Shown here piece by piece: positions 1 to 64,000 of a DNA stretch of 64,000 bases. The stretch comes from Myxococcota bacterium. GTDB taxonomy: Bacteria > Myxococcota_A > Polyangia > Nannocystales > Nannocystaceae. Positions within the stretch are counted from its first letter, which is position 1. Each line of letters starts with the position of its first letter. The notes below the pieces were generated by a model. The model was not told the DNA's origin. It worked only from the letters and a program-made list of their open reading frames with translations, and ran no database searches. Both the position numbers and the translations under genes were made by a program. The stretch covers positions 20,696 through 84,695 of the forward strand of contig JBCCHT010000054.1 of the NCBI GenBank assembly GCA_039028615.1. The letters are read 5' to 3'.

Positions 1-1
1 G

Positions 2-622
2 GTCGCGTTCTCGGTCTTCTACAAGTACTTCGACTCACCCATCGAGCGAACCGCGGGTCCTCGTATCCCGCGCCTGGTCAGCTTCCGCAACGCCCTGCGG
101 GCGCAGAACGTGGGCGTCGAGCTCGAGGCCCGCAAGAACCTCGAGTTCATGGGCAAGGCCCTCAGCGGATTCTCGCTCGGCACCAACTTTGCCTACGTGT
201 TCTCGCGGGTCGAGCTGGGCGAGGTCTGCAACCCGGACCTCGACCCGACCTGCGAGACCGCGGTGCCCGACGTCTCGACCTCGCGAGAGCGACCGCTGCA
301 GGGCCAGTCCCCCTTCGTGGTCAACGCCTACCTCGACTATAGCGATGACGACAGCGGCACCTCCGCGCGCTTGCTCTACAACGCATTCGGACGCCGCATT
401 TTCGAGGTGGGTGGTCTGGGTCTCCCCGACACCTACGAAGAAGCGGTGCACGGCGTCGACTTCGTCCTCGGACAAGAGGTTTACGACGGCCTGACGTTGT
501 CCGCGGGGGTGGAGAACATCCTCAACTTCCCCCGGCGATTTACGCAGGGCAACGAGCGTGCCGTCACCAACCTGTGGTGGCCGGGCACGACCTTCACCCT
601 GGGTCTGTCCTACAAGATCTGA
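2..622 (+). CDS. TonB-dependent receptor, C-terminal part (5' end outside window)
   Basis: Frame open from base 2 (VAFSVFYKYFDSPIE...). Contains GVELEARK, RPLQGQSPFVVN, VENILN and a C-terminal beta-strand FTLGLSYKI typical of TBDR barrels. Confidence 0.85.
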   Translation, partial: VAFSVFYKYFDSPIERTAGPRIPRLVSFRNALRAQNVGVELEARKNLEFMGKALSGFSLGTNFAYVFSRVELGEVCNPDLDPTCETAVPDVSTSRERPLQGQSPFVVNAYLDYSDDDSGTSARLLYNAFGRRIFEVGGLGLPDTYEEAVHGVDFVLGQEVYDGLTLSAGVENILNFPRRFTQGNERAVTNLWWPGTTFTLGLSYKI

Positions 623-753
623 CCCGCCGGGCGCCTGATTCGTGACACAGAGTTGTTGTGGGTGATGCAGGGCCGTCACGCGAAGTCGCAATAACGCTCC
701 CGACCACAGCGGGCCCGCATCGCCGGGCCCGGTCACACAAGGAAAGATTCGAC

Positions 754-2115
754 ATGAAACGCCTCATTGGCTTGCAAGCCGTGCTTGCGCTTCCCCTTGC
801 TCTGACCGCCTGCCCCAGCGACGACACGAGCGAGGACGACACCTCGAACGCCGCCACCGAGGGCTCGGATGACGCCGGCGACGCCACCGACGGTGAGGAC
901 GAGTCGGGTGGTACCCCCGCTGGCTGCGCCGGACCCTCCGATGCCGACGCCCGCGTCGAGGTGCCCCTGGCGATCGACGGCGACACCACCTGGACCTGCG
1001 ACCAGGTCTACGTGCTGACCGGCATCAGCTTCGTCAACTCCGGCACCCTCACCATCGAGGCCGGCACCACCGTCCTCGGCGGCGCGGGCTCGGCCCTCGT
1101 CATCGACAAGGGCGGCCGCATCGACACGCAGGGCACCGCGGACGCGCCCGTCGTCATGACCTCCATCAACGTGGGCAACAACGCGGCTCGCGGCGACTGG
1201 GGTGGCCTGGCGCTCATCGGTACCGCCCCCACCAACGTGGGCGAGGGCGTGGCCGAGGGCTTTGCCGACGATCCCCCCACCTACGGTGGTGACGACGCCG
1301 CGCACGACTGCGGCAACCTCAGCTACACCCGCGTCGAGTGGGCCGGTAACGAGATCTCCCCGGGCAACGAGCTCAACGGGATCACCTTCTACGCCTGCGG
1401 CACCGGGACCACCGTCGACCACGTGCAGGTCCACATGGGCCTCGACGACGGCATCGAGATGTTCGGCGGCAGCTTCAGCGCCAGCAACATCGTGGTGACC
1501 GGCGCGGCCGATGACAGCATCGACTGCGACCAGGGCTTCACCGGTTCGCTGTCCGACGTGTTCATCCACCAGGACCCCGCCATCGGCGACAACTGCCTCG
1601 AGTGGTCCAACCAGGGTAACGACTTCGCCGCGACCCCGCTCAACAGCCCGAGCATCACCAACATGACTTGCATCGGGTCGGGCCCCAACGGCGACAAGAG
1701 CAAGGGCGTCACCATCAAGGAGGGCACCCAGGCTCGCATCCGTAACTCGTTGTTCGCCAACCTGACCAACGACTCGATCGTCCTGCAGAACCAGGCCACC
1801 CAGTCCCAGGCCGAGGGCGGCAACATCAACTTCGGCGGCACGCACTTCTGCGACGGCGGTACCTACATCGTCGACACCGACGACGAAGATCCCGATCCCG
1901 CCGGCTGGACCACCGAGGACTTCGGCGCGTGGGTCGTGGGCGACGGCGGTGGCATCGACGGCACCGCCTGTGGCCTCGGCTCCACCGACTGGGGCGGCGC
2001 CAATGTGCAGCCCGCCGCCGACGGAGCCCCCCAGGGCGACAGCGGCTACGCCGGAGCGGTCGACCCCGCGGGCGACGACTGGACCCAGGAGAGCTGGATC
2101 AACTACGGCGTCTAA
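754..2115 (+). CDS. Lipoprotein with right-handed beta-helix-like repeats, TBDR-associated
   Basis: ATG at 754 after AAGGA; lipobox LTAC; acidic linker; TLTIEAGT, GDWGGL and DDGIEMFGG/DDSIDCDQG repeats. Confidence 0.75.
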   Translation: MKRLIGLQAVLALPLALTACPSDDTSEDDTSNAATEGSDDAGDATDGEDESGGTPAGCAGPSDADARVEVPLAIDGDTTWTCDQVYVLTGISFVNSGTLTIEAGTTVLGGAGSALVIDKGGRIDTQGTADAPVVMTSINVGNNAARGDWGGLALIGTAPTNVGEGVAEGFADDPPTYGGDDAAHDCGNLSYTRVEWAGNEISPGNELNGITFYACGTGTTVDHVQVHMGLDDGIEMFGGSFSASNIVVTGAADDSIDCDQGFTGSLSDVFIHQDPAIGDNCLEWSNQGNDFAATPLNSPSITNMTCIGSGPNGDKSKGVTIKEGTQARIRNSLFANLTNDSIVLQNQATQSQAEGGNINFGGTHFCDGGTYIVDTDDEDPDPAGWTTEDFGAWVVGDGGGIDGTACGLGSTDWGGANVQPAADGAPQGDSGYAGAVDPAGDDWTQESWINYGV

Positions 2116-2144
2116 TCGCCGACCGTAGCCCCTTCCAGCCGCGA

Positions 2145-2182
2145 CGCCAGGTGCGAGGTCCCGCGGGGCCTTTCACCTGGCG
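2145..2182 (+). terminator. Hairpin, candidate intrinsic terminator
   Basis: cgccaggtg...cacctggcg inverted repeat with a GC-rich inner stem, 30 bp after the stop codon, followed by gttcgtttc. Confidence 0.5.
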
Positions 2183-2216
2183 CGTTCGTTTCGAACGCGC
2201 TGCTACCCTGCGGCCC

Positions 2217-4757
2217 GTGGCTCCCGCGCTGCCCATCGATGCCCTGCTGCCGCAGATCGAGGCCGCGCTGCGAGCGGGCCCCAACCTGGTGATCCAGGCC
2301 GATCCGGGCGCGGGCAAGACCACCCGCGTGCCCCCCGAGATGCTCGAGCGCGGGCTGGTGGGCAACGGAGAGCTGATCGTCGCGCAGCCGCGGCGACTCG
2401 CCGCCCGCATGGCCGCACACCGAGTCGCGTCACTGCTCGGCGAACCGGTGGGCAAGCGCGTGGGCTATCAGGTCCGCTTCGAATCCCGGGTGAGCGACGC
2501 AACGAGGATCCGCTTCGTCACCGAGGGTCTGCTGGTCCGACGACTCCGCGACGATCCCGAGCTACGCGGGGTGGCGGCCGTGGTGCTCGACGAGTTTCAC
2601 GAGCGCCACGTGGACACCGACCTCGCGCTGACGCTGCTGCGTCGGCTGCAACGGACCTCGCGGCCCGAGCTGCGCATCGTGGTGATGTCGGCGACGCTCG
2701 ACCCGGGGCCGGTCTCCGCGTTTCTCGATGCGCCCGCGTTGCGCTCGCCGGGGCGGAGCCATCCGGTGGAGATCGAGCACCGCACGATGCGGGGCGACCG
2801 AGAGCTCGGCGCTCGGGTGGGTGATGCTCTGCGACATCTCGGGCAGACCGGGCTCGATGGGAGCGTGCTGGTGTTTCTGCCGGGGGCGCGGGAGATCCGT
2901 CAGAGCGCGCAATCGTGCCGAGGCATCGCCGAGGGCCTGGGTTTGGAGATGGTGACCCTACACGGCGACCTGTCGGCGGCCGAGCAGGACCGGGCCGTCT
3001 CGGTGGGCGCGCGACCGCGGCTCATCTTGGCCACCAACATCGCGGAGACCTCGATCACCATCGAGGGCATCGCAGCGGTGATCGACAGCGGCCTGGTGCG
3101 ACGGCCCAGCCACGATCCCTGGTCGGGGCTGCCCACGCTGACCCTGGCCAAGATCTCCCGGGCCTCGGCCGAGCAGCGTGCGGGTCGGGCGGGTCGGACC
3201 CGCGCCGGTCGCTGCGTGCGGCTCTATGCTCAGCACGATCTCGAGCGCCGTCCCGCGTTCGACGAGCCCGAGCTGCGTCGACTCGATCTGGCCTCCGCCA
3301 TGCTCGATCTGCGGGCGCATGGCCTGAAAAGCGCGGACGATCTCGAGTGGCTCGACGTCCCGCCCACCGCATCAGTCGAGGCCGCGGAGACCCTGTTGCG
3401 GAGGCTCGATGCCGTCGACGACGAAGGCGAGGTCACCACGACCGGTCGCGAGATGCTGCGATATCCCGCTCATCCGCGCCTGGCCCGATTGCTCGTAGAA
3501 GCCCGCCAACGGGGTATTGCGGGCCATGGAGCGGCCGCGGCTGCGTTGCTGAGCGAGCGACCGCTGCGACGACACGACGCCAAGAGCACCGCCGCGGACG
3601 ACTCGGCCGTCGCTGATGTGTGGGCGGAGATCCAGCTGCTCGATCGAGCGGGCCGAGGCGGCGCGGGTGCCCATCGAGCGGGCGTGGACGCCGGGGCGCT
3701 GCACCAAGTCCAACGCGTGCGACGGCAGCTCGGCGAGCGCGTGGGTCGAACGAAGGCCAAGAGCAAGACCCCCGAAGATGACCTGTGCATGGCGCTGTTG
3801 GTCGCGTTCCCCGATCGAGTCGCCCGCGTCGAGGTCCGTCGCGGTGCCCCCGATCGCCTGGTGATGGCGGGCGGCGGCGAGGCGGAGCTGTCCGCGGGAT
3901 CGGTGGTGCACGGTGCCGAGCTGGTGGTCGCGGTCGCGGCCGAGCACCGCCAAGACCCCGGGCGCCGTAGTGCCCGAACCCTGGTCCGCAGCGCCGCGAC
4001 GATCGAGCCGGAGTGGCTGCTCGAGCTCGACGACGGCGCGCTCGTCGAGGACACCCGCGTGCACTTCGACCCCAAGGCCGAGCGCGTCGAGGCGTTCGCG
4101 GAGACCCGCTACGAAGGGCTGGTCATCGACTCGACCCCGCTGCAGCGAGTGCCCGCCGAAGCGGCCGCGATGCTATTCGAGGCGGCGCGCGCCAAGGGGC
4201 CACGAGCCTTCGCGCGCAACCCCGAAGCCTTCGACGCCTGGATGACCCGGGCCTCGTTCGTCGCGCAGCATCGCCCCGAGCTCGCCGTGCCGACCCCCGC
4301 CGACCTCGAGCGCGTGCTCCAGGCGATGTGCGAGGGACAGCGAAGCTTCGCCGCCCTGCGCAAGGCCGACCTGCTCGCGCGGGTCCAGGCCGACATGCCG
4401 CCCGAAGACCTCGCCGCCCTCGCTCGCCTCGCCCCCGACAAGGTGAAGCTGGCCGGAGGGCGGAACCTACGGGTGAACTACGAGATCGACCGACCCCCGT
4501 GGGTGCAGTCGCGCTTGCAGGACTTCTTCGGCTCGACCGAAGGCCCGACCGTCGTTCAGGGCCGAGTCCCGCTCGTTTTGCACCTGCTGGCGCCCAACCA
4601 ACGTGCGGTCCAGGTCACCACCGACCTGGCCGGATTCTGGACCCGCCACTATCCCGAGCTCCGCAAGGCGCTCATGCGGCGCTACCCGAAACACGCGTGG
4701 CCCGAAGATCCGCGCACCGCGAGCCCGCCTGCGCCTCGCCCTCGTCGACGTCGCTGA
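2217..4757 (+). CDS. hrpB: ATP-dependent RNA helicase HrpB
   Basis: PGAGKTT, DEFHERH, MSAT, TNIAETSITI, QRAGRAGR motifs; HrpB C-terminus LLAPNQRAVQVTTDLAGFW...RYPKHAWPEDP. GTG start inferred. Confidence 0.95.
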   Translation: MAPALPIDALLPQIEAALRAGPNLVIQADPGAGKTTRVPPEMLERGLVGNGELIVAQPRRLAARMAAHRVASLLGEPVGKRVGYQVRFESRVSDATRIRFVTEGLLVRRLRDDPELRGVAAVVLDEFHERHVDTDLALTLLRRLQRTSRPELRIVVMSATLDPGPVSAFLDAPALRSPGRSHPVEIEHRTMRGDRELGARVGDALRHLGQTGLDGSVLVFLPGAREIRQSAQSCRGIAEGLGLEMVTLHGDLSAAEQDRAVSVGARPRLILATNIAETSITIEGIAAVIDSGLVRRPSHDPWSGLPTLTLAKISRASAEQRAGRAGRTRAGRCVRLYAQHDLERRPAFDEPELRRLDLASAMLDLRAHGLKSADDLEWLDVPPTASVEAAETLLRRLDAVDDEGEVTTTGREMLRYPAHPRLARLLVEARQRGIAGHGAAAAALLSERPLRRHDAKSTAADDSAVADVWAEIQLLDRAGRGGAGAHRAGVDAGALHQVQRVRRQLGERVGRTKAKSKTPEDDLCMALLVAFPDRVARVEVRRGAPDRLVMAGGGEAELSAGSVVHGAELVVAVAAEHRQDPGRRSARTLVRSAATIEPEWLLELDDGALVEDTRVHFDPKAERVEAFAETRYEGLVIDSTPLQRVPAEAAAMLFEAARAKGPRAFARNPEAFDAWMTRASFVAQHRPELAVPTPADLERVLQAMCEGQRSFAALRKADLLARVQADMPPEDLAALARLAPDKVKLAGGRNLRVNYEIDRPPWVQSRLQDFFGSTEGPTVVQGRVPLVLHLLAPNQRAVQVTTDLAGFWTRHYPELRKALMRRYPKHAWPEDPRTASPPAPRPRRRR

Positions 4758-4801
4758 TCGTTTCGCCGGGCCGTTCCTGTACCCTGTCATGAGGCTTGCC
4801 C

Positions 4802-5344
4802 ATGACTACGGATACGAACGTCACCAACTTGCTCTTCCTGCTCTCGCTCGCCCCGCTCGGCACGGGCTGCATCATCACCACGTCGGACGACGATGGCTCC
4901 AACGATGACGCGGCGGATACCGACAACAACGCCACGACGGCCGCGACCAGCGAGACCGGCGATCCTCCGAGCGACACCACGGGCGCCGCCACCGACGACG
5001 GTGCGACCGTTGGAACCGCGGTCGCGACCACCGGGCTCGACACGGGCAGCGGCGACGGCCCGGCCACTGGCGACACCACCGAGGGCAGCAACCCCGGTGA
5101 GCTGTGCATGACCTACGCCGACCATCTGTCCTACGACTGCATCGGCGACGCCAAGGCCTACGACTCCTATTACTACCTGTGCAACGCCCGCTACGACGTC
5201 GCGCTCGAGGCCGGGGCCGATTGCCTGACCGCCGTCGAAGACGTCACCGCGTGCCTGTCCACCGTCGACTGCAAAGAGTGGTTCGCCGACGAGGCATGCC
5301 TGAAGGAAATCGCCGCGGTCCAAAAGGCCTGTCCTGCGGACTAG
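4802..5344 (+). CDS. Putative lipoprotein, Thr/Asp-rich linker and Cys-rich C-terminal domain
   Basis: Hydrophobic segment ending GTGC, low-complexity acidic linker, then a Cys-rich helical domain. Confidence 0.7.
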   Translation: MTTDTNVTNLLFLLSLAPLGTGCIITTSDDDGSNDDAADTDNNATTAATSETGDPPSDTTGAATDDGATVGTAVATTGLDTGSGDGPATGDTTEGSNPGELCMTYADHLSYDCIGDAKAYDSYYYLCNARYDVALEAGADCLTAVEDVTACLSTVDCKEWFADEACLKEIAAVQKACPAD

Positions 5345-5383
5345 AACTCATCTCGTAAACCCTCGTCGGGTGAGATGAGCTCT
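5343..5383 (+). terminator. Hairpin directly after stop codon
   Basis: ctcatctc...gagatgag inverted repeat with outer aga/tct pairing; no clear U tract. Confidence 0.35.
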
Positions 5384-5526
5384 AAGCGTGCGCTGGCTCC
5401 GAAGCGCCCCGCGGCTGTGGCGCTCGGCCCTTCGCGACCGCGAATCGTCCGTTTTCGCCGCGCTCGTGGTCGCGTGACGGTACGCCTGGCTTGACAACGC
5501 ACGCCGAACCGGGAAAACCGGGAGTC

Positions 5527-7224
5527 ATGCTCGAGCTCGGCGTTGCGAAGTCGGAGATCACTACCTACGAGCCACGCCTGGGCATGATGGGCTGGGCCAT
5601 GCTCCACAACTTCGTGGAGAGCGTGGCCACCCCCCTGCACGCGCGGGCCTTCGTGATGGTGGACCCCGCCGAGCAGCGCACCGTGGTGCTGGTGTGCTGC
5701 GAGCTGGCGCTCATCAGCCATGCGCTCCGCCAGCGGGTCATCGAGCGCCTCCGCGACTCGATCCCCGAGGCGAAGCTGGGTGAGGCCGAGCTGATGCTCA
5801 TGGCCACCCATACCCATAGCGGCCCGGGTGGCTTCACCCACTATCCCTTCTACAACATCACCATCCCGGGCTTTTCCTCCAAGGTGCTCGAGGACCTCGC
5901 CACGGGGATCGCCACTGCGGTGGAGACGGCCTGGCGCGGGCGAGCCCCCGGCCACGTGCGCTACGCGGAAGGAGCCTTTGCTCCCGAGATCCCCGTCGCC
6001 TGGAATCGCAGCATCGAGGCCTACAACCGCAACCCCGGCGTGACGCGGGTGACCAGCACCGAGCGCCACCTCGCCCTCGATCGCACCATGCGACTTTTGC
6101 GGTTCGAGGCCGAGGACGGCACTCCGCTCGGGTGCATCAACTGGTTCGCCGTGCACGGGACCTCGGTGCATAGCGACAACACGGCCCTGCACTTCGACAA
6201 CAAGGGCTACGCCGCGCAGCAGGTCGAGCAAGAGTTGGGCCGCCGCGGGCACGAAGGCTACGTCGCCGCGTTTGCCCAGGGCGCCACGGGAGACGTCACG
6301 CCCAACAACAACAAGCACCCCGGCAAGCCGTGGATGCGCGGGCGCTATGCCGACGACGACGCGAGCGCACGCTTTTCGGGCGAGCTCCAGTCCACGCAGG
6401 CCATCGCCCTGCTCGACCAGTCGCAGGACTCCGAGCCGCTGCCGGCCACGCTCGCCAGTGCCCACGCCTTCGAGGACTTCTCGAAGATCGAGGTCGACCC
6501 GCGCTACGTCGAGGGTCGCGAGGGGCTGCGCACCGCCCCGGCCGAGATCGGCCTGGCCATGTTCTTCGGCACCGAGGAAGGGCCCGGCCTGCCCCGGTCG
6601 CTGCGCTTCGTGCAGGGCATCGCCTCGGCCGTACGCAAGCGCTGGCGTCGGTTCGCGCCGCGGCAGACCTGGGCCGAGCACGCCGAGACCCAAGCCGAGA
6701 AGGTCCCACTGGTCGAGAGCGGACGGCGGCGCATCCTCGGCGTCTCGCGACTGTCCGCCCTGCCCCTGCCGTGGAACATCCACCCCGCGCTGCGCCTGGT
6801 CGGCGCGCTCGATGACGGCGTGGACGATCCCAAGCCCTGGACCCCGGCCATCTTGCCCGTGCACCTGGCCGTCATCGGCGGGGTCGCGATCGCGGCGGCG
6901 CCGGCCGAGCTCACCACCACCGCGGGTCGACTGCTGCGGGGCTCCATCGGCGAGCGTCTCGCCAGCATGGGCGTCACCAAGACCGTGCTGGCCGGCTACG
7001 CCAACGCCTACTCCGGGTACCTGACCACCCCCGAGGAGTACGAGCTGCAGGACTACGAGGGCGCCAGCACGCACTTCGGCAAGTGGACCCTCGGGGGCTA
7101 TCAGACCGTCTTCGATCGCCTCGCCCGCGGGCTCGTCGAGCCCGGCGTCGCGGTCATGCGCCGCACCGTCCTGCCCCCGAAGTTCGGCCGCGAAGAGCTC
7201 GCGGTGCGCAGCTTCTCCGGCTGA
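5527..7224 (+). CDS. Neutral/alkaline non-lysosomal ceramidase family protein
   Basis: ATHTHSGPGG, WFAVHGTS, DNKGYAA, GDVTPN, YANAYSGYLTTPEEYELQDYEGASTHFG motifs; ATG after GGAG. Confidence 0.9.
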   Translation: MLELGVAKSEITTYEPRLGMMGWAMLHNFVESVATPLHARAFVMVDPAEQRTVVLVCCELALISHALRQRVIERLRDSIPEAKLGEAELMLMATHTHSGPGGFTHYPFYNITIPGFSSKVLEDLATGIATAVETAWRGRAPGHVRYAEGAFAPEIPVAWNRSIEAYNRNPGVTRVTSTERHLALDRTMRLLRFEAEDGTPLGCINWFAVHGTSVHSDNTALHFDNKGYAAQQVEQELGRRGHEGYVAAFAQGATGDVTPNNNKHPGKPWMRGRYADDDASARFSGELQSTQAIALLDQSQDSEPLPATLASAHAFEDFSKIEVDPRYVEGREGLRTAPAEIGLAMFFGTEEGPGLPRSLRFVQGIASAVRKRWRRFAPRQTWAEHAETQAEKVPLVESGRRRILGVSRLSALPLPWNIHPALRLVGALDDGVDDPKPWTPAILPVHLAVIGGVAIAAAPAELTTTAGRLLRGSIGERLASMGVTKTVLAGYANAYSGYLTTPEEYELQDYEGASTHFGKWTLGGYQTVFDRLARGLVEPGVAVMRRTVLPPKFGREELAVRSFSG

Positions 7225-7230
7225 CCCACC

Positions 7231-9789
7231 CTAGCGTCGACGGCGTCGGCCGACCGCGCCGAGCACCAACAGCGCCAGGCCGGCCCCCGACCAGGGCGAG
7301 CCCGTGCCCGAGCGGCAGCTGCATCCGCCACCGCCTACACCGCCCACACCGCCGACGCCGGTCTCGCTGCCCGAGCCGCTGCCGCTGCTGGAGCCGTCGT
7401 CGTCACCGAGCCCGCCGGTCGTCGATTCGTCGGCGCCGCTGGTGCTGGTGCTCTCGTCGCCGTTGCCCGTGTCCGGGTCGGGGACGTTGATGGTGCAGTC
7501 GTTGGCGCACTCGTCGGTGTCGTCGTCGTTCCCGTCGTCGCACTCCTCGGTGCCTTCCCAGACGATCCCGTCACCGCAGCTGGCCGCGGCGCAGGTGTCG
7601 AGGCATGCGTCGGTGTTGTCGTCGTTCCCGTCGTCGCACTCCTCGGAGCCCTTGCGGACGAAGCCGTCCCCGCACTCGGCGAACTCGCAGTTCGACAGGC
7701 AGGTGTCGGTGTCGTCGTCGTTGCCGTCGTCGCAGTTCTCGAACTTGTAGTTGATGAAGCCGTCCCCGCAGACGCCAGCGATGCAGGTGTTGAGGCACTC
7801 GTCGGTGTTGTCGTCGTTGCCGTCGTCGCACTCCTCGATGCCAACGTTGACGAAGCCGTCTCCGCAGCTCGCAGGGGCGCAGTTGGACAGGCACTCGTCC
7901 TCGTCGCTGAGGTTGCCGTCGTCGCACAGCTCGACGCCGTCGTGCACGAAGCCGTCCCCGCAGCTGGCGGGCACGCAGGTGTCGAGGCAGTCGTTGGTGT
8001 TGTCGAGGTCGCCGTCGTCGCAGGCCTCCATGCCCGCCCACACGAAGCCATCGCCGCAGCTGGCCGCCTCGCAGGTGCTCAGGCATTCGTCGGTGTCGTC
8101 GGCGTTCGCGTCGTCGCAGGCCTCCAACCCGGCCCACACGAGCCCGTCGCCACAGCTGGCCGCCTCGCAGGTGCTCAGGCATTCGTCGGTGTCGTCGGCG
8201 TTCGCGTCGTCGCAGGCTTCCACCCCGGCCCACACGAAGCCGTCGCCGCAGCTGGCGAGCTGGCAGGTGGAGCCGATGCATCCGTCGGTGTCGTCGAGGT
8301 TGCCGTCGTCGCAGGCCTCCATCGCGGGGTAGAGCACCCCGTCGCCGCACACGGGCGCGGTGCAGTCGTTGCGGCAGCCGTCGCTGTCGATGGCGTTGCC
8401 GTCGTCGCAGTCCTCGCCGATGTCGAGCACCCCGTCGCCGCAGGGCGTCGCCTGGCAGGTCGGGCTGCACTCGTCACCGTCTTCGAGGTTGCCGTCGTCG
8501 CAGGCCTCGCCTGCATCCACGATGCCGTCGCCACAGCACGTCGCATGCACGCGGATCATCGCCTCGATCGGGCCGCTGGGTGTGCCCAGCAGAACCTCGA
8601 TGTAGATCGAGCCATCGTCCCCGAGCGCCCGCCCGGGCGTGCCCGAGGTCGGCAGGATGTCGTTGACGAAGAGCCCGTCGCCGATGGTGTCGCCGTCGAT
8701 GTCGAGCTCGTCCCCGATGGAGATCACCGCCTGGCTCGTGGGCGGCATGGCCTCGGGGTTACAGGAGAAGAACACCGTCTCCTGGCCCGCGCCGTAGCTC
8801 CACGCGTGGGCCAGCCGCCCGTGCCCGTCGATGGCCAAGAAGCGCACGTTGGCGGGTGTGGTCAGCTCGAGCCCGGCGATCGTCTCCCCCTCGCTCACGA
8901 TGATGTCGCCGCCGTACGCGACGAAGTCATCCGTCTCCGGGACGAGGTTGGTGTCACCCGAGAACGCGTACTGCCCCGCGTCGTTGATGGTGACCAGCTC
9001 GAAGTTGCTCCACGCCTCGAGCCCGAGGATCACGTCCCCTTCGCGGGCCACCAGCGCCCCGTCGACGTAGACGAAGTCGTCGTCGAGCGGGTCCCCCGTG
9101 TCCATGTGCAGCACGGAGATCAGGTGCTGCTCGTCGCGCGAGACCTGGTAGTCGAAGTCGATGCCGCTGGGGCTGGCGATGGTGAAGCCGCCGATGTCGT
9201 CCCCGGAGGAGAGCACCACCTCGGCCGTGCTCCCGGGGGCCGTACCGCGACGCATCAGCACCCGCTGCTGAGTCGCGCCCGCGCCCGTGTCGTCGATCCC
9301 CGAGACCCACCAGACCGTCCCGTTCGCCGCCATCGTGGGGCGCGAGTGGAACGTGGACAAAAACCCCTCGGGCTGGCCCGCGGCCGGCTGCCCCTCGAGC
9401 GCGAACACCCCCTGGTCGGTGTAGAGCCCGTCGACGCCATCGATGGTGGGCCGATAGACGAACGCCCCTGCGCCGTTGGTCCCCATGGAGACCTCGGCGT
9501 CACCGAGCACCACCGCCATCTCATTGCTGCCCAGCCAGATCACCTGGTCGTCGCGCCAGACGAACTGGTCGTCGTCGTCGAGCGCTCCCGTGAACGCGAC
9601 GGTGCCGTCCGCCTCCACGAAGGGCGCCCGGATGTTCGCCACCACGGCGGTCGTTCCCGGCACCGCGTCTCCCTGCTGCAAGACCACGTCTCCCGGCACC
9701 ACGGCAGCCGAGGCGATCGAGGGCACGAGCACCCACGCGAAGGAGAGGACCGAGCGAACCAAGGAGGACGCAGAAGGAAAGCAAGCCAT
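7231..9789 (-). CDS. Surface protein with 11 Myxococcus Cys-rich (DUF4215-like) repeats and MYXO-CTERM sorting signal
   Basis: Signal-like N-terminus, a likely beta-propeller domain, 11 CGDG-x-E-x-CDD repeats, C-terminal GCSCR...hydrophobic...RRRRR. Start codon uncertain. Confidence 0.85.
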   Translation of the reverse strand: MACFPSASSLVRSVLSFAWVLVPSIASAAVVPGDVVLQQGDAVPGTTAVVANIRAPFVEADGTVAFTGALDDDDQFVWRDDQVIWLGSNEMAVVLGDAEVSMGTNGAGAFVYRPTIDGVDGLYTDQGVFALEGQPAAGQPEGFLSTFHSRPTMAANGTVWWVSGIDDTGAGATQQRVLMRRGTAPGSTAEVVLSSGDDIGGFTIASPSGIDFDYQVSRDEQHLISVLHMDTGDPLDDDFVYVDGALVAREGDVILGLEAWSNFELVTINDAGQYAFSGDTNLVPETDDFVAYGGDIIVSEGETIAGLELTTPANVRFLAIDGHGRLAHAWSYGAGQETVFFSCNPEAMPPTSQAVISIGDELDIDGDTIGDGLFVNDILPTSGTPGRALGDDGSIYIEVLLGTPSGPIEAMIRVHATCCGDGIVDAGEACDDGNLEDGDECSPTCQATPCGDGVLDIGEDCDDGNAIDSDGCRNDCTAPVCGDGVLYPAMEACDDGNLDDTDGCIGSTCQLASCGDGFVWAGVEACDDANADDTDECLSTCEAASCGDGLVWAGLEACDDANADDTDECLSTCEAASCGDGFVWAGMEACDDGDLDNTNDCLDTCVPASCGDGFVHDGVELCDDGNLSDEDECLSNCAPASCGDGFVNVGIEECDDGNDDNTDECLNTCIAGVCGDGFINYKFENCDDGNDDDTDTCLSNCEFAECGDGFVRKGSEECDDGNDDNTDACLDTCAAASCGDGIVWEGTEECDDGNDDDTDECANDCTINVPDPDTGNGDESTSTSGADESTTGGLGDDDGSSSGSGSGSETGVGGVGGVGGGGCSCRSGTGSPWSGAGLALLVLGAVGRRRRR
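7490..8537 (-). repeat. Intragenic tandem repeat, ~96-bp unit (Cys-rich repeats)
   Basis: Eleven ~32-aa units; the units at 8057 and 8153 share an identical ~65-bp stretch. Confidence 0.9.
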
Positions 9790-9826
9790 GACCTCGCCGA
9801 TGATATCGGCAAGCGGGCGGCCGCGA

Positions 9827-11338
9827 TCACCCCACGTCGACGTAGAGACGGCCGAGGTAGACGCCTTCTGGGCCAAAGAGCGAAACGCGACGGCGTCCGG
9901 CCTCGGGGAAGCGGCAGGTGAGGTTTTCGCGCTCGTCGTCGGTCTCGCACCGCAGGCCGCCGGGGTCGCCTTCTGCGCGCACCACGCCGGACAAACGGAA
10001 GTGGTGCGGGTTCGCGAAGCGCAGCTCGAGCGACTCCCCCGCCCGCACGGAGTGGCGGGCGCGGCGGGGATTGACCAGCTCCAGATCGAGCGCGGCAAAC
10101 TCCGGCTGGAGATGCGGCTGGCGCAAGAAATCGCCCGGCGACAGCGGCTCCGCGAGCAGCTGCCACTTGGGATCGTCGGGCATGTGCGTGGCCACGAACA
10201 CCTCGGGCGGCGTCAGGAAGTAGCCCGCGCCGTAGCTCTTCTTGAAGGTCGTGCCGTCGACGTGGCCCGCGTCCCAGGTGGCATCGAGCAGGTACCACTG
10301 CCCACCCAGCGCCACCGCGTTCCAGGCGTGCCCGCGGCCGGCGAAGTAGCCGTCGCCGTCGCGGGCATCACCGACGACCACCACCATCTCGACCTCGGCG
10401 ACGTCGGCCATCGCCTTGAGCAGCGTGGCGTAGCCAGCGCAGACGGCCGTGCGGCGCTCGAAGACGGTCTCGGCGTCTTGCGGCGGGAAGTGCCCGGCGG
10501 CGAGGGCCGGGGCGTCGTAGGCCACGCGATCGGCCACGTAGTCGTGCAGGGCTTTGACGCGCTGCACCGGGTCGGGCTCTCGATCGGCCAGGTACCGGGC
10601 CACGCTGTCGAAGGAGGTCTCCACCTCGGCGGGCAGCTCGGACACCGCGGGATGCAGCGTGGGCGCGAAGGGCCAGCCCTCGTCGCTGAGCAGATCCGAC
10701 GGCGACACCGCCTTCTCGGTCGTGCGCACGGGCGCCTGACGACGGCTTCGACCCGGCTGCGGGGTCTGGACCGGTGTGTCCGTCTTGGTGAGCGAGGGGT
10801 CGATCAGCTCCTCGTAGGCGTTTTCGTGGGTCGCCTCGTGGAGCCAGCGCATGCGCTCCGCGGTGCTGAACAGCGAGCTGCGGGCCGAGGTCGCCCACGA
10901 CGCGTCGGAGCCCTGCAGCATCCAGTCGCCGCGGGTGCTCAGGGCCTCGTAGACGCTGCCGGGAAAGCCCGCGAGCAAGCCCCCCACGAACACGAGGTTG
11001 ATCGCCAGCGTGCGCAGGACCAGGCGGTCGAACCCGGTGAGCACCCGGGGTCGCGTCTCGCCGCGTCGGCGGCGTCGCCAGCTCGCAAACAGGTCCCATC
11101 CCAAGGGCAGCAGCGGGAAGCACAGCGCGCCCGCGACCAGGCTCGCCCACAGCGGCCCGTCGTGGTGGGCGGCCAACGACGAGGCGATCCACACCCCCGC
11201 AAGCGGCAGGAGCACGGCGGTGCCCGCGAACGCCAGCTTGAGCAGGGCCCCGAGGCCCCACCACGTCCATCCCAACCCGCTGCGTCCACCCGTCGTCATG
11301 CTGCTGCGCGAACTATCGATCGCACCCGATGCTTCCAC
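9827..11338 (-). CDS. Membrane-anchored transglutaminase-like (CYK3-type) protein
   Basis: Three N-terminal TM segments; catalytic triad motifs AVCAGYA, GHAWNAV, LLDATWDAG; YFLTPPEVFVATHMP. Confidence 0.85.
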   Translation of the reverse strand: MEASGAIDSSRSSMTTGGRSGLGWTWWGLGALLKLAFAGTAVLLPLAGVWIASSLAAHHDGPLWASLVAGALCFPLLPLGWDLFASWRRRRRGETRPRVLTGFDRLVLRTLAINLVFVGGLLAGFPGSVYEALSTRGDWMLQGSDASWATSARSSLFSTAERMRWLHEATHENAYEELIDPSLTKTDTPVQTPQPGRSRRQAPVRTTEKAVSPSDLLSDEGWPFAPTLHPAVSELPAEVETSFDSVARYLADREPDPVQRVKALHDYVADRVAYDAPALAAGHFPPQDAETVFERRTAVCAGYATLLKAMADVAEVEMVVVVGDARDGDGYFAGRGHAWNAVALGGQWYLLDATWDAGHVDGTTFKKSYGAGYFLTPPEVFVATHMPDDPKWQLLAEPLSPGDFLRQPHLQPEFAALDLELVNPRRARHSVRAGESLELRFANPHHFRLSGVVRAEGDPGGLRCETDDERENLTCRFPEAGRRRVSLFGPEGVYLGRLYVDVG

Positions 11339-11472
11339 ACACGGGACAATTGAACCACCGTGCTAGAAGGTTGGCTCCATGAGCCGGGCCTCCCGCTGCC
11401 CTCGCCCCCCCATTTGCCAGGGCTCGATTGGCCGGCCTATGTAACCCGCGAGCGAAAGAGCTCCAGCACCCC

Positions 11473-13620
11473 ATGCGCAAGACGATCATCACCCTCGCTG
11501 CCGTTCTGCCTCTCGCCCTCGCTTCGTGCACCAAGCCGAGCGACGGCGGCACGGTCGAGCCGGGAGCGACTCAGGAGAACAACGTGCTCTTGGCCCAATG
11601 GACTGGCCCTCATGGGGGCGTACCCGCGTTCGACAAGATGGACCTCAGCCAGCTCGAGCCCGCGATGGAGGCCGCGATGGCCGAGCACCTCGCGGAGCTC
11701 GACGCGATCGCCAAAAACCCCGAGCCCGCGACCTTCGACAACACCATCGTGGCGATGGAGCGCGCGGGTTCGGCCATGCGGCGCGTGGGGACCTACTTCG
11801 GGATCTGGAGCAGCAACCTCAGCACCCCGGAATTCCGAGAGATCGGCGAGCGCCTCGCACCGCGTCGCTCCGAGTACCAGTCGAAGATCACGCAGAACGC
11901 CGCGCTCTTCGACCGAGTTCGGGCCGTCTACGAGTCCGAGGACACCAAGTCGCGCAGCCCGGCCGAGCAACGGCTCGTTAAGCTCGTGTACGAGCGCTTC
12001 TCCCGGTCGGGCGCGACCCTCGAGGGCGAGGCCAAGGCCCGCTACGCCGAGATCCAGCGCCGCCTCGCCGAGCTGCACACCGCCTTCGGCAACAACGTGC
12101 TCGCCGACGAGGAGGGCTACGTGCTGTACCTCGACGAGACCCAGCTCGCGGGGCTGCCCGACTCGCTCAAGGCCGCGGCCGCGGCTGCGGCCACCGCCCG
12201 GGGCAAAGAGGGCAAGTACGCGATCACCAACACCCGGTCCTCGATGGACCCCTTCTTGACCTACTCGCAAGATCGCGAGCTGCGGGAGAAGGTCTGGACC
12301 ACCTACTACAACCGCGGCGACAACGGGGACGCGCACGACAACAACGCGATCATCGCGGAGATCCTCAAGCTTCGGCACGAGCGGGTGCAGCTGCTCGGCT
12401 ACGACAACTACGCCCAGTGGCGCCTCGAAAACCGCATGGCGCAGACGCCCGAGCGAGCGCTCGACCTCATGCAGTCGGTGTGGCCCGCCGCCGTGGCCCG
12501 GGCCCGCAACGAGATCGACGACATGCAGGCGCTGGCCAACCGCGACAAGGCCGGCATCACCATCGCACCCTGGGACTATCGGCTCTACGCCGACCAGGTT
12601 CGCAAGGAGCGCTACGCCCTCGACTCGGACGAGGTCAAGCAGTACCTCCAGCTCGACAAGCTGCGCGAGGCCATGTTCATGGTCGCGGGCAAGCTCTTCG
12701 GCTTCCAGTTCACCCCCGTGCCCGAGGGCTCCATCCCCGTGTTCCACCCCGACGTGAAGGTCTGGGAGGTCACCGACGAGGACAGCGGCAAGCACATCGG
12801 GCTGTGGTACCTCGATCCCTTCGCTCGGCCCGGCAAGCGCTCGGGCGCGTGGGCCTCGAGCTACCGCGGGCACACCACCTTCGACGGCGAGCAGACCGTG
12901 CTGTCGTCGAACAACTCCAACTTCATCCAGGGTGCGCCCGGCGAGCCCGTGCTGATCTCCTGGGACGACGCCCAGACCTTCTTCCACGAGTTCGGCCACG
13001 CGCTGCACGCCCTGTCCTCCAACGTGGACTACCGCAGCCTCAACGGGGGCGTGCGCGACTACACGGAGTTCCAGTCGCAGCTGCTCGAGCGCTGGCTGTC
13101 GACCCCCGAGGTCATCAACGGCTACCTTGTGCACCACGAGACGGGTGAGCCCATGCCGCCCGAGCTGGTGGCCAAGATCAAGAAGGCCGCCACCTTCAAC
13201 CAGGGCTTCGGCACCACCGAGTACCTGGCCTCGGCGATCATCGACCTGAAGCTGCACACCACCGACCCCAGCGGCATCGACCCCGATCGCTTCGAGCGGG
13301 AGACCCTCGAGGCCATGGGCCTGCCCCCGCAGATCGTCATGCGTCACCGGACCCCGCACTTCGGTCACGTGTTCTCGGGCGAGGGCTACTCCGCGGGCTA
13401 CTACGGCTATATGTGGGCCGACGTGCTCACCTCCGACGCCTCCGAGGCCTTCGCCGAGGCTCCGGGCGGCTTCTACGACGAGGCGCTCGCGGCCAAGCTG
13501 GTCGAGCACCTGTTCGCCCCGCGCAACGCCGTCGACCCGGCCGAGGCCTACCGGGCCTTCCGCGGTCGCGACCCGAAGATCGACGCCCTCATGCGCGACC
13601 GCGGCTTCCCGGTCCCGTGA
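11473..13620 (+). CDS. dcp: M3 family metallopeptidase (peptidyl-dipeptidase Dcp-like), lipoprotein
   Basis: HEFGHALH zinc motif, KRSGAW, YSAGYYGYMWADVL; lipobox LASC. Confidence 0.9.
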   Translation: MRKTIITLAAVLPLALASCTKPSDGGTVEPGATQENNVLLAQWTGPHGGVPAFDKMDLSQLEPAMEAAMAEHLAELDAIAKNPEPATFDNTIVAMERAGSAMRRVGTYFGIWSSNLSTPEFREIGERLAPRRSEYQSKITQNAALFDRVRAVYESEDTKSRSPAEQRLVKLVYERFSRSGATLEGEAKARYAEIQRRLAELHTAFGNNVLADEEGYVLYLDETQLAGLPDSLKAAAAAAATARGKEGKYAITNTRSSMDPFLTYSQDRELREKVWTTYYNRGDNGDAHDNNAIIAEILKLRHERVQLLGYDNYAQWRLENRMAQTPERALDLMQSVWPAAVARARNEIDDMQALANRDKAGITIAPWDYRLYADQVRKERYALDSDEVKQYLQLDKLREAMFMVAGKLFGFQFTPVPEGSIPVFHPDVKVWEVTDEDSGKHIGLWYLDPFARPGKRSGAWASSYRGHTTFDGEQTVLSSNNSNFIQGAPGEPVLISWDDAQTFFHEFGHALHALSSNVDYRSLNGGVRDYTEFQSQLLERWLSTPEVINGYLVHHETGEPMPPELVAKIKKAATFNQGFGTTEYLASAIIDLKLHTTDPSGIDPDRFERETLEAMGLPPQIVMRHRTPHFGHVFSGEGYSAGYYGYMWADVLTSDASEAFAEAPGGFYDEALAAKLVEHLFAPRNAVDPAEAYRAFRGRDPKIDALMRDRGFPVP

Positions 13621-14477
13621 GCTCGACGGTCTACATCGTGGGCGCCACCTCGATCCTGGGGTGGTCGCTCACGCGCGTGGGCCTGCAGGATCATCCGGGG
13701 CAGATCGTCCCCACCTGCAGCGCGCACAATCGGCACCCGCGGACCGAGTCCTGGCTGCGGCTCAACGTCGAAGACCGCGATGCCTGGGCGCCGCTTTTCG
13801 GGGAGCACCCGGTCGACACACTGATCTATGCAGCCGGGGTCTGCGACGTCGACCGCTGCGAAGAGAAGCCGGACTTTGCCTGGTCGATCAACGTGGGCGG
13901 GGTGGAGGCCATGCTGCGGGCGCTGCCCTCGACGACGCGGCTTTTGTATTGCTCCTCGGATCACGTGTTCGGGGGACGGGACGCGCCCTATCTCGAGAGC
14001 GATGCGCCCGCCCCCATCTCGGCCTATGGGCGTACGCGGGCGGAGGCGGAGGCGCGGGTGCTCGAGCACGACTCGCGGCACCTGGTGGTGCGGCTCGGCC
14101 TGACCATCGGGCCCTCGCTGGCGGGGCGCACCGGGCACCTCGATTGGCTGCGCTATCGCCATGAGCACGGGCTGCCGATGACGCTGATCGAGGACGAGTG
14201 GCGCTCGGCGGTGTGGGCCGAGCCGGCGGTGCGGAGGATCTTTGCGCTGGCGCGATCGGAGCGCGCGGGGGTCCAGCATCTCGCGGCGCGAGCCCTGCCA
14301 CGGCCCGAGCTGGCGCGACGGTTGGCGCGGCGGTTGGGAATCGAGCCGGAGTTTCGAGTGCAGCGACGCGCTCAGCAGATCACGCCGCACCTGGGGAAGA
14401 TCGAGCTGGGCTCGATGTTCGACGACCCGCTCGCGGCGCCCCTGCCCGGGCCGGGGCTCGAAGCCGCCGACGGCTGA
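13617..14477 (+). CDS. RmlD-like SDR (dTDP-4-dehydrorhamnose reductase family)
   Basis: GATSILG Rossmann motif, SSDHVFGG, PISAYGRTR (YxxxR in place of YxxxK); GTG overlaps the dcp stop (GTGA). Confidence 0.75.
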   Translation: MSSTVYIVGATSILGWSLTRVGLQDHPGQIVPTCSAHNRHPRTESWLRLNVEDRDAWAPLFGEHPVDTLIYAAGVCDVDRCEEKPDFAWSINVGGVEAMLRALPSTTRLLYCSSDHVFGGRDAPYLESDAPAPISAYGRTRAEAEARVLEHDSRHLVVRLGLTIGPSLAGRTGHLDWLRYRHEHGLPMTLIEDEWRSAVWAEPAVRRIFALARSERAGVQHLAARALPRPELARRLARRLGIEPEFRVQRRAQQITPHLGKIELGSMFDDPLAAPLPGPGLEAADG

Positions 14478-14489
14478 GCGAGCCTTCGT

Positions 14490-14990
14490 CTACAGCTCTT
14501 TGGGCCGCACGACCGTGTGCAGCGTCCAGTCGGGGCGCTGGGTGGCCGCGGCCCAGCTGTCGGCTTCGACCTCGAGCAACGCGGCATTGCAGGTGGTCAT
14601 GCGGACGCGCACCCCGGACAGCTCGGTGATCACGTCCTCCCAGCCCGGGTTGTGGCCGATGACCATGGCCGTGCCCACCTCGGCGGGAAGATCGGTCAAC
14701 TCCTGGCGAACCTCGGGCGGACCGGCGAGATACAGCGACCGGGTGAAGCGCAGCCGCGGCTGGCCGCCGAAGGTCTCGCGCATGCACGTCCAGGTCTGGC
14801 GTGTGCGCTCGGCATCGCTGCACACCACGGCATCGGGCACCCAGCCCAGCTCCACCAGGCGGGCGGCGACCAAGGGGGCGCTACGAAGCCCGCGGGGATT
14901 GAGAGGCCGATCGTGATCGGTAGGCGCATCCGAGAACTGGTCGCTCTTGGCGTGCCGCAGCACGACCAGCCGACGAGGCATCGATCCCAT
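14490..14990 (-). CDS. sixA: SixA-like phosphohistidine phosphatase
   Basis: LRHAKS, DHDRPLNPRG, SDAERTRQT, IGHNPG. Confidence 0.9.
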   Translation of the reverse strand: MGSMPRRLVVLRHAKSDQFSDAPTDHDRPLNPRGLRSAPLVAARLVELGWVPDAVVCSDAERTRQTWTCMRETFGGQPRLRFTRSLYLAGPPEVRQELTDLPAEVGTAMVIGHNPGWEDVITELSGVRVRMTTCNAALLEVEADSWAAATQRPDWTLHTVVRPKEL

Positions 14991-15003
14991 GCCACCAATA
15001 GTG

Positions 15004-18000
15004 CTACGGCGCCGCGATCTCCACCACCTCGAGCTTGCCGAGTGAAATCAGAGCCAATGCATCGAGCACGGACATCTCGAGATGGCCTGATGTCGCGGTC
15101 TTGCGTCCCCACGTGGGATCGATTTCATGCCATGTCACACCGTCGTGAAATCCGACCCACGCGTGGGCGACCATCTCGTCGTCGGAGGCCGCCATGCCGC
15201 TGCGCATCTCGGCCGGAATGTCGAGGGCCCGCAGCAGGGTCACGGTGAGCCCGGCGTACTCGGTGCAATCGCCTCGGCCCGCCTCGAGGATCTCCACCCC
15301 GCTGAGCACCCGCGGCGTGACCTCGTAGGAGATCCGTTCGTGCACCCACTGCGAGACCAGCTCCGCCGCGTCGACGGCCGAGGTGCCCTCGGGGACGATC
15401 GAACGGGCGAGCTCGACGATGCGCGCGTCTTCGCTGCTGTACTCGTCGGTGGCCTTGGTCAGGCGCGCGAGCTCGTCCTTGCCCAGCGGCACGGGGGCAG
15501 CGGAAGCCGCGACGGGCTCGACGGTGAGCCGCACCCGGGTGGGCCCGAGCACCTCGACCGCGGTCCGCGGAGAGTCGACCAGGGTGCCGCGCGCAAAGGC
15601 CTCGGCGTCCGGCACCTCGAAGGTGTAGCGGAGCTTGCCCTCGAGTTCCTCGAAACGAACCCGCCGGGGCAGCGACGCCGCATTGCGGACCTCTTTGGTG
15701 GCGAGCCAGTCGTCGATGACCCGGCTGTGATCACCCGCCTCGCGCAGCCGCACGCCCACGTGGCCCTCGATCACCGCGAGCCCGGTGGCGAGGATCCAGT
15801 CGGCCTCGACCTCCAGCTCGGTGAAGATGTTGAAGATTGGTGCCACCCCGCGCATGACCATCTTCTCCTCGAGCGGCAAGCCGGCCAAGCCCGGGAGGCG
15901 CTCGGCGATGGCCGCCCCGTCGAAGGAGCCGTAGCCGACCCGCAGCTGCTCGCGCGACGCGGCCGGGGGCGGAGGACCATTGGCGGCCTGATCGACGAGC
16001 GTGCAGTCGCCCACGAACAGGAAGTCGGCCCGCTCGCGATAACAAAGGCCTCCGTGACGACGGGCTTCGCTCTTGCCCGGCGGCGTCTTGGCCTTGCGCA
16101 GGGCCTTGCGAAGCGGCGCATCCAGGGGCGTGACCCCGACCCAGCGCCGCCACAGGTGGTCGCCGTCTTCGAGGTACCAGCCGAACGCCACGCCGCGGGC
16201 CTGGGCGAACAAGGGGAGCGGAGGCACCCGAGTCGCGTCGGAGCCCGTGGCCTTCAGAGGGTCGACCTCGATGGCGGTCTCGCTGAAGCGGCCGAGCCCG
16301 TGGGCCACGGTGGTCAGTGCGCCCGGAGGCAGCTGGGACAGCGCGGGGCCGATGTCGTTGACCCCCGTCGCCTCTTCAAGTGCCGCCGCGTACCGGAAGT
16401 GAAGGCCACTCTCGTCGAGGACCACCTCGATGGACGCCCCGCCGGGTGCCAGAGACCAGGCGTCACCGACCGCCACCGCCTGCAGAGCCGCGCCTTCTTT
16501 CCACTTGGCGGTCAGGCGCTGGAACTCGGGTGAATCGGCCAGCGCGGGGCCCGGCACGCGACGCAAGACCCGACGCATGTCGCGATCGGTCGCGAACACC
16601 CACAGACGATCGCCCGTGAACAGGTAGCGCTCGGAGTCGATGCCGATGCGCGAAGTCTTGCCGTCGACGATCGAGTAGACCTCGATGGGCATCCCGTTGC
16701 GCTCGATGGTCCGACGCGTGCGCTCGATGGCGTTGGGGGCCACGACCTCCGCTTCATCGTCGTCCTCGACGCCCAACGAAGCGATGAAGTGACCGGGCTC
16801 GTCATCGTCGTCGTCGCCCTCGTCGCTTTCGTCCTCGTCGTCTTCGTCGGGATAGACCACGAAGTGCAGCACGGCCGGCAACACGCTCATGACCACGGGC
16901 ACGATCCCCGCGGTCGTCGCCAGGGTGAGCGGCAGCGAGACACCGGCATCTTCGTCGTACTTGCGCTGGCCGAGCACGGTGAGCAGCGCGTCGCGATCGG
17001 TGACCCGGGCAGAGCACACCCAGCCCCCGCCTTTGGCCGCACGAGCGCACTCGATGGGCTCGGACACGTCGAGGCCGCCCGTCTGCGACAGCGCGGCGAA
17101 GCCCCCCGCCCGTAGCCCCATCGCGGTCAGGTCGGAGATTCGCTGATCGACCGCCTCGTTTTCCGAGGTCAGGCGACCCGCCACGTCGGCGACCGTGCTG
17201 GCAAACAGGCCCGGCGCGGCGAGGCGAGCGAAGATCCAGTCTTCACCGGGAAGCAGCTCCGCGAGCTCGGCCTCGCGCAGCTCGGCTTCCTCCCGGCGCT
17301 CGAAGCCGTACAGCTCGTTGCGAGACACCCACCGAAGGGCTCGATCGCTCGGCTCGGCGACGTCGACCCCGGCCTGGACCTTCGTCGCTTGGTCGTGGTC
17401 GGCGGCAATCCCTTGCAGCGTCTCGCGGAAGGTCTCGAGGAGCTCGACGTCGTCGTCGTCCTCGACGCGACCGGGCAGGGCCAACAGCAGCGGCTGGTCG
17501 TCGGCATCCATGAACCACGCCAGGGCCACCGCGACCGACCGCATGTCTCGGCGTGCGCGAGCGGTGCTGGGCGACGGGGCCGACTCGAGGTAGCGCCGCA
17601 GCCTCAGCCGGTCGTTGGTCCGACCCCATCCCGCCATGACGCTGGCCGCCTCGGCGACGAGCTCGGACCCCTCGGCCATCGCGACCTCGAGGACCTCATC
17701 GGTGGCCAGCTCGGGGCGCAGCCGCACCCCGGCCCAGGCCAGCCGCCGGTCACGGGCATCCTTGCTGGCGAGCAACCGTGCCGCCAGCGTCCGTCCGTGT
17801 GACAGGGGCAACGCGCCGAGCACCTCGACCAGGCCCCGCGGGGGCTTGTCGGTGTGGATCAAGTAGTCGGGGGCCGCAATGGCGTGCTTGGCGGGGGTGC
17901 TCAGCAGCGTGCGGACGTCGGCATCCGCCCGGCTGGCGTGGGTCTGAACCGCCTGCACCCCAAACTCGTGCGCCCGCGGGTCTTCATCGAGCAATGCGAC

Positions 18001-21000
18001 CAGGGCCAGGCGCCGCGACGCGGCCTCGCGGGGGCCCGTGCACTCGAGCAGGGCGAGCCTCGCGTCGGCGTCGGGCATGCCGAGCCACAGGTCGATGAGC
18101 AGCTCGGCCCGCTGGTGGTCGTGCTTCAGCGCGGCCAGGGTCTCGGGCACGGGGCACACGCCCGGCTCTCGTACCGTGGCTTGCTCGCGGCGGGCCCTCA
18201 GGCGCCAACCGTCGACCAGCTTCGCTCCCGCCGTGCGCAGCGATCGGGCCGCGAACGCCGACCGCACGCCATCGAGCGGCCGGAAGCCATCGCGGAACAT
18301 CGCCAGCACGGGCCGCAGCCGATCGAACTGTGCCGGGGTGGCAGCCATCACCAATGTGAAGACCCGGCCGCCGCTGGGCAGCACCCACGCGACCAAGACC
18401 TCCTCGGGGCTGGTGAACATCGCCTGGGTCGCGGGCAGGCCCACCAGCGTCGTCTCGCGCATCCACTGGAGGGTGCGACCGCTCCCCGCGAGCTGCTCGA
18501 GCAGATCGGCGGCACAGATCTCACCCTGGCATCGGGAGTCGCGGGGGTTGGTGAGCACCAAGACCCGCCCGCCCTCGCCGTCGCGGTAGCGCAGCGGCGA
18601 GATGTCGGACGGCTTCCAGGAGCCGGGCACGAAGATCTCGGCCGCTCGGTCCTCGGCGGTCACCCGCATGGGCGCGAACGCGGCGATCTGAGCCGAGGTG
18701 ACCTGGGCGACGCGTGCGTCGTAGCGCGCCGGGTCTCGGGTCCACGCGGGGATCTCCGTGCGCGCCCCGGTCACGAACTCGGACGCATCGACGTACCGCA
18801 GCAGGTCGTCCCCAGGGTTTGCGGCGTCGGCCGCCTCGAACATCGCCTTGGCCTCATCGAGGCGCTCGGCGTCGGCCAACAGGGGAATCACGGTGGCGGC
18901 CGCGAGCGGATCGGTGGATCCCTCGGCCAGGCCCCCGGCGATGGGCAATGCGCGGTGATTTTCGCCCAGCTCGCGATAGACCTGGATCCGAGCGAGGGCC
19001 ACGAGGCTCGACTCGGGAAACTCTCCGTGCAGACGCTTGGCTGCGGTGGGGTCGTTGGAATCGAACAACGCCGCGACCTGGGCGATGCCCTCGGTGGTGA
19101 TCCGCCCCGCGTGGAGGTCGGCCTCGGCCCAGCGCGCCCGATGGTAGCGCTCGTCGGCTTCGATGAGCTGCGCGCGATTGGATGCGCCCTCCTCCTCGTC
19201 GATCATGGTGCGGGCGGCCTCGGCGTAGTGCCGCGCCATCGTGGGGCGCCCCTCGAGCAGCGCATACCAGCTCCGCCGCTGCTGCCGTACGCGGAGGTTC
19301 TGTGTGGCGTGGGTCTGAAGGCCACGAATGTGAGCCCCACGCCACGTCACCTGCTCGACGGCGTGGAAGCGGCCGGCATCTTCGTTGAGCCCGAATGCAA
19401 AAGCCTGCAACCAGTGATCGGCCGATTCCTCGTGCCGCCCCTGCCGACCCAGCCACACCGCGTAGTTGTGGTGCCACGGCTGGCTCAGGGTGCTGGTGAG
19501 CGCCATCTCGGGCTCGTCGATGAAGCTCGCTCGGTGGGCGCCCGAAGCCACTGCCGCTCGCAACCGCCGGTCGCCCGCGGCTTCGTCGTCGTCGTTGAGC
19601 CCCAGGTAGATCTGATTGACGGCCACGCTGGCCGACGACGGGTGGGACGCAAAGGCCTTCTCGCACGCGTCGTACGCGGGGCCTTCGTCGTCCGCAGCGG
19701 TCAACTCGTTGCACGCGAAGATCTGCAGCAGGGTGCCGGCCGGAGGCTCGGCGATGATCGCAACGACGCGAGCGTCCGCGTCCGGTGCGTCGTTGTCGTT
19801 GGCCCAGCGCCACAGGTCCCAGGCGAGCTGGTCGTCGATCTCCCCCGCTTGCCGCGCCCGCAGCAACAGCACCAGCGAGTCGCCGTCGCTGAGCGGACGA
19901 TAGCGACGCTCGGGATCACGCTGCCGCGCGAGCGCCAGACCGGACAGCGACCGATCGGCCACCAGCGCCGCCCACAGCTGCCGACGAAGCGCCCATCGGT
20001 GCCGCACGCCCGCGGTCTGCTGCAGCTCGAAGGTGGCCACGGCCCACTGCTTGGCCTCTTCGAGGCTCTCCGCTTCGCGGATGTTCTTCTCGCCCCACGC
20101 AACGGCCCGCGACGCGAGGTTGGGAAACTGCCGAAGCATGGATGCACCGACCTGCCAGGCGTCTTGTTCGGTGCCGTTGATCCCACGCAGCGCTTGCTGG
20201 ACCGCGGCAAAGGACGACAGCGTGCCGTCGCGAACGCCACGGCGCAGATCTTCGTGCAGGTAGTCGTAGGGCGGCGCTCGCTCGGCGATGAAGGCCATCG
20301 CGGCCTCGGGCGGCGGTGCACCTTCACGGGCGAACGTGGCCAGCAGCTCCCGGTACAGCGTCGTGTCGTCGGGACTCCAGCGCAGCCCGTGCGTCAGGAA
20401 GCCGCGCTCGACCTCGGGCAGCCCGGCGTCGCGCGCAATCCGGGCCTGAAGCAGGGCCAACGAGGCCCCATGCCGATCGACCGCGAGCAAGCGCTGCTGG
20501 AGCGCCTCGAGCCGAGGATCGCCTGCCAAGTGAGCGGCCAAGGCCGCCTGCGCCAGACCGTCGACCATGACTTCGTCGGGAAGCTCGTCGAGCAGAGGCA
20601 TCAGCCACTCGAGCGCACGTTGGTGCTGCGCCCGACGCCCCGCCGTCATGCCCCAGACGTAGTGCTCCAGACGCGAGACCGGAGGTTCGTCGTCCTCGGT
20701 GTTCTCGGGCGCGTCCGGGTCGTGGGTGAACACAGGCGCATACCACCGGTTGGCCTCGTCGAAGGTCACCGAGCCCGACTCGACGTCGTCGATCACCAGC
20801 CAGGCCCACGTACGCTCGCTCGGCGCCATGAGCTCGCCGCTGGTCTCGAGCAGCGATCGCGCGTCGTCGTAGCGCCCCTGTGCCAACCGGAACCGGAACA
20901 GCGCCGCCAACACCTCGGGCGACGCCTCGGTCACCGTGCCCACGTACTGCTCGAGCACGGGGCCGATGGCGTGGTAGTCCGCCGTCGTCAGCTGGTCGAT

Positions 21001-22425
21001 GTCGGACAGCAACGACGGATGAAAATGCCGCGTGCGACCGGCGAGCACGATCCCGCCCTGCCCGGGCCACGGCAACACCTCGTCGCACGCCTCGCCGACG
21101 CGCCCTCGCTCGCGACAGATCCCCTCCCATGCCTGCTGCCACTGCCGCGACGTGCCGAAGTGCTCGCGGGCCCACTGGCGCGCCGCGTCGGACACCTCTT
21201 CGTCGAAGATCGTCGCCCACTGCATCTTCCGCATCACGGGGCTCTGCCGCTGCTCGGCGAGGCGACGACGAGCGTCCGTCACCAGCCCCTGGAGGGCGGG
21301 GTAGTCGGGCTGGGCGAACACCAGCAGCCAATGGTCCACGCTGACCGAAGCGACCTGCTGCTCGGCGTGCCAGTGCTCGAACTCGGCCGTCGCCCCGCGC
21401 CGCACGGCGCTCATCGCCACCAGCTGATCGCGAACCCGGGCCACCTCGGCATCGCCCGCCGCGGACAGCGGCTCCAGCACGGCCAGCGCATCGCCCACGA
21501 GCCCGGCGCGGACCCACTCGGACGCCAGCGCCAGGCGAAGCGCGTGCGACTTGGGCTTTGCGCGCAGGCGCACGCTCAGCCGAGCCATGCGCGACTGATT
21601 GACGTAGGTCTGCGCCAGATCGACGGTGAACAGATCTTCGAAGAGCAAAGGATCGTCGGACAGGGTGCCCGCCGCCCGCTCGTCGACCGCGAGCGCGACG
21701 ATGGCCGCCCCCAGATGCCACGGGTCGGCCTCGAGCACCGCCGCGCTGCGATGACGCAGCTCCTCGGGCGCCGCACCGTGCTCGACCGCGTGCCGCAGCG
21801 CGCCGACGTGGACCTGGGGAAACCGTGGATCGGGCGGCAGTGCGTCCAGGCCCAGCTCCATCGCCCCGTCGGGCACCAACGGCCAAAAGCTGGCGATGGC
21901 CTGGCGCGCCGCGAGGTCGTCCCCGACCTGCTCGAGCAGCCGCGCGTAGTCCCACGTCATGGGACCGTCGTCCATGTCTGTGAGCGCCCGGCGAAGCGCC
22001 CGCTGGTGCCGCTGCGGGTTGGGGTGCGCCATGATCCCGCGGACCATCAGCTCGGGGTCGTCGGCTCGCTTGGCCCAGCGCATCGCATCCTTGGCGGCAC
22101 GGGTCAGCTCGCGTCGTGACTGCTTCTGCGCCTCGGCGTCGCCGTACAGCCGGCTGAACCACCACGCCGACTCCGCCCGCCGCAGGTGCAGGGCCATCGC
22201 CTCCGCCGCCCGGTAGGGACGGCCCAGGTCCCACTCGGCCCGCGCCAGCGCCCGCGCATGCTCGAGCGGATCGTCGTCGGCGTCGGGCACCTGGAGCGCG
22301 GCCCGAGCCTCGAGCTGACCCGATCGCAGAGGCGTGAGCGCGCCCTGCCGAGCCGACGCACACCCCACCGCAATGAAGGGCAGGGCCAAGAAGATCACCA
22401 AGGCAAATCGAAACGAGCGAAGCAT
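15004..22425 (-). CDS. Giant (2473 aa) lipoprotein with helical-repeat regions and C-terminal transglutaminase-like domain
   Basis: Lipobox AVGC; Ala/Leu/Arg-rich TPR/HEAT-like helices; C-terminal GRGDCTEYA...HAWV...IDPTW triad. Confidence 0.8.
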   Translation of the reverse strand: MLRSFRFALVIFLALPFIAVGCASARQGALTPLRSGQLEARAALQVPDADDDPLEHARALARAEWDLGRPYRAAEAMALHLRRAESAWWFSRLYGDAEAQKQSRRELTRAAKDAMRWAKRADDPELMVRGIMAHPNPQRHQRALRRALTDMDDGPMTWDYARLLEQVGDDLAARQAIASFWPLVPDGAMELGLDALPPDPRFPQVHVGALRHAVEHGAAPEELRHRSAAVLEADPWHLGAAIVALAVDERAAGTLSDDPLLFEDLFTVDLAQTYVNQSRMARLSVRLRAKPKSHALRLALASEWVRAGLVGDALAVLEPLSAAGDAEVARVRDQLVAMSAVRRGATAEFEHWHAEQQVASVSVDHWLLVFAQPDYPALQGLVTDARRRLAEQRQSPVMRKMQWATIFDEEVSDAARQWAREHFGTSRQWQQAWEGICRERGRVGEACDEVLPWPGQGGIVLAGRTRHFHPSLLSDIDQLTTADYHAIGPVLEQYVGTVTEASPEVLAALFRFRLAQGRYDDARSLLETSGELMAPSERTWAWLVIDDVESGSVTFDEANRWYAPVFTHDPDAPENTEDDEPPVSRLEHYVWGMTAGRRAQHQRALEWLMPLLDELPDEVMVDGLAQAALAAHLAGDPRLEALQQRLLAVDRHGASLALLQARIARDAGLPEVERGFLTHGLRWSPDDTTLYRELLATFAREGAPPPEAAMAFIAERAPPYDYLHEDLRRGVRDGTLSSFAAVQQALRGINGTEQDAWQVGASMLRQFPNLASRAVAWGEKNIREAESLEEAKQWAVATFELQQTAGVRHRWALRRQLWAALVADRSLSGLALARQRDPERRYRPLSDGDSLVLLLRARQAGEIDDQLAWDLWRWANDNDAPDADARVVAIIAEPPAGTLLQIFACNELTAADDEGPAYDACEKAFASHPSSASVAVNQIYLGLNDDDEAAGDRRLRAAVASGAHRASFIDEPEMALTSTLSQPWHHNYAVWLGRQGRHEESADHWLQAFAFGLNEDAGRFHAVEQVTWRGAHIRGLQTHATQNLRVRQQRRSWYALLEGRPTMARHYAEAARTMIDEEEGASNRAQLIEADERYHRARWAEADLHAGRITTEGIAQVAALFDSNDPTAAKRLHGEFPESSLVALARIQVYRELGENHRALPIAGGLAEGSTDPLAAATVIPLLADAERLDEAKAMFEAADAANPGDDLLRYVDASEFVTGARTEIPAWTRDPARYDARVAQVTSAQIAAFAPMRVTAEDRAAEIFVPGSWKPSDISPLRYRDGEGGRVLVLTNPRDSRCQGEICAADLLEQLAGSGRTLQWMRETTLVGLPATQAMFTSPEEVLVAWVLPSGGRVFTLVMAATPAQFDRLRPVLAMFRDGFRPLDGVRSAFAARSLRTAGAKLVDGWRLRARREQATVREPGVCPVPETLAALKHDHQRAELLIDLWLGMPDADARLALLECTGPREAASRRLALVALLDEDPRAHEFGVQAVQTHASRADADVRTLLSTPAKHAIAAPDYLIHTDKPPRGLVEVLGALPLSHGRTLAARLLASKDARDRRLAWAGVRLRPELATDEVLEVAMAEGSELVAEAASVMAGWGRTNDRLRLRRYLESAPSPSTARARRDMRSVAVALAWFMDADDQPLLLALPGRVEDDDDVELLETFRETLQGIAADHDQATKVQAGVDVAEPSDRALRWVSRNELYGFERREEAELREAELAELLPGEDWIFARLAAPGLFASTVADVAGRLTSENEAVDQRISDLTAMGLRAGGFAALSQTGGLDVSEPIECARAAKGGGWVCSARVTDRDALLTVLGQRKYDEDAGVSLPLTLATTAGIVPVVMSVLPAVLHFVVYPDEDDEDESDEGDDDDDEPGHFIASLGVEDDDEAEVVAPNAIERTRRTIERNGMPIEVYSIVDGKTSRIGIDSERYLFTGDRLWVFATDRDMRRVLRRVPGPALADSPEFQRLTAKWKEGAALQAVAVGDAWSLAPGGASIEVVLDESGLHFRYAAALEEATGVNDIGPALSQLPPGALTTVAHGLGRFSETAIEVDPLKATGSDATRVPPLPLFAQARGVAFGWYLEDGDHLWRRWVGVTPLDAPLRKALRKAKTPPGKSEARRHGGLCYRERADFLFVGDCTLVDQAANGPPPPAASREQLRVGYGSFDGAAIAERLPGLAGLPLEEKMVMRGVAPIFNIFTELEVEADWILATGLAVIEGHVGVRLREAGDHSRVIDDWLATKEVRNAASLPRRVRFEELEGKLRYTFEVPDAEAFARGTLVDSPRTAVEVLGPTRVRLTVEPVAASAAPVPLGKDELARLTKATDEYSSEDARIVELARSIVPEGTSAVDAAELVSQWVHERISYEVTPRVLSGVEILEAGRGDCTEYAGLTVTLLRALDIPAEMRSGMAASDDEMVAHAWVGFHDGVTWHEIDPTWGRKTATSGHLEMSVLDALALISLGKLEVVEIAAP

Positions 22426-22571
22426 CGAGGGGGGGTCCAGTTATCGCATTCGTGCCGTGGGGGCGCACGTGGTCCGAATGAGGCCCACCGGTCGGCACGG
22501 CCGGTCGAGGGGAAGCCCTCCCCACCCATAGGCCCCGAGCCCTTCAAATTGGACACCATCGTTTCGGTAGA

Positions 22572-24641
22572 GTGCACCGAGTCATCCCGTTGACCGCTCG
22601 GCCCCAGCTCCATCCTCGCGCCCGACGGTGCATCGTCTTGCGCGGTGCCAGGTCGGACACGAAACAGGCGGCCGAAGCCGTGCTTGCCGACCTCGATCCC
22701 GCCCGCGTCGTGTGGATTGGCCTCAACGACGAGAGTGCCCCTGCGCCGACCCACGAGCCCCGCCGCGTTCGCACGCTGCTCGGCCAGTCCTTCGATGCCG
22801 TGGTGCTGGATGGACACGACGGCCTGGACCCCGACGTGCTCGGCCAGTGCCAGGGCTTGGTGTGGGGCGGCGGCGGGCTCGTGCTGCGCCTGCCTCCCGC
22901 CACCGAGCTCCCCCGACCACAGACCCGCGCCCACCTGGCCGCTCACCCCTACCGAGCCGCGGACGTCGGCGTTCGGTTTCATCATCTCGTCGAGCGAGCC
23001 CTGCAGCGAGCCCCCACGGCCGAAGTCGTCACCGTACCGTCCTCACCCCCGCCCGAGCCCTTGGGCCCTCCACCGCGGCACATCGAAGGCACCGACGATC
23101 AGCGTCGCGTCGTCGATGCCCTGCACCACGCCTGGTCGTCCCCCGAGCCCACCCGCACCGTAGTGCTGGCCGACCGTGGCCGCGGCAAGTCCAGCGCCCT
23201 GGGACTCGCCCTCGCCAGCCTCGCCGACTACCCCCAGCGCACCATCGCCGTCACCGCAGCCCACCCCGACGCCGCGGCCGAAGTCTTCCGCTTCGCCCCC
23301 GACACCCACGCCCAGTTCGTCCCTCTGTCCAAACTCGTCGGTGGCGACGTCTCCCCCGATCTCATCGTGGTGGACGAGGCCGCGCAGCTCCCCGTCCCCA
23401 TGCTGCGGCGCCTGGTCGAAGTGCACCCGCGAGCCCACCTCGCCTTTGCCACCACCACCCACGGCTACGAAGGCACTGGCCGCGGCTTCGTGCTCCGCTT
23501 CCTGACCTGGCTCGAGACCCGCGAGCCCCCCGTCCAACGCCTCTCGCTCCGCACCCCCATTCGCTGGAGCGACGACGACCCCCTCGAGCGCCTCGTCTTC
23601 GACGCCCTGCTGCTCGATGCCGACCTCGCCCCCTTGCCCGCCGACCTGCTCCGGGCCCCCGACGCCGAGCTACGAACCGAACGACTCGACCGCAACGCCC
23701 TGCTCACCGACGAACCGAGCCTCCGCGAACTCTTCGGCCTCCTCGTCCACGCCCACTATCGAACCACCCCCACCGACCTCCACCGCCTGCTCGACGCCCC
23801 CAACCTCGCCGTGCACGTCGTGCGCTGGCGCGACCACATCGTCGCCGCCACCATCGTCGCCGAAGAGGGCGCCCTGTCCCCCGCGCAATGCCAATCCATG
23901 GCCCGCGGCCAGATCCGCATCCGGGCCCACGCCTTGCCCGACGCCCTCGTCGCCCACCTCGGCCACCCCGAAGCCGGCGAGCTGCCCATGCTCCGCAGCG
24001 TCCGCATCGCCACCCACCCCAAGCTACGACGCCAGCGACTCGCCACCCGCCTCGTCGAGCACGTCCACGCCCAGGCCACCCCCGCCCTGTTCGGCACCCT
24101 CTTCGGCGCCACCCCCTCGCTGCTCGCCTTCCGCCGCTCGCTCGGCTACCGACTCGTCCGCATCAGCGCCTCCCGAGGCGCCCGAACCGGCGAGCCCTCC
24201 GTCCTCATGCTCCGCCCCACCACCCCCCGAGCCGAGGCCCTCGTAAACACCCTCCGAGCCGAGCTCGCCCGCGACCTCCCCCGCCAGCTCGAGCTCATGC
24301 AAGCCGACCGAGAAACCCTCCTCGACCCCGCCCTCATCACCGCCCTCCACCACGACCTCCCCACCCCCGCCCCCTTGTCCCCCCAACAATGCGATGCCCT
24401 CGTCCGCACCTACGCCCCCGGCCCCCGCACCTTCGAATCCATCGCCCTCGCCCTCCAACAGTTCATCAAAGCCAACCCCCACCGCCTCACCCGCCTCCCC
24501 CCCTCCGACCAAGCCCTCATCCAATCCCGAGTCCTCGCCGCCCAAAGCTGGCACCACGCCACCCAATCCGCCGCCCTCCCCAGCATCCCCGCCGCCATGC
24601 GAGCCCTCCGCCGAGCCACCCGCCACCTCCTCGACCCCTAG
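22572..24641 (+). CDS. tmcA: tRNA(Met) cytidine acetyltransferase TmcA
   Basis: ADRGRGKSSALG, VVDEAAQLP, TTHGYEGTGRGF, PIRWSDDDPLE, LVHAHYRTTPTDL, GNAT RSVRIATHP. Confidence 0.9.
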   Translation: MHRVIPLTARPQLHPRARRCIVLRGARSDTKQAAEAVLADLDPARVVWIGLNDESAPAPTHEPRRVRTLLGQSFDAVVLDGHDGLDPDVLGQCQGLVWGGGGLVLRLPPATELPRPQTRAHLAAHPYRAADVGVRFHHLVERALQRAPTAEVVTVPSSPPPEPLGPPPRHIEGTDDQRRVVDALHHAWSSPEPTRTVVLADRGRGKSSALGLALASLADYPQRTIAVTAAHPDAAAEVFRFAPDTHAQFVPLSKLVGGDVSPDLIVVDEAAQLPVPMLRRLVEVHPRAHLAFATTTHGYEGTGRGFVLRFLTWLETREPPVQRLSLRTPIRWSDDDPLERLVFDALLLDADLAPLPADLLRAPDAELRTERLDRNALLTDEPSLRELFGLLVHAHYRTTPTDLHRLLDAPNLAVHVVRWRDHIVAATIVAEEGALSPAQCQSMARGQIRIRAHALPDALVAHLGHPEAGELPMLRSVRIATHPKLRRQRLATRLVEHVHAQATPALFGTLFGATPSLLAFRRSLGYRLVRISASRGARTGEPSVLMLRPTTPRAEALVNTLRAELARDLPRQLELMQADRETLLDPALITALHHDLPTPAPLSPQQCDALVRTYAPGPRTFESIALALQQFIKANPHRLTRLPPSDQALIQSRVLAAQSWHHATQSAALPSIPAAMRALRRATRHLLDP

Positions 24642-24760
24642 GATCCCCTCCCCACAACGCCCAACCCAAGAGCGCCCACAAAAAACGGAGCTCCAACTCT
24701 CCCGTTAGCAACCCCCGGCAAACCTCAACCGAAAACGCCTGCCCGCAGCTCCCCCCATTG

Positions 24761-25148
24761 CCCTTCCCCAGATCGGACGGGCCCGCGCAGCACGGCAGGG
24801 GCCCACTCGCGCGCAGCGGCGACTAATAGCCCCTACAAGCACCCAGCTCCAGCATCGCCGACGAGCACGAGTGGGAAGGAGGCCGAGCGTCAGCAGGCGC
24901 CCGTCCGTCCCCGCCCGAAGCTCATACAACCTCTCGACCCAGAGCCCACAACCAAAACCGCCCGCCCGCAGCTCCCCCCACTGCCCTTCCCCAGATCGGA
25001 CGGGCCCGCGCAGCACGGCAGGGGCCCACTCGCGCGCAGCGGCGACTATGAGCCCCTACAAGCACCCAGCTACAACATCGCCGACGAGCACGAGTGGGAA
25101 GGAGGCCGAGCGTCAGCAGGCGCCCGTCCGTCCCCGCCCGAAGCTCAT
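24761..25148 (-). repeat. Hairpin-element array A: two 165-bp cores (24761-24925, 24984-25148), period 223 bp
   Basis: Near-identical direct repeats cccttccccagatcggacgggccc...cgcccgaagctcat. Nested inverted repeats pair best on the minus (G-rich) strand. Confidence 0.95.
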
Positions 25149-25307
25149 ACAACCTCTCGACCCAGAGCCCACAACCTAATGCACCACCCACCCAAAGCTC
25201 ATAACCCAAACGACGAAACCATCTCCCCGAGAACCCCACCCAACCAAAAGAGAAGCCGACCGCCCAAAGACGCCCGGCCCCCTTTCAGTCAACCCCGAGC
25301 CCCGCCC

Positions 25308-26300
25308 TCACTGCTCCACACACATAAAGTAGAGCCCAAACCAATTCGCCCCACAACTCCGCGTATTGAGCTCGAGAAAATCCTCGACCCCCGTCCCCCG
25401 ACCATACGTCGCCGTAGCCCCCGAACTCGCCGAACTCCACCCAATACAAATGTTGTCCCCCAAGTTCGTCCAATCATCCGCCATCCCAGTAATCGTATCG
25501 AGGATCGGACAAGTCATCCCACACACCATGTCCTCGACCGGATTCTCCAACGGCATCGGCGCCCCCGCCCGAACCCCGAGCAGCGCCGTCCCATCGGTGA
25601 TCCACACGATCTCCCCGTCGTCGTTCGTATAGGCGGTGTACGGCTGCAAGACCCAGTCGTTCTGCCCATCACCCACCCACGGCGTCAACGAAGCCCGCCG
25701 CACGCTCGCGAACGAGAACATCGCCGCATACCCATCCGGGCAGGTGCTATCGGCATACGCGACCGGGTCGGTCCCGAAGTTCCCGTTCGGCAACGCATTG
25801 CCGAAGGTGATGTGCCGCTCTTCGATGACCCCCGAGCAGTCCGGCGCACACGCCCCCAGCGCGAGGGCATTGGCATTCCCTTCGTCGCAGCCCTCGGCCG
25901 GCCCCGGGTCCCCGTCGCCGCACACGTTGAGCTCACAGTTCGCGTTACAGGCCTGGCCGGGCCCGTTGTTCTCGCCGTCGTCGCAGATCTCCTGGAGCTC
26001 GGCATCGATGACACCGTCGCCACAGAAGGGATCCGGCTCACCCGTGCTCGTGTCGGCGCTCGACGTCTCGATGTCGCCCGTGGGCTCGCCCGAGGTCTGC
26101 GAGCCCGTGCCCGGCTCGCCGCCCGTGGTCGGCCCCGGAGGCGTGGCATCGGTGGCAACGGGGTCGGCCGAGTCGCTGCTTCCCCCGGTACCGCTACTCG
26201 CCGCTACGTCGGTCTCTCCCTCCGCATCGTCGGGGTTGAAGCACGCCGCAGGCGCGAGAGACAGAGCAACAAGGGCGGTACGACGTAGGGAAGTAAGCAT
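25308..26300 (-). CDS. Lipoprotein with Cys-rich repeats and C-terminal DUF1554-like domain
   Basis: Lipobox PAAC; CGDG repeats; ADSTC...RRASLTPWVGDGQNDWVLQPYTAY resembles DUF1554. Confidence 0.75.
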   Translation of the reverse strand: MLTSLRRTALVALSLAPAACFNPDDAEGETDVAASSGTGGSSDSADPVATDATPPGPTTGGEPGTGSQTSGEPTGDIETSSADTSTGEPDPFCGDGVIDAELQEICDDGENNGPGQACNANCELNVCGDGDPGPAEGCDEGNANALALGACAPDCSGVIEERHITFGNALPNGNFGTDPVAYADSTCPDGYAAMFSFASVRRASLTPWVGDGQNDWVLQPYTAYTNDDGEIVWITDGTALLGVRAGAPMPLENPVEDMVCGMTCPILDTITGMADDWTNLGDNICIGWSSASSGATATYGRGTGVEDFLELNTRSCGANWFGLYFMCVEQ

Positions 26301-26928
26301 GAGAACGAATACGGAGTAGCACGAGCCCGACCACCGCTCTAGTACGATCGTGCTACGAACCGTCCCCCAATACACGGGATGTCTCACCGACGGCGCATGC
26401 GGTCATCGAGACTCCCACGGCCCACCAAACAGCGATCGAAGGACACGCAGGACACGAACACGGATCGATGACCGACATGGTCAATTCATGCGCAAACGAT
26501 GCCCCATGGCCGTTTGACGCCGACGCCTCCACTCGCGATCGCGCACCGTCTGCCCGGCCCGCGCACACGTCGTCACGCCCTTCGAAACGCGAGCGCGACC
26601 GCCCGACGACTTCGAATGGCCGCGGTGTTTCGACGCGAACGATCGAGGCATTCTGCCGCGCCCGAACACGAACCGCCGTCGGTCTCCGTGCAGTGTCACA
26701 GTGCAGGTGAAGCCGAGCGATCCAACTCGACCGAGCGATGCCGCTCGACTCCACGCCAACGACGACGCACCTCGGAGCTTTGCTCCATTGTCTCCACGAA
26801 GGCTCGCCCCGCGGCTGAACGAACAAAACGCCAGACCGCGACACCTATGAGACGCCGCGGGGCGCCCATGCACGAAATCCACGTCGCATCGATTGACGAT
26901 CACCAGCCCGCCGTGAAACGGTCGCACG

Positions 26929-27471
26929 GTGTTTGGCTTGATTGTTTGGATGACGGCAGTGGCGATGAACGTCTCGGCGCCGTCGAAGTGCGAAGTGGAG
27001 GTGGCCGGGATGCCGGTGTCCGTCATGGGCCACCACGACCTGATGGCGGGCTACCATCAATACCCGGTCGAACGACGCGTCCAGGTGGAGTTGGATTCGG
27101 ACGCAAAGTGGCTGCGGGTGAGAGGGCCTCGTTACGCGGGCTCGCGACGGGTCGAGCCGGGCGAGTGCCGCCCGGGGGCAGTGCTGCGCGTGGACGTGAA
27201 GCCCAAGCCCGCTCGCATCGACTTCCCGTGTGCGCCCCCCGATCTCACCGTCGCGTGCACCCACTGTCCCGGGCTGTCGGAGCCGCGCATCTTCACGGCC
27301 AAGGACTTTCCTCCGCTGCGGATGTCGTCGTTCAGCGAGACGGTGGAGGTGGTGTTCCGTGCCCCCGGCTACCGCAAACAAACCCGAACCTTCCGCGTGC
27401 ATCCGGGGCACAACAAAGTCGAGGTCTCGCTCGAGCCCCTGCCCGGCACGGAACCCACGCACGGGCACTAG
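26929..27471 (+). CDS. Secreted hypothetical protein, PEGA-like beta domains
   Basis: Hydrophobic N-terminus; VRGPRYAG and FRAPGYRKQTRTFRVHPG PEGA-like strands. Confidence 0.55.
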   Translation: MFGLIVWMTAVAMNVSAPSKCEVEVAGMPVSVMGHHDLMAGYHQYPVERRVQVELDSDAKWLRVRGPRYAGSRRVEPGECRPGAVLRVDVKPKPARIDFPCAPPDLTVACTHCPGLSEPRIFTAKDFPPLRMSSFSETVEVVFRAPGYRKQTRTFRVHPGHNKVEVSLEPLPGTEPTHGH

Positions 27472-27685
27472 CCGCCAGCCTGATGCGTACGTAGCGCGAC
27501 GCCCGAATCGTTCGCGACGGAGACGCCCGCGAAGCGCCTGGGTGCGAGCGCCCGAACGCAGTCCACGACACGCCGAGCCACGCGTTGCCGTCTCGGCCCG
27601 TGGACCCGTCATCGACCCGCGTCGCTGCCCGCCCAGTCCGGCTTGCTCCGAGCGGAATGAGGTCGTTAGGCTGGAGCCCATCGTG

Positions 27686-29230
27686 ATGGATCGAGCGTGG
27701 TGGGTCAGCGGGCTGTGGCTGGCGCTGGCAGTCGCAGGGGCGTGCAGCGATTCGACGCTGCCCACGAGTGGCAATGGCAGCAGCGAAGGCGGCTCGACCG
27801 ACGCGGCGCCGCCCATCTCGGAGTCCACCGGGTCGACGGCACCGCATGGCGCCGACGAGACCAGCACGGGCGAGCCCCCGGTCCCCAGCGCCTGCACGGC
27901 CGGGGTGGCGATCGCTGGCGTCGAGCAGCCTCCTGGCGATCCAGCGGCCGGCTACGAGGCGCTGCTCACCGAGGGCTACGTCACCTGCGGAATTCCCTAT
28001 CCCCTCTTCGGCCTGGCGGCGCCCCTGCTCGGAGGGTTCGGCACGGGGGAGCCGCTTCCCGGTCGCACGGGCCTCAACGCCGAGGTGCCCTACAACTGGA
28101 CGGTCCACACCACGGACGCGGGTGCCGACATCGTCTCGCTCAATTGCCTCGAGTGTCACGCGGGCGAGTTCAACGGCGAGCTGATCGTGGGCCTGGGCAA
28201 GGCCGACGCCGACTACACCGAGAACATCGCGGGGGCGCTGGCGCAGATCCCCATCGTCCCGATTCCCATCCCCGGCCTCGAAGAGCTCACCCGCATGGCG
28301 GCGCGCTACCAGGTGGTCGGCGACGACATCCGCATGCTCACCGTGGGCACCAACCCGGCCGACCGCCTGGCCGTCGTGCTGGGTTCGCATCGGGACGCCG
28401 AGACCCTGGCCTGGCAGGACGAGCCACATACCCCGGTCCCCCAGGTCGTGCTGCCGGTGGACACGCCGCCATGGTGGCACGTGAAAAAAAAGCACGGATT
28501 GTTCTTCAACGGCATGGCCCGAGGGGACCACCGCGCAACGATGCTTTTTGCCACGTCGCTGTGTACGGACACCGTCGAAGAGGCCTCCGAGATCCTCTCC
28601 TACTTCGACGACATTCGGGCCTATCTCGCCACGATCGAGGCCCCCAGCTACCCCTTCGAGATCGACGCGGCGCTGGCCGACCAAGGGCAAACCATCTTCG
28701 CCCGGGACTGTGCATGTTGCCACGGTACCTATGACGCAGATCCCGCGAGTGAGACCTATCCCAATCTTTTACTGCCGCTCGACGTGATCGGCACCGATCC
28801 TCTGCTAGCCCAAGAGTCGGACGTGCAACCCTTCGCCGATTGGTTCAACGACTCTTGGTACGGCCAAGTCGGCCAGCTGACCCCTGGCGAGCCCTTCCCC
28901 GGCTACGTGGCCCCGCCGCTCGACGGCATCTGGGCCACCGCGCCGTACCTGCACAACGCGTCCGTACCCAACCTCGAGCTGGTGCTCGACAGCAGCCAAC
29001 GTCCCCGGTACTGGCGCCGGGACGACTACGACAGCACCAACTTCGACCCCCACACCGTGGGCTGGCCCCATACCGAACTACCGTACGGCCAACGAGACGC
29101 CCCCGCCGACGTGCGCAAGCACGTCTACGACACCACCCGCCTGGGGCACTGGAACACGGGCCACACCTTCGGTGACCACCTCGACGACTCAGAGCGACGA
29201 GCCGTACTCGAGTACCTCAAGACGCTCTGA
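27686..29230 (+). CDS. RoxA-like diheme c-type cytochrome lipoprotein
   Basis: Lipobox AGAC; heme motifs CLECH and CACCH; DTPPWW, APPLDGIWATAPYLHNASVP, YDTT...NTGHTF, EYLKTL. Confidence 0.8.
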   Translation: MDRAWWVSGLWLALAVAGACSDSTLPTSGNGSSEGGSTDAAPPISESTGSTAPHGADETSTGEPPVPSACTAGVAIAGVEQPPGDPAAGYEALLTEGYVTCGIPYPLFGLAAPLLGGFGTGEPLPGRTGLNAEVPYNWTVHTTDAGADIVSLNCLECHAGEFNGELIVGLGKADADYTENIAGALAQIPIVPIPIPGLEELTRMAARYQVVGDDIRMLTVGTNPADRLAVVLGSHRDAETLAWQDEPHTPVPQVVLPVDTPPWWHVKKKHGLFFNGMARGDHRATMLFATSLCTDTVEEASEILSYFDDIRAYLATIEAPSYPFEIDAALADQGQTIFARDCACCHGTYDADPASETYPNLLLPLDVIGTDPLLAQESDVQPFADWFNDSWYGQVGQLTPGEPFPGYVAPPLDGIWATAPYLHNASVPNLELVLDSSQRPRYWRRDDYDSTNFDPHTVGWPHTELPYGQRDAPADVRKHVYDTTRLGHWNTGHTFGDHLDDSERRAVLEYLKTL

Positions 29231-29332
29231 TGCGAGGCCGCCGCCCGGCCGCCTCGCTCGCTTCCCCCGAAAGACCGACAATTGAACGACGCCGCACTCG
29301 ACGTGCACGCCACCGTGCCCGCTCACCTCCGT

Positions 29333-29752
29333 ATGGGACTGTCGCATCGCCGAACCGTTCAAGTGACCTGGGGCGACTGTGATAGCGCCGGGATCATCTT
29401 CTACCCCCGCTACTACGAGATGTTCGACGCGAGCACCCACGCCATGCTCGGCGCGGTCGGCTTGGCGCACCGTCAGCTCAAGGAGCGCTTCGGCGTGGTC
29501 GGGCTGTCGCTGGTGGAGTCCAAGGCCACCTTCCTCGCCCCCGCCACCTTCGACGACGTGCTCGAGGCCCACTGCCTGATCAGCCGCATCGGGCGAAGCA
29601 GCCTCACCGTCGATCACCAGATCCTCAAAGACGGTCACGAAGTCGTCCGTGGCTACGAGGTCCGCGTGTGGGCCCGCGAGACCGCCCCGGGACAGATCGA
29701 GGCCGTTCCGCTGCCGCTCGAGGTCCGCAACCTGCTCCATGCGGATGGCTGA
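29333..29752 (+). CDS. Acyl-CoA thioesterase (4HBT/YbgC hot-dog fold)
   Basis: WGDCDSAGIIFYPRYYEMFD; FLAPATFDD; IGRSSL. Confidence 0.9.
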   Translation: MGLSHRRTVQVTWGDCDSAGIIFYPRYYEMFDASTHAMLGAVGLAHRQLKERFGVVGLSLVESKATFLAPATFDDVLEAHCLISRIGRSSLTVDHQILKDGHEVVRGYEVRVWARETAPGQIEAVPLPLEVRNLLHADG

Positions 29753-30491
29753 GACCAGTCGACAGCCCGTCGCTTCGTCGCGACGGGTCGTCCTCGGCAC
29801 GCTGAGTGCGTCCGCCCGGAGCCGCCTCGAAGACGAGCTCCACGAGCTGTGGAGCGAGTTCTTCGTCGGGCTCTCGCGCGAGCAATTCGTGGCGACCCAC
29901 CTGTTCGACGACACGCGGCTCCAGCTCGTCTACGGCCGCGACGGCGAGCTGGCCGGCTTCGCCAACATCAACGCCAGCCTGCTGCAGGACGAGGGCAAGA
30001 CCCACCTCGTGATGCACTGCGGGGCCTTCACCCGCCTGCGCTACGACGCTGTCCGGACCTTGATCTTCCGCGGGGCCCGAGAGTTCCTGCGGCTGAGACT
30101 CCGCCACCCGCGGACACCCATGGCCTACGTCGGCGTCATGACCAGCCCGGTCGCGTATCGACTCTTCGGCTGGGCCGGGGTCGACGTGTACCCGGCACCC
30201 AATGCCGTCGCGCCGCCGCACGTCGAGCGGTTGCTGGGTGCGCTGGCCGAGCGCCGCCGCATCCCCGTGGACCCGGACGATCCGTGGCTCGCCGAGTTCG
30301 CGGTCAAGCAGCGCGATCCCACCGGCCTGAAGGAGTCCCGCTGTGTCCGTCGCGGCAATCGGCACGTGGATTTTTTCGTGCAGCGAGCGCCCCAGTGGCA
30401 CCAAGGCTGGTCGCTGCTCGCCTGGATGCCGCTGACGACGGTCAACGTCGTGGGTGGCCTGCTGCGGTTGATCTTCAAGAAGCGCCGATGA
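29745..30491 (+). CDS. Hypothetical protein, GNAT-like fold; paralog of 37090-37905
   Basis: Overlaps thioesterase stop. Shares DELxxxxxxxF, F...P.W/Y.QG..LL...PL pattern with 37090-37905. Confidence 0.65.
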   Translation: MAETSRQPVASSRRVVLGTLSASARSRLEDELHELWSEFFVGLSREQFVATHLFDDTRLQLVYGRDGELAGFANINASLLQDEGKTHLVMHCGAFTRLRYDAVRTLIFRGAREFLRLRLRHPRTPMAYVGVMTSPVAYRLFGWAGVDVYPAPNAVAPPHVERLLGALAERRRIPVDPDDPWLAEFAVKQRDPTGLKESRCVRRGNRHVDFFVQRAPQWHQGWSLLAWMPLTTVNVVGGLLRLIFKKRR

Positions 30492-30545
30492 GCGTCCGTC
30501 GCTTCCGCTGGCAATTGGCCACGGGACGGTGCACCATCGAAACCT

Positions 30546-31960
30546 ATGTTGCTTAGATTAGGATGGGTTGGATGCGCGCTGGCCATGGCCGGCTGCAACG
30601 CGACGGACCCGTGTGGGCCGGGGGGCATCGCGTCCTCGACGACGTGGGCGAGGGGCGCGTCACCGTCCATGTCGATCGCTTCGACGACCACGCGCTCGTC
30701 GAGCTGACCCACCACGACGACGAGGGACCGCAGACATGGTCGGCCTTCATGACCGCGACCTGCGGCAGCGAGCCGATCGAGCTCGTCGCCCCCACCGATC
30801 GGCACACCCAAGTTCGCATGATCGAGCAATGGGTGACCGTGCTCGACAAAGAGGACGATCGCATCGAGGTGGTCACCGACTTCGGCGCGGGCCCACGCCA
30901 CGAGATTGCCACCGAGGTGATCGGCTGCCCGATCCCGCTTCACGATGGCATGGCCTTCGAGCGCAGCGACGGCACGGTGTGGTTTCACCCCGCGCCCGGC
31001 GATCCGACGGCCACGCCCGAGCCGCTCCTCGAGGGCTCGTACGTCGCCGAGACCGCCGGATTCACCGACCTCGATGCCTGCCAGCGCCTCAGCTCCGACA
31101 TCGCTCGCGACGGGGAAAGCAATGGTCTGCTCGTGCTCACCGCCGAGCGCTCGATCGTCCGCGTCTCGCCGGACGAGCCCGGCCCCACGCCCGTCCTCGC
31201 TGGCCCCGTGAGGTCGTTCGAGGTGCTCTCCAACCCTCGCTACATCGCCTGGCGGCGGGAGGCCGATGACCATCGCTTGATCCATGACCGCGACACGGGC
31301 TTCGACCTCGACCTCGGGCAGGAAATCCACCCCTCGGGAGCCCGCGGGAGGTTCACCAGCCTCCCCGGCGAACGCTGGGTGACGTACTACCCACCCTATC
31401 ACAACGCCGGCCATGTCGACACGGTGCTGATCGACCTCGAGAGCGTCGACCTAGAGCACGACCAACTCCCGAGTGTCGGTCTCGCCGCTCAATTCCATGG
31501 TTCGCTGACGCCGACGCGCCTGATGATCTCCCAGTGGGGCCAGGCCGCCATCTACGACACCGAGTCGAACGAAGAGCAGTGGCTCGACATGCCGCCGCCG
31601 GGCACCGGGCGCACCGAGGCGGGCTGGGTCGGGCACGAGTTCGATTTGTGGTCGGAAACGGTGACGGTGCACCTGTTACCGAGCGACGGTGGGCCCGTCG
31701 AGATCTTGGGGGAGGACCTGGACTTCCGCTTCAGCGTCACCGACCACGCAACCCTCGTCGGGCACGCGATCGCCGACGATGACCCACACGGGCCGCTGAT
31801 GCTCCACCCGCGAAACGGCGCGCCCACGGTCATCGCCGAGCGCGTGGTCGACTACCAGCTCCTGCGCAAGTCGGACACGCCGAGCGGTGAACACGAAGAG
31901 CTATTCTACGTGATGAGCGAGGGCGAACGCGCCGGGCTTTGGCGCTACGAGCTACCTTAG
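30546..31960 (+). pseudogene. Lipoprotein paralog 1 of a tandem triplet, frameshifted after the lipobox
   Basis: ATG at 30546 encodes MLLRLGWVGCALAMAGCNATDPC, matching paralog 2. The body (HRVLDDVGEG...) is in another frame; the shift lies at the G6 run 30620-30625. Confidence 0.8.
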
Positions 31961-32000
31961 CGCTGGCAATTGGCCACCGGACGGTGCACCATCGAAGGAT

Positions 32001-33416
32001 ATGTTGCTTAGATTAAGTTGGATTGGTTGCGCGCTGGCATTGGCCGGCTGCAACACGACACCGCCCTGTGAACAGGTGCTCCCCGATCGCGTGCTCGAAG
32101 ACGTCGGCGAAGGGCTGACCGGCTTCCATGTCGATCGCCTCGAAGGCCGCGCGCTCGTCGAGCTCACGCATCGCGTCGGTATCGACCCGCCGACCTGGTC
32201 GGCCTTCATGACCAACAGCTGCGGCGGCGAGACCATCGAGGTGGTGGCCGCCACCGATCGAGACACGGAGGTCCGCATGGTCGGGCCGTGGGTGACCGTG
32301 CTCGACGAGCAGGACAAGCGCATCGAGATCGTCACCGACTTCGGCGCGGGACCCCGCCACGAGCTCGGGACCGGGGTCATCGGCTGCCCGATCCCGATCG
32401 CCGACGGGCTGGCCTTCGAGCGGAACGACGGCACGGTGTGGTTTCAGCCCAACCCGTCCGATCCCGGCTCCGCGCCCCAGCTGCTCCTGGAGGGGTCGGC
32501 GGTCAGCGATCCCGACGGCTCCACCGGCCTCGACGGCTGCCCTTTCCACGACGCGGACCTCTTTCGCGACGGGGACAGCGATGGCCTGCTCGTGCTGACC
32601 GACGAAGGCTCGATCGTCCGCGTCTCGCCCGACGGCGCCCCCGAGCCGGTCGTCGAAGGGCCCGTCCAATCGTTCGAGGCGCTGTCCAACCCGCGCTACG
32701 TCGCCTGGCTTCGAGATGGCGACCACCACCGCTTGATCCGCGACCGCGACACGGGCTTCGATCGCGACCTTTGGCGAGAAATCGACCCCGAGTGGGGCTC
32801 CGGGCGGTTCACCAGCCTCCCGGGCGACCGCTGGGTGACCTTCCACGGACCCTTTCACAACCCCAGTCACATCAACACGGTGCTCATCGATCTCGAGAAC
32901 GTCGACCTCGAGAACGACCGCCTGAAAACCTTCAACCACGCGGTCGACTTTCACGGCTCGCTGAGCCCGACGCAGCTGGTGATCTCGCTGTGGAGCGAGA
33001 CCGGCATCTACGACACCGAGACCAAGCAGACCCAGTGGTTCGACATGGTGCCGCCCGAGCACGGGCGCGTGGAGGCGGGCTGGGTCGCCAGCGACGTGAG
33101 CCCCTACGAGCAGGTGTTCACGATGCTGCTGCTGCCCAGCGACGGCGGCCCGGTGGAGGTCTTGGGTGAAGACCTGGGTCGCCGCTTCGAAGTCACCGAC
33201 GATGGGACCCTCATCCACCACGAGACCACGGACACGGACCCTCACCCGCCGCTGACCCTCCGGCCGCGGCAGGGCGAGCCGGGAGTGCTCGCCGAGGACG
33301 TGGTCCAGTTCCAGCTGCTCCGCACCGCCGATACGCCGAGTGGAGAGCACGAAGAACTCTTCTACGCGATCACCGAGGGTGAAGACGCCGGGCTGTGGCG
33401 CCACGAGCTGCCGTAG
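32001..33416 (+). CDS. Lipoprotein paralog 2, probable beta-propeller
   Basis: Lipobox LAGC; highly similar to 30546-31960; ends GLWRHELP. Confidence 0.8.
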   Translation: MLLRLSWIGCALALAGCNTTPPCEQVLPDRVLEDVGEGLTGFHVDRLEGRALVELTHRVGIDPPTWSAFMTNSCGGETIEVVAATDRDTEVRMVGPWVTVLDEQDKRIEIVTDFGAGPRHELGTGVIGCPIPIADGLAFERNDGTVWFQPNPSDPGSAPQLLLEGSAVSDPDGSTGLDGCPFHDADLFRDGDSDGLLVLTDEGSIVRVSPDGAPEPVVEGPVQSFEALSNPRYVAWLRDGDHHRLIRDRDTGFDRDLWREIDPEWGSGRFTSLPGDRWVTFHGPFHNPSHINTVLIDLENVDLENDRLKTFNHAVDFHGSLSPTQLVISLWSETGIYDTETKQTQWFDMVPPEHGRVEAGWVASDVSPYEQVFTMLLLPSDGGPVEVLGEDLGRRFEVTDDGTLIHHETTDTDPHPPLTLRPRQGEPGVLAEDVVQFQLLRTADTPSGEHEELFYAITEGEDAGLWRHELP

Positions 33417-33426
33417 GACGAGAACG

Positions 33427-34851
33427 ATGCAGCGCCTCAGCCCCCATGGCATGGCCTGGCTCGGGCTCGCTTCGGTCCTGTGCATGACAGCCTCGACCGG
33501 CTGTCGCGAGCCCGTGTGCGGACAGCGAATTCCCGTGCGCATCGTCGAGGACCCGGGCGGACGGGTCTCCGACCTTCGCGTCGATCGATTCGGAGATCAG
33601 GTACTCGCCGAGTTTTCAGCCTACGACGGGGAACGAAGCCGCCGGTCGGCGGTTGTGACCGACGTCTGTGGTGGACCGCCCGTGCAGCTGTTCGCCCCGG
33701 TGGAGGCCGAGTCGCAGGCCCGCCTCGTCGACGGCCACGTGCTCGTGCTCGACCAGCCCTCACGGCGCATCGAGTTCGTCGCCGACGCGGGCCTCGGCGA
33801 GCGACACGAGGTGTTCACCGACGTGACCGGCTGCATCGCTCCGGTCGCGGGGGGCCTGGCCGCGGAGCGTGTTGACGGCACGGTGTGGTTTCACCCCGAT
33901 CCCTCCGACCCCGACGCTCAACCGCTGAGGATCTTCGCGGAGGCCATGCCCGATGCGGACGAGACCCTGGCGGACCTCGAGCCCTGCCAAAGCTCGGGGG
34001 TCGTAGCCGATGGCAACGGCGTCATCGTCCTGGCCGCGGATGGCTCCGTCGTTCACGTCTCGGTGCACGACCGCTCACGCCACACGCTGATCGAGGGACC
34101 CGTCGACTCGTTCGATGTGCTGTCCAACCCGCGCTTCATCGCCTGGCTCCGCTCCGAGGACGGCGACCGGCTGATTCGCGACCGACAGACCGGGGACGAC
34201 CGCCGACTGGGCCGACAGATCGACCCCTCGCAGGGCGACGGGCACTTCTTCCACTTCCCCAACGACCGCTGGGTGTGCTTCGTGGCGCGGGCGCACACGG
34301 AATACGACACCGATACTCGATGCGTGGATCTACAGACCAATGAGCTGGCGTCCTACCGCTTCGCCACGCACCCCTTCTACGGGTCTCTGAACGCCAACGT
34401 GCTCCTGTTCGGTGGTGGCGCGGGGCCGATCCGCTGGAACCGAGTCACCGACGACGACGTCACCCGGCTCAACTTCGACCCGCTGCCTCATACCTTCGGG
34501 CGTGCCCATGACGGCTTGCTCGGTCGGTCCCGCGACCCCGCCACCGACGAGCGGATGCTGACCCTGATGCCCACCGACGGCGGACCCATCCGGGTGCTGT
34601 CGCGAGAACCGGCCACGACATTTCGCCGCACTCGCAACGACACGATCATCAGCGTCGTCCGCAATGACGAGCCCGGCTCGGACGGAACGCTGATGCTCCA
34701 GACTCCGTCGGGCGAACGGCGACCGCTGGCCGAGCACGTGGAGCCGTACCTCTCCGTGCCCGGCTACCAGACCCCGGACGAAATCGACGAGCTGCTGTAT
34801 GCCGTCACCGAGGGTGACGACGCCGGGATCTGGCGCTACGTCCTGCCCTGA
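33427..34851 (+). CDS. Lipoprotein paralog 3, more diverged
   Basis: STGC lipobox-like; shared motifs DGTVWFHP, LSNPR(F/Y)IAW, GIWRYVLP. Confidence 0.8.
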   Translation: MQRLSPHGMAWLGLASVLCMTASTGCREPVCGQRIPVRIVEDPGGRVSDLRVDRFGDQVLAEFSAYDGERSRRSAVVTDVCGGPPVQLFAPVEAESQARLVDGHVLVLDQPSRRIEFVADAGLGERHEVFTDVTGCIAPVAGGLAAERVDGTVWFHPDPSDPDAQPLRIFAEAMPDADETLADLEPCQSSGVVADGNGVIVLAADGSVVHVSVHDRSRHTLIEGPVDSFDVLSNPRFIAWLRSEDGDRLIRDRQTGDDRRLGRQIDPSQGDGHFFHFPNDRWVCFVARAHTEYDTDTRCVDLQTNELASYRFATHPFYGSLNANVLLFGGGAGPIRWNRVTDDDVTRLNFDPLPHTFGRAHDGLLGRSRDPATDERMLTLMPTDGGPIRVLSREPATTFRRTRNDTIISVVRNDEPGSDGTLMLQTPSGERRPLAEHVEPYLSVPGYQTPDEIDELLYAVTEGDDAGIWRYVLP

Positions 34852-35108
34852 TCGCCACGGATCCTGGGCGAGATCTGACCGCAAAGGTGCCCTTGAGGGC
34901 CTTTGAACGGCTGATTGCGCCCGCACGAAAAAACCGTCGTTGCAATCGATTTCGGTCGCAATCCCTGGAGCGTCGGCGGGAACCCCCCCATCGAAGGGCG
35001 CCACGAACGCCCCGATGCACCCGGGTCCCCGGCGCACGGAAGACACGTCCGTCTGCTCGTTCGTCGTGGGGCATCGGCGAAACCTCCACACGACCCCACG
35101 AGCAAGCC

Positions 35109-35999
35109 ATGGACCTCCTGCTTTCCCTCTTGCACGACACCAGTCGTTCCTTTGCCCTCTCGATCCCCGCCGCCCCGGCCCCCGTCGACCGCGAGATGAC
35201 GGTGGCGTACCTGCTGTTCCGCATCGCCGACACCTTCGAGGACGCGACCGCCACCCCGGTGCAGGAGCGCGTGCAGGGCCTGCAGGCCTTCGCCCACGCC
35301 CTCGACAACCCCGAGTGCCCCAAGGCTCGCGCCGCCCTGCGAGCCCACGCCGAGACCCTCGACGAGCCCAACCCCGCCTATCGCCGACTCATGGGGCACT
35401 GCGACGAGGTCCTCGATGGCCTGCTCTCCCTGCGACCCGGAGCGCAGCGCATCGTGGCCGACCACTCGCGTCGCACCGCAGTGGGCTGCATCGACTGGAT
35501 CCGCCGCACCGACACGGCCGGGGTCCTGCGTCTGCACTCGATGGAGGAGCTGCGGGCCTACTGCTACACGGTCGCGGGCATCCCCGGGCAAATGCTCTGC
35601 GAGCTGTTCCTGCTCGAGCAGCCCGGCCTGGCCTCGGTCGCCCCCCAGATGCGTGCCCGCGCGGTGACCTTCGGCGAGGCGATGCAGCTGGTCAACATCC
35701 TCAAGGACTGCGCCGCCGATGCCGAAGAGGACCGCGTGTTCCTGCCCCGCTCGGTGACGATGACCGAGGCGCTGGCGCTGGCCCGGGCCGACCTCGCCGT
35801 GGCCCGCGAGTACGTCGACCTGCTGCGTCAGCCCGGCGTGCCCGCGGGCGTGGTGGCCTTCCATCAGATCACCTCCGACCTCGCCGCGGCCGCGCTCGAC
35901 GTGACCGAGGCCAAGGGACCCGGGGCCAAGATCTCCCGCTCGGGCGTGGCCCGGATCCTCGAGCACGCGGGCGTCAGCGCGGCACGGGTGCAGGCATGA
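35109..35999 (+). CDS. Squalene/phytoene synthase family protein
   Basis: TSRSFALSI, AYLLFRIADTFED, YCYTVAG, QLVNILKD...EDRVFLP. Confidence 0.9.
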   Translation: MDLLLSLLHDTSRSFALSIPAAPAPVDREMTVAYLLFRIADTFEDATATPVQERVQGLQAFAHALDNPECPKARAALRAHAETLDEPNPAYRRLMGHCDEVLDGLLSLRPGAQRIVADHSRRTAVGCIDWIRRTDTAGVLRLHSMEELRAYCYTVAGIPGQMLCELFLLEQPGLASVAPQMRARAVTFGEAMQLVNILKDCAADAEEDRVFLPRSVTMTEALALARADLAVAREYVDLLRQPGVPAGVVAFHQITSDLAAAALDVTEAKGPGAKISRSGVARILEHAGVSAARVQA

Positions 36000-37093
36000 A
36001 CCCCTCGACGACCTCGGGCCGGGCTGCCCTTCGCCGCGGCGATCCGCTGGCCGACGCCGCCCTCGACGCCCTGCTGACTCGCACCGAGGGTCGTCCGCCC
36101 GGCGATCTGCTGGCCGCGGTGGAGGCCGAGGCCAAGGCGGGTGACCGCGCCTGCCGGGCCTTCGTCGATGCCGTCTCGGAGCTGCCGTCGTGGGTCGAGC
36201 CCGCCCTCATCGAGCACGGCCGCACCCTCGCCCTGTCGCTGGCCCTGCCCACCGGGGTGGTGCTGCTGCTCGGTGGTCTCACCGAGGTCTACGCGGTGCC
36301 AGCCGTCGCGCGGGTGCTCACCGCCACCGGTCGCCTCAAGACCATGACCTGGCGACGCATGCTCGAGACCGGCCGCTTCATTCGCGACGTGCACGGTCGC
36401 GGGGGCATGCGGGCGGGCGGCGATGGCTTCCGCGCCGTGGTCCGCGTGCGCCTCATCCACGCCATGGTCCGCCGCCGCCTCGGCGCCGCCGTGCCCGACG
36501 AGGTGCTCATCGACCAGCCCGAGATGGCCTTCACCCTGTGCGCCCACAGCCACGTCGTGCGCCGCGGCCTGGCCACCTTGGGGTTCCGCCTCACCGACCA
36601 CGAACAGCGCGCGCACCAGCACCTGTGGCGCTTGGTCGGGCACCTGATGGGCATCGATCCCGAGCGGCTCGCCCCCGATCCCGCCGCCGAAGCGAAGCTC
36701 TACCGGCGCCTTCGCGAGTCCCTGCACGAAGGCGACCAGTCCCGGGCTCGCGACCTCGTGCATCACAGCGTGGGCAGCGTGGCCGCCGAAGCCCACCTAC
36801 CCCCGACGCTCGTGGGCACCATGGTCCATCGCCTCGTCGGCTCGCCGCTCGCCGAGCAGCTCGAGGTGCCCACGCGTCGCAGCTGGGATCGAGTGCTCGG
36901 CGGCCTCGTGGGTGTGACCCGGGTCTTCGATGCCGGCCGTCGCCTGCTCCCCGCCTTCACCCGGGCCCTCGCCGCCCTGGGGCACACCTTCGCCGACCTC
37001 GTCGTCGCGGCCGACCCCGGCATCGCCGAGCCCACCGCCGTCGCCACCGCCCGCGACTGCGCCCGCCTTCGACCCGAGGCCATGAACCGATGA
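35996..37093 (+). CDS. MpaB/Lcp-like heme oxygenase (DUF2236 family)
   Basis: LPSWVEP, RRMLETGRF, VRVRLIHAMVRR, IDQPEMAFT, HLWRLVGHLMGID; ATGA overlap. Confidence 0.85.
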   Translation: MNPSTTSGRAALRRGDPLADAALDALLTRTEGRPPGDLLAAVEAEAKAGDRACRAFVDAVSELPSWVEPALIEHGRTLALSLALPTGVVLLLGGLTEVYAVPAVARVLTATGRLKTMTWRRMLETGRFIRDVHGRGGMRAGGDGFRAVVRVRLIHAMVRRRLGAAVPDEVLIDQPEMAFTLCAHSHVVRRGLATLGFRLTDHEQRAHQHLWRLVGHLMGIDPERLAPDPAAEAKLYRRLRESLHEGDQSRARDLVHHSVGSVAAEAHLPPTLVGTMVHRLVGSPLAEQLEVPTRRSWDRVLGGLVGVTRVFDAGRRLLPAFTRALAALGHTFADLVVAADPGIAEPTAVATARDCARLRPEAMNR

Positions 37094-37905
37094 ACGACCC
37101 CGCGCCCACCGTCGTGCGGGGCCCGAGCATCGACCCCGCCGCGCTCGACCCCGTCGCCCGCACCGCCCTCGCCGACGAGCTGTTCGCCGTCCACCGCCAG
37201 ATCTTCGATGGCGTCGATGCCGACGCCTTGCGTCGCTATGTGCTCGAGTCCGAGGGCGCCGATACCCGGCTGCAGATGTTCTACGACGACCAGGGCAGTG
37301 CCGCCGGCTACGTCGCGGTGCACGGCTTCCTGCAGGAGGTCGACGGTCGCTCCACCCTCATCGCCCGCTGCGAAGTCGGGGTCGCGCGACGCTTCCGCGG
37401 GCAGGCCTCGTTCGTGCCCTTCGTGCTCGTCCAGGCCGTCCGCCTGTGGCTGCGCAACCTCGGCCGCCCCAAGCTGGTGTTCGCCTGCCCCGTGCACCCT
37501 TCGTCGTTCTGGGGCCTCACCCGGCGCAGCCCCTGCTCGTGGCCGCGCCCCGGGGTCGACACGCCGCCCGCCATCACCGAGACCATGCACGCGCTGGCCG
37601 ATCGCTTCGGGCTCGTGCAGACCGACGCCGACCGCCCCGGCGTGCGCGACGTCGGGTGGATCACTCGCATGACCGACGCCGACCGACAGCACTGGGCCGC
37701 CCACCAAGCGCCCGAGGTGGAATTTTATCGCGCGGAAAACCCCCACTACGAGCAAGGCCAGGGCCTGCTGCTGCTGCTCCCCCTGGACCTGCGGCAGATG
37801 GTCGTCGGCGGCTACAACCACGTGGCCGAGCGAGCACGTCGCTGGTGGTCGAAACGCCGCCAGCGAAGTGCCGCCCAGACCCGACCGCATGGGGCCGAGC
37901 CGTAG
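37090..37905 (+). CDS. Hypothetical protein, GNAT-like fold
   Basis: ATGA-coupled; GVARRFRGQ acetyl-CoA-loop-like motif; paralog of 29745-30491. Confidence 0.7.
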   Translation: MNDPAPTVVRGPSIDPAALDPVARTALADELFAVHRQIFDGVDADALRRYVLESEGADTRLQMFYDDQGSAAGYVAVHGFLQEVDGRSTLIARCEVGVARRFRGQASFVPFVLVQAVRLWLRNLGRPKLVFACPVHPSSFWGLTRRSPCSWPRPGVDTPPAITETMHALADRFGLVQTDADRPGVRDVGWITRMTDADRQHWAAHQAPEVEFYRAENPHYEQGQGLLLLLPLDLRQMVVGGYNHVAERARRWWSKRRQRSAAQTRPHGAEP

Positions 37906-37908
37906 CCG

Positions 37909-38814
37909 TCAGTGCTGCGTGCGGAACTGCCGAAGCGTCCGCTCGCCCCGTGCGTCGTAGGGCTTGGTCGTCGTCTGCCCGCGCACGTGGGTGTTCCGAG
38001 GCTGACGCCAGCGCACCACCTTGTGCTGTACCGCGCTCCAGAACCGAGCCCGGGCCGCGAGCGAGAGCATGGTGCCGCGGTGGATCTCCCGCTGCGCCTT
38101 CTCGGTCGTGGCATAAAGCGCCAGCGCCTCTTCGAGCCACAGGCCGTGGTCCTCGTCCTGCTCCATGTGCAGGGTGAAGTAGAGGATCTCGTCCTCCTCG
38201 AAGCCGGCCGTCCGAAGGCCCCGCACGATCGACGGGAACATGTTGGGAATGCTCCACTCGTGGCCAGGACCCATCGCGCCCAGGCCCACGAGGAAGGGCT
38301 CCTCCAGGCAGATGCGCTGGTGCTCCTCGATGAACCCGGTGACGTCGTGGTGCAGCGGGGTCTCGAGCAGGATGTCGTCGCTGCCCCCGGCCGCGATGGC
38401 GTACTCGCGATACAGGGTGGTGTGGTCCTTGCCCTCGGAGCCCTCGCCGTACTCGTCGACCAGCACCTTGGCGATCCACTGCTTCGCGTCGCTGTCGGGC
38501 GCGTTGAACAGCAGCATCTCGAGGTACGTGGTGAACATGCCCACCAGCGGGTAGTGCTGGGTGGCGAGCACGAGGTAGTCCTCGCGGGTGAACGGCACGT
38601 GCGACAGGCGGCCGAGCAAGGGGTGGTTGACCCCGGGGTGGCGCTCGATCAACCGCCGCAGGTTGGCCAGGAACACGCGGGGATCGTCGTCGTAGACGGC
38701 CTCGCCGCCCTCGGCCCAGGCAAACTCGCCCTCTTGGTGGCCGCTGCGGCGCCCGAACAACCCGCGCTTGGGCGTGGGCACCCGCGTCGGCAATTTCGAC
38801 AGTGCGTTGCTCAT
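37909..38814 (-). CDS. Heme-oxygenase-like (PqqC/TenA/CADD-type) iron-containing redox enzyme
   Basis: NHPLL, VLVDEYGEG...DH, GHEW, YFTLHMEQDEDH diiron-type ligands. Confidence 0.85.
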   Translation of the reverse strand: MSNALSKLPTRVPTPKRGLFGRRSGHQEGEFAWAEGGEAVYDDDPRVFLANLRRLIERHPGVNHPLLGRLSHVPFTREDYLVLATQHYPLVGMFTTYLEMLLFNAPDSDAKQWIAKVLVDEYGEGSEGKDHTTLYREYAIAAGGSDDILLETPLHHDVTGFIEEHQRICLEEPFLVGLGAMGPGHEWSIPNMFPSIVRGLRTAGFEEDEILYFTLHMEQDEDHGLWLEEALALYATTEKAQREIHRGTMLSLAARARFWSAVQHKVVRWRQPRNTHVRGQTTTKPYDARGERTLRQFRTQH

Positions 38815-38815
38815 G

Positions 38816-40390
38816 TCAGTCGTTCCCACTCGCCAGGCGCGACGGCACGGAGGCGGACTCGGAGTTGGCGGCCGGGGTCTTGCGGATCTGGACCAGCTTG
38901 GGGGCCGTGGGCGCGACGACCTTCTCGGGTAGCGCGGCCGCGGGCGCGGCCACGTCGCTGTCGATGATGCCGACCTCGTCGCGAAGGTGCGAGCCGGGAT
39001 CGCGCAAGATCGGGTAGTAGGCCTGTCGCTTGCGACGCCATCGCAGGGTGGACTTGACCATCTGCAGGAAGAACCCGGGGCGCTTGCGCAGCACGGGCAT
39101 CAAGCCCTTGAACACCGACGGCCAGGTGTCGTCCCGCTGGCGCGCCAGCTTGGTGTAGAAGCGCTCGCGCGAGATCTTGGTCGGCAGCACGACGTGCAGC
39201 AGATCGAATAGCCGCGTGTCCTTGGTCAGCAGCTCGTCGTAGCGCTCGCGGTAGAGCTGCGTCCCCGGCAGCGGGGTCAGGATGGTGACGATGGGCAGCA
39301 GGATGCCCAGCTCGTTGATGTGCGAGTAGAGGGTGTCGAAATCCTCTTCGGTGAACTCGGGCCGCACCATGAAGATGCCCGTGGCCGCGATGCCCAGCTC
39401 GTGCAGGATCTCGGCCGCCTTGCGGTTCTTCTCCACCGTGTTGCGCTTGAGCAGCGCCTTGAGTCCGTCCTCGTCGTTGGACTCGTAGCCCGACAGCACC
39501 ATGATGAGCCCCGCGTCGCGCAGGCGCTTCATGAGCTCGGGGTTGTCGGCGATGAAGTCGGTGCGCCCCTGGGTCAGGAAGTACTTCTTGATCCCCCGCT
39601 TTTCGATCTCGTCGCAGAGCTTCTCGAGCCGACCGCGGTTGGTCAGGAAGTTGTCATCGAGGAAGAAGACGCACTTTTCCTTGGTCTGCTCGAGTCGATC
39701 GCAGATCGCCTCGGCGCTGAGGAACCGGGTCTTGCGCTCGTAGAACTCCCAGATCGCACAGAAGTTGCAGTCGAAGCTGCACCCGCGCGAGGTGGCCATG
39801 GACGCCATGGGCCCGGCCACGAGGAAGAAGTAAGACTCGCTGTACTTGTCGATCAGGTGCCGGGCCGGGGCCGGGTACGAGTCGAGCTTGCGGGCCTGCG
39901 TGCGCTTGTTGGTGGTGTTCCACTTCGGCGTGCTGCGATGGTGCAGGCCGTCGATGTGGTGCAGCTCCGTGAAGCCGCCGCCCTGCTCGAGGTGCTCGAT
40001 CACCTCGCGGAAGGTGTCTTCACCTTCGCCCAGGCACACCGCGTCGACGCAGTCGACCTCGAACTCGTGGGGGGACAGCGTGGGGTGATGCCCACCGACC
40101 ATCGTGAAGACCCCGGGCCCGAGCGTGTTCTTGGCGGTCTGGAGCACCGCCTTGGCCTGATAGCAGTCGGTCGTCATCGCGGTGACGCCGACGAACTGCG
40201 GCTCGAACTCGAGAAGAGCACGATTGAGCGCGAACTCTCCCTCGAGACGCATGTCGAGGATACGAACCTCGTGCTCGGGGATCATCGCGGCGAGCTGGGT
40301 CAGAGCCACCGGTTCCGACAGCCAGATCATGTTTTCGAGTCCGAGACGCCCGGGCTCGAAGGGGGCCGGTTGTATGAGCAAGACGCGCAC
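38816..40390 (-). CDS. Cobalamin-dependent radical SAM protein, HpnR-like
   Basis: B12-binding N-domain (EPVAL, VGGHHPT), CSFDCNFC, FLDDNF, TPLPGT, TKDTRLFDLLHVVLPT...FY. Confidence 0.85.
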   Translation of the reverse strand: MRVLLIQPAPFEPGRLGLENMIWLSEPVALTQLAAMIPEHEVRILDMRLEGEFALNRALLEFEPQFVGVTAMTTDCYQAKAVLQTAKNTLGPGVFTMVGGHHPTLSPHEFEVDCVDAVCLGEGEDTFREVIEHLEQGGGFTELHHIDGLHHRSTPKWNTTNKRTQARKLDSYPAPARHLIDKYSESYFFLVAGPMASMATSRGCSFDCNFCAIWEFYERKTRFLSAEAICDRLEQTKEKCVFFLDDNFLTNRGRLEKLCDEIEKRGIKKYFLTQGRTDFIADNPELMKRLRDAGLIMVLSGYESNDEDGLKALLKRNTVEKNRKAAEILHELGIAATGIFMVRPEFTEEDFDTLYSHINELGILLPIVTILTPLPGTQLYRERYDELLTKDTRLFDLLHVVLPTKISRERFYTKLARQRDDTWPSVFKGLMPVLRKRPGFFLQMVKSTLRWRRKRQAYYPILRDPGSHLRDEVGIIDSDVAAPAAALPEKVVAPTAPKLVQIRKTPAANSESASVPSRLASGND

Positions 40391-40799
40391 TAGTCAGCTA
40401 CCTCCGAAGGTTCAATGCCCAACCGATATAGTCGACGGGCCTCACGGCCGTCCAACAGATCGTGGATAGGCGGCCCAAATCAGCGAATAATCGGTGGATG
40501 CTCCCGAGCGCCGTGCAAGGGCTCGAGCGGTCGAACGCAGCTGAATCCGCCATGACGCGTCGGGGTGACATTCGCTGCGAAGCCGAGATTGGGACGCTTC
40601 TCGTCGGCGTTGCGCCATTGAACGAACCGTAGACTGCATCGCAGTTTCAGCCTCCGTGTGCTCCACTGCCCCCCGTGCCCCGGGACGATCGTGACGCGCC
40701 GGCCGAATTCCTTCGACGACGGGGAAACGACCACGAGCCGGGGTTTGCTGGCCCCAGGCGAAGGTTCGACTACGGTGAACCCGTGCAGGCGAGACCGCG

Positions 40800-41954
40800 A
40801 TGAGTGCTCGGCGTTGGCTCCGACGGGTGGCGGTGGCGGCGGTGGTGCTCGGCGGCATCTCGGTCGCCCTCGGCTCGTACGTGCACTCCGATCTTCACCC
40901 CGGGCCTGTCCCCGAGATGGAGCCCGTGGCCGGCGTCGGCACGCTCTCGGCCCAGCAGTGCCGCGCCTGCCACCCCGACGTCTACTCCGAGTGGGCGGAG
41001 AGTCGGCACTCGCAGTCGCTCAGCGACCCGCTGTATCGGGCCGAGTTCAACCATAGCCGCCTGCCCTTCCTGTGCGAGCGCTGCCACGCCCCCCTGAAGG
41101 AGCAACGCGAAGACCTCACCTACGGCCTGTGGCTGGTGTGGCCCAAGCTCGTGCCCATCACCTGGCCCAACGATCGCTTCGACCCGCTGCTACGCGAGGA
41201 GGGAGTCACCTGCGTCGCCTGCCACCAGCGCGAGGGTTCGATCATGGGTCCGCGAGGCGTCGACGCGGTGCACCCCGCCAAAAAGGCCGACATGCGCGGC
41301 CCCTCGGGCTGCCAGGACTGCCACGTATTGTCCTTCGACGTGCTCGGCAAGCTCGAGCGACCGGTCATGGACACGGTGGCCGAGTGGGAAGACTACCGGG
41401 AACGGGGCGGAGACAAGGTCTGCGCCGACTGTCACATGCCGCCCACCGATCCCCGGCCCGTGGCGATCGGAGGCGTCGAGCAGGCCGCCACCAACCACCG
41501 CGTGCGCGGGCCCTGGGACCTCGACTTCGTCCAGACCGGCATCATCATCCGACGCGCCGAGATCGAGGCCACAGGCGGCACCGCGACGGTCGTCATCGGC
41601 AACGAGACGGGGCATCGGCTGCCCACCGCCGAGCCAGCCCGCTACATCGAGCTACGCCTGCAGGCCACCGACGCGCAGGGCACAGTGATCGCCACCGCCT
41701 CGGAGCGAATCGAGCGTGCCGTCGATCAAGCGAAGCTCGTGCCGCTGGGACCCGACTCGACCATCGAGCCCCTGGGTGAGCGCGAGGTCCAGCTGAGCCT
41801 CGGCGCCGACGAGCTCGCGGGCGCGCAGTCGCTGCACCTCACCGTCGACTTCTACCTGTGGGATCCCGCGGCCGACGTCTCGACCGAAGCGGGGCTCAGT
41901 GCCGAGCAGCTTCGGCATCGACTCGTCGATCAGCGCGCCGAGCGGGGCGGCTAA
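40800..41954 (+). CDS. Pentaheme c-type cytochrome (c554-like) with C-terminal beta domain
   Basis: Five CxxCH motifs: CRACH, CERCH, CVACH, CQDCH, CADCH; N-terminal TM/signal; GHRLPT. Confidence 0.85.
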   Translation: MSARRWLRRVAVAAVVLGGISVALGSYVHSDLHPGPVPEMEPVAGVGTLSAQQCRACHPDVYSEWAESRHSQSLSDPLYRAEFNHSRLPFLCERCHAPLKEQREDLTYGLWLVWPKLVPITWPNDRFDPLLREEGVTCVACHQREGSIMGPRGVDAVHPAKKADMRGPSGCQDCHVLSFDVLGKLERPVMDTVAEWEDYRERGGDKVCADCHMPPTDPRPVAIGGVEQAATNHRVRGPWDLDFVQTGIIIRRAEIEATGGTATVVIGNETGHRLPTAEPARYIELRLQATDAQGTVIATASERIERAVDQAKLVPLGPDSTIEPLGEREVQLSLGADELAGAQSLHLTVDFYLWDPAADVSTEAGLSAEQLRHRLVDQRAERGG

Positions 41955-44900
41955 CGGCGAGACTTGCCCGGGCCCTGAAGCCACGCCTCGATCTCCGCGG
42001 CGAGGGTCTCGTCGTCGCCGTCATTGCGCAGCTCGTCGAGGGCCGCCCGGGCCAGCCGACGGGCGCGAGCGGGCTGCGTTCGCGCTCCGGCGAGGGCTCG
42101 CGCCAGCGCGAACCGAGCCTGGACCCGAGGCGTACCGTCGTTGGCCTCGCCGATGCTCACCGCTCGCTCCAGGACCTCGAGGGCCGCCTCGGGCTCGCCG
42201 CGATCGAGATGGACGAACCCGAGGGCGAGCGCCCGATCCGCGATGAACACGTGCTCGGGGCCCAGTGCGGCCTCGACGATCGCCAGGGCCCGACGCTGAT
42301 ACTCGAGCGCCTCGGCCCAGCGCTCTTGCTCGCGGTAGACGTCGCCGATCATCCCGAGCACCTCGGCGAAATCGGGGTGCTCCGACCCGTGCGCCTTCTC
42401 GGCGATCGTCAGCGCCCGATGATAGTGCACGAGCGCCTCGCCGTAGCGCTGCCGCGCCACACACACGCTGCCGATGTTGCCCAGCACGATGCCCATGTGC
42501 GGGTGCTCCGGGCCCAGCCCGTGCTCGAAGATCTCCGCCGCCCGCTCGAACAACAGCTGAGCCTCGTCGTACTCGCCCTGACGACGAAGAATGTTGCCGA
42601 TGTTGTTCAACGAGGCGCCGATCGACGGGTGGTTCGGGGGGAAGACGTGCTCCCGCACCTCCAGCGCACGGCGGTAGTAGCTCAGACCGCGCTCGGGCTC
42701 TCCGCGGCTGAGGTAGTCGATGCCCACGGCGTTGAGCGACTGGGCGACATCGGGGTGGTACTGGCCATGGGCGCGCTCGCGTGCGGCCAGGGCCCGATGA
42801 TGAGCCTCCAGGGCTTCGTCGTAGCGCCCCTGGTCGTTGAGCAGGTTCCCCAGGTTGAAGCGCGTGCGCGCGACGTCGACGTGGTCGGGCCCGAACGCGG
42901 GCTCCGTGATGGACAAGACCTTGCGGTACACCCCCTCCGCCCGCTCGTACTTCGCTTGCATCACGAGGGCGACCGCCACGTTGTTCAGCGTGGACGCGAC
43001 GTCGGGATGCTCGGCGCCGAGCTCCTTTTCCTTGATCGCCACTGCCCGCTCGAAGGCCTCCAGCGCCTCGTCGGCTCGTCCGAGGTTCTTGTGGGCGATG
43101 CCCATGTTGTTGACGAGCGTCGCGATCTGGGGAAACTCGGGATCCCCCAGGCGCTCGCGGATCTCCAGCGCCTGCTCGTACAGCTCGAGCGCTCGTTCGT
43201 GCTCACCACGACCGCCATGCAGCAACCCCGTGTTGTTGAGCAGCCGCGCGTGGGCACGCTCGTCTCCCAGTCGATCGATGTCGGCCGTGGCGTGTTTGAC
43301 CCACTGCTCGGCCTCGTCGTACTTGGCCTGCCGATACCCCAGCACGTAGACCATGTGGGTGGCCAGCTCCGCCTTGACGTCGTGCTGACCGTCTTCGGCG
43401 GCGCCGAAGTAAGCCTCGCGGAAGGTCTCGAGCGCCTCCGGGAAGCGCCCCTCGTCGAGGTGAATGTCGCCGATCACGTGCCCCGCTTCCGCGAGCAACG
43501 GAGCATTCCCCAGCGCCTCGGCCTGGCCTCGTACGTCCTCGGCAATGGTCATCGCCATGTCGAAGTCGCTGGCGAGGCGCAGCGCTTTGGTCCGCGCGAG
43601 GCTAGCCCGCAGCGCCGCGAGTTTCTCGCTCTCGTCCGCGTCCTCGACGGGCAGCACGGTGGCTTGGACGTAGGCCGGGTCGGCACAGCTGGCGACGGAC
43701 GGCAGACCGCGGGCGGCCAGCACCGAGCGCGGCATCAGCTCGGGACCGTTGGTGCTCAGCGCATCCCGCAGACCCGCGAGCTGATCCCGACGGCCGTCCA
43801 GACAGCGGATGCGTGCCGCGGTCGCGGCCTCGGACCGTTCATCTTCGACGAGCGTGGCCTGGCAGGCATCGACGTAGCCCGCCGACAGCTCCGCCGCGTA
43901 TCCGTCCAACAACTCGCTCAGTCGCGTCCATGAGTCCTCCGCGTAGGGAAGATCCGTTCGCCCGACCTCCGCCTCGACCTTGGCGGCGACCTGTGAATCC
44001 CAGACCCCGTGGAGTCGGTCGCCCGCGGCCGCGCACGCGCTCGCCTGTGGTCCCGTCCACATCAAGCCCCCCGCCACCAGAGCCGACAACCCCAGCCCCA
44101 CGGCGGCGAAGCGCCCGTAGGCGGGTCGTCGCGTCGAGGCCTCGATCACGCGCAGGACGTCGGCCATCGACGTGAAGCGAGCGTCGGGCTTGGGCGCCAG
44201 GCCGCGGAGCAACATCGGGTGCAGCCATCGAGGCACGGCGCGGTCCGACGGCATCGCGGGCGCCTGGTGGAGCTTGGCCTCGCACAGCTCGCGAAGTTCG
44301 TCCCCCTCGAACGGCCAGACCCCGTAGATCGCCTGCCACAGCGCCACACAGAACGCGTACTGGTCGCTGCGAGCATCGCTGGCCAGCCCGAGGTGCTGCT
44401 CGGGCGCCATGTAGTATGGCGATCCGAGCACGGTGCCCGTCTGCGTCAACGAGCCCTCGTGCGACGACGTCAGCGGGCCACCGCTGGGCATGCTGTCTTG
44501 GAGTTCCTCTTCATCGCTGAAGCACGCGAGGCCGAAGTCCATTACCCGGACCCGCCCCGCGTCGTCGATCATCACGTTGCTCGGCTTGAAGTCACGATGC
44601 ACGATGCCGGCCTCGTGCGCCGCCTGGAGCCCCCGCGCCGCCTCGACGAAGCGAGGCAAGACCTCCGACCACCGTCGTGGCCGCCCGCCCAGCCACTCGT
44701 GGAGCGTTTGCCCCTCGACCAGCTCCATCGCGACGAACACGACTCCGTCATCGTGGCCGACATCGTAGACGGGCAGCACATTCGGATGGTTGAGCCGAGC
44801 CATGGCCTGGGCCTCGCGGATCAACCGGGCTCGAGCCGCGTCGCTCGGCAGCTCGTCGTTGCGCAGCACCTTGATGGCGACCTTGCGATCGAGGCGCTCG

Positions 44901-45136
44901 TCGTGGGCCGCGTGAACCGTACCCATCCCGCCCTCGCCGATCTTCTCGAGCAAGGTGAAGCGACCGAGCGTGTCCGGAGACGGGGGACGGCGAAACAGCA
45001 GGGCCCGGACCCGGGCCGCGATCTTTCGCTGGACCTGGCTCTGACTGCTCGGCGCCTCGCCGTTCGCAGTGCTCACGATCGTCGGAGCGTTGTCTCCAAC
45101 GCCCCGCTCTTCGACATCCGACGATAGCCGCTCCAC
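41951..45136 (-). CDS. Ser/Thr protein kinase with TM segment and TPR repeats
   Basis: GEGGMG, VAIK, HRDFKPSN, DFGLA, YMAPEQ; kinesin-light-chain-like TPRs (HPDVA). Confidence 0.95.
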   Translation of the reverse strand: MERLSSDVEERGVGDNAPTIVSTANGEAPSSQSQVQRKIAARVRALLFRRPPSPDTLGRFTLLEKIGEGGMGTVHAAHDERLDRKVAIKVLRNDELPSDAARARLIREAQAMARLNHPNVLPVYDVGHDDGVVFVAMELVEGQTLHEWLGGRPRRWSEVLPRFVEAARGLQAAHEAGIVHRDFKPSNVMIDDAGRVRVMDFGLACFSDEEELQDSMPSGGPLTSSHEGSLTQTGTVLGSPYYMAPEQHLGLASDARSDQYAFCVALWQAIYGVWPFEGDELRELCEAKLHQAPAMPSDRAVPRWLHPMLLRGLAPKPDARFTSMADVLRVIEASTRRPAYGRFAAVGLGLSALVAGGLMWTGPQASACAAAGDRLHGVWDSQVAAKVEAEVGRTDLPYAEDSWTRLSELLDGYAAELSAGYVDACQATLVEDERSEAATAARIRCLDGRRDQLAGLRDALSTNGPELMPRSVLAARGLPSVASCADPAYVQATVLPVEDADESEKLAALRASLARTKALRLASDFDMAMTIAEDVRGQAEALGNAPLLAEAGHVIGDIHLDEGRFPEALETFREAYFGAAEDGQHDVKAELATHMVYVLGYRQAKYDEAEQWVKHATADIDRLGDERAHARLLNNTGLLHGGRGEHERALELYEQALEIRERLGDPEFPQIATLVNNMGIAHKNLGRADEALEAFERAVAIKEKELGAEHPDVASTLNNVAVALVMQAKYERAEGVYRKVLSITEPAFGPDHVDVARTRFNLGNLLNDQGRYDEALEAHHRALAARERAHGQYHPDVAQSLNAVGIDYLSRGEPERGLSYYRRALEVREHVFPPNHPSIGASLNNIGNILRRQGEYDEAQLLFERAAEIFEHGLGPEHPHMGIVLGNIGSVCVARQRYGEALVHYHRALTIAEKAHGSEHPDFAEVLGMIGDVYREQERWAEALEYQRRALAIVEAALGPEHVFIADRALALGFVHLDRGEPEAALEVLERAVSIGEANDGTPRVQARFALARALAGARTQPARARRLARAALDELRNDGDDETLAAEIEAWLQGPGKSRR

Positions 45137-45395
45137 CCCAATGCTCGGTCACCCCGCTCCACGACTTCTATTCACCCATCGACATCCCATGGCCTCGACG
45201 CCGTCGAACATGATTCGGCAGCGTCTGTGACAGTGGGCCTCGTCCCGAGGCATCGTCCCGAATGTCGCCGATCGATTTCGCTCACCTCCTGGATCAACCG
45301 GCGTTAGTTGCGCATCGCGATGCAGTGTGCAGAGTTCGCCGATGTGTCAGGGGATTTCACAAAAACCTACAATGGATCTATTAGTGAAGTGTATG

Positions 45396-45415
45396 AATGT
45401 ATTATAGAATACATT
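45396..45415. promoter_or_regulatory. Palindromic operator-like site in AT-rich divergent promoter region
   Basis: AATGTATT-ATAG-AATACATT perfect 8-bp inverted repeat inside an AT-rich stretch (~45360-45460). Confidence 0.55.
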
Positions 45416-45512
45416 TCATTACAAAATGGTATGATGTATTTTCAAAATCTTCCCTTGTAAACGAAAGTCGCCGGTGCAGGCTGATGTCGGACAAGGGAAG
45501 AGATTCGCCGCC

Positions 45513-45956
45513 ATGATCGCAACCCGCACCACCTTCGCCGCCATGCTCCTCGCCTCGACCGTCGCCACCGGCTGCGACGCTTGGGACCAGGGCATGATCG
45601 GACCGGAGGGCGGGGTGGTGGTCTCCGAGGATGGCCGCATGGCCCTGGAGATCCCGGCGGGTGCCCTCGACGAGACGGTCGACATCAGCATCGAGCGACT
45701 CGAAGGTCCGCAGGGTGCCGCGGGCGACCTGTACGTCGTCGAGCCCATCGGCCTCACCTTCGCCACCCCGGCGATCATGACCTTCGACTACGACGACGAG
45801 ACCCTCGGCGATCACGATGCCGAGGCCCTGAGCCTGGTGGCACAGCGCGAGGCCAGCTGGGCCTATCTCGGCGACCAGCTCGTCGACGGCGAAGACCAGA
45901 CCGTCTCCGCCAGCCTCATGGCCCTGTCCCCCGTGACCGTCGTCGTCGAAGACTAA
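45513..45956 (+). CDS. Small lipoprotein, ZU5-like domain
   Basis: ATGC lipobox-like; IGPEGGVV...LEIPAGAL...EPIGLTFATP. Confidence 0.75.
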   Translation: MIATRTTFAAMLLASTVATGCDAWDQGMIGPEGGVVVSEDGRMALEIPAGALDETVDISIERLEGPQGAAGDLYVVEPIGLTFATPAIMTFDYDDETLGDHDAEALSLVAQREASWAYLGDQLVDGEDQTVSASLMALSPVTVVVED

Positions 45957-46120
45957 ACGACGAACGCGGCCGCGAACGAACAGCCCGAGCAACCGTGGTG
46001 TTGCCCGGGCGCTCGACGTTTCAGCGCCGCGGAAGAACCAGACCCCCTCGTGCGTGGGGGTGTAAATCCAAAGCGAGGGGCACAGTCGCTCATCGATTTG
46101 TGGTTTGATGGCGGCGACCA

Positions 46121-46384
46121 ATGCGTGAAGAACAAACGATGGCATTGATCTGCTTTTCGGGCCTCAACGAAGCGGAGTCCGAGACGCACGTGCAGATCTG
46201 CCTGGGCACCGAAGGCGGAGCCAGCACGGCCAAGGAGCCCTACTTCTTCACCATCACCATCGCCAACGGGAACGTACCCAAGAGCGATGCGCAGCGCCGC
46301 CAGATCCCGCTGTCGCGCAAGGACATGAAGAACCTGCGGCGATGGATCGACCAGGTCTTGCCGACCGACGACGACGGACTCTGA
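46121..46384 (+). CDS. Small hypothetical protein
   Basis: GC3-biased codons and globular-looking composition; start may be the ATG at 46139. Confidence 0.55.
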   Translation: MREEQTMALICFSGLNEAESETHVQICLGTEGGASTAKEPYFFTITIANGNVPKSDAQRRQIPLSRKDMKNLRRWIDQVLPTDDDGL

Positions 46385-46525
46385 CACCACGGCATCGACG
46401 CCGGCTCATCGCGCGTAACCGAACGGCAGGTCCCCGACTACCGGGGGCTGATGTTCCCCGAGTACCCCCCGGCGATGAGAGCCGCGCTCCTCGTTTCGGG
46501 AGCCGCGGCCAAGGCTCGTCGCCGC

Positions 46526-47122
46526 CTACGAAACCCCGCGATCACCCACCGCTTCACCGTGGCAGGCCATCCACGCGTCGGCCCAAGCCCGCGCCTCCAT
46601 AATCCACTCGCTGGGAATCTGATCGAGCGGCGGCTCCTCGAACGTCGTCTCGGTGCGCAGGCCCGGCAGATACTCGCTCATCTCGGCATCGCCCCGCGCC
46701 GCCGCGATGAGAATGAACGATAGCGACACGACATAGGCTTCATGCTGCTCGGGCTGCGGCGCGCCCTTCATGAACATCGACGAGAACATCATGCTGCCGA
46801 CCATGGCCTGCGCCTTGCGATGCCCCTGCGTCGCCGCGCTCTCCAGAGCCCCCATCGCCAGCAAGTAGGGCTCCGTTTTGTAGTGCTCTCCGTCGCGCGC
46901 CTCTTCGAGCTTGGCGACGCCACGCGCGTAGGCTTCTTCGGCCACCTGGGCCTCGACCAGGGAGACGCACTCCTCCCCGTCGGCGTCGGCTTCATCGGTC
47001 GGCGCCGTGGCCTCGGGCGCGGCATCGACCTCGCCGGGCGGGGTCGTCTCGGGCGGGGTGCTCCCGGTTTTGGAACAGCCACCGAGGGCCAACAGGATCA
47101 CTCCGACTGCAATGCGCCGCAC
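46526..47122 (-). CDS. Lipoprotein with Sel1-like helical repeat
   Basis: Lipobox LGGC; AATQGHRKAQAMVG and AAARGD. Confidence 0.7.
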   Translation of the reverse strand: MRRIAVGVILLALGGCSKTGSTPPETTPPGEVDAAPEATAPTDEADADGEECVSLVEAQVAEEAYARGVAKLEEARDGEHYKTEPYLLAMGALESAATQGHRKAQAMVGSMMFSSMFMKGAPQPEQHEAYVVSLSFILIAAARGDAEMSEYLPGLRTETTFEEPPLDQIPSEWIMEARAWADAWMACHGEAVGDRGVS

Positions 47123-47695
47123 CGCGCAACCGTATCAGCGTCGTGATCGACTGCGGCGAGTGGCCGAAATCGGGCCTCTAACCGGGTCTACGTGAAGTTT
47201 GGTGAAATCCCGGGGTTCAGGTGATCCCGGAGTTGGATTCATGACGATCTCCACTCGACGTCATGAATTCGACACCCCGCGGGGTGATGGAGGTCGATGT
47301 GCTCCGGCCGAGCAGCCCGCTTTCGCCACGCGCGAGGGTCAGTCGGACCCGCTCCACACGATGCAAACGCCAGCGCTCAAAGGTCGAGCGGAAGATCGTC
47401 GAAGTCCCACTGGAAGGCCGAGAAACGCGGCTCGGGCTTCGTGGTGATGGTGGCGCCACCGGGCCCGACCACGCGTCTTCGAACACGAACACCGGGGCTC
47501 AGCTGCTCCCATGTACGTGCATGTCCGGCGACCCGATGGCACGCGTGGGAACTCTCGTCGAAGACGAACTTGTTGGTCATGACTCCACCTCGACCTTTCA
47601 CATCGACCTCCTCCATCGATGCAGGAACCGATCCGATCGTCGGGTGTCAAAACGGCGGCAGGCGCCGATGTAGGCGATCCTGCGACGTTTCCCGC

Positions 47696-50701
<3,006 letters not shown>

Positions 50702-50829
50702 GCCTCGACGCCCATGATGCCCGCTGGGCGCAGGGGTGCAAATTCGCCGTCGCGACCCGCCAGCAGGCCCGTGCCGGGCGTACCGACGGCACCGCCGGAC
50801 CCGTGCCACAGCAGTGGTACCCTGCGGCC

Positions 50830-51447
50830 GTGAGCACCGACCTCGAGCTGCTCGAGGCCTGGAAGACGGGCGATCGAAAGGCGGGCAGCGAGCTGTTCGA
50901 GCGCCACTTCGACAGCATCTGCCGGTTCTTCGCCAACAAGGTACAGCACGACGTCGACGATCTCGTGCAGCGGACCTTCATCGCGTGCGTCGAGGGCAAG
51001 GAACGATTCCGCGGGCAGTCGAGCTTTCGGACCTACCTGTTCGGCGTCGCCCACAACGTGCTGCGCTCCCACCTGAGAAAGCGGCGGCGCGAGGGCGAGC
51101 GCTTCGATTTCGGCGTCACCTCGGTCTTCGACCTCGGCCTGTCGCCCACCACGCTCATCGCCCAGCGCAAGGAACAGCTGCTCATCCTCCAGGCACTGCG
51201 GCGGATCCCCCTCGACCACCAGATCGTGCTCGAGCTTTATTACTGGGAGAACATGATCGCCAAGGATCTCGGCGAAGTGCTGCAGATCCCCGAGGGCACC
51301 GTGCGTGGTCGCATCCGTCGCGCCAAGCAGCTGCTCGAAGAGCAGCTCGCCGAGCTCGCCGAGACCGACGACCTCGAGAACACGATGAGCAACCTCGACA
51401 GCTGGGCGCGGTCGCTCCGGGCCAAGATCCTGCCCGACAAGACGTAG
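50830..51447 (+). CDS. ECF sigma-70 factor
   Basis: DDLVQRTF, FRGQSSFRTYLFGVAHN, IPEGTVRGRIRRAK; divergent from the kinase gene. GTG start inferred. Confidence 0.9.
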   Translation: MSTDLELLEAWKTGDRKAGSELFERHFDSICRFFANKVQHDVDDLVQRTFIACVEGKERFRGQSSFRTYLFGVAHNVLRSHLRKRRREGERFDFGVTSVFDLGLSPTTLIAQRKEQLLILQALRRIPLDHQIVLELYYWENMIAKDLGEVLQIPEGTVRGRIRRAKQLLEEQLAELAETDDLENTMSNLDSWARSLRAKILPDKT

Positions 51448-51739
51448 TCGCGGCGGACGGACGCCACCATCGGAGCACCGATCTCTCGTCGTTGCCGAGG
51501 GGGCCCGAACCGTCGGTGCTCGACGGCTGCTGACGAACACGAAACCCACGACCCGGAACAATCGGTCCCAAAATGCGGCCGACGGCGTCCCATCAGTGTT
51601 TCGATGACAACAATGGCCCGTTCGTGGTTCGCGACCGGAAGAAATTAGTTTCGTTCTCTTACCGCCGGGCCAGATTTTGTAACCGTCGTCATGGAATCAC
51701 CGTAACCTATGCATCGATTCGAGCACGAAAGCCGGGGCC

Positions 51740-52921
51740 ATGGAAGAGCAAGACAATCCAGAGACAGCGCCGAGCATTCTGCAATTCCCGGGCAAGACGG
51801 TCGTGCCGCCTCCGCCTGAATTCGGCACCGTACTCGACGCTCCACCGCCGCGTCCCACCCCTCAGCCAACGCCCCAGGCGGAACCCTCGCGAGGGACGAG
51901 CCCGTGGATCTACGGCGGCTTGGTGTTCGCAATCGTAGCGGGCGGAATTGGGTTCGTGCTCGGCGGTCTGGGCGGCGATGACGAAGGCCAGGCATCGAAG
52001 CAGGCCGCGGATGCGAGCGCAGCGCCCAAGGCTTCCACGCAAGCCCCGGCCAGCAACGCGGGCGATGACGGTGCGGCCAAGGTCGCCGCCGCTCCGCCCG
52101 CAAAGGAGTCACCGTGCCCCGAAGGCATGGTGAAGATCGACGGCGGCAAGTTCTTCATGGGGACCGATCGTGATGCCGGGATCTTGCGGATGGCTCGTCC
52201 CGCTCACCAGGTCGAGGTGGGGCCCTACTGCATGGACATCTACGAGGTGCGGGTCGACGACTATCGCAGCTGCTCCGACAAGGGCGAGTGCAAGCGGGCG
52301 TTTCGCGAGAGCAAGTGGCCCGGTTCCGACGAGAGCGAGGTCGCGTGGAACGACCTGTGCAACGAGTCGTACGACGATCGCGGTCAGCATCCCGTCAACT
52401 GCGTCACCTGGGAGCAGTCGAAGCACTACTGCGAGCAACGAGGGGCCCGGCTGCCCACCGAGAGCGAGTGGGAGTATGCGGCGCGAGGGTCCGATGGGCG
52501 CGTCTACCCGTGGGGTGACGAGGCTCCAGATCAGCGGCACATGAACGGGTGCGGCACGGAGTGTCGGGACTGGCGGGCAGACAAAGAGCTGTCGGCGAAC
52601 CCGGCGGTGTTGCACGAGACGAACGATCGGTATCCGGGCACGGCTCCGGTGGGGAGCTTTCCCGCTGGGAAGACCCAGTGGGGGCTGCACGACATTGCGG
52701 GCAATGTGTTCGAGTGGACGGCGGATGCGTTCGAGCCCTATCCGGGGGCGGAGAAGGAGCCCGAGAAGGATGGGGGGACGCCGGCGCGGCGGGTGATTCG
52801 TGGGGGGGCGTTCAATAGCTTCTTTGCGGATTTTGCGGATCCGGCGTTGCGGTTTCCTCAGGTGGAGACGGCGCATACGCATGGGATTGGGTTTCGGTGT
52901 GCGGCGGATGTGCGGGAGTGA
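51740..52921 (+). CDS. Membrane-anchored FGE-sulfatase (SUMF1) domain protein
   Basis: CPEGMVKIDGGKFFMG, HPVNCVTW, RLPTESEWEYAARG, GLHDIAGNVFEW, RVIRGG, GFRCA. Confidence 0.9.
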   Translation: MEEQDNPETAPSILQFPGKTVVPPPPEFGTVLDAPPPRPTPQPTPQAEPSRGTSPWIYGGLVFAIVAGGIGFVLGGLGGDDEGQASKQAADASAAPKASTQAPASNAGDDGAAKVAAAPPAKESPCPEGMVKIDGGKFFMGTDRDAGILRMARPAHQVEVGPYCMDIYEVRVDDYRSCSDKGECKRAFRESKWPGSDESEVAWNDLCNESYDDRGQHPVNCVTWEQSKHYCEQRGARLPTESEWEYAARGSDGRVYPWGDEAPDQRHMNGCGTECRDWRADKELSANPAVLHETNDRYPGTAPVGSFPAGKTQWGLHDIAGNVFEWTADAFEPYPGAEKEPEKDGGTPARRVIRGGAFNSFFADFADPALRFPQVETAHTHGIGFRCAADVRE

Positions 52922-53035
52922 GGGCTTTGAGCGGCCTCTGTGTTGGTGAGAGTTTCGGGCGGAGATGAGCGGGTGCCTGCTGGGAGCGGGCGCCTGCTGG
53001 GCCCGGTGGTCAGTGGCTCGTTTGGGCTGGTGGGT

Positions 53036-53683
53036 ATGAGCTTTGGGCGGAGACGGACGGGCGCCTGCTGACGCTCGGCCTCCTTCCCACTCGTGCTCGT
53101 CGGCGATGCCTTACCTGGGTGCTTGTAGAAACTCTTAGTCGCCGCTGCGCGCGAGTGGGCCCCTGCCGTGCTGCGCGGGCCCGTCCGAGCTGGGGAATGG
53201 CACCGGTTGGAGCGGTGAGCGGCAGGAGAAACTCTGGTTGGTTCGGGGCTGGAGCTGTGGTTCGACGAAGCGGCGTTTGAGCTTTGGGCGGAGACGGACG
53301 GGCGCCTGCTGACGCTCGGCCTCCTTCCCACTCGTGCTCGTCGGCGATGCCTTAGCTGGGTGCTTGTAGAAACTCGTAGTCGCCGCTGCGCGCGAGTGGG
53401 CCCCTGCCGTGCTGCGCGGGCCCGTCCGAGCTGGGGAATGGCAATGTTTGGAGCGGTGAGCCGCGAGAAGTGTCGGTGCTCGATCGGTTGATTGCGGGTG
53501 TTCGTCGGGGTGGCGAGTATGAGCTTTGGGCGGAGACGGACGGGCGCCTGCTGACGCTCGGCCCCCTTCCCACTCGTGCTCGTCGGCGATGTTGCAGCTG
53601 AGTGCTTGTAGAAACTCATCGTCGCCGCTGCGCGCGAGTGGGCCCCTGCCGTGCTGCGCGGGCCCGTCCGAGCTGGGGAACGG
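53036..53683 (+). repeat. Hairpin-element array B: three 165-bp cores (53036-53200, 53277-53441, 53519-53683), period 241-242 bp
   Basis: Reverse complement of the array A/C unit. Each core is followed by tggagcggtgagc; decayed partial copy at ~52948-52982. Confidence 0.95.
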
Positions 53684-53930
53684 TCTTGGGTGGAGCGGTG
53701 AGCGGGCTGGGTCGGGGTGGTGGCGGAGGTTGTTCTGCGCCTCGGCGTGGGTGTACCGAACGAATTAAAGTACCTAGGTAACATTAGGTTTGCAAATGGG
53801 GGTCGGCGCGGGCGGGGGTGGGCGAGGGGTGGACTTGCTCATCTGAGAAACCATGATACCTGTGTACCAAGATAACAACGGGATGAGCGGGCGTGGTTTC
53901 GGCGGCTCATCGAGATGACGGACGAAAACG

Positions 53931-54644
53931 GTGAAAAAGATCGGGTTTTTCGAGCTGGTGGTGTCCGGCGTGGGCGCTTCGTTACTGATGGGCGGGTGTG
54001 GCACTACGCATGCCGAGTCTCATTCCGAACGAACGCCTCATGCTGGCCAGCGTGGGGTGCATGGCGAGCGGGGGGCGGGTCACTCGGCGCCTGCGGGTCA
54101 TGGCGGGCATGGTGGGCACGAGGGGCATGGGGATGCTCATGCGGTGGTCGGTGAGCCTCGGGTGGATGCGGAGGGGCGTTTTCCGACGGTGGGGTTCGAG
54201 CGGCGGGTGGAGCTGGAGTTGCCGTTTGCGGCGACGCAGGTGTGTCCGCTGTTCGAGCCGAGCGGGCGCAATCTGCTGTACGAGTGGTGGGAGCCGACGG
54301 TGCTTCGTCCGGCGCGAGGGCAAACGCTCGAGGGGCTGGTCACGGTGTCCACGCTGCACGAGTCGCACGAGGTCTTTCTGGTCGTGACCGAGCACGAGCC
54401 GGAGCGTGGGCACCTGCAGTACATGGTGCTGTGGGACGACTTCGAGCTTCAGCGCGTGGACATCACGTGCGTCGAGGGGGCCTCGAGCGCGTCGACGAAG
54501 GTCGAGTGGCTCGAGCGCAACGCGGGGCTGCACGACGAGGGGGTGTCGATGGTCTCGTCGTTCGTCATGGGTGGCGCGCTCGATCGGGTGGTCGAGCGCT
54601 ACGGGGACAACGTCGAAAAGACGCTGCGAACGGCGGATCGATGA
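53931..54644 (+). CDS. His-rich putative lipoprotein with SRPBCC/START-like domain
   Basis: MGGC lipobox-like, His/Gly-rich segment, then VCPLFEP...W.P...EHEPERGHLQY pattern. Confidence 0.65.
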   Translation: MKKIGFFELVVSGVGASLLMGGCGTTHAESHSERTPHAGQRGVHGERGAGHSAPAGHGGHGGHEGHGDAHAVVGEPRVDAEGRFPTVGFERRVELELPFAATQVCPLFEPSGRNLLYEWWEPTVLRPARGQTLEGLVTVSTLHESHEVFLVVTEHEPERGHLQYMVLWDDFELQRVDITCVEGASSASTKVEWLERNAGLHDEGVSMVSSFVMGGALDRVVERYGDNVEKTLRTADR

Positions 54645-55567
54645 AGAGGGCGCTGTTTACGACCTTGGACACGCACCCGAGCGTGCAGACGAGCGTCGCG
54701 GCTCGCTACGACGCGTTCGTTCGCCACGTCACCGTGGCGGACGCGCTGGGGTTCGATGCGTTCTGGGTGGGCGAGCACCACGGCACGAACGTCGGGCGGA
54801 TTCCGAACCCGGCGGTGCTGCTGGCCGCGGCGGCAGCGAAGACCCGGAGGATTCGGCTCGGCCCCGCGGTGTCGGTGCTGCCACTTCGGCCGCCACGGCT
54901 CGTGGCCGAGGACTACGCGATGCTGGATGCGCTGTCGGGCGGGCGTCTCGACATGGGCGTCGGCGTCGGATCGCAGCGGGTCGAGTTCGAGCACCTCGGG
55001 GTGGACTTCGATCAGCGCCGCGCGTTGTTCGATGCGCATCTCGACGAGCTCGAGCGGGCATGGGAGACCGATTCGGGGCCGGACAAGCCGCCGCTCTACG
55101 TTGCGACGCTGAGTGAGGAAGGGGCGTTTCGGGTAGGCAAGGCGGGGCGATCGATGTTGACGCTGGTCAGCCCCGCGGTACGGGACCTCGACGAGATCGA
55201 GCGGCGGCTTCGTGCGCACGCGCGAGGCCTCGAGGAACACGGCGGCGCGGCGAATGCCGACGCGGTGGTGATGGTCTTCGCCTGCGCGGCGGCCAACGAA
55301 CGAGAAGCGCGACTGCGGGCGAGCCGATCGCTCGGCAACTTCATCGAGCTGTCCTCGGGCACCCGGCCCGACGATCCCGTCGCGCTGTGCGACGCGATGC
55401 GGCAACGAGGCACGGGCTTGTTCGCATCGCGGGAGCAGATGACGGCCCGGGTCGATGCGCTCGTCCGGCGCGGGTTCGAAAACCTGTGTTTTTTCGTCGA
55501 TTTCGGGACGATGGAGGCGAACGCGGTCGAAGAGACCATGCGCAGCCTGGCTCCGTCCTGTCTGTGA
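54641..55567 (+). CDS. Luciferase-like (LLM) flavin-dependent monooxygenase
   Basis: ADALGFDAFWVGEHH, RIRLGPAVSVLPL, VAEDYAMLDALSGGRLDMGVG; ATGA overlap. Confidence 0.9.
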   Translation: MKRALFTTLDTHPSVQTSVAARYDAFVRHVTVADALGFDAFWVGEHHGTNVGRIPNPAVLLAAAAAKTRRIRLGPAVSVLPLRPPRLVAEDYAMLDALSGGRLDMGVGVGSQRVEFEHLGVDFDQRRALFDAHLDELERAWETDSGPDKPPLYVATLSEEGAFRVGKAGRSMLTLVSPAVRDLDEIERRLRAHARGLEEHGGAANADAVVMVFACAAANEREARLRASRSLGNFIELSSGTRPDDPVALCDAMRQRGTGLFASREQMTARVDALVRRGFENLCFFVDFGTMEANAVEETMRSLAPSCL

Positions 55568-55598
55568 GTGGAATGCTCGGGTACACACAGGGCTGGCG

Positions 55599-55940
55599 AT
55601 GACGACGAAGAAGAAGACCAAGAAGAAGGCGCGGAAGAAGACCAAGGCGAGCACGAGCGCGCGGTCCTCCGCCGCCCCGCCACAGCGCGAATACGTCGTC
55701 GAGCGCATCCAGACCGGCGTGCGGATGGAGAAGCGCCTCATCAAGGTGCTCAAGGCGCTGGCCGAGTATCACGACCTTTCCTTGGGCGACTTGCTCGAAG
55801 GCATCGTGTTGCACGCCTTCGAGGCGAAGTCTCCGTTCGGTCCCGACACCATCGCTCGCATCGAGCAACTCAAGAGCGTCTACGGGCTCGACCTCGACGC
55901 CGCCGCCAGCCATCGCCTGCACGAAAAGGACTCCGGCTGA
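55599..55940 (+). CDS. Small basic putative ribbon-helix-helix DNA-binding protein
   Basis: Lys-rich tail then RIQTGVRMEKRLIKVLKALAEYHDLSLGDLLEGIV (strand-helix-helix). Confidence 0.7.
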   Translation: MTTKKKTKKKARKKTKASTSARSSAAPPQREYVVERIQTGVRMEKRLIKVLKALAEYHDLSLGDLLEGIVLHAFEAKSPFGPDTIARIEQLKSVYGLDLDAAASHRLHEKDSG

Positions 55941-55979
55941 ACCATCGCGGCGGGCCGCCCGAGCCCGATGAGGCGTCGT

Positions 55980-56708
55980 TCATAGACGACGAGGCGGTCG
56001 CTCGCGGGCGACCGAGATCGTGTCGCGAAGGCCGGCCGGGGGCAGATCGTCGGGCCCGAACTCGAGCGAGAGCTCCTGCCCGGGCTCGACCGTGCGCCGG
56101 GTCCAGATCCCCGCTCCGGTCAGGAAATCGAAGCGCTCCGACTCGGAAGAGCCCGCGGGAAAGTTGTACGCGAAGCCGGACGGCGACTCGATCTTGATCA
56201 AGGCCGTCGCCGCCTCCTCGGGGACCGTCGTCTGCAGGGTGCGTCGCCCGTCGCTGGACTCGACCAGAGCCTCGTCCACGTCGGCGTCGTCGATGAACCC
56301 GCCCTTGCCGTCCTTGTACGAGACCCACGCCCGAACCTCGCGCCCGGGCTCGATCCCGTGCAGATCGGTCCCCAGACGGCCATCGATGACCACTGGTCGA
56401 TCCCCCACGATGAACGCCCCCAGCTTCGTCGCATGGTCCACCCCGGCCAAGCGCATCCAGTACCAACCGGGCTTCAGCTCCGACAGTGCGAAGCACCCGT
56501 CGTCATCGAGGTGCACGATGTGATCGCCGCCACGGCGGTGCCCGATCCACACCACCCCCGCCTTCATCGGGTGCCCGTCGTGCCCACGAATGCACCCCTT
56601 GATCGCCGCCCCCGCACTCCGTCGCCCCGCCGCGTGCACCGAGCGATCCACCGTCCCTGCCATGAGCAGAGCACCACCGACGACCATTGTCCTGCGTCCA
56701 AGCGCCAT
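55980..56708 (-). CDS. Secreted protein with carboxypeptidase-regulatory-like domain
   Basis: GRRTMVVGG Tat-like signal; IKGCIRGHDGHP...DDDGCFALSELKPGWY. Confidence 0.6.
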   Translation of the reverse strand: MALGRRTMVVGGALLMAGTVDRSVHAAGRRSAGAAIKGCIRGHDGHPMKAGVVWIGHRRGGDHIVHLDDDGCFALSELKPGWYWMRLAGVDHATKLGAFIVGDRPVVIDGRLGTDLHGIEPGREVRAWVSYKDGKGGFIDDADVDEALVESSDGRRTLQTTVPEEAATALIKIESPSGFAYNFPAGSSESERFDFLTGAGIWTRRTVEPGQELSLEFGPDDLPPAGLRDTISVARERPPRRL

Positions 56709-56862
56709 GGCCCCCGGTACGATCAATTCGGCCGATGTCTTTCACCCACTCGTGTCTTTGTCCTAGCCCCGACACCGATTGCAGCCCCGACATCCCATTT
56801 GGCTCCTGAATCGCGAACCGCCCCGCACGGCACTGCGACGGCTCGTTCACAGCCCCACCCAT

Positions 56863-57780
56863 TCAGACGCGGGGCTCGAGCTCCCGCAGGTACTCCGCCT
56901 TGTCGAACACATAAGGCCCCAGCCCGTAGATCCAGTGACGGTGAAACTGCTCGAAGTCCGACCACACCACCACCTCGTCGAGCACCGTGATCCGCACCAT
57001 CAGAAACCAACACTCCACGATCCCGCAGGTGCACCCCAGCACCGTCGCCCTCCCGCGCTGCGGGTCATCCGGCGCGAGCACGAACCCCTTCGCCGCCGTA
57101 TCCCACGGCTCGTCCAGCAGCTCGCGACGAGGCAACCGCAGCCAGTCCGAGCTCATGCTCATGTAGTCCCCCGCAAAGTCACCGATGTCCTCCCGCGCCT
57201 CCCCATCCGCCACCCGAAGCTCGATCTCCCGATCCACGAAGGGCCGCTCCACCCGACGAACCAACTCGACGAGCGCCTCCCCATTGATCGAGATCTCGCA
57301 AGGCACATTCCCTTCCCCCCCCGGCCACGACTCACCCCCAGGGTTGTCCGTCAGCCTCAACCGATCCCTGCGCGAAGCCGGCCGCCCCCGCGCCAACGCT
57401 TCGATCTCCGCCCGCGTGGGCGCAGCCAACCCCCGACGCACCGCCACCGGCCCCTCCACCCCCGGACCATCCACCCGACCCGACATCAACCAAGGCTTCC
57501 CCGGCCGCCCCGGCACCCACCCCTTCTCCAGCCCACGCCGAATCCACCCCGCCACCGCCCCGGGCGTCACCGCCCTCCCCCTCAACCGAGCCTCATTCGA
57601 CGGATGATGCTGCCCCAGCTCCACCAACAAACTGGCTCCCCCACCATCCTCGACCGCCACCGCCAACACCAACCGAGTCCGCCCACTCCTCTGCTCCACC
57701 GTAGGCCGACGACGAACCCGCCACCGATACCCCACCCCATCGACCTCGATCCGCCGCGACCCCTTCGCCGGCAAACTCAC
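56863..57780 (-). CDS. Hypothetical two-domain protein
   Basis: N-domain KGSRRIEVDGVGYRWRVRRRPT...GW.P; C-domain LGCTCGIVECW...VVWSDF. GTG start inferred. Confidence 0.7.
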   Translation of the reverse strand: MSLPAKGSRRIEVDGVGYRWRVRRRPTVEQRSGRTRLVLAVAVEDGGGASLLVELGQHHPSNEARLRGRAVTPGAVAGWIRRGLEKGWVPGRPGKPWLMSGRVDGPGVEGPVAVRRGLAAPTRAEIEALARGRPASRRDRLRLTDNPGGESWPGGEGNVPCEISINGEALVELVRRVERPFVDREIELRVADGEAREDIGDFAGDYMSMSSDWLRLPRRELLDEPWDTAAKGFVLAPDDPQRGRATVLGCTCGIVECWFLMVRITVLDEVVVWSDFEQFHRHWIYGLGPYVFDKAEYLRELEPRV

Positions 57781-57938
57781 CGCCCCCACCCCGCCTTCCC
57801 ACAACCCAACGCCGTCATCCTCCCTCAGCATCCGCGCCCCCCGACCACCCCGTCAACCATCCGCCCCCACCCCACGAGGAGCCCTCAAACCTCCAGTCTC
57901 TCAACCCACCGCCGACCCCCTCACCACTCCACCCAAGC

Positions 57939-58344
57939 CCCTTCCCCAGATCGAACAAGCCCGCGCAACACGGCAGAGCCCCACTCGCCCGCAGCGGCGA
58001 CGACCTGCTTCTACAAGCACCCAGCTAACACATCGCCGACGAGCACGAGTGGGAAGGAGGCCGAGCGTCAGCAGGCGCCCGTCCGCCTCCGCCCGAAGCT
58101 CATACTCGCTGCCCGAGGAGCACCCGCAGTCAACCGAACGAGCAAAACCAGGCCCCGCGTCTCACCGCTCCACCCAAGACCCTTCCCCAACACGGACGGG
58201 CCCGCGCAGCACGGCAGAGTCCCACTCGCCCGCAGCGGCGACGACCTGCTTCTACAAGCACCCAGCTAATACATCGCCGACGAGCACGAGTGGGAAGGAG
58301 GCCGAGCGTCAGCAGGCGCCCGTCCGTCCCCGCCCGAAGCTCAT
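57939..58344 (-). repeat. Hairpin-element array C: two 165-bp cores (57939-58103, 58180-58344), period 241 bp
   Basis: Same unit and orientation as array A; the linker is homologous to the second linker of array B. Confidence 0.95.
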
Positions 58345-58403
58345 ACCGCGACCCACCGCCCGTAACTCATACCGACACCCACCGCCGAAAACCCAAGGGC
58401 CCT

Positions 58404-59126
58404 CTACTCAATCCCCAACGCCGCCAAATCCGCCTCCGCCTGCGGCTGCCACCCCTGATTCGCCCGCGGACTCGCCGGACTCGGATGCAACATCGCCCCC
58501 ACCGCAATCGACTCATCCAAAACCCCCCGAGCCCTCTTCGCCGCAAACGCCCCAATCCCCACCACGATCCGCGGCTCCAACACCTCCATCGTCTCCCGCA
58601 ACGCCCGATTACAAGCCTCGAACAACGGCTCCCTCTCCGCCTTCGGCAGCTTGTCCGGCGTCCTGTTCCGCCCGCTCTCCTCGAGAAACGCCAGCGGACA
58701 ATAGTTCACGATGAAGAACCGCGAGAAGAAGCTCCGCGCCGTCCCGTAACGACTCTTCGCCCACCCCCAAAGCCGCGTCCCGCTGACCTCCGACCGCGTG
58801 CACGCAAACCCATCGATCGGCCGCTTCGGATGCTCCGGCTTCGGCTTCCCCACCTTCCCTTCGATCTTCACGAAGTCCCGCGCATACGAGACCTCGCCGA
58901 ATGGAATCCCCGTCTGCGCCATCCCGAAGGGCCCCGGGTTCATCCCCAGCAAGATCACCCGCTTCTTCTTCTTGCCGTACCGCTCGAGGTACTGCTCGTG
59001 TGTATTCCGGGCGTAACGCAGCGGGTTGTAGACGTGCGTGACGGGAGCATCGAAGTGCAGCGCATCGACGGCTCGGCACAGGCGGCGGTTGATCCGGACC
59101 AGGTCCACGGCTGCGGACCTTAGCAA
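58404..59126 (-). CDS. SMUG1-family (family 3) uracil-DNA glycosylase
   Basis: VYNPLRYA, GMNPGPFGMAQTGIPFG, RSEVSGTRLW, NYCPL, HPSPASP. Confidence 0.92.
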   Translation of the reverse strand: MLRSAAVDLVRINRRLCRAVDALHFDAPVTHVYNPLRYARNTHEQYLERYGKKKKRVILLGMNPGPFGMAQTGIPFGEVSYARDFVKIEGKVGKPKPEHPKRPIDGFACTRSEVSGTRLWGWAKSRYGTARSFFSRFFIVNYCPLAFLEESGRNRTPDKLPKAEREPLFEACNRALRETMEVLEPRIVVGIGAFAAKRARGVLDESIAVGAMLHPSPASPRANQGWQPQAEADLAALGIE

Positions 59127-59132
59127 ACGGGC

Positions 59133-59771
59133 TCAGCTGACGGAGCCGGGATCGGCGAGCAGCCCATCCCGCAGCGAGGCGGCCCAGGCATCGAGGTTGA
59201 CCAGGGTGCTCTCGAGCAGGTCCTTGTCCTCGATGAGCTTTTGCATCTGCTCTTCGAGGCGCTTTTTGGCCTTGCGAATGCGCGTACGCGCGGTGCCCTC
59301 GGGAACGTCGAGCACCCGACCGACCTCGGCCGCGGTGAGCTTCTCCCAGTAGTACAGCTCGAGCACGATCTGGTCGTCGAGCGGGATCCGCCGCAGGCCC
59401 TGCAGCAAGACGCGGTGCTCGTGGTGCTGCGCGACGATGACGCTGGGCGACGGCGCCAGGTCGTGCACCGAGGTCACCCCGAAGTCGATGCGGTTCCCGT
59501 GCCTCCGCTTGCTGCGGTAGTGCTTGCCCAGCACGTTGTGGGCGACCGCGAACAGGTACGTTCGGAAGCTGGCCTCGCCGCGGAAGCGATCTTTGGTCTC
59601 GACGCACGCGAGGAAGGTGCGCTGGATCAGATCGTCGATTCCGCGGTCGACCTTGTTGCGGAAGAACCGAGCGACGGCGTCGAAGTGGCGCTCGAAGAGC
59701 TGCTCGCCCGCGTGGCGATCACCACCCCGCCAGGCCTCCAAGAGCTCCAGGTCGTTGGTGGGGGCCGCCAT
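59133..59771 (-). CDS. ECF sigma-70 factor, paralog of 50830-51447
   Basis: DLELLEAW, DDLIQRTF, SFRTYLFAVAHN, LELYYWE, VPEGTARTRIRKAK. Confidence 0.9.
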   Translation of the reverse strand: MAAPTNDLELLEAWRGGDRHAGEQLFERHFDAVARFFRNKVDRGIDDLIQRTFLACVETKDRFRGEASFRTYLFAVAHNVLGKHYRSKRRHGNRIDFGVTSVHDLAPSPSVIVAQHHEHRVLLQGLRRIPLDDQIVLELYYWEKLTAAEVGRVLDVPEGTARTRIRKAKKRLEEQMQKLIEDKDLLESTLVNLDAWAASLRDGLLADPGSVS

Positions 59772-59901
59772 CGCGCGATCGCAGTGTACGCCCAGGTAGG
59801 GCTGCGCGCACGCGGGTGCGATGGCGCTCACCCACGCGCCCCGGGGCCGTAGCCCAAAGGTGCGCGGGAGGCCGAACCCTTCGGATCGCCGAGGCGACCG
59901 A

Positions 59902-60249
59902 CTAGAGGTTCTTCTGGATGAAGTCCTCGAGGGGCTTGATCGAGCCGGGGTTGCCGACGATGTGATCGGCCACCTCGCCGTTCTTGAACAGCAGCAAGGT
60001 CGGGATGCTGCGCACACCGAAGCGCGCGGCGACCTTGGGGTTCTGGTCGATGTCGACCTTGACGATCTTGGCCTTCCCGGCGAAGCGCGGGGCGAGAGTG
60101 TCGAGGTGAGGCGCGATCGCGCGGCAGGGCCCGCACCAGGTTGCCCAGAAGTCGACGAGCACGGGGATGTCGGACTTGGTGACGACGGTATCGAAGCCGG
60201 CCTCGTCGGTATGAAGCACAGCGTCGGGAGCATTGGTGTCGAGAGGCAT
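59902..60249 (-). CDS. trxA: Thioredoxin
   Basis: [26 protein letters not shown]. Confidence 0.95.
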
Positions 60250-60414
60250 GATCAGTTCCTTCTGTGGGATGCGCCGCGTTTGCGGGCGACGAAGGTACCC
60301 TGGGTCGTATCGGGTGCCCAGGCGTCCGCAGAGCGTGCCGGATCGTCCGAAAGCGGGCCCGGCCCCGGGCGCGTGTGGCGGCCGACTGCGGGGTGTGCTC
60401 CACTTTCCCCCGCG

Positions 60415-61341
60415 ATGCTCCTCGATCGACTGCTGGACTCGCTGCGGGTCGAAGTCGCCCCGTTCGCGGTGTGCGACGTCCGCCGCGGCTGGCGAGTGCG
60501 AATGCCCCCCGACGGCCACGTGAGCCTGCACTTCGTGGTGCGGGGCGAGGGTCGGCTGCTCGATGCCGAGGGCCAGGCACACCGGCTGTGCGAGGGCACC
60601 GTGATCGTGGCCGCGCCCGGGCAGGTCCATCGCATCGAGCCCCCCGAGGGCGCCGCCGACGAGCTCGACGCGGCGGCCGACTGCTCGCTGCCCGAGCAAG
60701 GGCTCAAGCGACTGGTGGCGGGCGGCGGCGAGGCGGCCCTGCTCATGGTCTGCGGCGCGGTGAAGGCGACGTACGGCGGAGCCTACGGGCTCTTCGACGG
60801 CCTGCGCGAACCACTGGTCATCGACTTCGCCGACGCCCCGCGCATGCGGATGCTCTTCGAGTCCATGCTGGCCGAACAAGCCGAGCGCGGCCCCGGCTCG
60901 CAGGCGATGCTCCGCGCCCTGATGATGCAGGGCCTGGTCGCGCTGCTGCGACGGCTATGCGAGGGCGGCCGCTGCTCGTTGCCGTGGCTCGCCGCGCTGG
61001 GCGACCCCCGCCTGGTGCGAGCGCTCGACGTGATGCTCGAAGCCCCCGAGAAGGCCCACACCCTCGAGTCGGTGGCCAAGACGGCGGGCATGAGTCGCTC
61101 GGCGTTCAGCGAGCGCTTCAGCCAGGCCTTTGGTCGCACCGCGATGGAGCTGCTCCGCGAGGTCCGGCTCGACCGGGCGGCCGAGCTGCTGCGTGGCACC
61201 GATCTCGCGGTGCAGACGGTCGCCGAGCGGGTGGGGTTTGCCAGCCGCAGCCACTTCTCCCGCGCGTTCCGGGGGCGCTTCGATGTCGACCCGGCCGGGT
61301 TTCGGCACTCGGTTCGCGATCACGCTGCTGCCAAGACATGA
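60415..61341 (+). CDS. AraC-family transcriptional regulator (cupin + HTH)
   Basis: LHFVVRGEG cupin, [35 protein letters not shown]; divergent from trxA. Confidence 0.92.
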
Positions 61342-61435
61342 CCCGATCGAGCGTCCGCGGTCGCGGATGCCGAAGTCGCCTCGCACGCCTGAACGGGTCG
61401 CCGGCCGACCCCGTTTCGTGCGATCGTGAACGGGA

Positions 61436-62125
61436 ATGCGGGGGATGGTCATGGCGGGAGCCGTCGTCGCGTTGGTCGGCTCGGGCTGCGCCGCGCCCAA
61501 CCTCTCGCGCACGGTCGGACGCGGCAACTCCGAGCTCCACGCCAGCGCGGGTGGGCCCTTCGCCGCCGTACTCGGCCCTCCGCTGCCCGTCCCGCACGCC
61601 AACGTGGGCGGCCGAGTGGGCGTGAGCAACCGGGTCGACCTCGACGGCAACGTCAACCTGCTGGCCATGGCCTTCCAGATCCTGGCCTTCGACGTCGCGG
61701 CCAACGTGCAGCTGTACCGACGACGGGGCGGACTGGCGGTGGCCGGATCGACGCGCCTGTACCTCATGGGCGATCTCGACGAGCCCCCCGCGACGCGGCT
61801 GTACCCCGAGCTCGGCTTGCATGCGGGCGGTCCCGTGCCGCGCGTCGACTGGCTGCACCTGTACGGCGGGCAGACCCTCGTCGTCTCGCCGAACCCGCCG
61901 CGCGACGGCTCGGCCGTGTTCTGGACGCCCTTTTTCGGCGTCGAGTTCCTGCTGCCCTACCAGCGGGCGCGCCGGGGTCGGACCCGCCAGCACGGCATCG
62001 CGATCCACACCGCGTGGATGAACCCGCACGAGCAGCGCAACACCGTGCTCGACTACCAGCCCAGCCGCGGCGCCATCGCGGTGCACCTGGGCTATCGGCT
62101 GCGATTCGGAGGGCTCGACCGATGA
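61436..62125 (+). CDS. Hypothetical lipoprotein, beta-barrel-like
   Basis: GSGC lipobox-like; amphipathic beta strands ending HLGYRLRF. Confidence 0.65.
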   Translation: MRGMVMAGAVVALVGSGCAAPNLSRTVGRGNSELHASAGGPFAAVLGPPLPVPHANVGGRVGVSNRVDLDGNVNLLAMAFQILAFDVAANVQLYRRRGGLAVAGSTRLYLMGDLDEPPATRLYPELGLHAGGPVPRVDWLHLYGGQTLVVSPNPPRDGSAVFWTPFFGVEFLLPYQRARRGRTRQHGIAIHTAWMNPHEQRNTVLDYQPSRGAIAVHLGYRLRFGGLDR

Positions 62126-63063
62126 CCCGCCGACTCGTCGCGACCGCAGCCGGCCTGGTGCTGCTCGCCAGCGGCTGCCTGACCCTCGACTCGTTCTTCT
62201 TCAGCAACGAGCCGGTCGAAGACTATCGCTGGGACGACGACCCCTGCGATCCGCAGCTCCAAGGCGAGATCACAGAGGCCGAGAACCGTCTCGAAGGCGG
62301 TCCCGCCCCCAGCTGCCACCCCTCGCGGATCGGCCCCGACGAGCGCCACGAAGGCTTCGTCTCGCTGGAGGACGGCCGCAAGATCCACTACGTCTACGCC
62401 CACAACCCGGCCGCGACCACGACGATCTTCTACAGCCACGGCACCAGCCGACACCTCGGCCGCTACTGGGATCGCGTGGAGCTGCTGTGGTCGTGGGGCT
62501 ACAACGTGATGATCTACGACTATCCCGGCTACGGGCGCTCCGAGGGCGAGCCCGACCAGGCCGGGGTCTACGCGTCGGCCCGCGCCGTGCTCGAGCGAGT
62601 GCTGCCCGACATGCCGGGCGTCGACCTCGATCGGGTGTTCTTCATGGGCTACTCGCTGGGCGGCGGCCCCACCTACCAGCTCGCGTTCGAGGCCAGCGCA
62701 GGCACCTTGTCGGTCACGCCCCGCGGCGTCGTCACCGAGGCCGTGTTCTGTAGCACCGAGGCGCTCATCCAGGACGGCACTCGGCTCGACCTCCCCGTCG
62801 AGTTCCTCAGCGACAATCCCTTCGACAACTGCGATCGCATCGGCCGTCTCGATCGAGACCTACCCGTGCTCCTCGTACACGGGGCCGCGGACGACTTCAT
62901 CGTCCCGCTCCACGCCCACATGCTGCACGACGCCGCCGTGGGCGAGGACGTGACGCTGCTGCTCGTCCCCGAGTCCGACCACAGCGAAGTGCCCGTGGCC
63001 GGTCGCGAACTGTACGAGCAGTCGCTCCGTGATTTCTTCGACCGGCTCGCGCCGACCGAGTGA
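62122..63063 (+). CDS. Alpha/beta hydrolase lipoprotein
   Basis: ASGC lipobox; YSHG, DYPGYGRSEG, GYSLG nucleophile elbow, HGAADD, SDH; ATGA overlap. Confidence 0.9.
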   Translation: MTRRLVATAAGLVLLASGCLTLDSFFFSNEPVEDYRWDDDPCDPQLQGEITEAENRLEGGPAPSCHPSRIGPDERHEGFVSLEDGRKIHYVYAHNPAATTTIFYSHGTSRHLGRYWDRVELLWSWGYNVMIYDYPGYGRSEGEPDQAGVYASARAVLERVLPDMPGVDLDRVFFMGYSLGGGPTYQLAFEASAGTLSVTPRGVVTEAVFCSTEALIQDGTRLDLPVEFLSDNPFDNCDRIGRLDRDLPVLLVHGAADDFIVPLHAHMLHDAAVGEDVTLLLVPESDHSEVPVAGRELYEQSLRDFFDRLAPTE

Positions 63064-63658
63064 CCCGAAGAAAAAGATCGAGCGGGAAGTGGCCGAAACG
63101 TGGACAGAAAGGCCACCTCCCGCTCGAGAACGCCGAGACACACGCACCGGGCATGACCGCGACCAGCTCCATGCCCTCGTTCCCTGCGCTCGGATCGTCA
63201 TTGGGTGAGTCCGGTCCAATGACGACCGTAGTGGTGATGAATCGATAGAATGGGTTGAACGCGATTTCTCCCTGCGAGTGCCAAACATCCCCGTCCCGCG
63301 CTCCGCACGGCCCCGATAGACGGCCCATATCAGCGCATCCATAGTCATTTGAAGCCCATGTTCACGGTCGGTCCGCGTCATGAAAAATCGCGAATCTACT
63401 CGGTGTTGGTTCCTCCCCCTAGGCAACCTCCCGGAGCCCTCCCCACGGATGCCCCTCGCTGATTGAAGGTCCCGCCCGCGGCCAAACGGATCACTGCTCG
63501 GCGGATTTTTTTCGGAGTCCCTGCGTCGATTGGACCACGAGGGGCGGCGCGACCAGGAATCGACCAGCGATCGCAAATGGCCGTGATCCACCCTCGGGCG
63601 TCGTGGACCTCATCGAGTGCGCGAAGGCTTCCCTTCCGCACGTGAAGGGCCGACGACC

Positions 63659-64000
63659 ATGAAACTCGAGCTTGCCACCATCACCTCCTTCGTTTCCATG
63701 CTCGCGCTGGGCTGCGTTGCCGACGATGCTTCGACGCCGAGCGAGAACGACGAAATGACCTCGGGCACGGACGGTACCGTCAACACCTCGGGGACCCCGG
63801 CCGACGACGACGCCCCGAACACATCGGGCATGGACGACCCCAGCGACGACGGGGAGCAAACCGACGACGGCAACACGACCGAGCCCGAGCCCGATGCCAC
63901 AGAGGGCGAGGACGACAGCACGGGCGAGGGGCCGACCGACGGCAGCTGCGACGTCTGGGAGCAGGACTGCCCCGAGGGCGAAAAATGTGCCGCCTACGCC
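63659..64000 (+). CDS. Acidic lipoprotein, 3'-truncated by window end
   Basis: MKLELATITSFVSMLALGC, Asp/Thr linker, CDVWEQDCPEGEKCAAYA. Confidence 0.75.
   Translation, partial: MKLELATITSFVSMLALGCVADDASTPSENDEMTSGTDGTVNTSGTPADDDAPNTSGMDDPSDDGEQTDDGNTTEPEPDATEGEDDSTGEGPTDGSCDVWEQDCPEGEKCAAYA

What the first reader, a model, noticed from the sequence alone, without database searches (positions are those of the whole stretch)
22900..25700. Strong strand skew centred on array A rewrites codons of both flanking genes regardless of gene direction
Seen (hand counts per 60 nt, + strand): 24481-24540 in tmcA has 35 C/8 G; 25381-25440 in the opposite-strand lipoprotein gene has 32 C/10 G; a control line at 17041-17100 has 21 C/22 G. 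tmcA shifts progressively toward CGA/CAA/GAA/CTC/CCC/GCC codons as it nears the array, while the convergent gene becomes G/T-rich on its sense strand. Because the two genes converge, neither transcription direction nor codon preference explains this. Inference: the element marks a site where one defined strand loses cytosines (C>T and C>G) over 1-2 kb either side. Persistent single-strandedness after nicking or helicase loading, an R-loop, or a recruited deaminase could do this. It would be an element-directed local mutagenesis system.
Basis: partly seen in the sequence, partly recalled or inferred. Interest (0 to 1): 0.9.

Follow-up and report, generated by a model that had tools for sequence, protein, structure and literature searches.

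The report
Strand-skew halo around oriented hairpin repeats
Next to each copy of an oriented intergenic repeat in this large marine bacterial genome, one DNA strand has lost nearly all its cytosines for up to 2 kb, rewriting the silent codon letters of ordinary neighbouring genes whichever way they point, which looks like the lasting footprint of a local, strand-specific DNA process that nobody has explained.

Summary
The three hand counts are exact. GC skew reaches -0.60, against a genome SD of 0.077. In the last 150 codons of tmcA, 4-fold sites read C94/G0/A7/T0. Five orthologs without the array show about 1:1 C:G and no gradient.

The array belongs to a family of 96 copies in 69 arrays. All 39 strong skew zones lying near a copy have the sign predicted by copy orientation. 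At 4-fold sites the element-sense strand is C-rich and G-poor in genes of both orientations. The effect fades over about 2 kb on the element's 5' side and about 0.5 kb on its 3' side. Two further genes, on the opposite strand, repeat the result against their orthologs.

The best reading is an element-oriented, distance-decaying substitution bias: loss of C and A on the strand antisense to the element. The cause is untested (strand exposure, R-loop or D-loop, or nick and gap resynthesis). My polarised amino-acid evidence for C>T did not hold up.

The closest published relative is GRINS, whose mechanism is unknown. This scan has noted similar halos beside palindromic repeats in other genomes. 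The finding is a new variant of a known kind, and interest is high.

The parts
22900..25700 (.). Skew zone: the + strand is C-rich and G-poor (A 18%, C 47%, G 22%, T 12.5%)
   Evidence: By the GRINS measures, mean |GC skew| is 0.367 and mean |TA skew| 0.214 in 150-nt windows. There are 6 G-quadruplex-type motifs on the - strand and 0 on the + strand, against a window mean of 0.16 per kb per strand.
22572..24641 (+). tmcA-type gene (689 aa), intact, lying on the 5' side of the array. G3 is progressively lost toward its 3' end.
   Evidence: Pfam NAT10_TcmA_helicase 2e-44, GNAT_acetyltr_2, TmcA_N. Codon data. The upstream neighbour is syntenic in two relatives.
24642..24722 (+). C/A-rich spacer between the tmcA stop codon and the array
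   Evidence: Sequence
24723..25168 (+). Array A: two 223-nt tandem units, 96% identical. Each holds a roughly 130-nt imperfect-hairpin core of a genome-wide family.
   Evidence: The DNA fold of one unit is no better than shuffles (z -0.86 on the + strand, -0.39 on the - strand). No Rfam family reaches threshold.
25169..25307 (+). C/A-rich tail 3' of the array, with a third partial copy of a 17-nt unit-end motif
25308..26387 (-). Convergent DUF1554 gene. The ORF is as listed; the likely start is the internal ATG giving MLTSLRR... Its last roughly 400 nt lie in the zone and are G/T-rich on the gene's own strand.
53046..53661 (-). Second locus in the window: family-A array of 3 cores, in reverse orientation
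   Evidence: C54 73741-74356
52506..54305 (.). Positive-skew zones around the reverse-oriented array (peaks +0.31 and +0.34)
57960..58336 (+). Family-A array of 2 cores, in forward orientation. It is the partner of the array 4.3 kb to its left.
   Evidence: C54 78655-79031
56606..59005 (.). Negative-skew zone (peak -0.54) around the forward array
58404..59126 (-). UDG-superfamily gene whose 3' end abuts the array. Sense C3/G3 per 60 codons: 13/15, 4/28, 1/23, 0/29.
56863..57831 (-). ORF of 322 aa on the 5' side of the array, sense GC3 skew +0.59. No Pfam family; not found in 5 same-genus genomes with this query.

Best explanation
Array A is one copy of a REP-like family of oriented, hairpin-forming intergenic repeats. 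Each copy is the focus of a strand-asymmetric substitution bias. On the strand antisense to the element, C and A are replaced; equivalently, G and T are lost on the element-sense strand. The intensity peaks at the array and fades over about 0.5 kb on the element's 3' side and about 2 kb on its 5' side, across whatever lies there.

At 2-fold codon sites the outcome is a transition (G>A and T>C on the sense strand). At 4-fold sites the genome's strong GC3 pressure makes C the sink, so genes become almost purely C-ending or G-ending depending on their direction. Less constrained amino-acid positions drift as well.

I think the cause is mutational and intrinsic to the element. Some DNA transaction with a polarity fixed by the repeat repeatedly either leaves the antisense strand single-stranded or re-synthesises one strand with errors. 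Candidates are a strand-specific nick at the GTAG-tagged hairpin followed by gap expansion and refilling, or an R-loop or D-loop nucleated at the array, possibly priming short abortive synthesis.

Shown: the pattern, its orientation rule, its decay with distance, its independence from gene direction, and its absence in orthologs without the element. Inferred: that it is mutation rather than selection. The identity of the transaction is also inferred.
For: Orientation rule:
- 39 of 80 strong skew zones lie within 1 kb of a family-A array, and 39 of 39 have the predicted sign.
- 59 of 62 arrays have negative oriented skew in the first 250 nt on the 3' side, and 53 fall below the 1st percentile of 20,000 random windows.

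Coding 4-fold sites only, so not the element's own sequence:
- Bin -500..0: same-orientation genes C268/G38 and opposite-orientation genes C148/G21. Both give -0.75, against baselines of -0.13 and +0.13.
- The 3' bins give -0.80/-0.57 (0-250 nt) and -0.57/-0.34 (250-500 nt), returning to baseline by 500-1000 nt.
- Deviations from baseline are therefore nearly equal for genes pointing toward the array and away from it.

Decay with distance:
- For 19 arrays with no partner within 3 kb, per-array deviations are negative in 7/7, 9/9, 11/12, 10/14 and 9/16 arrays across the bins -0.5, -1, -1.5, -2 and -3 kb.
- The medians are -0.75, -0.57, -0.46, -0.29 and -0.02.

Transition signature at 2-fold sites near arrays:
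- Purine-ending codons read A49/G38, against a baseline A/G of 0.19.
- On the element strand T/C is 12/176, also against a baseline of 0.19.
- In the FAD gene's 65 codons nearest the array, T3 is 10 of 41 4-fold sites. In its first 130 codons the pyrimidine-ending codons read C2/T12, against 13/0 to 8/4 in orthologs.

Three ortholog-controlled genes:
- tmcA (+ strand, 5' side of the array).
- UDG-family gene (- strand, 3' side).
- FAD-dependent gene at C42 57624-59174 (- strand, 5' side, pointing away from the array): sense C3/G3 of 0/30, 1/39, 5/28, 6/35, 3/33, 9/26, 10/31 and 13/23 with increasing distance. Its five orthologs are about 1:1 and have no element.

Amino-acid positions drift with the strand:
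- tmcA variable columns, 3' half, codon positions 1+2: G 85 against 133-149 in orthologs, and C 175 against 130-144.
- FAD gene, 5' half: C 42 against 57-66.

Further support:
- In most inverted pairs both arms carry halos, so the effect does not depend on fork direction.
- The same family, with the same flank polarity, occurs in two other species of the genus.
- Other repeat families and both copies of a Y1 (HUH) transposase-like gene sit in the same kind of halo.
Against: - No direct evidence for ssDNA, nicks, R-loops or transcription. The only run holding this DNA is the source metagenome, it is kept as contigs, and no RNA run is listed.
- Composition cannot tell C/A loss on one strand from G/T loss on the other. 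It also cannot tell a mutation bias from selection against G on the sense strand.
- Polarised nonsynonymous changes at conserved columns do not show strand specificity. tmcA has G>A 16 and C>T 2. The UDG gene on the opposite strand also has G>A 9 and C>T 0. The expected C>T excess in that gene is absent.
- The UDG gene shows no strand effect at codon positions 1+2.
- About 20 of the 80 zones have no detectable repeat.
- The G002 ortholog of the UDG gene is skewed (C3/G3 3/30 in its last bin) with no family-A core in the 490 nt before its contig ends.
- A few arms lack the halo or have it reversed (C16 197463, C53 37523, C31 113728).
- The window's own unit does not fold better than shuffled sequence.
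- Gene calls come from my own GC3-based caller: 6392 genes covering 72% of the genome.
Confidence: 0.5

Rival explanations
1. Reverse causality. The repeats, like IS200/REP-type elements that use single-stranded DNA, insert in a fixed orientation into places that were already prone to strand exposure and therefore already skewed.
For: - Several unrelated repeat families and a Y1 (HUH) transposase-like gene all sit in such zones.
- GTAG sits next to the stem in 64 of 81 aligned cores, as in REP families linked to Y1 transposases (title and abstract start of PMC3733652 in the listing).
- About 20 zones have no repeat.
- The G002 UDG ortholog is skewed with no core seen before its contig ends.
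Against: - Orthologs without the element lack the skew in tmcA (5 of 5), the FAD gene (5 of 5) and the UDG gene (4 of 5).
- The intensity peaks at the arrays and decays from them at 19 unpaired arrays.
- tmcA sits in its ancestral position next to its syntenic neighbour.
Confidence: 0.12
2. Selection on transcripts. One version is that C-rich, G-poor RNA in the element-sense direction serves as a long Rho-loading site that stops read-through into convergent genes. The mirror version is that G-rich RNA promotes R-loop-assisted termination, as proposed for terminal GC skew of human genes.
For: - 35 of 43 called genes just 3' of arrays point into the array.
- Many of those genes have C3-rich bodies like the ribosomal-protein genes and groEL, whose sense skew is -0.11 to -0.60. 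The elements therefore sit at 3' ends of probably well-expressed genes, where termination matters.
Against: - In tmcA the effect covers about 1.8 kb of the gene's own mRNA. It forces rare A-ending codons (CAA, CGA) and shifts amino-acid positions.
- The decay with distance is smooth, with no step at gene boundaries.
- T3 and A3 rise at 4-fold sites nearest the arrays, where selection for G or C would not put them.
Confidence: 0.1
3. Ordinary transcription-associated mutagenesis or R-loops caused by read-through from the neighbouring gene. The non-template strand of that read-through loses C. The element is only a marker of 3' ends.
For: - The sign fits non-template C loss for transcription entering the array from the 3'-flanking gene.
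- 35 of 43 such genes point inward.
- That RNA would be G-rich and R-loop-prone, and there are 6 G4 motifs on the displaced strand.
- The long reach lies in the direction of travel.
Against: - The 8 arrays whose 3'-flanking gene points away show the same deviation. At least 5 of those genes are plausible: an S9 peptidase, a glutamine-synthetase-like gene and a DsbA-like gene among them (my reading of the translations). The 4-fold skews are -0.80 and -0.57 against a baseline of -0.13. Inward genes give -0.57 and -0.34 against +0.13.
- The halo begins about 500 nt inside the translated 3' end, while the rest of the same transcription unit is unaffected or opposite.
- Ribosomal-protein genes and groEL show no sense-strand C loss.
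Confidence: 0.1
4. Breaks at the long inverted repeats (hairpin or cruciform cleavage) followed by 5'-3' resection. The 3'-ended strands are exposed on each side, as in repeat-induced mutagenesis and strand-coordinated clusters in yeast.
For: - The polarity fits for the 21 inverted pairs: positive skew to the left and negative to the right of the centre.
- The arms of a pair are near-identical, including their tails.
Against: - Single arms have the same sign on both sides.
- The intensity peaks at the arms and falls toward the centre in the 4.3-kb pair and at unpaired arrays. tmcA has no partner arm.
Confidence: 0.08
5. Replication-fork effects: forks stall at hairpin or G4 arrays and leave gaps on one template strand.
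For: - The sign equals classical leading-strand skew for a fork moving toward the element's 5' side.
- The 2-kb reach resembles the length of an Okazaki fragment (recalled figure, from no call).
Against: - In most inverted pairs both arms carry halos of similar size, although a fork passes them in one direction only.
- The genome's replichore-scale skew is tiny: the SD over 500-nt windows is 0.077.
Confidence: 0.05
6. Not a local process: an assembly artefact, foreign DNA with its own composition, or translational codon selection.
For: - The genome is a metagenome-assembled draft of 94 contigs.
- G008, a genome of another genus, has a tmcA that is uniformly C3-rich.
Against: - The ORFs are intact and closest to same-genus orthologs (60-63% identity).
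- The gradient lies inside a single gene.
- A second assembly of the same reads agrees.
- The G008 skew is a >40-kb replichore-type skew of about -0.2 and is not local.
- Rare A-ending codons and the mirrored effect in opposite-strand genes exclude translational selection.
Confidence: 0.02

Closest known systems
[quoted passage not shown]
   Same: - Local, intense and correlated GC and TA skews (G+T against C+A).
- Strongest at third codon positions.
- Abrupt sign changes within 1 kb.
- Amino-acid shifts: Gly/Val against Pro/Thr/His/Gln.
- Frequent overlap with transposases.
- Mechanism stated to be unknown.
   Different: - GRINS are defined as duplicated coding regions (>500 bp, >80% identical to another region) and are tied to gene conversion. 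Here the skewed coding DNA is single-copy.
- Here the skew is centred on an oriented intergenic repeat, its sign is set by repeat orientation, and it decays with distance.
- TA skew in the tmcA part is only 0.12.
REP/BIME/REPIN elements and their Y1 (RAYT) transposases. GTAG-tagged palindromic repeats: PMC3733652, title and abstract start seen in a search listing only. The rest is recalled.
   Same: - Intergenic, high-copy, hairpin-forming repeats.
- Usually at 3' ends of genes and between convergent genes.
- Often in inverted pairs.
- GTAG beside the stem in 64 of 81 cores.
- Y1_Tnp-like genes are present in the genome.
   Different: - The core is about 130 nt, not 20-40 nt.
- The units form 223-nt tandem arrays.
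- Pairs are 0.3-6.5 kb apart with unique centres.
- The two Y1 genes are flanked by a different 20-nt repeat found only there.
- I found no description of flanking skew for REP elements.
Strand-exposure gradients in vertebrate mitochondrial DNA (recalled; reviews PMC3269012 and PMC10730292 seen in a search listing only)
   Same: - One strand loses C and A and gains T and G.
- The strength is graded by position, which is read as time spent single-stranded.
   Different: - That gradient is genome-wide and tied to one replication mode.
- Here it is a 2-3 kb halo repeated at some 70 chromosomal sites.
Terminal and promoter GC skew with R-loops in eukaryotic genes, and G-rich immunoglobulin switch repeats (recalled). 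Bidirectional asymmetries at CpG islands: PMC2817419, seen in a search listing only.
   Same: - G-rich non-template strand at gene 3' ends.
- Repeat arrays and G4 potential.
- Strand-specific cytosine loss.
   Different: - Here the polarity does not follow the neighbouring gene's direction in 8 of 43 cases.
- No deaminase is known for this setting.
Pol I mutation footprint downstream of the ColE1 origin, and nick-directed error-prone synthesis (recalled, not looked up)
   Same: - A fixed start.
- One direction.
- A strand-specific spectrum.
- Decay over 1-3 kb.
   Different: - That is a plasmid origin or an engineered system.
- Nothing here shows priming or Pol I.

Membership tests
GRINS | Region longer than 500 bp with mean absolute GC and TA skews above 0.15 (150-nt windows, 30-nt step) | tested here: met
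   Zone 22900-25700: |GC| 0.367 and |TA| 0.214. The tmcA part alone gives |TA| 0.12, below the cut-off.
GRINS | Duplicated: more than 80% identical to another region, over more than 500 bp | tested here: not met
   Only the array matches elsewhere, over at most 437 nt at 83-85%. The tmcA and DUF1554 parts are unique in the genome.
GRINS | Skew strongest at third codon positions, with matching amino-acid shifts | tested here: met
REP/REPIN-type repeat | Short (20-40 bp) extragenic palindrome | tested here: not met
   The conserved core is about 130-150 nt and the unit is 223 nt.
REP/REPIN-type repeat | Conserved GTAG (or CGTC) tetranucleotide at one end of the stem | tested here: met
   GTAG in 64 of 81 aligned cores and GCAG in 15, including all 7 aligned window copies.
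REP/REPIN-type repeat | Cognate RAYT gene flanked by the same repeats | tested here: not met
   The Y1_Tnp-like gene on C13 is flanked by a 20-nt inverted repeat. That repeat has 5 matches in the genome (up to 3 substitutions), 4 of them at that locus. The Y1 genes are not co-distributed with family A in the genus.
REP/REPIN-type repeat | Hairpin supported by structure | tested here: inconclusive
   A consensus hairpin is predicted. The arm sequences differ between subfamilies in a way that keeps the pairing, by my eye. The window unit's fold is no better than shuffles.
Replication-associated GC skew | Replichore-scale, with the sign set by fork direction | tested here: not met
   The zones are 0.5-2.6 kb long. 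Both arms of most inverted pairs are affected.
Transcription-associated mutagenesis of the gene itself | The sense (non-template) strand of the affected gene loses C | tested here: not met
   The tmcA sense strand gains C. Genes of both directions give the same element-strand result.
Diversity-generating retroelement | Adenine-specific changes in a variable repeat templated by a second copy | tested here: not met
   The main loss is C (or G). The skewed coding DNA has no second copy. I did not search for a reverse transcriptase.

The most novel reading that the evidence does not exclude
Oriented, GTAG-tagged hairpin repeats are fixed, polar start sites for a strand-specific DNA transaction. 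That transaction could be a nick with gap resynthesis, or an R-loop or D-loop with abortive priming. It steadily recodes up to 2 kb of neighbouring single-copy genes. The same process would underlie the unexplained GRINS skews and the 'skew halos' this scan has noted beside palindromic repeats in unrelated bacteria. If so, many bacterial genomes would carry element-directed zones of locally biased mutation.
Probability: 0.35. Interest if true: 0.9.

Novelty: new variant of a known kind. Interest (0 to 1): 0.8.

Why it matters
Local mutation spectra in bacteria are usually treated as uniform apart from replication and expression effects. Here a small repeat predicts the place, the strand and the reach of a bias. 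The bias is strong enough to remove every G from 101 consecutive 4-fold sites of a housekeeping gene and to shift its amino acids.

This gives the unexplained GRINS phenomenon a defined focus and polarity, which makes its mechanism testable. It also matters for codon-usage and horizontal-transfer inference, because such zones look foreign. It matters for gene finding in GC-rich genomes. And it bears on the idea that mobile repeats shape the evolution of their neighbours.

Tried and rejected
- RNA evidence: no RNA holder is listed for this DNA. The single holder is the source marine metagenome, kept as contigs. Laying it confirmed only the sequence, and contig depth cannot show local copy number.
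- Closer relatives for polarising synonymous changes: the metagenome scan gave only 28-42% identical homologs. Same-genus orthologs are 60-81% identical, so silent sites are saturated.
- Polarised nonsynonymous spectrum: first read as support for C>T on the - strand. It was withdrawn when the opposite-strand UDG gene showed the same G>A excess.
- The first extraction of L002 and L005 used the wrong orientation. It was redone.
- The ORF picker chose wrong frames, so that output was discarded.
- The first consensus print failed on letter case and was redone.
- The 'outer 7 nt complementary' count was mis-indexed and is not used.
- G008 tmcA skew: this looked like a second case but is part of a skew of about -0.2 spanning more than 40 kb.
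- Rfam: no family reaches threshold in the window.
- Promoter and terminator scan of 22300-26600: 0 promoter-like sites and 1 terminator-like site, no more than in shuffles.
- The 322-aa ORF at 56863-57831 has no same-genus match with this query, so no ortholog control was possible.
- Literature searches that found no description of repeat-centred skew halos in bacteria. They cover the library's open-access papers and bioRxiv only. The supplements of the GRINS paper were not opened and may list non-PKS cases.

Full report

Yes. The three hand counts are exact. In 300-nt windows the + strand GC skew falls steadily from -0.15 at 22800 to -0.60 at 24300-24599. It stays at -0.23 to -0.32 over the array, is -0.48 at 25200-25499, and returns to about -0.10 by 25800. 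AT skew rises to +0.5 around the array.

The window lies in a 12.27-Mb draft genome of 94 contigs. Over its 122,255 windows of 500 nt the skew has mean -0.009 and SD 0.077. Only 6 windows fall below -0.5. Of 80 zones with |skew|>0.3, this one (2.6 kb, peak -0.549) is among the three largest. Another of the three lies in the same window at 56606-59005.

The ORF at 22572-24641 (+) carries the TmcA/NAT10 helicase, GNAT and TmcA_N domains. The convergent ORF at 25308-26387 (-) carries DUF1554.

The codon drift in tmcA is as described. At 4-fold sites C3/G3/A3/T3 goes from 21/11/2/5 in codons 1-60 to 39/0/4/0, 36/0/1/0 and 19/0/2/0 in the last three bins. Logan contigs of the only run that holds this DNA reproduce tmcA up to the first array unit, and the far flank as well.

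**2. What is array A?**

It is two 223-nt tandem units. Iterated nhmmer found 96 copies of a core of about 130 nt in the genome (24, 94 and 96 hits in three rounds). These group into 69 arrays of 1-3 cores.

Twenty-one times, a reverse-oriented array is followed within 0.3-6.5 kb by a forward one. In the list I see no forward-then-reverse neighbours closer than 14 kb. The centres of these pairs are not homologous between loci, apart from 40-120 nt next to the arms. The two arms of a pair are near-identical, including their tails. Many copies lie at contig ends.

The consensus contains a long imperfect hairpin. A GTAG sits directly before the stem in 64 of 81 aligned copies. The subfamily to which the window's copies belong has GCAG. 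The fold of the window's own unit is no better than shuffled sequence, and no Rfam family matches.

Of 43 genes that my GC3-based caller places just 3' of an array, 35 point into the array. The family is also found in three other genomes of the genus: G002 with 16 matches, G004 with 10 and G001 with 1. There is a weak match in one other genus. It was not found in the remaining 21 of 25 relatives searched.

In kind this is a large REP/REPIN-like repeat. It fails the size criterion, and it lacks a cognate RAYT flanked by the same repeat.

**3.

Thirty-nine of the 80 strong zones lie within 1 kb of a family-A array, and all 39 have the sign predicted by orientation. The oriented skew of the first 250 nt on the 3' side is negative at 59 of 62 arrays. 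It is below the 1st percentile of random windows at 53.

Because the element's own tail could produce part of this, I repeated the test on 4-fold degenerate sites of flanking genes only. The genome baseline for the sense strand is -0.13.

| Bin, relative to the array | Genes in element orientation | Genes in opposite orientation (baseline +0.13) |
|---|---|---|
| 5' side, -500..0 | -0.75 (C268/G38) | -0.75 (C148/G21) |
| 3' side, 0-250 nt | -0.80 | -0.57 |
| 3' side, 250-500 nt | -0.57 | -0.34 |
| 3' side, 500-1000 nt | baseline | baseline |

After subtracting the baselines, the deviations are almost the same for genes that point toward the array and genes that point away.

For 19 arrays without a partner within 3 kb, per-array deviations on the 5' side are as follows.

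| Bin ending at | Arrays negative | Median deviation |
|---|---|---|
| -0.5 kb | 7 of 7 | -0.75 |
| -1 kb | 9 of 9 | -0.57 |
| -1.5 kb | 11 of 12 | -0.46 |
| -2 kb | 10 of 14 | -0.29 |
| -3 kb | 9 of 16 | -0.02 |

The halo is therefore polar. It has the same strand sign on both sides of an arm, a long reach of about 2 kb on the 5' side, and a short reach of about 0.5 kb on the 3' side (smooth decay).

Two-fold sites show transitions. Purine-ending codons read A49/G38 near arrays, against a baseline ratio of 0.19. On the element strand T/C is 12/176, also against 0.19. In short, G and T are lost on the element-sense strand, which is the same as C and A being lost on the antisense strand.

**4. 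Ortholog controls**

- **tmcA.** Five orthologs (four from the same genus at 60-63% identity, one from another genus) have no family-A core, local skews within about ±0.19, G3 fractions of 0.44-0.60, and no comparable gradient (|rho| ≤ 0.10, against -0.30 in G000). The upstream neighbour is syntenic in two of them, so tmcA has not moved.
- **UDG-superfamily gene, 58404-59126 (-).** Its 3' end abuts the second forward array. Its sense C3/G3 runs 13/15, 4/28, 1/23, 0/29, and its pyrimidine-ending codons read C11/T13 in the 3' half. Four orthologs are about 1:1. The fifth (G002) is skewed like G000, and its contig ends 490 nt downstream.
- **FAD-dependent gene, C42 57624-59174 (-).** Its 5' end faces the 5' side of a forward array, so it points away. 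Its sense C3/G3 runs 0/30, 1/39, 5/28, 6/35, 3/33, 9/26, 10/31, 13/23 with increasing distance. T3 is 10 of 41 in the 65 codons nearest the array, and pyrimidine-ending codons read C2/T12 in the first 130 codons. Five orthologs are about 1:1 and have no element.

The effect on amino-acid positions follows the strand in tmcA and in the FAD gene. In tmcA, G is 85 against 133-149 and C is 175 against 130-144, in variable columns of the 3' half. In the FAD gene, C is 42 against 57-66. The UDG gene shows no such effect.

**5. What does not fit, or fell**

Polarised amino-acid changes at conserved columns first looked like direct evidence for C>T on the - strand: tmcA had G>A 16, A>G 0 and C>T 2. 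The UDG gene on the opposite strand shows the same G>A excess (9, with C>T 0; mostly Val>Ile). This is a trend of the G000 lineage and says nothing about strands.

Read-through from the neighbouring gene would give the right sign. It also fits the 35:8 orientation bias and the expression-like C3-rich bodies of many feeding genes. However, the 8 arrays whose neighbour points away have equally strong halos, and at least 5 of those genes look real.

Break-and-resection fits the mirror pattern of pairs. It does not fit single arms, whose halo has one sign on both sides and peaks at the arm. Fork direction cannot explain halos on both arms of a pair.

About 20 zones carry no repeat, and some of these are low-GC islands.

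Beyond 1 kb on the 3' side there is a weak opposite shift: 45 of 54 arrays are positive, with a median of +0.16. Codon selection in expressed genes explains part of this at best.

**6. Wider setting**

Other repeat families in this genome sit in the same kind of halo. Of 33 genes whose last 100 codons flip strongly toward G3, out of 4444 tested, 25 have a multi-copy repeat within 1.2 kb downstream. One such pair lies just past groEL.

Both copies of a Y1 (HUH) transposase-like gene lie between skewed gene ends. One of those ends is the 3' end of a tryptophanyl-tRNA synthetase-like gene, named from my reading of the translation.

Family-A copies in G004 and G002 show the same flank polarity.

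This scan has also recorded similar halos beside palindromic or REP/RAYT repeats in other genomes. Those notes are unchecked by me.

**7. Comparison with what is known**

The nearest published phenomenon is GRINS (PMC8256042; passages read). GRINS show local, intense, correlated GC and TA skews that are strongest at third positions, with the same amino-acid shifts and frequent overlap with transposases. Their mechanism is declared unknown.

The zone meets the GRINS skew and length cut-offs but not the duplication criterion, because the skewed coding DNA is single-copy. What is added here is a defined focus (an oriented repeat), a sign rule, a decay length, and unique genes as the substrate.

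I found no paper describing this in my searches. The library holds open-access papers and bioRxiv only.

**8. Verdict**

My best reading, at about 0.5, is a mutational process with a polarity intrinsic to the repeat. The rivals are prior skew attracting the repeats, selection on transcripts, neighbour read-through, break resection, and fork effects.

Noticed in passing
window 52506-59005: A second family-A locus lies in the same window: a reverse array (53046-53661) and a forward array (57960-58336), 4.3 kb apart. Genes lie between them, including a luciferase-like monooxygenase at 54242-55567. Skew is positive on the left and negative on the right and fades toward the middle.
   Followed up: partly
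window 58404-59126 (-): The gene whose 3' end is most strongly stripped of C3 beside the second array encodes a uracil-DNA glycosylase superfamily protein. This may be coincidence, but it is notable beside a cytosine-loss footprint.
   Followed up: partly
L029 = G000:C13:39075-42281; G000:C8:230601-235371: Two copies (66% identical) of a 310-aa Y1_Tnp-like gene with an HUH-type motif. The C13 copy is flanked by its own 20-nt inverted repeat, with 1 copy on the left and 3 on the right. Each gene copy sits between skewed gene ends. One of these is the 3' end of a tryptophanyl-tRNA synthetase-like gene, at +0.57. Relatives carry up to 21 matches.
   Followed up: partly
G000 contigs C1 32401-36757 and 49034-50065, C28 163411-163536, C2 288236-288905; C53 811-1546, C3 359374, C51 81521; C17 201659-202859, C7 60761-61777: At least three further repeat families are associated with skew zones. 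One pair lies directly downstream of groEL.
   Followed up: partly
G000:C18:17900-19700: A unique locus with a G/T-rich left half and a C-rich right half. It carries four copies of a 16-nt palindrome containing CACGTG and many CCACGTGG-like motifs. This looks like another mirror-skew structure of a different kind.
   Followed up: no
1-3 kb on the 3' side of family-A arrays, genome-wide: A weak opposite shift at 4-fold sites: 45 of 54 arrays are positive, with a median of +0.16. Codon selection in expressed genes explains only part of it.
   Followed up: partly
L010+L011 = G008:C22:778000-817800: A related genus has a strand skew of about -0.2 sustained over more than 40 kb, reaching -0.4 locally. 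That is far stronger than the replichore-scale skew of G000.
   Followed up: no
tmcA and UDG-family alignments: The G000 lineage shows a general excess of Val>Ile, Ala>Thr and Asp>Asn type replacements (a gain of A at codon positions 1-2) relative to its congeners, whatever the gene strand.
   Followed up: partly
G000:C49:85300-86900: A low-GC (about 50%), G/T-rich island with skew +0.41, with no repeat and no called gene. It is probably foreign DNA and is unlike the repeat halos.
   Followed up: no
L021 = G004:C16:63427-66568: In G004, a forward core and a reverse core lie 136 nt apart in the order forward-then-reverse. That order was not seen within 14 kb in G000. A >1.2-kb gradient (-0.26 to -0.64) lies on the 5' side of the forward core.
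   Followed up: no

What the first reader, a model, noticed from the sequence alone, without database searches (positions are those of the whole stretch)
24761..25148. A 165-bp long-hairpin element, seven copies in three tandem arrays, folding on one strand with GTAG at the apex
Seen: cores at 24761, 24984, 57939 and 58180 in one orientation and at 53036, 53277 and 53519 in the other, all exactly 165 bp and all intergenic. Copy A1 has nested stems CGGACGGGC/GCCCGTCCG (24774-82/24899-907), CCCACTCG/CGAGTGGG (24802-09/24868-75) and CGGCGA/TCGCCG (24817-22/24855-60). Several mismatches are C/A on the C-rich strand but G-T wobbles on the G-rich strand. The variable apex keeps a short stem closing GTAG in different ways: tgctt-GTAG-aagca in C, gctt-GTAG-gggc in A, gagtgctt-GTAG-aaactc in B3. 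Established: GTAG is the signature tetranucleotide of one REP class processed by HUH RAYT/TnpA(REP) enzymes, but there it lies at the foot of a short hairpin, not in the loop. Inference: a structured ssDNA/RNA element of REPIN/ERIC-like size with unusual architecture. No cognate transposase lies in this window.
Basis: partly seen in the sequence, partly recalled or inferred. Interest (0 to 1): 0.85.

Follow-up and report, generated by a model that had tools for sequence, protein, structure and literature searches.

The report
Transposon-end hairpins that recode neighbouring genes
These seven repeats belong to a family of over a hundred DNA hairpins in this bacterium; the same hairpin sits inside both ends of a jumping gene found elsewhere, so they are likely left-over transposon ends, and the genes beside them have lost cytosines on one strand, probably because that strand is repeatedly left single-stranded there.

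Summary
The seven 165-bp copies and their stems are real. They are a local subfamily of 103 hits (138 with two sister families) in a 12.3-Mb, 68%-GC genome, with relatives in 9 of 72 same-family genomes. The hairpin covaries (11 of 31 pairs; 0 of 500 shuffles). Neighbouring copies face each other 32:1. Arrays B and C bracket a 5.5-kb block that is absent in relative G001. The apex GTAG is not family-wide (at most 25 of 79 copies), but G(T/C)AG sits at a fixed foot position on the other strand (76 of 79). One-strand folding holds for this subfamily only. No RAYT or retron fits. One complete IS1182-family element carries this hairpin inside both ends, and related hairpins elsewhere keep transposon scraps. 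This genome keeps no such transposase or ends, and most IS1182 relatives lack the hairpin. Flanking genes show a derived, strand-locked loss of C. Best reading (0.55): IS1182-carried end cassettes, stranded and copied locally. Main rival (0.3): an independent REP-like element with an unknown nickase. Earlier scan notes on this genome already reported the halo and the IS1182 link. Interest 0.55.

The parts
24761..24925 (-). Hairpin copy A1 (G-rich strand is -)
24984..25148 (-). Hairpin copy A2, tandem with A1 (223-bp period)
53036..53200 (+). Hairpin copy B1
53277..53441 (+). Hairpin copy B2
53519..53683 (+). Hairpin copy B3
57939..58103 (-). Hairpin copy C1, facing array B
58180..58344 (-). 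Hairpin copy C2
24787..24790 (+). A1 foot tetranucleotide GCAG on the C-rich strand (GTAG in 63 and GCAG in 13 of 79 F1 copies); it faces CGTC at 24888-24891 in a small internal loop
   Evidence: and direct reading of the sequence
24808..24869 (-). A1 conserved core box (CGTGCTCG opposite CTGCGCGCG, two invariant G-T pairs) with the apical stem and variable loop; the core is shared with F2 and with hairpins of other genera
24833..24836 (-).
52922..58403 (.). Block bracketed by arrays B and C, carrying five ordinary genes (one luciferase-like monooxygenase, four without a Pfam match). Absent in relative G001, where the two flanking stop codons are 1 nt apart
51740..52921 (+). FGE-sulfatase-domain gene that ends into array B; 3' end recoded (G+T 0.63 against 0.47 at the empty site)
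58404..59126 (-). Uracil-DNA glycosylase-family gene that ends into array C; 3' end recoded
22572..24641 (+). TmcA-like gene converging on array A; on the element strand its 3' part shows C>G 60-80 against G>C 3-14 relative to each of four orthologues
25308..26387 (-). DUF1554 gene that ends into array A on the element strand
24000..25600 (-). Compositional halo of array A (G+T on + strand 0.26-0.31; background 0.49)
52500..54150 (+). Halo of array B (G+T on + strand 0.60)
57000..58800 (-). Halo of array C (G+T on + strand 0.27-0.36)

Best explanation
The repeats are paired-stem DNA hairpin cassettes of a type found just inside both ends of an IS1182-family transposon, and here they are likely stranded transposon arms that were carried to gene ends, lost the transposase, and were then copied locally. 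SHOWN: covarying hairpin; inward-facing pairs; position just after stop codons; filled and empty orthologous sites; one intact IS1182 with this hairpin inside both terminal repeats and a 4-bp CTAG duplication; transposon scraps beside related solo hairpins in other genomes; copies most like their own neighbours; derived C loss locked to the element strand. INFERRED: (1) an IS1182 of this clade delivered pairs of arms, sometimes with passenger genes between them as in block B-C; (2) insertions were kept mainly between converging gene ends; (3) the hairpin forms in single-stranded DNA and provokes nicking or fork stalling with template switching, which would give the tandem and inverted copies, the scrambled spacers and the perfectly re-paired variable stems; (4) the G-rich strand is repeatedly left single-stranded for 0.5-1.5 kb, so its cytosines are damaged and replaced by G or T. 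The enzyme behind steps 3-4 is not identified. A DDE transposase has no known need for such a hairpin.
For: L178 (metagenome contig): IS1182 transposase (NF033551, 382 bits, cut-off 270) between two inward-facing F1 copies (E 1e-40 and 6e-30 against this genome's model), inside terminal repeats with a CTAG duplication. G074 (L260) and a remnant in G072 (L264) carry a related hairpin in both ends, and G217 (L276) a short core in its left end. Of 56 core-pattern hits in fetched loci of relatives, 16 have an IS terminal repeat or an IS-internal scrap; 11 of 54 remain after removing the query IS and three matches of 16-24 nt; the null rate for the repeat is 0.7%. One G001 copy keeps a transposase C-terminal scrap on its inner side. 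Polarity: adjacent copies face each other 32 times and point away once; 74 of 89 outer copies follow a same-strand gene. Upstream genes end in TAG in 32 of 72 cases against 30% background (p=0.007). Empty sites: G001 at block B-C; G000 at secY-adk, which holds a facing pair in G002 and G004. Local copying: the nearest relative of 65 of 82 clustered copies is a cluster mate; 7 of 9 copies of the window subfamily lie within 34 kb; spacers hold local tandem and inverted duplications. DNA-type pairing: the F2 stem has 8 different left arms, yet 269 of 287 cells are Watson-Crick and none is G-T. Halo: G+T 0.66 next to copies, fading over about 0.5 kb (5') and 1.5 kb (3'); 25 of the 48 most skewed regions of the genome hold an F1 copy; it follows the element strand in both sense (72) and antisense (8) genes; it is absent at the empty G001 site, with C>G 44:6 and C>T 20:5.
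Against: This genome has no transposase of that clade. 0 of 138 flanks carry a transposase scrap, and terminal-repeat matches are no better than random. Its one IS1182 fragment has no hairpin. Only 1 of 51 loci of relatives had a scrap, and no F2 locus of relatives showed one. The arms are optional and patchy: of 31 IS1182 loci, 4 carry the strict core, 3 more (one genome) a variant seen by eye, and close sisters lack it, among them 7 identical and probably recent copies in G076. That pattern fits repeated capture as well as ancestry. CTAG itself is not enriched at upstream stops (7 of 72 against 12%), and stop-to-hairpin distances vary from 8 to over 400 bp. Spacers of different pairs are essentially unrelated. 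The halo is absent around hairpins in genus g17 and around intact IS copies, and it also surrounds the two RAYT-like genes of this genome, which lack these hairpins. The orthologues are 68-85% identical, so C>G may hide two-step changes.
Confidence: 0.55

Rival explanations
1. An independent REP/REPIN-like element. A single-strand nuclease (HUH-like, unidentified or lost) recognises the G(T/C)AG foot and the bulged stem on the C-rich strand, nicks it and spreads the hairpin locally in direct and inverted copies. IS1182 ends only captured it. Nicks on the C-rich strand would leave the G-rich strand single-stranded and explain the halo.
For: G(T/C)AG at a fixed foot position in 76 of 79 F1 copies, and the same GCAG/CGTC loop in g17 hairpins (by eye). 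E. coli TnpA(REP) needs a 5' GTAG plus a stem mismatch and builds tandem arrays (PMC3333891 passages). The arms are patchy on the IS tree. Copying is local. The two RAYT-like loci of this genome show the same converging skew and duplicated short repeats. The hairpins are landing sites for a group II intron and an IS4 element, as REPs and attC sites are known to be (comparison recalled).
Against: No RAYT is flanked by the hairpins. The genome's RAYT-like protein has no match in G001, G002, G004, in 11 of 11 g17 genomes or in 7 of 7 g4 genomes, yet is common in genera without the hairpin. NF047646 gave no match in 8 of 10 hairpin-bearing genomes and none above cut-off. F2 and F3 lack the GYAG foot. 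The length of 165 bp is far above the 20-40 bp of REPs (PMC3733652 abstract).
Confidence: 0.3
2. A 3'-untranslated RNA structure (stabiliser, RNase III site or insulator against read-through) kept by selection after host genes; inside the IS it would shield the transposase from incoming transcription.
For: 74 of 89 outer copies follow a same-strand gene. Two invariant G-T pairs lie on that strand. Pneumococcal repeats are enriched between converging genes and are co-transcribed (PMC3049150 passages).
Against: It does not explain the halo in antisense genes, facing pairs inside the co-directional secY-adk operon, or the G-T-free re-paired F2 stems. The terminator scan found no terminator-like site at the B or C copies, and Rfam gave no match.
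Confidence: 0.1
3. Retro-inserted copies of retron msDNA, like the repeats reported in Nannocystis exedens.
For: The size matches myxobacterial msDNA, the foot motif loosely resembles the resident msd foot, and the genome has a retron. PMC6868368 mentions duplicated msr/msd repeats without an RT for Retron-Nex1.
Against: The resident msr-msd is conserved in G000 and in all five congeners, including G003, where no hairpin was found. It gives no hit to the F1-F3 HMMs at E<=1 or to the covariance model at E<=5. The copies have no msr and no a1/a2 repeats.
Confidence: 0.04

Closest known systems
IS1182-family insertion sequences and their non-autonomous derivatives (NCBIfam NF033551; ISMno38-like clade with CTAG duplication)
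   Same: The hairpin lies inside the terminal repeats at both ends of intact members; solo copies in other genomes keep IS scraps; pairs face inward and can bracket passenger genes.
   Different: Most clade members have plain short ends. This genome's copies lack terminal repeats and transposase. IS1272 inserts INTO hairpins without duplication (PMC4923244 passages, PMC5678879 abstract), whereas here the hairpin is carried INSIDE the element. My searches found no report of long subterminal hairpins in this family.
REP/BIME/REPIN with RAYT (TnpA-REP), and TIRtrons
   Same: Intergenic imperfect hairpins in tandem and inverted clusters near gene ends; G(T/C)AG at a stem foot on one strand; targeted by other mobile elements.
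   Different: 165 bp or more with two conserved boxes; the tag sits in an internal loop of a longer stem; no cognate RAYT; found inside a DDE element.
Pneumococcal BOX/RUP/SPRITE-type repeats
   Same: Structured IS-related repeats enriched between converging genes (PMC3049150).
   Different: Those have terminal inverted repeats and move as single units; here each copy is one directional arm, and flanking genes are recoded.
GRINS (PMC8256042)
   Same: Kilobase-scale regions with coupled G and T excess on one strand that recode proteins; mechanism unknown.
   Different: In GRINS the skewed region is itself the repeat, inside genes; here the skew lies in unique DNA and is anchored on a hairpin.
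Retron msDNA and the Ne160-like repeats of Nannocystis exedens
   Same: About 160 nt, long hairpin, myxobacterial host.
   Different: No msr, no a1/a2 repeats, no homology to the resident retron; Ne160 itself could not be compared.

Membership tests
IS1182-derived non-autonomous element | Sequence shared with the ends of an autonomous IS1182 | tested here: met
   F1 model hits both ends of L178 (E 1e-40, 6e-30); transposase above the NF033551 cut-off
IS1182-derived non-autonomous element | Terminal inverted repeats on the copies in this genome | tested here: not met
   No terminal-repeat motif near any of 138 copies; best matches at or below random
IS1182-derived non-autonomous element | Target duplication (CTAG) | tested here: inconclusive
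   Present in L178 and L260; in G000 TAG stops are enriched (32 of 72) but CTAG is not (7 of 72); the halo removes C; the G001 empty site has TAG without a preceding C
IS1182-derived non-autonomous element | Filled and empty orthologous sites | tested here: met
   Block B-C absent in G001; secY-adk pair absent in G000
IS1182-derived non-autonomous element | Cognate transposase in the genome | tested here: not met
   (assembly 96.7% complete, 94 contigs, many ending in these repeats)
IS1182-derived non-autonomous element | Mobilised in trans by the transposase | not testable with these tools
   Needs a transposition assay
REP/REPIN with RAYT | GT(A/G)G-type tetranucleotide 5' at the foot of an imperfect stem | tested here: inconclusive
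   GTAG 63 and GCAG 13 of 79 on the C-rich strand, but within an internal loop; absent in F2 and F3
REP/REPIN with RAYT | 20-40 bp unit | tested here: not met
   165 bp core
REP/REPIN with RAYT | RAYT gene flanked by the repeat, co-occurring with it | tested here: not met
REP/REPIN with RAYT | Single-strand cleavage by the nuclease | not testable with these tools
   Biochemistry needed
Retron msr-msd | msr with branching G, a1/a2 repeats and an adjacent RT | tested here: not met
Integron attC | RYYYAAC/GTTRRRY boxes (recalled), same-orientation cassette arrays, integrase nearby | tested here: not met
   Boxes not seen in the consensus; facing pairs; none of the 10 tyrosine recombinase hits lies beside a copy
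Rfam RNA family | Match at the gathering score | tested here: not met
GRINS | The skewed region is itself a repeat inside genes | tested here: not met
   The skew lies in unique flanking genes; the repeat is intergenic

The most novel reading that the evidence does not exclude
An undescribed superfamily of self-spreading single-strand DNA hairpins in myxobacteria, with a G(T/C)AG/CGTC foot loop and a CGTGCTCG/CTGCGCGCG core. An unidentified nickase processes them. They ride in IS1182 ends for long-range moves, duplicate locally into facing pairs that capture passenger genes, and act as site-anchored, strand-specific mutators that rewrite 1-2 kb of neighbouring host genes.
Probability: 0.3. Interest if true: 0.85.

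Novelty: new variant of a known kind. Interest (0 to 1): 0.55.

Why it matters
As a repeat family alone it is a modest addition: IS-derived structured repeats are known. Two things lift it. First, long covarying hairpins inside the ends of a DDE transposon were not found in my eight literature searches, and they suggest a single-strand step or a hitch-hiking element. Second, the copies mark a derived, direction-locked loss of C in host genes, with matched empty sites as controls. That gives a defined sequence on which to test how intense local strand skews such as GRINS arise, and whether a repeat can be a portable local mutator.

Tried and rejected
RAYT/REP: two RAYT-like genes are present but flanked by other short repeats, and their distribution does not follow the hairpins. 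The Y2/IS91 search found nothing, but its controls did not ring either, so it is uninformative. Retron copy: rejected; Lampson and Rice 1997 is not held, and the review's supplement held no Ne160 text (its figures are not readable). Integron attC: rejected. Rpn/YhgA-type nucleases lie beside several F1 copies in G002, but PF12784 has 0 hits in G000 and G001, 10 in G005 and 5 in G003, which lack F1; G000's YhgA-like genes are not near copies. The genome contigs pattern scan gave 18 singletons; I inspected one (L034, a true copy) and the F models hit no other. Viral contigs: no true copy and no transposase relative. Short-loop core patterns gave only scattered, probably chance hits. Sequencing runs: no RNA holder listed. 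The one DNA run is probably the source sample; it only shows that B3 and C1 lie on one contig. The IS1182 tree is the quick version; the careful search did not finish. Genes were called with my own codon-usage script, so gene counts are approximate. The covariance search scored at most 36 candidates per genome, so 35 is a floor.

Full report
Observation. The seven copies lie where stated, align over 165 bp and are intergenic; the quoted stems and apex GTAG motifs read as described. The window is part of contig C54 of G000 (12.27 Mb, 68% GC, 94 contigs). I infer a myxobacterium from its size, gene content and retron type; no call names it.

Family. Iterated nhmmer gave 103 hits (F1; 48 clusters). 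Looking into strongly skewed regions without F1 revealed two more families, F2 (20 hits) and F3 (15 hits). F1 and F2 share the foot GCCTG(C/T)T and the core CGTGCTC/CTGCGCGCG. A G070 element joins F1 feet to an F3-type core (by eye). The window copies are a minor subfamily: 7 of its 9 members lie within 34 kb. A covariance model found matches in 10 of 73 family genomes: at least 35 in G000, at least 35 in G002, 10 in G004, 5 in G001, 6 in G095 and 4 in G096. A relaxed core pattern found further hairpin families, with 48 pattern matches in G076, a few of them probably chance; the model scores these weakly (E 4e-6 to about 1).

Structure. Over 26 copies, 11 of 31 pairs change on both sides and no shuffle reaches the observed values (relatedness inflates this test). 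The F2 stem is 16-17 bp with 8 different left arms; 269 of 287 cells are Watson-Crick, none is G-T and 17 are A-C (17 of 18 copies parsed). I read this as DNA-level re-templating of one arm from the other (inference). Strand preference is mixed: the G-rich strand is favoured in the window subfamily and F1c, the C-rich strand slightly in F1 main and, as DNA, in F2 (9 copies each). The apex GTAG is in at most 25 of 79 parsed F1 copies. On the C-rich strand, GTAG (63) or GCAG (13) occupies a fixed foot position in 76 of 79, facing CGTC. Rfam gave nothing.

Arrangement and mobility. Among 138 copies, neighbours face each other 32 times, run in tandem 38 times and point away once. 74 of 89 outer copies follow a gene on the same strand. 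In G001 the FGE-sulfatase and UDG genes end 1 nt apart, so arrays B and C with five genes between them form a 5.5-kb insertion in G000. G005 has F2 copies near both of these flanks, on two contig ends, so their pairing is inferred. G002 and G004 hold a facing F1 pair between secY and adk, where G000 has about 200 bp without a hairpin. For 65 of 82 clustered copies the most similar copy is a cluster mate. Spacers contain local tandem and inverted duplications and are essentially unrelated between clusters.

What carries it. RAYT, retron, integron and Rpn candidates failed (see Tried and rejected). Metagenome contig L178 holds a complete IS1182-family element: CTAG, terminal repeat, F1 hairpin pointing in, transposase, F1 hairpin pointing in, terminal repeat, CTAG. 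I saw this contig before consulting earlier notes but had read the IS as a possible passenger; note e1-9953209 prompted the tests below. Among 31 loci of this IS clade, the core is in both ends of L178, L260 and L264 and in the left end of L276; one further genome shows a variant by eye; close sisters L261, L354, L355 and L356 lack it, and others carry unrelated palindromes at the same place (quick tree). Of 56 core hits in loci of relatives, 16 had an IS terminal repeat or an internal scrap; 11 of 54 remain without the query IS and three very short matches. One G001 copy keeps a transposase scrap, the only one in 51 loci tested. Against this, G000 has no such transposase, 0 of 138 flanks carry a scrap, terminal-repeat matches are at chance level, and CTAG is not enriched although TAG is. 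So the IS route is well supported for related hairpins and plausible for F1, but not shown for the window copies or for F2 and F3. The patchy tree leaves capture by the IS open.

Halo. On the element strand, G+T is 0.66 in the first 200 bp on each side and fades over about 0.5 kb (5') and 1.5 kb (3'); 25 of the 48 most skewed regions hold an F1 copy. At four-fold sites C falls from 0.51 to 0.26 in 72 same-strand genes and rises to 0.66 in 8 antisense genes, so the bias follows the element and not transcription. It is derived: it is absent at the empty G001 site, and differences run C>G 44:6 and C>T 20:5 in the FGE gene, 41:8 and 20:5 in UDG, and similarly in tmcA against four orthologues. Filled sites in relatives against empty G000 sites give C>G 474:210 within 700 nt, but also 356:256 beyond it. 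The halo is strong in G000 and G070, weak in G002 and G004, and absent in g17 and around intact IS copies. It also surrounds the two RAYT-like genes of G000. It therefore depends on the host as well as the hairpin. Single-strand exposure with cytosine damage is my inference from established chemistry; no call tests it.

Literature. Eight full-text searches listed no description of this element; subscription papers are not covered. What I saw of each paper: PMC6006769, abstract and section 12; PMC3333891, PMC3733652, PMC3049150, PMC4923244 and PMC6868368, passages; PMC8256042, abstract and discussion; PMC5678879, abstract. Lampson and Rice 1997 was seen only as a citation and one sentence in PMC6868368. 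The attC box consensus, and the comparison with elements that target attC or REP sites, are recalled.

Verdict. A real structured mobile repeat. Most likely (0.55) IS1182-carried end cassettes that were stranded and copied locally; an independent REP-like element with an unknown nickase is the main rival (0.3). It works like a non-autonomous IS derivative, but the copies in this genome fail the terminal-repeat test, so I do not file them as standard MITEs. New variant of a known kind; interest 0.55.

Noticed in passing
L104 1050-3081 (G002:C286): A group II intron (TIGR04416, 337 bits) is inserted inside the 5' arm of an F1 hairpin, on the C-rich strand.
   Followed up: partly
L308, L336, L339 (G076): An IS4/Tn5-like element sits at the same position in the 5' arm of related hairpins.
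   Followed up: partly
L001 1390-2322 (G000:C13) and G000:C8:231422-232351: Two RAYT-like HUH genes (below the NF047646 cut-off) flanked by short CCGAGGG-type inverted repeats that are duplicated in tandem, with the same converging G+T halo. This protein family matches in 36 of 73 family genomes, up to 40 times per genome.
   Followed up: partly
L022 2660-2916, minus strand (G000:C16): Intact myxobacterial retron (msr-msd, RT, WGR-like gene downstream), highly conserved in five congeners; G002 has a second, different retron.
   Followed up: partly
L356, L362, L367, L359: Other IS1182 members carry unrelated long palindromes just inside their terminal repeats, as if this position collects hairpin cassettes.
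   Followed up: no
L423-L435 (G002): F1 pairs bracket kinase-TPR genes and lie beside Rpn/PD-(D/E)XK genes and a repeated unnamed protein of about 160 aa.
   Followed up: partly
G000, 5' flanks of F1 copies: The apex-like motif TG(C/T)TT(C/G)(G/T)(C/A)G occurs in the 80 nt upstream of 47 of 97 F1 hits (shuffled mean 1.3). Part of this is the family's own leader; it may be a repeated binding site.
   Followed up: partly
window 7398-8508: 96-bp coding repeats (cysteine-rich myxobacterial type) inside a 955-aa gene.
   Followed up: no
window 30563-34851: Three tandem paralogous genes at about 1.45-kb spacing; no Pfam match for the ORFs scanned.
   Followed up: no
window 50341-51447 (+) and 59133-60233 (-): Two related ECF-type sigma factor genes (about 70-76% identical) face each other around the B-C region; an older duplication also seen in relatives.
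   Followed up: no
L015 (G004:C16): A rare outward-facing pair of F1 copies.
   Followed up: no

Follow-up and report, generated by a model that had tools for sequence, protein, structure and literature searches.

Hairpin arrays with homology to IS1182 ends lie within strand-locked silent-site skews in a Myxococcota genome

The window, a 64,000-nucleotide stretch of a Myxococcota bacterium genome (GCA_039028615.1), carries three arrays, A, B and C, of tandem copies of F1, a covarying hairpin of ~135 nt (Table 1). Array B is inverted relative to arrays A and C. Arrays B and C bound a 4.2-kb spacer with cargo ORFs and lie between an FGE-sulfatase-domain gene and a gene of the uracil-DNA glycosylase (UDG) superfamily. 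Terminal inverted repeats were not present at the tips of A, B and C, the outer ends of which are degenerate; in the outer end of array B an intact one was looked for and none was seen. Gene calls came from a crude caller that missed TmcA, and the genes of the window were treated by hand. Together with two other hairpin families, F2 and F3, F1 makes up 135 copies at 101 loci of the genome. Both sides had changed in 14 of 36 F1 pairs, a degree of covariation matched by none of 500 shuffles; the stability of a single F1 fold was not above that of shuffles (z -0.05). Two T-G pairs were near-invariant (18/18 and 17/18), suggesting that the G/T strand is the favoured folding strand.

Table 1 Position and strand of genes, arrays and skewed regions in the window
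Feature	Position	Strand	Remarks
TmcA gene	22572..24641	+	Downstream halo of A; strand opposite to element
Array A	24723..25168	-	Two tandem F1 units, isolated
FGE-sulfatase-domain gene	51740..52921	+	PF03781; last ~150 codons recoded to G/T-ending (upstream halo of B)
Array B halo	52400..55500	+	G/T-rich
Array B outer end	52922..53033	+	Degenerate; partial duplications of hairpin 5' arm
Array B	53034..53706	+	Three tandem ~241-bp units, F1 hairpin core in each
F1 cores of array B	about 53054-53187, 53295-53428, 53537-53670	+	Fold and covariation
Cargo ORF	53931-54644	+	Without Pfam match; in downstream halo of B
Luciferase-like monooxygenase	54641-55567	+	In downstream halo of B
Further cargo ORF	55599-55940	+	
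Further cargo ORF	55980-56726	-	
Array C halo	56300..58900	-	C/A-rich on + strand
Further cargo ORF	56863-57831	-	
Array C	57901..58364	-	Two tandem F1 units, converges on array B
UDG superfamily gene	58404..59108	-	PF03167; upstream halo of C

A preliminary description of this DNA had proposed that the base skew inverts together with array B, and its base counts (30 G/9 C at 52861-52920, 31 G/15 C at 54061-54120) were exact. Indeed, the + strand was G/T-rich on both sides of the array. Measured as (G+T-A-C)/N on the element's strand, the 500-nt flanks showed values of 0.24 upstream and 0.24 downstream for B, 0.30 and 0.45 for C, and 0.34 and 0.46 for A, which were matched by at most 0.15% of 23,574 element-free 500-nt windows. 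We refer to these skewed flanks as halos. The codon switch noted towards the 3' end of the FGE gene was found as well: four-fold sites, C-rich earlier in the gene, read G16/T1/C0 over the last 34 codons, where two-fold Y sites gave T10/C1. The last ~175 codons of the UDG gene were similarly recoded (four-fold G78 C5 T5 A1), and the last 330 codons of TmcA gave C196 G14 A17 T0 at four-fold sites. The halo of array A took in ~2 kb of TmcA and ~0.7 kb of a DUF1554 gene. Around array C the + strand turned C-rich, as had been described, with the reversal near 55.6-56.2 kb marking the meeting point of the B and C halos. The expectation that skew extrema would coincide with the arrays held in part: local skew peaked at the array edges, but the turning points of the cumulative curve lay away from the arrays, one ~1.1 kb ahead of B, one halfway from B to C (55.6-56.2 kb) and one ~0.6 kb past C.

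The orientation rule, drawn originally from three loci, extended to the whole genome. With the element read 5' to 3', its strand was enriched in G/T on the upstream side at 84 of the 90 measurable loci, and the downstream rule held at 57 of 84. Among the 90 strongest skew patches, 48 contained an element, and all 48 had one in the predicted orientation. Within 0-200 bp upstream, four-fold sites on the element strand comprised 0.22 C and 0.63 G (genome-wide 0.51 and 0.385), two-fold T rose to 0.51 (versus 0.16 genome-wide) and two-fold A fell to 0.07-0.10 (versus 0.16). Genes on the other strand near elements showed the mirror-image composition. The bias is synonymous, strand-locked and graded by distance. 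The predicted decay was observed, in lopsided form: the pooled kernel was 0.75 at -300 bp and 0.13 at -750 bp upstream, compared with 0.4 to +750 bp and 0.1 at +2 kb downstream, so that the halo faded over ~0.7 kb and ~2 kb, respectively. Scaling of the amplitude with copy number, also suggested earlier, failed (Spearman -0.04, p 0.73, 75 loci). Nearest-copy identity, a proxy for age, did not correlate with the halo, and no general 3'-end effect was found at 5,556 ordinary gene ends. As a side observation, the relation of the downstream tail to the replichore was suggestive (6 versus 8 loci, p 0.04); arrays A-C run opposite to it, so it was not used.

The halo resembles replication-associated leading-strand G/T skew in that C and A are depleted and G and T enriched on one strand, with a gradient over distance, a pattern also known from the asymmetry of the mitochondrial heavy strand. 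Strand-biased transitions are described for E. coli (10.1101/346874). Unlike replichore GC skew, the halo spans 0.6-2 kb, follows element orientation independently of replichore side and, at silent sites, exceeds the weak replichore signal of the genome (about +-0.07 at four-fold sites) about tenfold. Elements occur on both sides (46 versus 43) with an absolute upstream halo of about 0.5 either way, and halos of both signs occur on one replichore; the earlier argument against replichore skew therefore stands. We regard it as extremely unlikely that the halos are an artefact of the assembly, of amino-acid content or of the position on the replichore. The genome is a draft of 94 contigs with many elements at contig ends, but Logan contigs of the one run containing the stretch showed 0 differences in the flanks (the run may be the source sample, so this match argues only against an assembly artefact), and halos were present at F1 copies in two other species (G004 and G002). 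Amino-acid composition alone, which would have undermined the original claim, was contradicted by a control in which the last 150 codons of FGE had z = 11.3 and the first 240 had z = 1.4, with absolute z of 8.7-16.3 in four other flanking genes. Taken together, these data support the interpretation of the preliminary description; the IS1182 link, the convergent pairing and the halo asymmetry go beyond it.

Comparison with relatives indicated the direction of change. At the 70 four-fold sites where relatives have C, this genome has G at 56, T at 4, C at 9 and A at 1; 61 of 65 four-fold G sites remain G. Orthologues of FGE, UDG and TmcA without an element were unskewed at 13 of 14 loci; at the exception (L104) the contig breaks about 0.5 kb past the gene. 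This comparison bears on the quite improbable alternative of selection for unstructured flanks or insertion into already skewed sites. Sequence rich in G/T or C/A on one strand folds poorly, and in the halo G+C at four-fold sites was hardly altered and T/C shifted alike at two- and four-fold sites, which has the look of a fitness-type preference. However, the element-free orthologues lack the skew, intact IS ends with measurable flanks showed no halo, and silent-site selection reaching to 2 kb at about 100 loci would be hard to sustain.

The origin of the arrays was suggested by two metagenome loci (L111 and L113), where IS1182-family elements carry F1 directly inside their tips, next to a 445-aa IS1182 transposase (382 and 378 bits; cut-off 270). 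In L111, terminal repeats with flanking CTAG lie outside both hairpins, and a further element (G061) has terminal inverted repeats with CTAG at both ends. The array B unit scored 129 and 117 against the L111 ends (shuffle maxima 58 and 61), and on this homology the arrays can probably be classed as an IS1182-derived end remnant or MITE. Neighbouring elements up to 5 kb apart were convergent in 31 of 32 cases, in the same orientation as in L111, with both members from one family in 28 of the 31 pairs. CTAG was not found at B and C; 18 of 90 loci had it in the 250 nt upstream, where about 6 would be expected, and genes running into elements had a TAG stop in 32/64 cases versus 2047/6533. The likeness to the IS1182 family and its MITEs, e.g., IS1272, consists of F1 inside CTAG-flanked inverted tips in relatives, convergent ends, the TAG-stop excess and the tandem arrangement, since an end duplicated in tandem (25 bp) is described for IS1272. 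The arrays differ in that long (135-240 nt) covarying hairpins lie inside both ends and that this genome has kept the hairpin without the tips and the transposase; the available part of the IS1272 account does not mention flanking strand bias (PMC5678879). No report of IS1182 subterminal hairpins was found in the open literature.

An NF033551 DDE transposase was absent from the window and from 31 spacers, the L111 transposase had no match in this assembly (G000), and the sole IS1182 match in the assembly was at fragment level (C20; 83 bits, below the 270 cut-off). A cognate transposase was likewise not found in the run's contigs at 80% identity. A transposase nick would thus have to be historical. 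Homology of F2 to autonomous IS1182 ends was not found, and F2 and F3 have so far no tie to any transposase; an IS256 between an F2 pair in G004 had inserted secondarily into the hairpin. In genus g17, a 240-nt hairpin located at IS1182 ends showed no average halo (33 copies, mean about -0.03), no clear trend with age in a within-genome comparison (rho -0.10, p 0.57; -0.37, p 0.07 in three genomes), and no significant sequence likeness to F1. Related hairpins in Nannocystis-like genomes mostly lacked halos, and a 63%-identical IS1182 (G063) lacked such hairpins. The F1 pattern had 0 viral matches and none in 300 sampled other genomes of the phylum; in 43 metagenome stretches, 8 loci (7 places) were true F1 and the remainder chance matches. 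In one of five congeners (G001), the FGE and UDG stops lie 1 nt apart, representing a putative empty site, while in the other four these genes are not adjacent. The segment B-cargo-C therefore reads as inserted and end-bounded.

REP/RAYT systems, in which inverted repeats surround a variable core and the enzyme is a Y1 HUH TnpA-REP (PMC6006769), offered a further comparison. Two RAYT-like genes here have convergent short repeats and the same halo, amounting to 3 of the top 5 among the 5,556 gene ends, and 30 RAYT loci in relatives included a subset with halos (300-600 bp bin: 19/27 positive upstream, 18/27 negative downstream). In contrast, the hairpins F1-F3 are long and show no relation to the repeats beside RAYT genes, and G004 and G002 have F1 halos and no RAYT-profile match. 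RAYT was rejected as the F1 enzyme: the two RAYT-like genes are flanked by a different repeat, with no F1-F3 within 6 kb. A six-frame search of the genome yielded no further RAYT, and a RAYT-protein scan of its contigs gave one, spurious, locus. DUF559 (no link to elements) and GIY-YIG (three matches, none near a listed element) were also discarded as partners. Convergent skews occur without F1 at two RAYT loci and the parS cluster, so a roadblock of a more general kind may be the trigger. It is very unlikely that the hairpins are retron msd-like reverse-transcribed copies, as reported for Nannocystis exedens, with retro-copying marking the flanks. Titles of cited works point to msd-like repeats in N. 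exedens, and this genome encodes one retron-like RT; yet the RT region had no significant match to any hairpin family and no halo, and the hairpins lie inside DDE elements.

Another possibility, which we rate as improbable, is that the hairpin acts as RNA, its transcription forming an R-loop or priming a D-loop that displaces the G/T strand. The T-G pairs are equally compatible with RNA and DNA, of 83 upstream genes, 70 are directed towards the element, and the asymmetric downstream tail would suit a D-loop. Nevertheless, the halo sign follows the element in genes on either strand, e.g., TmcA, a sigma-70-like promoter is absent from 52.8-58.5 kb, tRNA/tmRNA genes (85, a proxy for strong transcription) have no halo, and an Rfam scan of the 64-kb window gave no match.

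The best reading, in which we have about even confidence, is an element-oriented local mutation footprint left by repeated single-strand exposure. The skew would represent a depletion of C, and to some extent of A, at silent sites on the hairpin-folding strand because that strand is likely often single-stranded near the element. A protein may recognise the folded hairpin or element end and nick the opposite (C/A) strand or stall the fork. DDE transposases nick the strand whose 3' end is at the tip, and in the elements here this is presumably the C/A strand. The gap would open ~0.6 kb outward and ~1-2 kb inward, leaving the G/T strand open to changes of the deamination type (C->T, A->G); the strong G+C pull of the genome would convert most new four-fold T to G. 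A toy model with C->T x5, A->G x2 and low C<->G exchange gave A.03, C.26-.28, G.56-.57 and T.13-.14, close to the observed A/C/G/T of.03/.22/.63/.12. Except with low C<->G exchange, a transition-only model yields less G than the strongest halos have, and direct C->G change is therefore possible. In this reading, B and C would mark both ends of a former IS or end-bounded cassette that inserted between the FGE and UDG stops and now holds unrelated cargo. The locus is known from one sample, and mutation is deduced here from composition rather than seen in progress.

A lasting nick at the element might instead misdirect mismatch repair or trigger error-prone resynthesis, with errors on the G/T strand being fixed (T for C, G for A, perhaps G for C). 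We consider this unlikely. The sign of the bias would be the same and MutL is encoded; C loss had log odds of -1.1 to -1.3 where the 5' base was G or C and was weaker, at -0.4 to -0.5, where it was A or T, context being a weak test as stationary composition includes back-mutation. In mismatch-repair-defective E. coli, C is reported to mutate faster after a 5' G, and mutations of A and C fall on the same strand, but the 12-fold 5'-NAC hotspot reported there was not seen in our A depletion (10.1101/346874), and 5' C behaves here as 5' G. Kataegis-like clusters at resected breaks in eukaryotes are strand-coordinated, with C loss on the exposed strand near a fixed site. Unlike these, C loss in the halo showed no TC preference, the sign is the same on both sides of a single element, and the halo is fixed over evolutionary time in bacterial genes.

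Strand asymmetry in bacteria is usually chromosome-scale. The asymmetry in this genome is short-range and steep and follows the remnant of a mobile element, stripping one base from housekeeping silent sites. No published report of an element-locked halo was found in the open literature; F1 inside IS1182 tips at the two metagenome loci and the apparent insertion of B-cargo-C are likewise new. If the halo is a single-strand footprint, transposon ends would be long-lived directional mutators, DNA-opening sites could be mapped from sequence alone, and the long hairpins in IS1182 ends may have an unrecognised function. Tentatively, an IS1182 subgroup may carry a folded single-strand end signal that loads a helicase, primase or nickase, and its orphan hairpins may have become fixed strand-specific mutators that recoded a few hundred host genes; with the footprint shared by RAYT and parS loci, silent-site skew might then map DNA opening and breakage in bacteria genome-wide.

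Array B, one of three tandem arrays (A–C) of a ~135-nt hairpin family (F1), proved to be the reverse complement of arrays A and C, as the preliminary description had claimed, and the base counts reported for its flanks (52861–52920 and 54061–54120) were exact on recount. G and T prevailed on the + strand between ~52.5 and 55.4 kb, C and A between 56.3 and 58.9 kb. The proposed skew flip between B and C is present, with its switch point midway between them. Across the six 500-nt flanks of A–C, skew scores were 0.24–0.46; of 23,574 windows free of elements, no more than 0.15% scored as high. The flanks showed no differences from Logan contigs of the sole run containing the stretch. Compared with the same protein recoded with genome-wide codon usage, the FGE-sulfatase-domain gene (FGE, upstream of B) gave z = 11.3 in its last 150 codons versus 1.4 in its first 240. 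Corresponding values were 13.5 for the uracil-DNA glycosylase superfamily gene (UDG, upstream of C), –11.8 for TmcA (downstream of A), and 8.7 and 16.3 for two cargo ORFs between B and C. Since the skewed parts (absolute z 8.7–16.3) lie far beyond their recoded counterparts, the skew is a synonymous effect that amino-acid content alone fails to explain. We term this silent-site G/T-richness of the element strand (reading the element 5′ to 3′) a halo. Two paralogous ECF sigma factor genes (~70–76% DNA identity) face each other, bracketing the FGE–B–cargo–C–UDG block. A coding repeat and a triplicated gene elsewhere in the window are unrelated to the skew.

Coordinates of arrays and associated features (window positions, or contig:positions in the draft genome unless a relative is named)
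Feature	Location	Remarks
Array A	24723–25168	opposite orientation to B
Array B	53034–53706	three ~241-bp units; opposite orientation to A, C
Array C	57901–58364	opposite orientation to B
ECF sigma factor genes	50830–51447; 59133–59774	
96-bp coding repeat	7398–8535	cysteine-rich, myxobacterial type
Triplicated ~1.45-kb gene	30506–34851	
Halo-like patches without known element (examples)	C30:65200–67200; C11:155200–157200; C28:50400–52000	
Two F3 5′ parts, fused head to head	C28:82970–83350	near-perfect palindrome
Convergent F1 pairs with single cargo genes	C18:62545–63822; C8:593–2234	
Retron-like RT (L002)	C16:159640–161500	456-aa frame; hairpin-rich upstream region
IS256-family element in F2 hairpin (L229, L225)	relative G004, C56:171188–173092	inserted within loop region
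IS256 fragment	C50:92335–92640	between an F1 pair
RAYT-like Y1 HUH genes (L001, L079)	C13:40455–41396; C8:231440–232339	66% identical; below NF047646 cut-off
parS cluster after rsmG (L078, L255)	C18:17000–20700	G/T-to-C/A flip; terminus-like, not origin-like

The whole genome (12.3-Mb draft, 94 contigs), for which named homologues indicate a myxobacterium of the Nannocystaceae group, contained 126 skewed patches, 65 of which had repeats in common that sorted into three hairpin families (F1–F3). Family seeds were taken from skewed patches, while further copies were gathered by BLAST irrespective of skew, giving 135 copies at 101 loci. The upstream flank was G/T-rich on the element strand at 84 of 90 measurable loci, extending well beyond three loci the orientation rule first drawn from them, and the downstream flank at 57 of 84. 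Neighbouring elements ≤5 kb apart converged in 31 of 32 cases, an arrangement that cancels many downstream halos. Among the 90 strongest patches, 48 held an element, always in the predicted orientation; the other 42, devoid of F1–F3, include rRNA-like regions, low-complexity genes and the parS cluster. Some element-free patches may be ghosts of lost elements. In the pooled fit, the upstream halo decayed with distance from 0.73–0.75 within 300 bp to 0.13 at 750 bp, then turned weakly negative (–0.05 to –0.13) out to 3–4 kb; the downstream halo stayed at 0.4 out to 750 bp and had dropped to 0.1 at 2 kb. The suggested scaling of amplitude with copy number was not observed (rho –0.04, 75 loci), and replichore side had no influence on the upstream halo. 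Neither 85 tRNA/tmRNA genes nor 5,556 ordinary gene ends showed a halo. The F3 palindrome has a one-sided halo. Each of the two tabulated F1 pairs encloses one cargo gene; by eye, one of these, a low-GC ORF, resembles a macro/TIR-domain gene and the other an endonuclease/exonuclease/phosphatase gene.

On the element strand, C fell from 0.51 to 0.22 and G rose from 0.385 to 0.63 at four-fold sites, while at two-fold sites T rose from 0.16 to 0.51 and A fell from 0.16 to 0.07–0.10, with mirror-image shifts in genes on the opposite strand. Comparison with 4–5 orthologues each of FGE, UDG and TmcA, 13 of 14 being unskewed, showed 70 conserved C sites to be 56 G, 4 T, 9 C and 1 A here, whereas 61 of 65 conserved G sites were still G; synonymous sites being near saturation, this indicates net direction rather than single steps. 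A simple equilibrium model with five-fold C→T and two-fold A→G yielded the average composition, provided that C↔G exchange was low; direct C→G change may contribute as well. Loss of C was weaker after 5′ A or T, which disfavours a TC-specific deaminase.

Around a single element, C and A were lost from the same strand in both flanks, regardless of host-gene or fork direction, so a strand-specific event at the element is needed. In the reading that we prefer, the G/T strand would be repeatedly exposed there, either because the C/A strand is nicked or because a protein-assisted stall occurs at the hairpin, and would then undergo deamination-type change; we infer every step of this and the following mechanisms and give this one about an even chance. 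Nick-misdirected repair or error-prone fill-in would produce a bias of the same sign, and in MMR-defective E. coli, too, A and C are lost together from one strand with a 5′-GC preference, but the NAC hotspot of that system is not seen in the halos (10.1101/346874), and we consider this explanation unlikely. RNA or an R-loop at the hairpin fits more poorly than strand exposure and appears improbable, selection or targeting, also a poorer fit, slightly more so, and retro-copying, again fitting less well, very improbable. Nannocystis exedens reportedly carries msd-like repeats; the retron-like RT found here, between ORFs that we take to be SWIM-like and WGR-like, is unrelated to F1–F3. F1 folds into a single long interrupted stem with covariation in 14 of 36 pairs (18 sequences; 0 of 500 shuffles as high); kinship among the sequences inflates such a count, and the structure itself was drawn from that alignment. 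Two near-invariant T–G pairs favour folding of the G/T strand. Folded on its own, one copy was no more stable than shuffles, indicating that shape and loop sequence, not stability, are conserved.

A metagenome pattern scan for F1 returned 43 stretches, 8 of them true F1 (7 places). At one locus (L111), a 445-aa IS1182 transposase lies between two convergent F1 copies, and terminal repeats flanked by CTAG occur 40–70 nt outside each hairpin; a second (L113) shares this left end and the transposase gene, and its sequence stops before the right end. In a relative (G061), a 64%-identical transposase carries at both ends a different 240-nt hairpin, which has core motifs in common with F1 without significant overall identity; another (G063) has a similar transposase but lacks such hairpins. 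In our genome the element tips are degenerate, TAG stops and CTAG are enriched beside elements, and neither the assembly nor the contigs of the run yielded a cognate transposase. In relative G001, where no F1–F3 was found, the FGE and UDG stop codons lie 1 nt apart; in our genome B, five cargo ORFs and C, 5.5 kb in all, separate them. From these sequence comparisons we read B and C as putative remnant IS1182-type ends; the B–cargo–C segment as such does not belong to IS1182. For IS1272, stem-loops as target and possible end duplication are described (PMC5678879). IS256 sequences also occur at F1 and F2 hairpins (Table). Within the open full-text literature covered, neither strand skew anchored to an element nor long subterminal hairpins of IS1182 came up. 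Here, halos and IS1182-type hairpins are joined within a single family. The skew around elements is real and, as far as we searched, without published explanation.

F1 halos were clear in G004, moderate in another relative (G002) and mixed in metagenome loci. In the genus with the 240-nt hairpin, 33 copies showed on average no halo and no clear age trend; carrying a hairpin within an IS1182 end is therefore not sufficient for a halo, and youth cannot explain halo-free intact ends. Two RAYT-like loci had strong convergent halos (neighbours including trpS) and short inward-facing repeats unrelated to F1–F3; of 30 RAYT loci examined in relatives, only a part have halos. Almost all of 16 genomes of the family (relatives L256–L270 among them) switch from G/T- to C/A-rich in the region after rsmG, which holds the parS cluster, with no hairpin detected; one metagenomic parS cluster (L117) contains an F1 pair. 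More than one process may lie behind such footprints.
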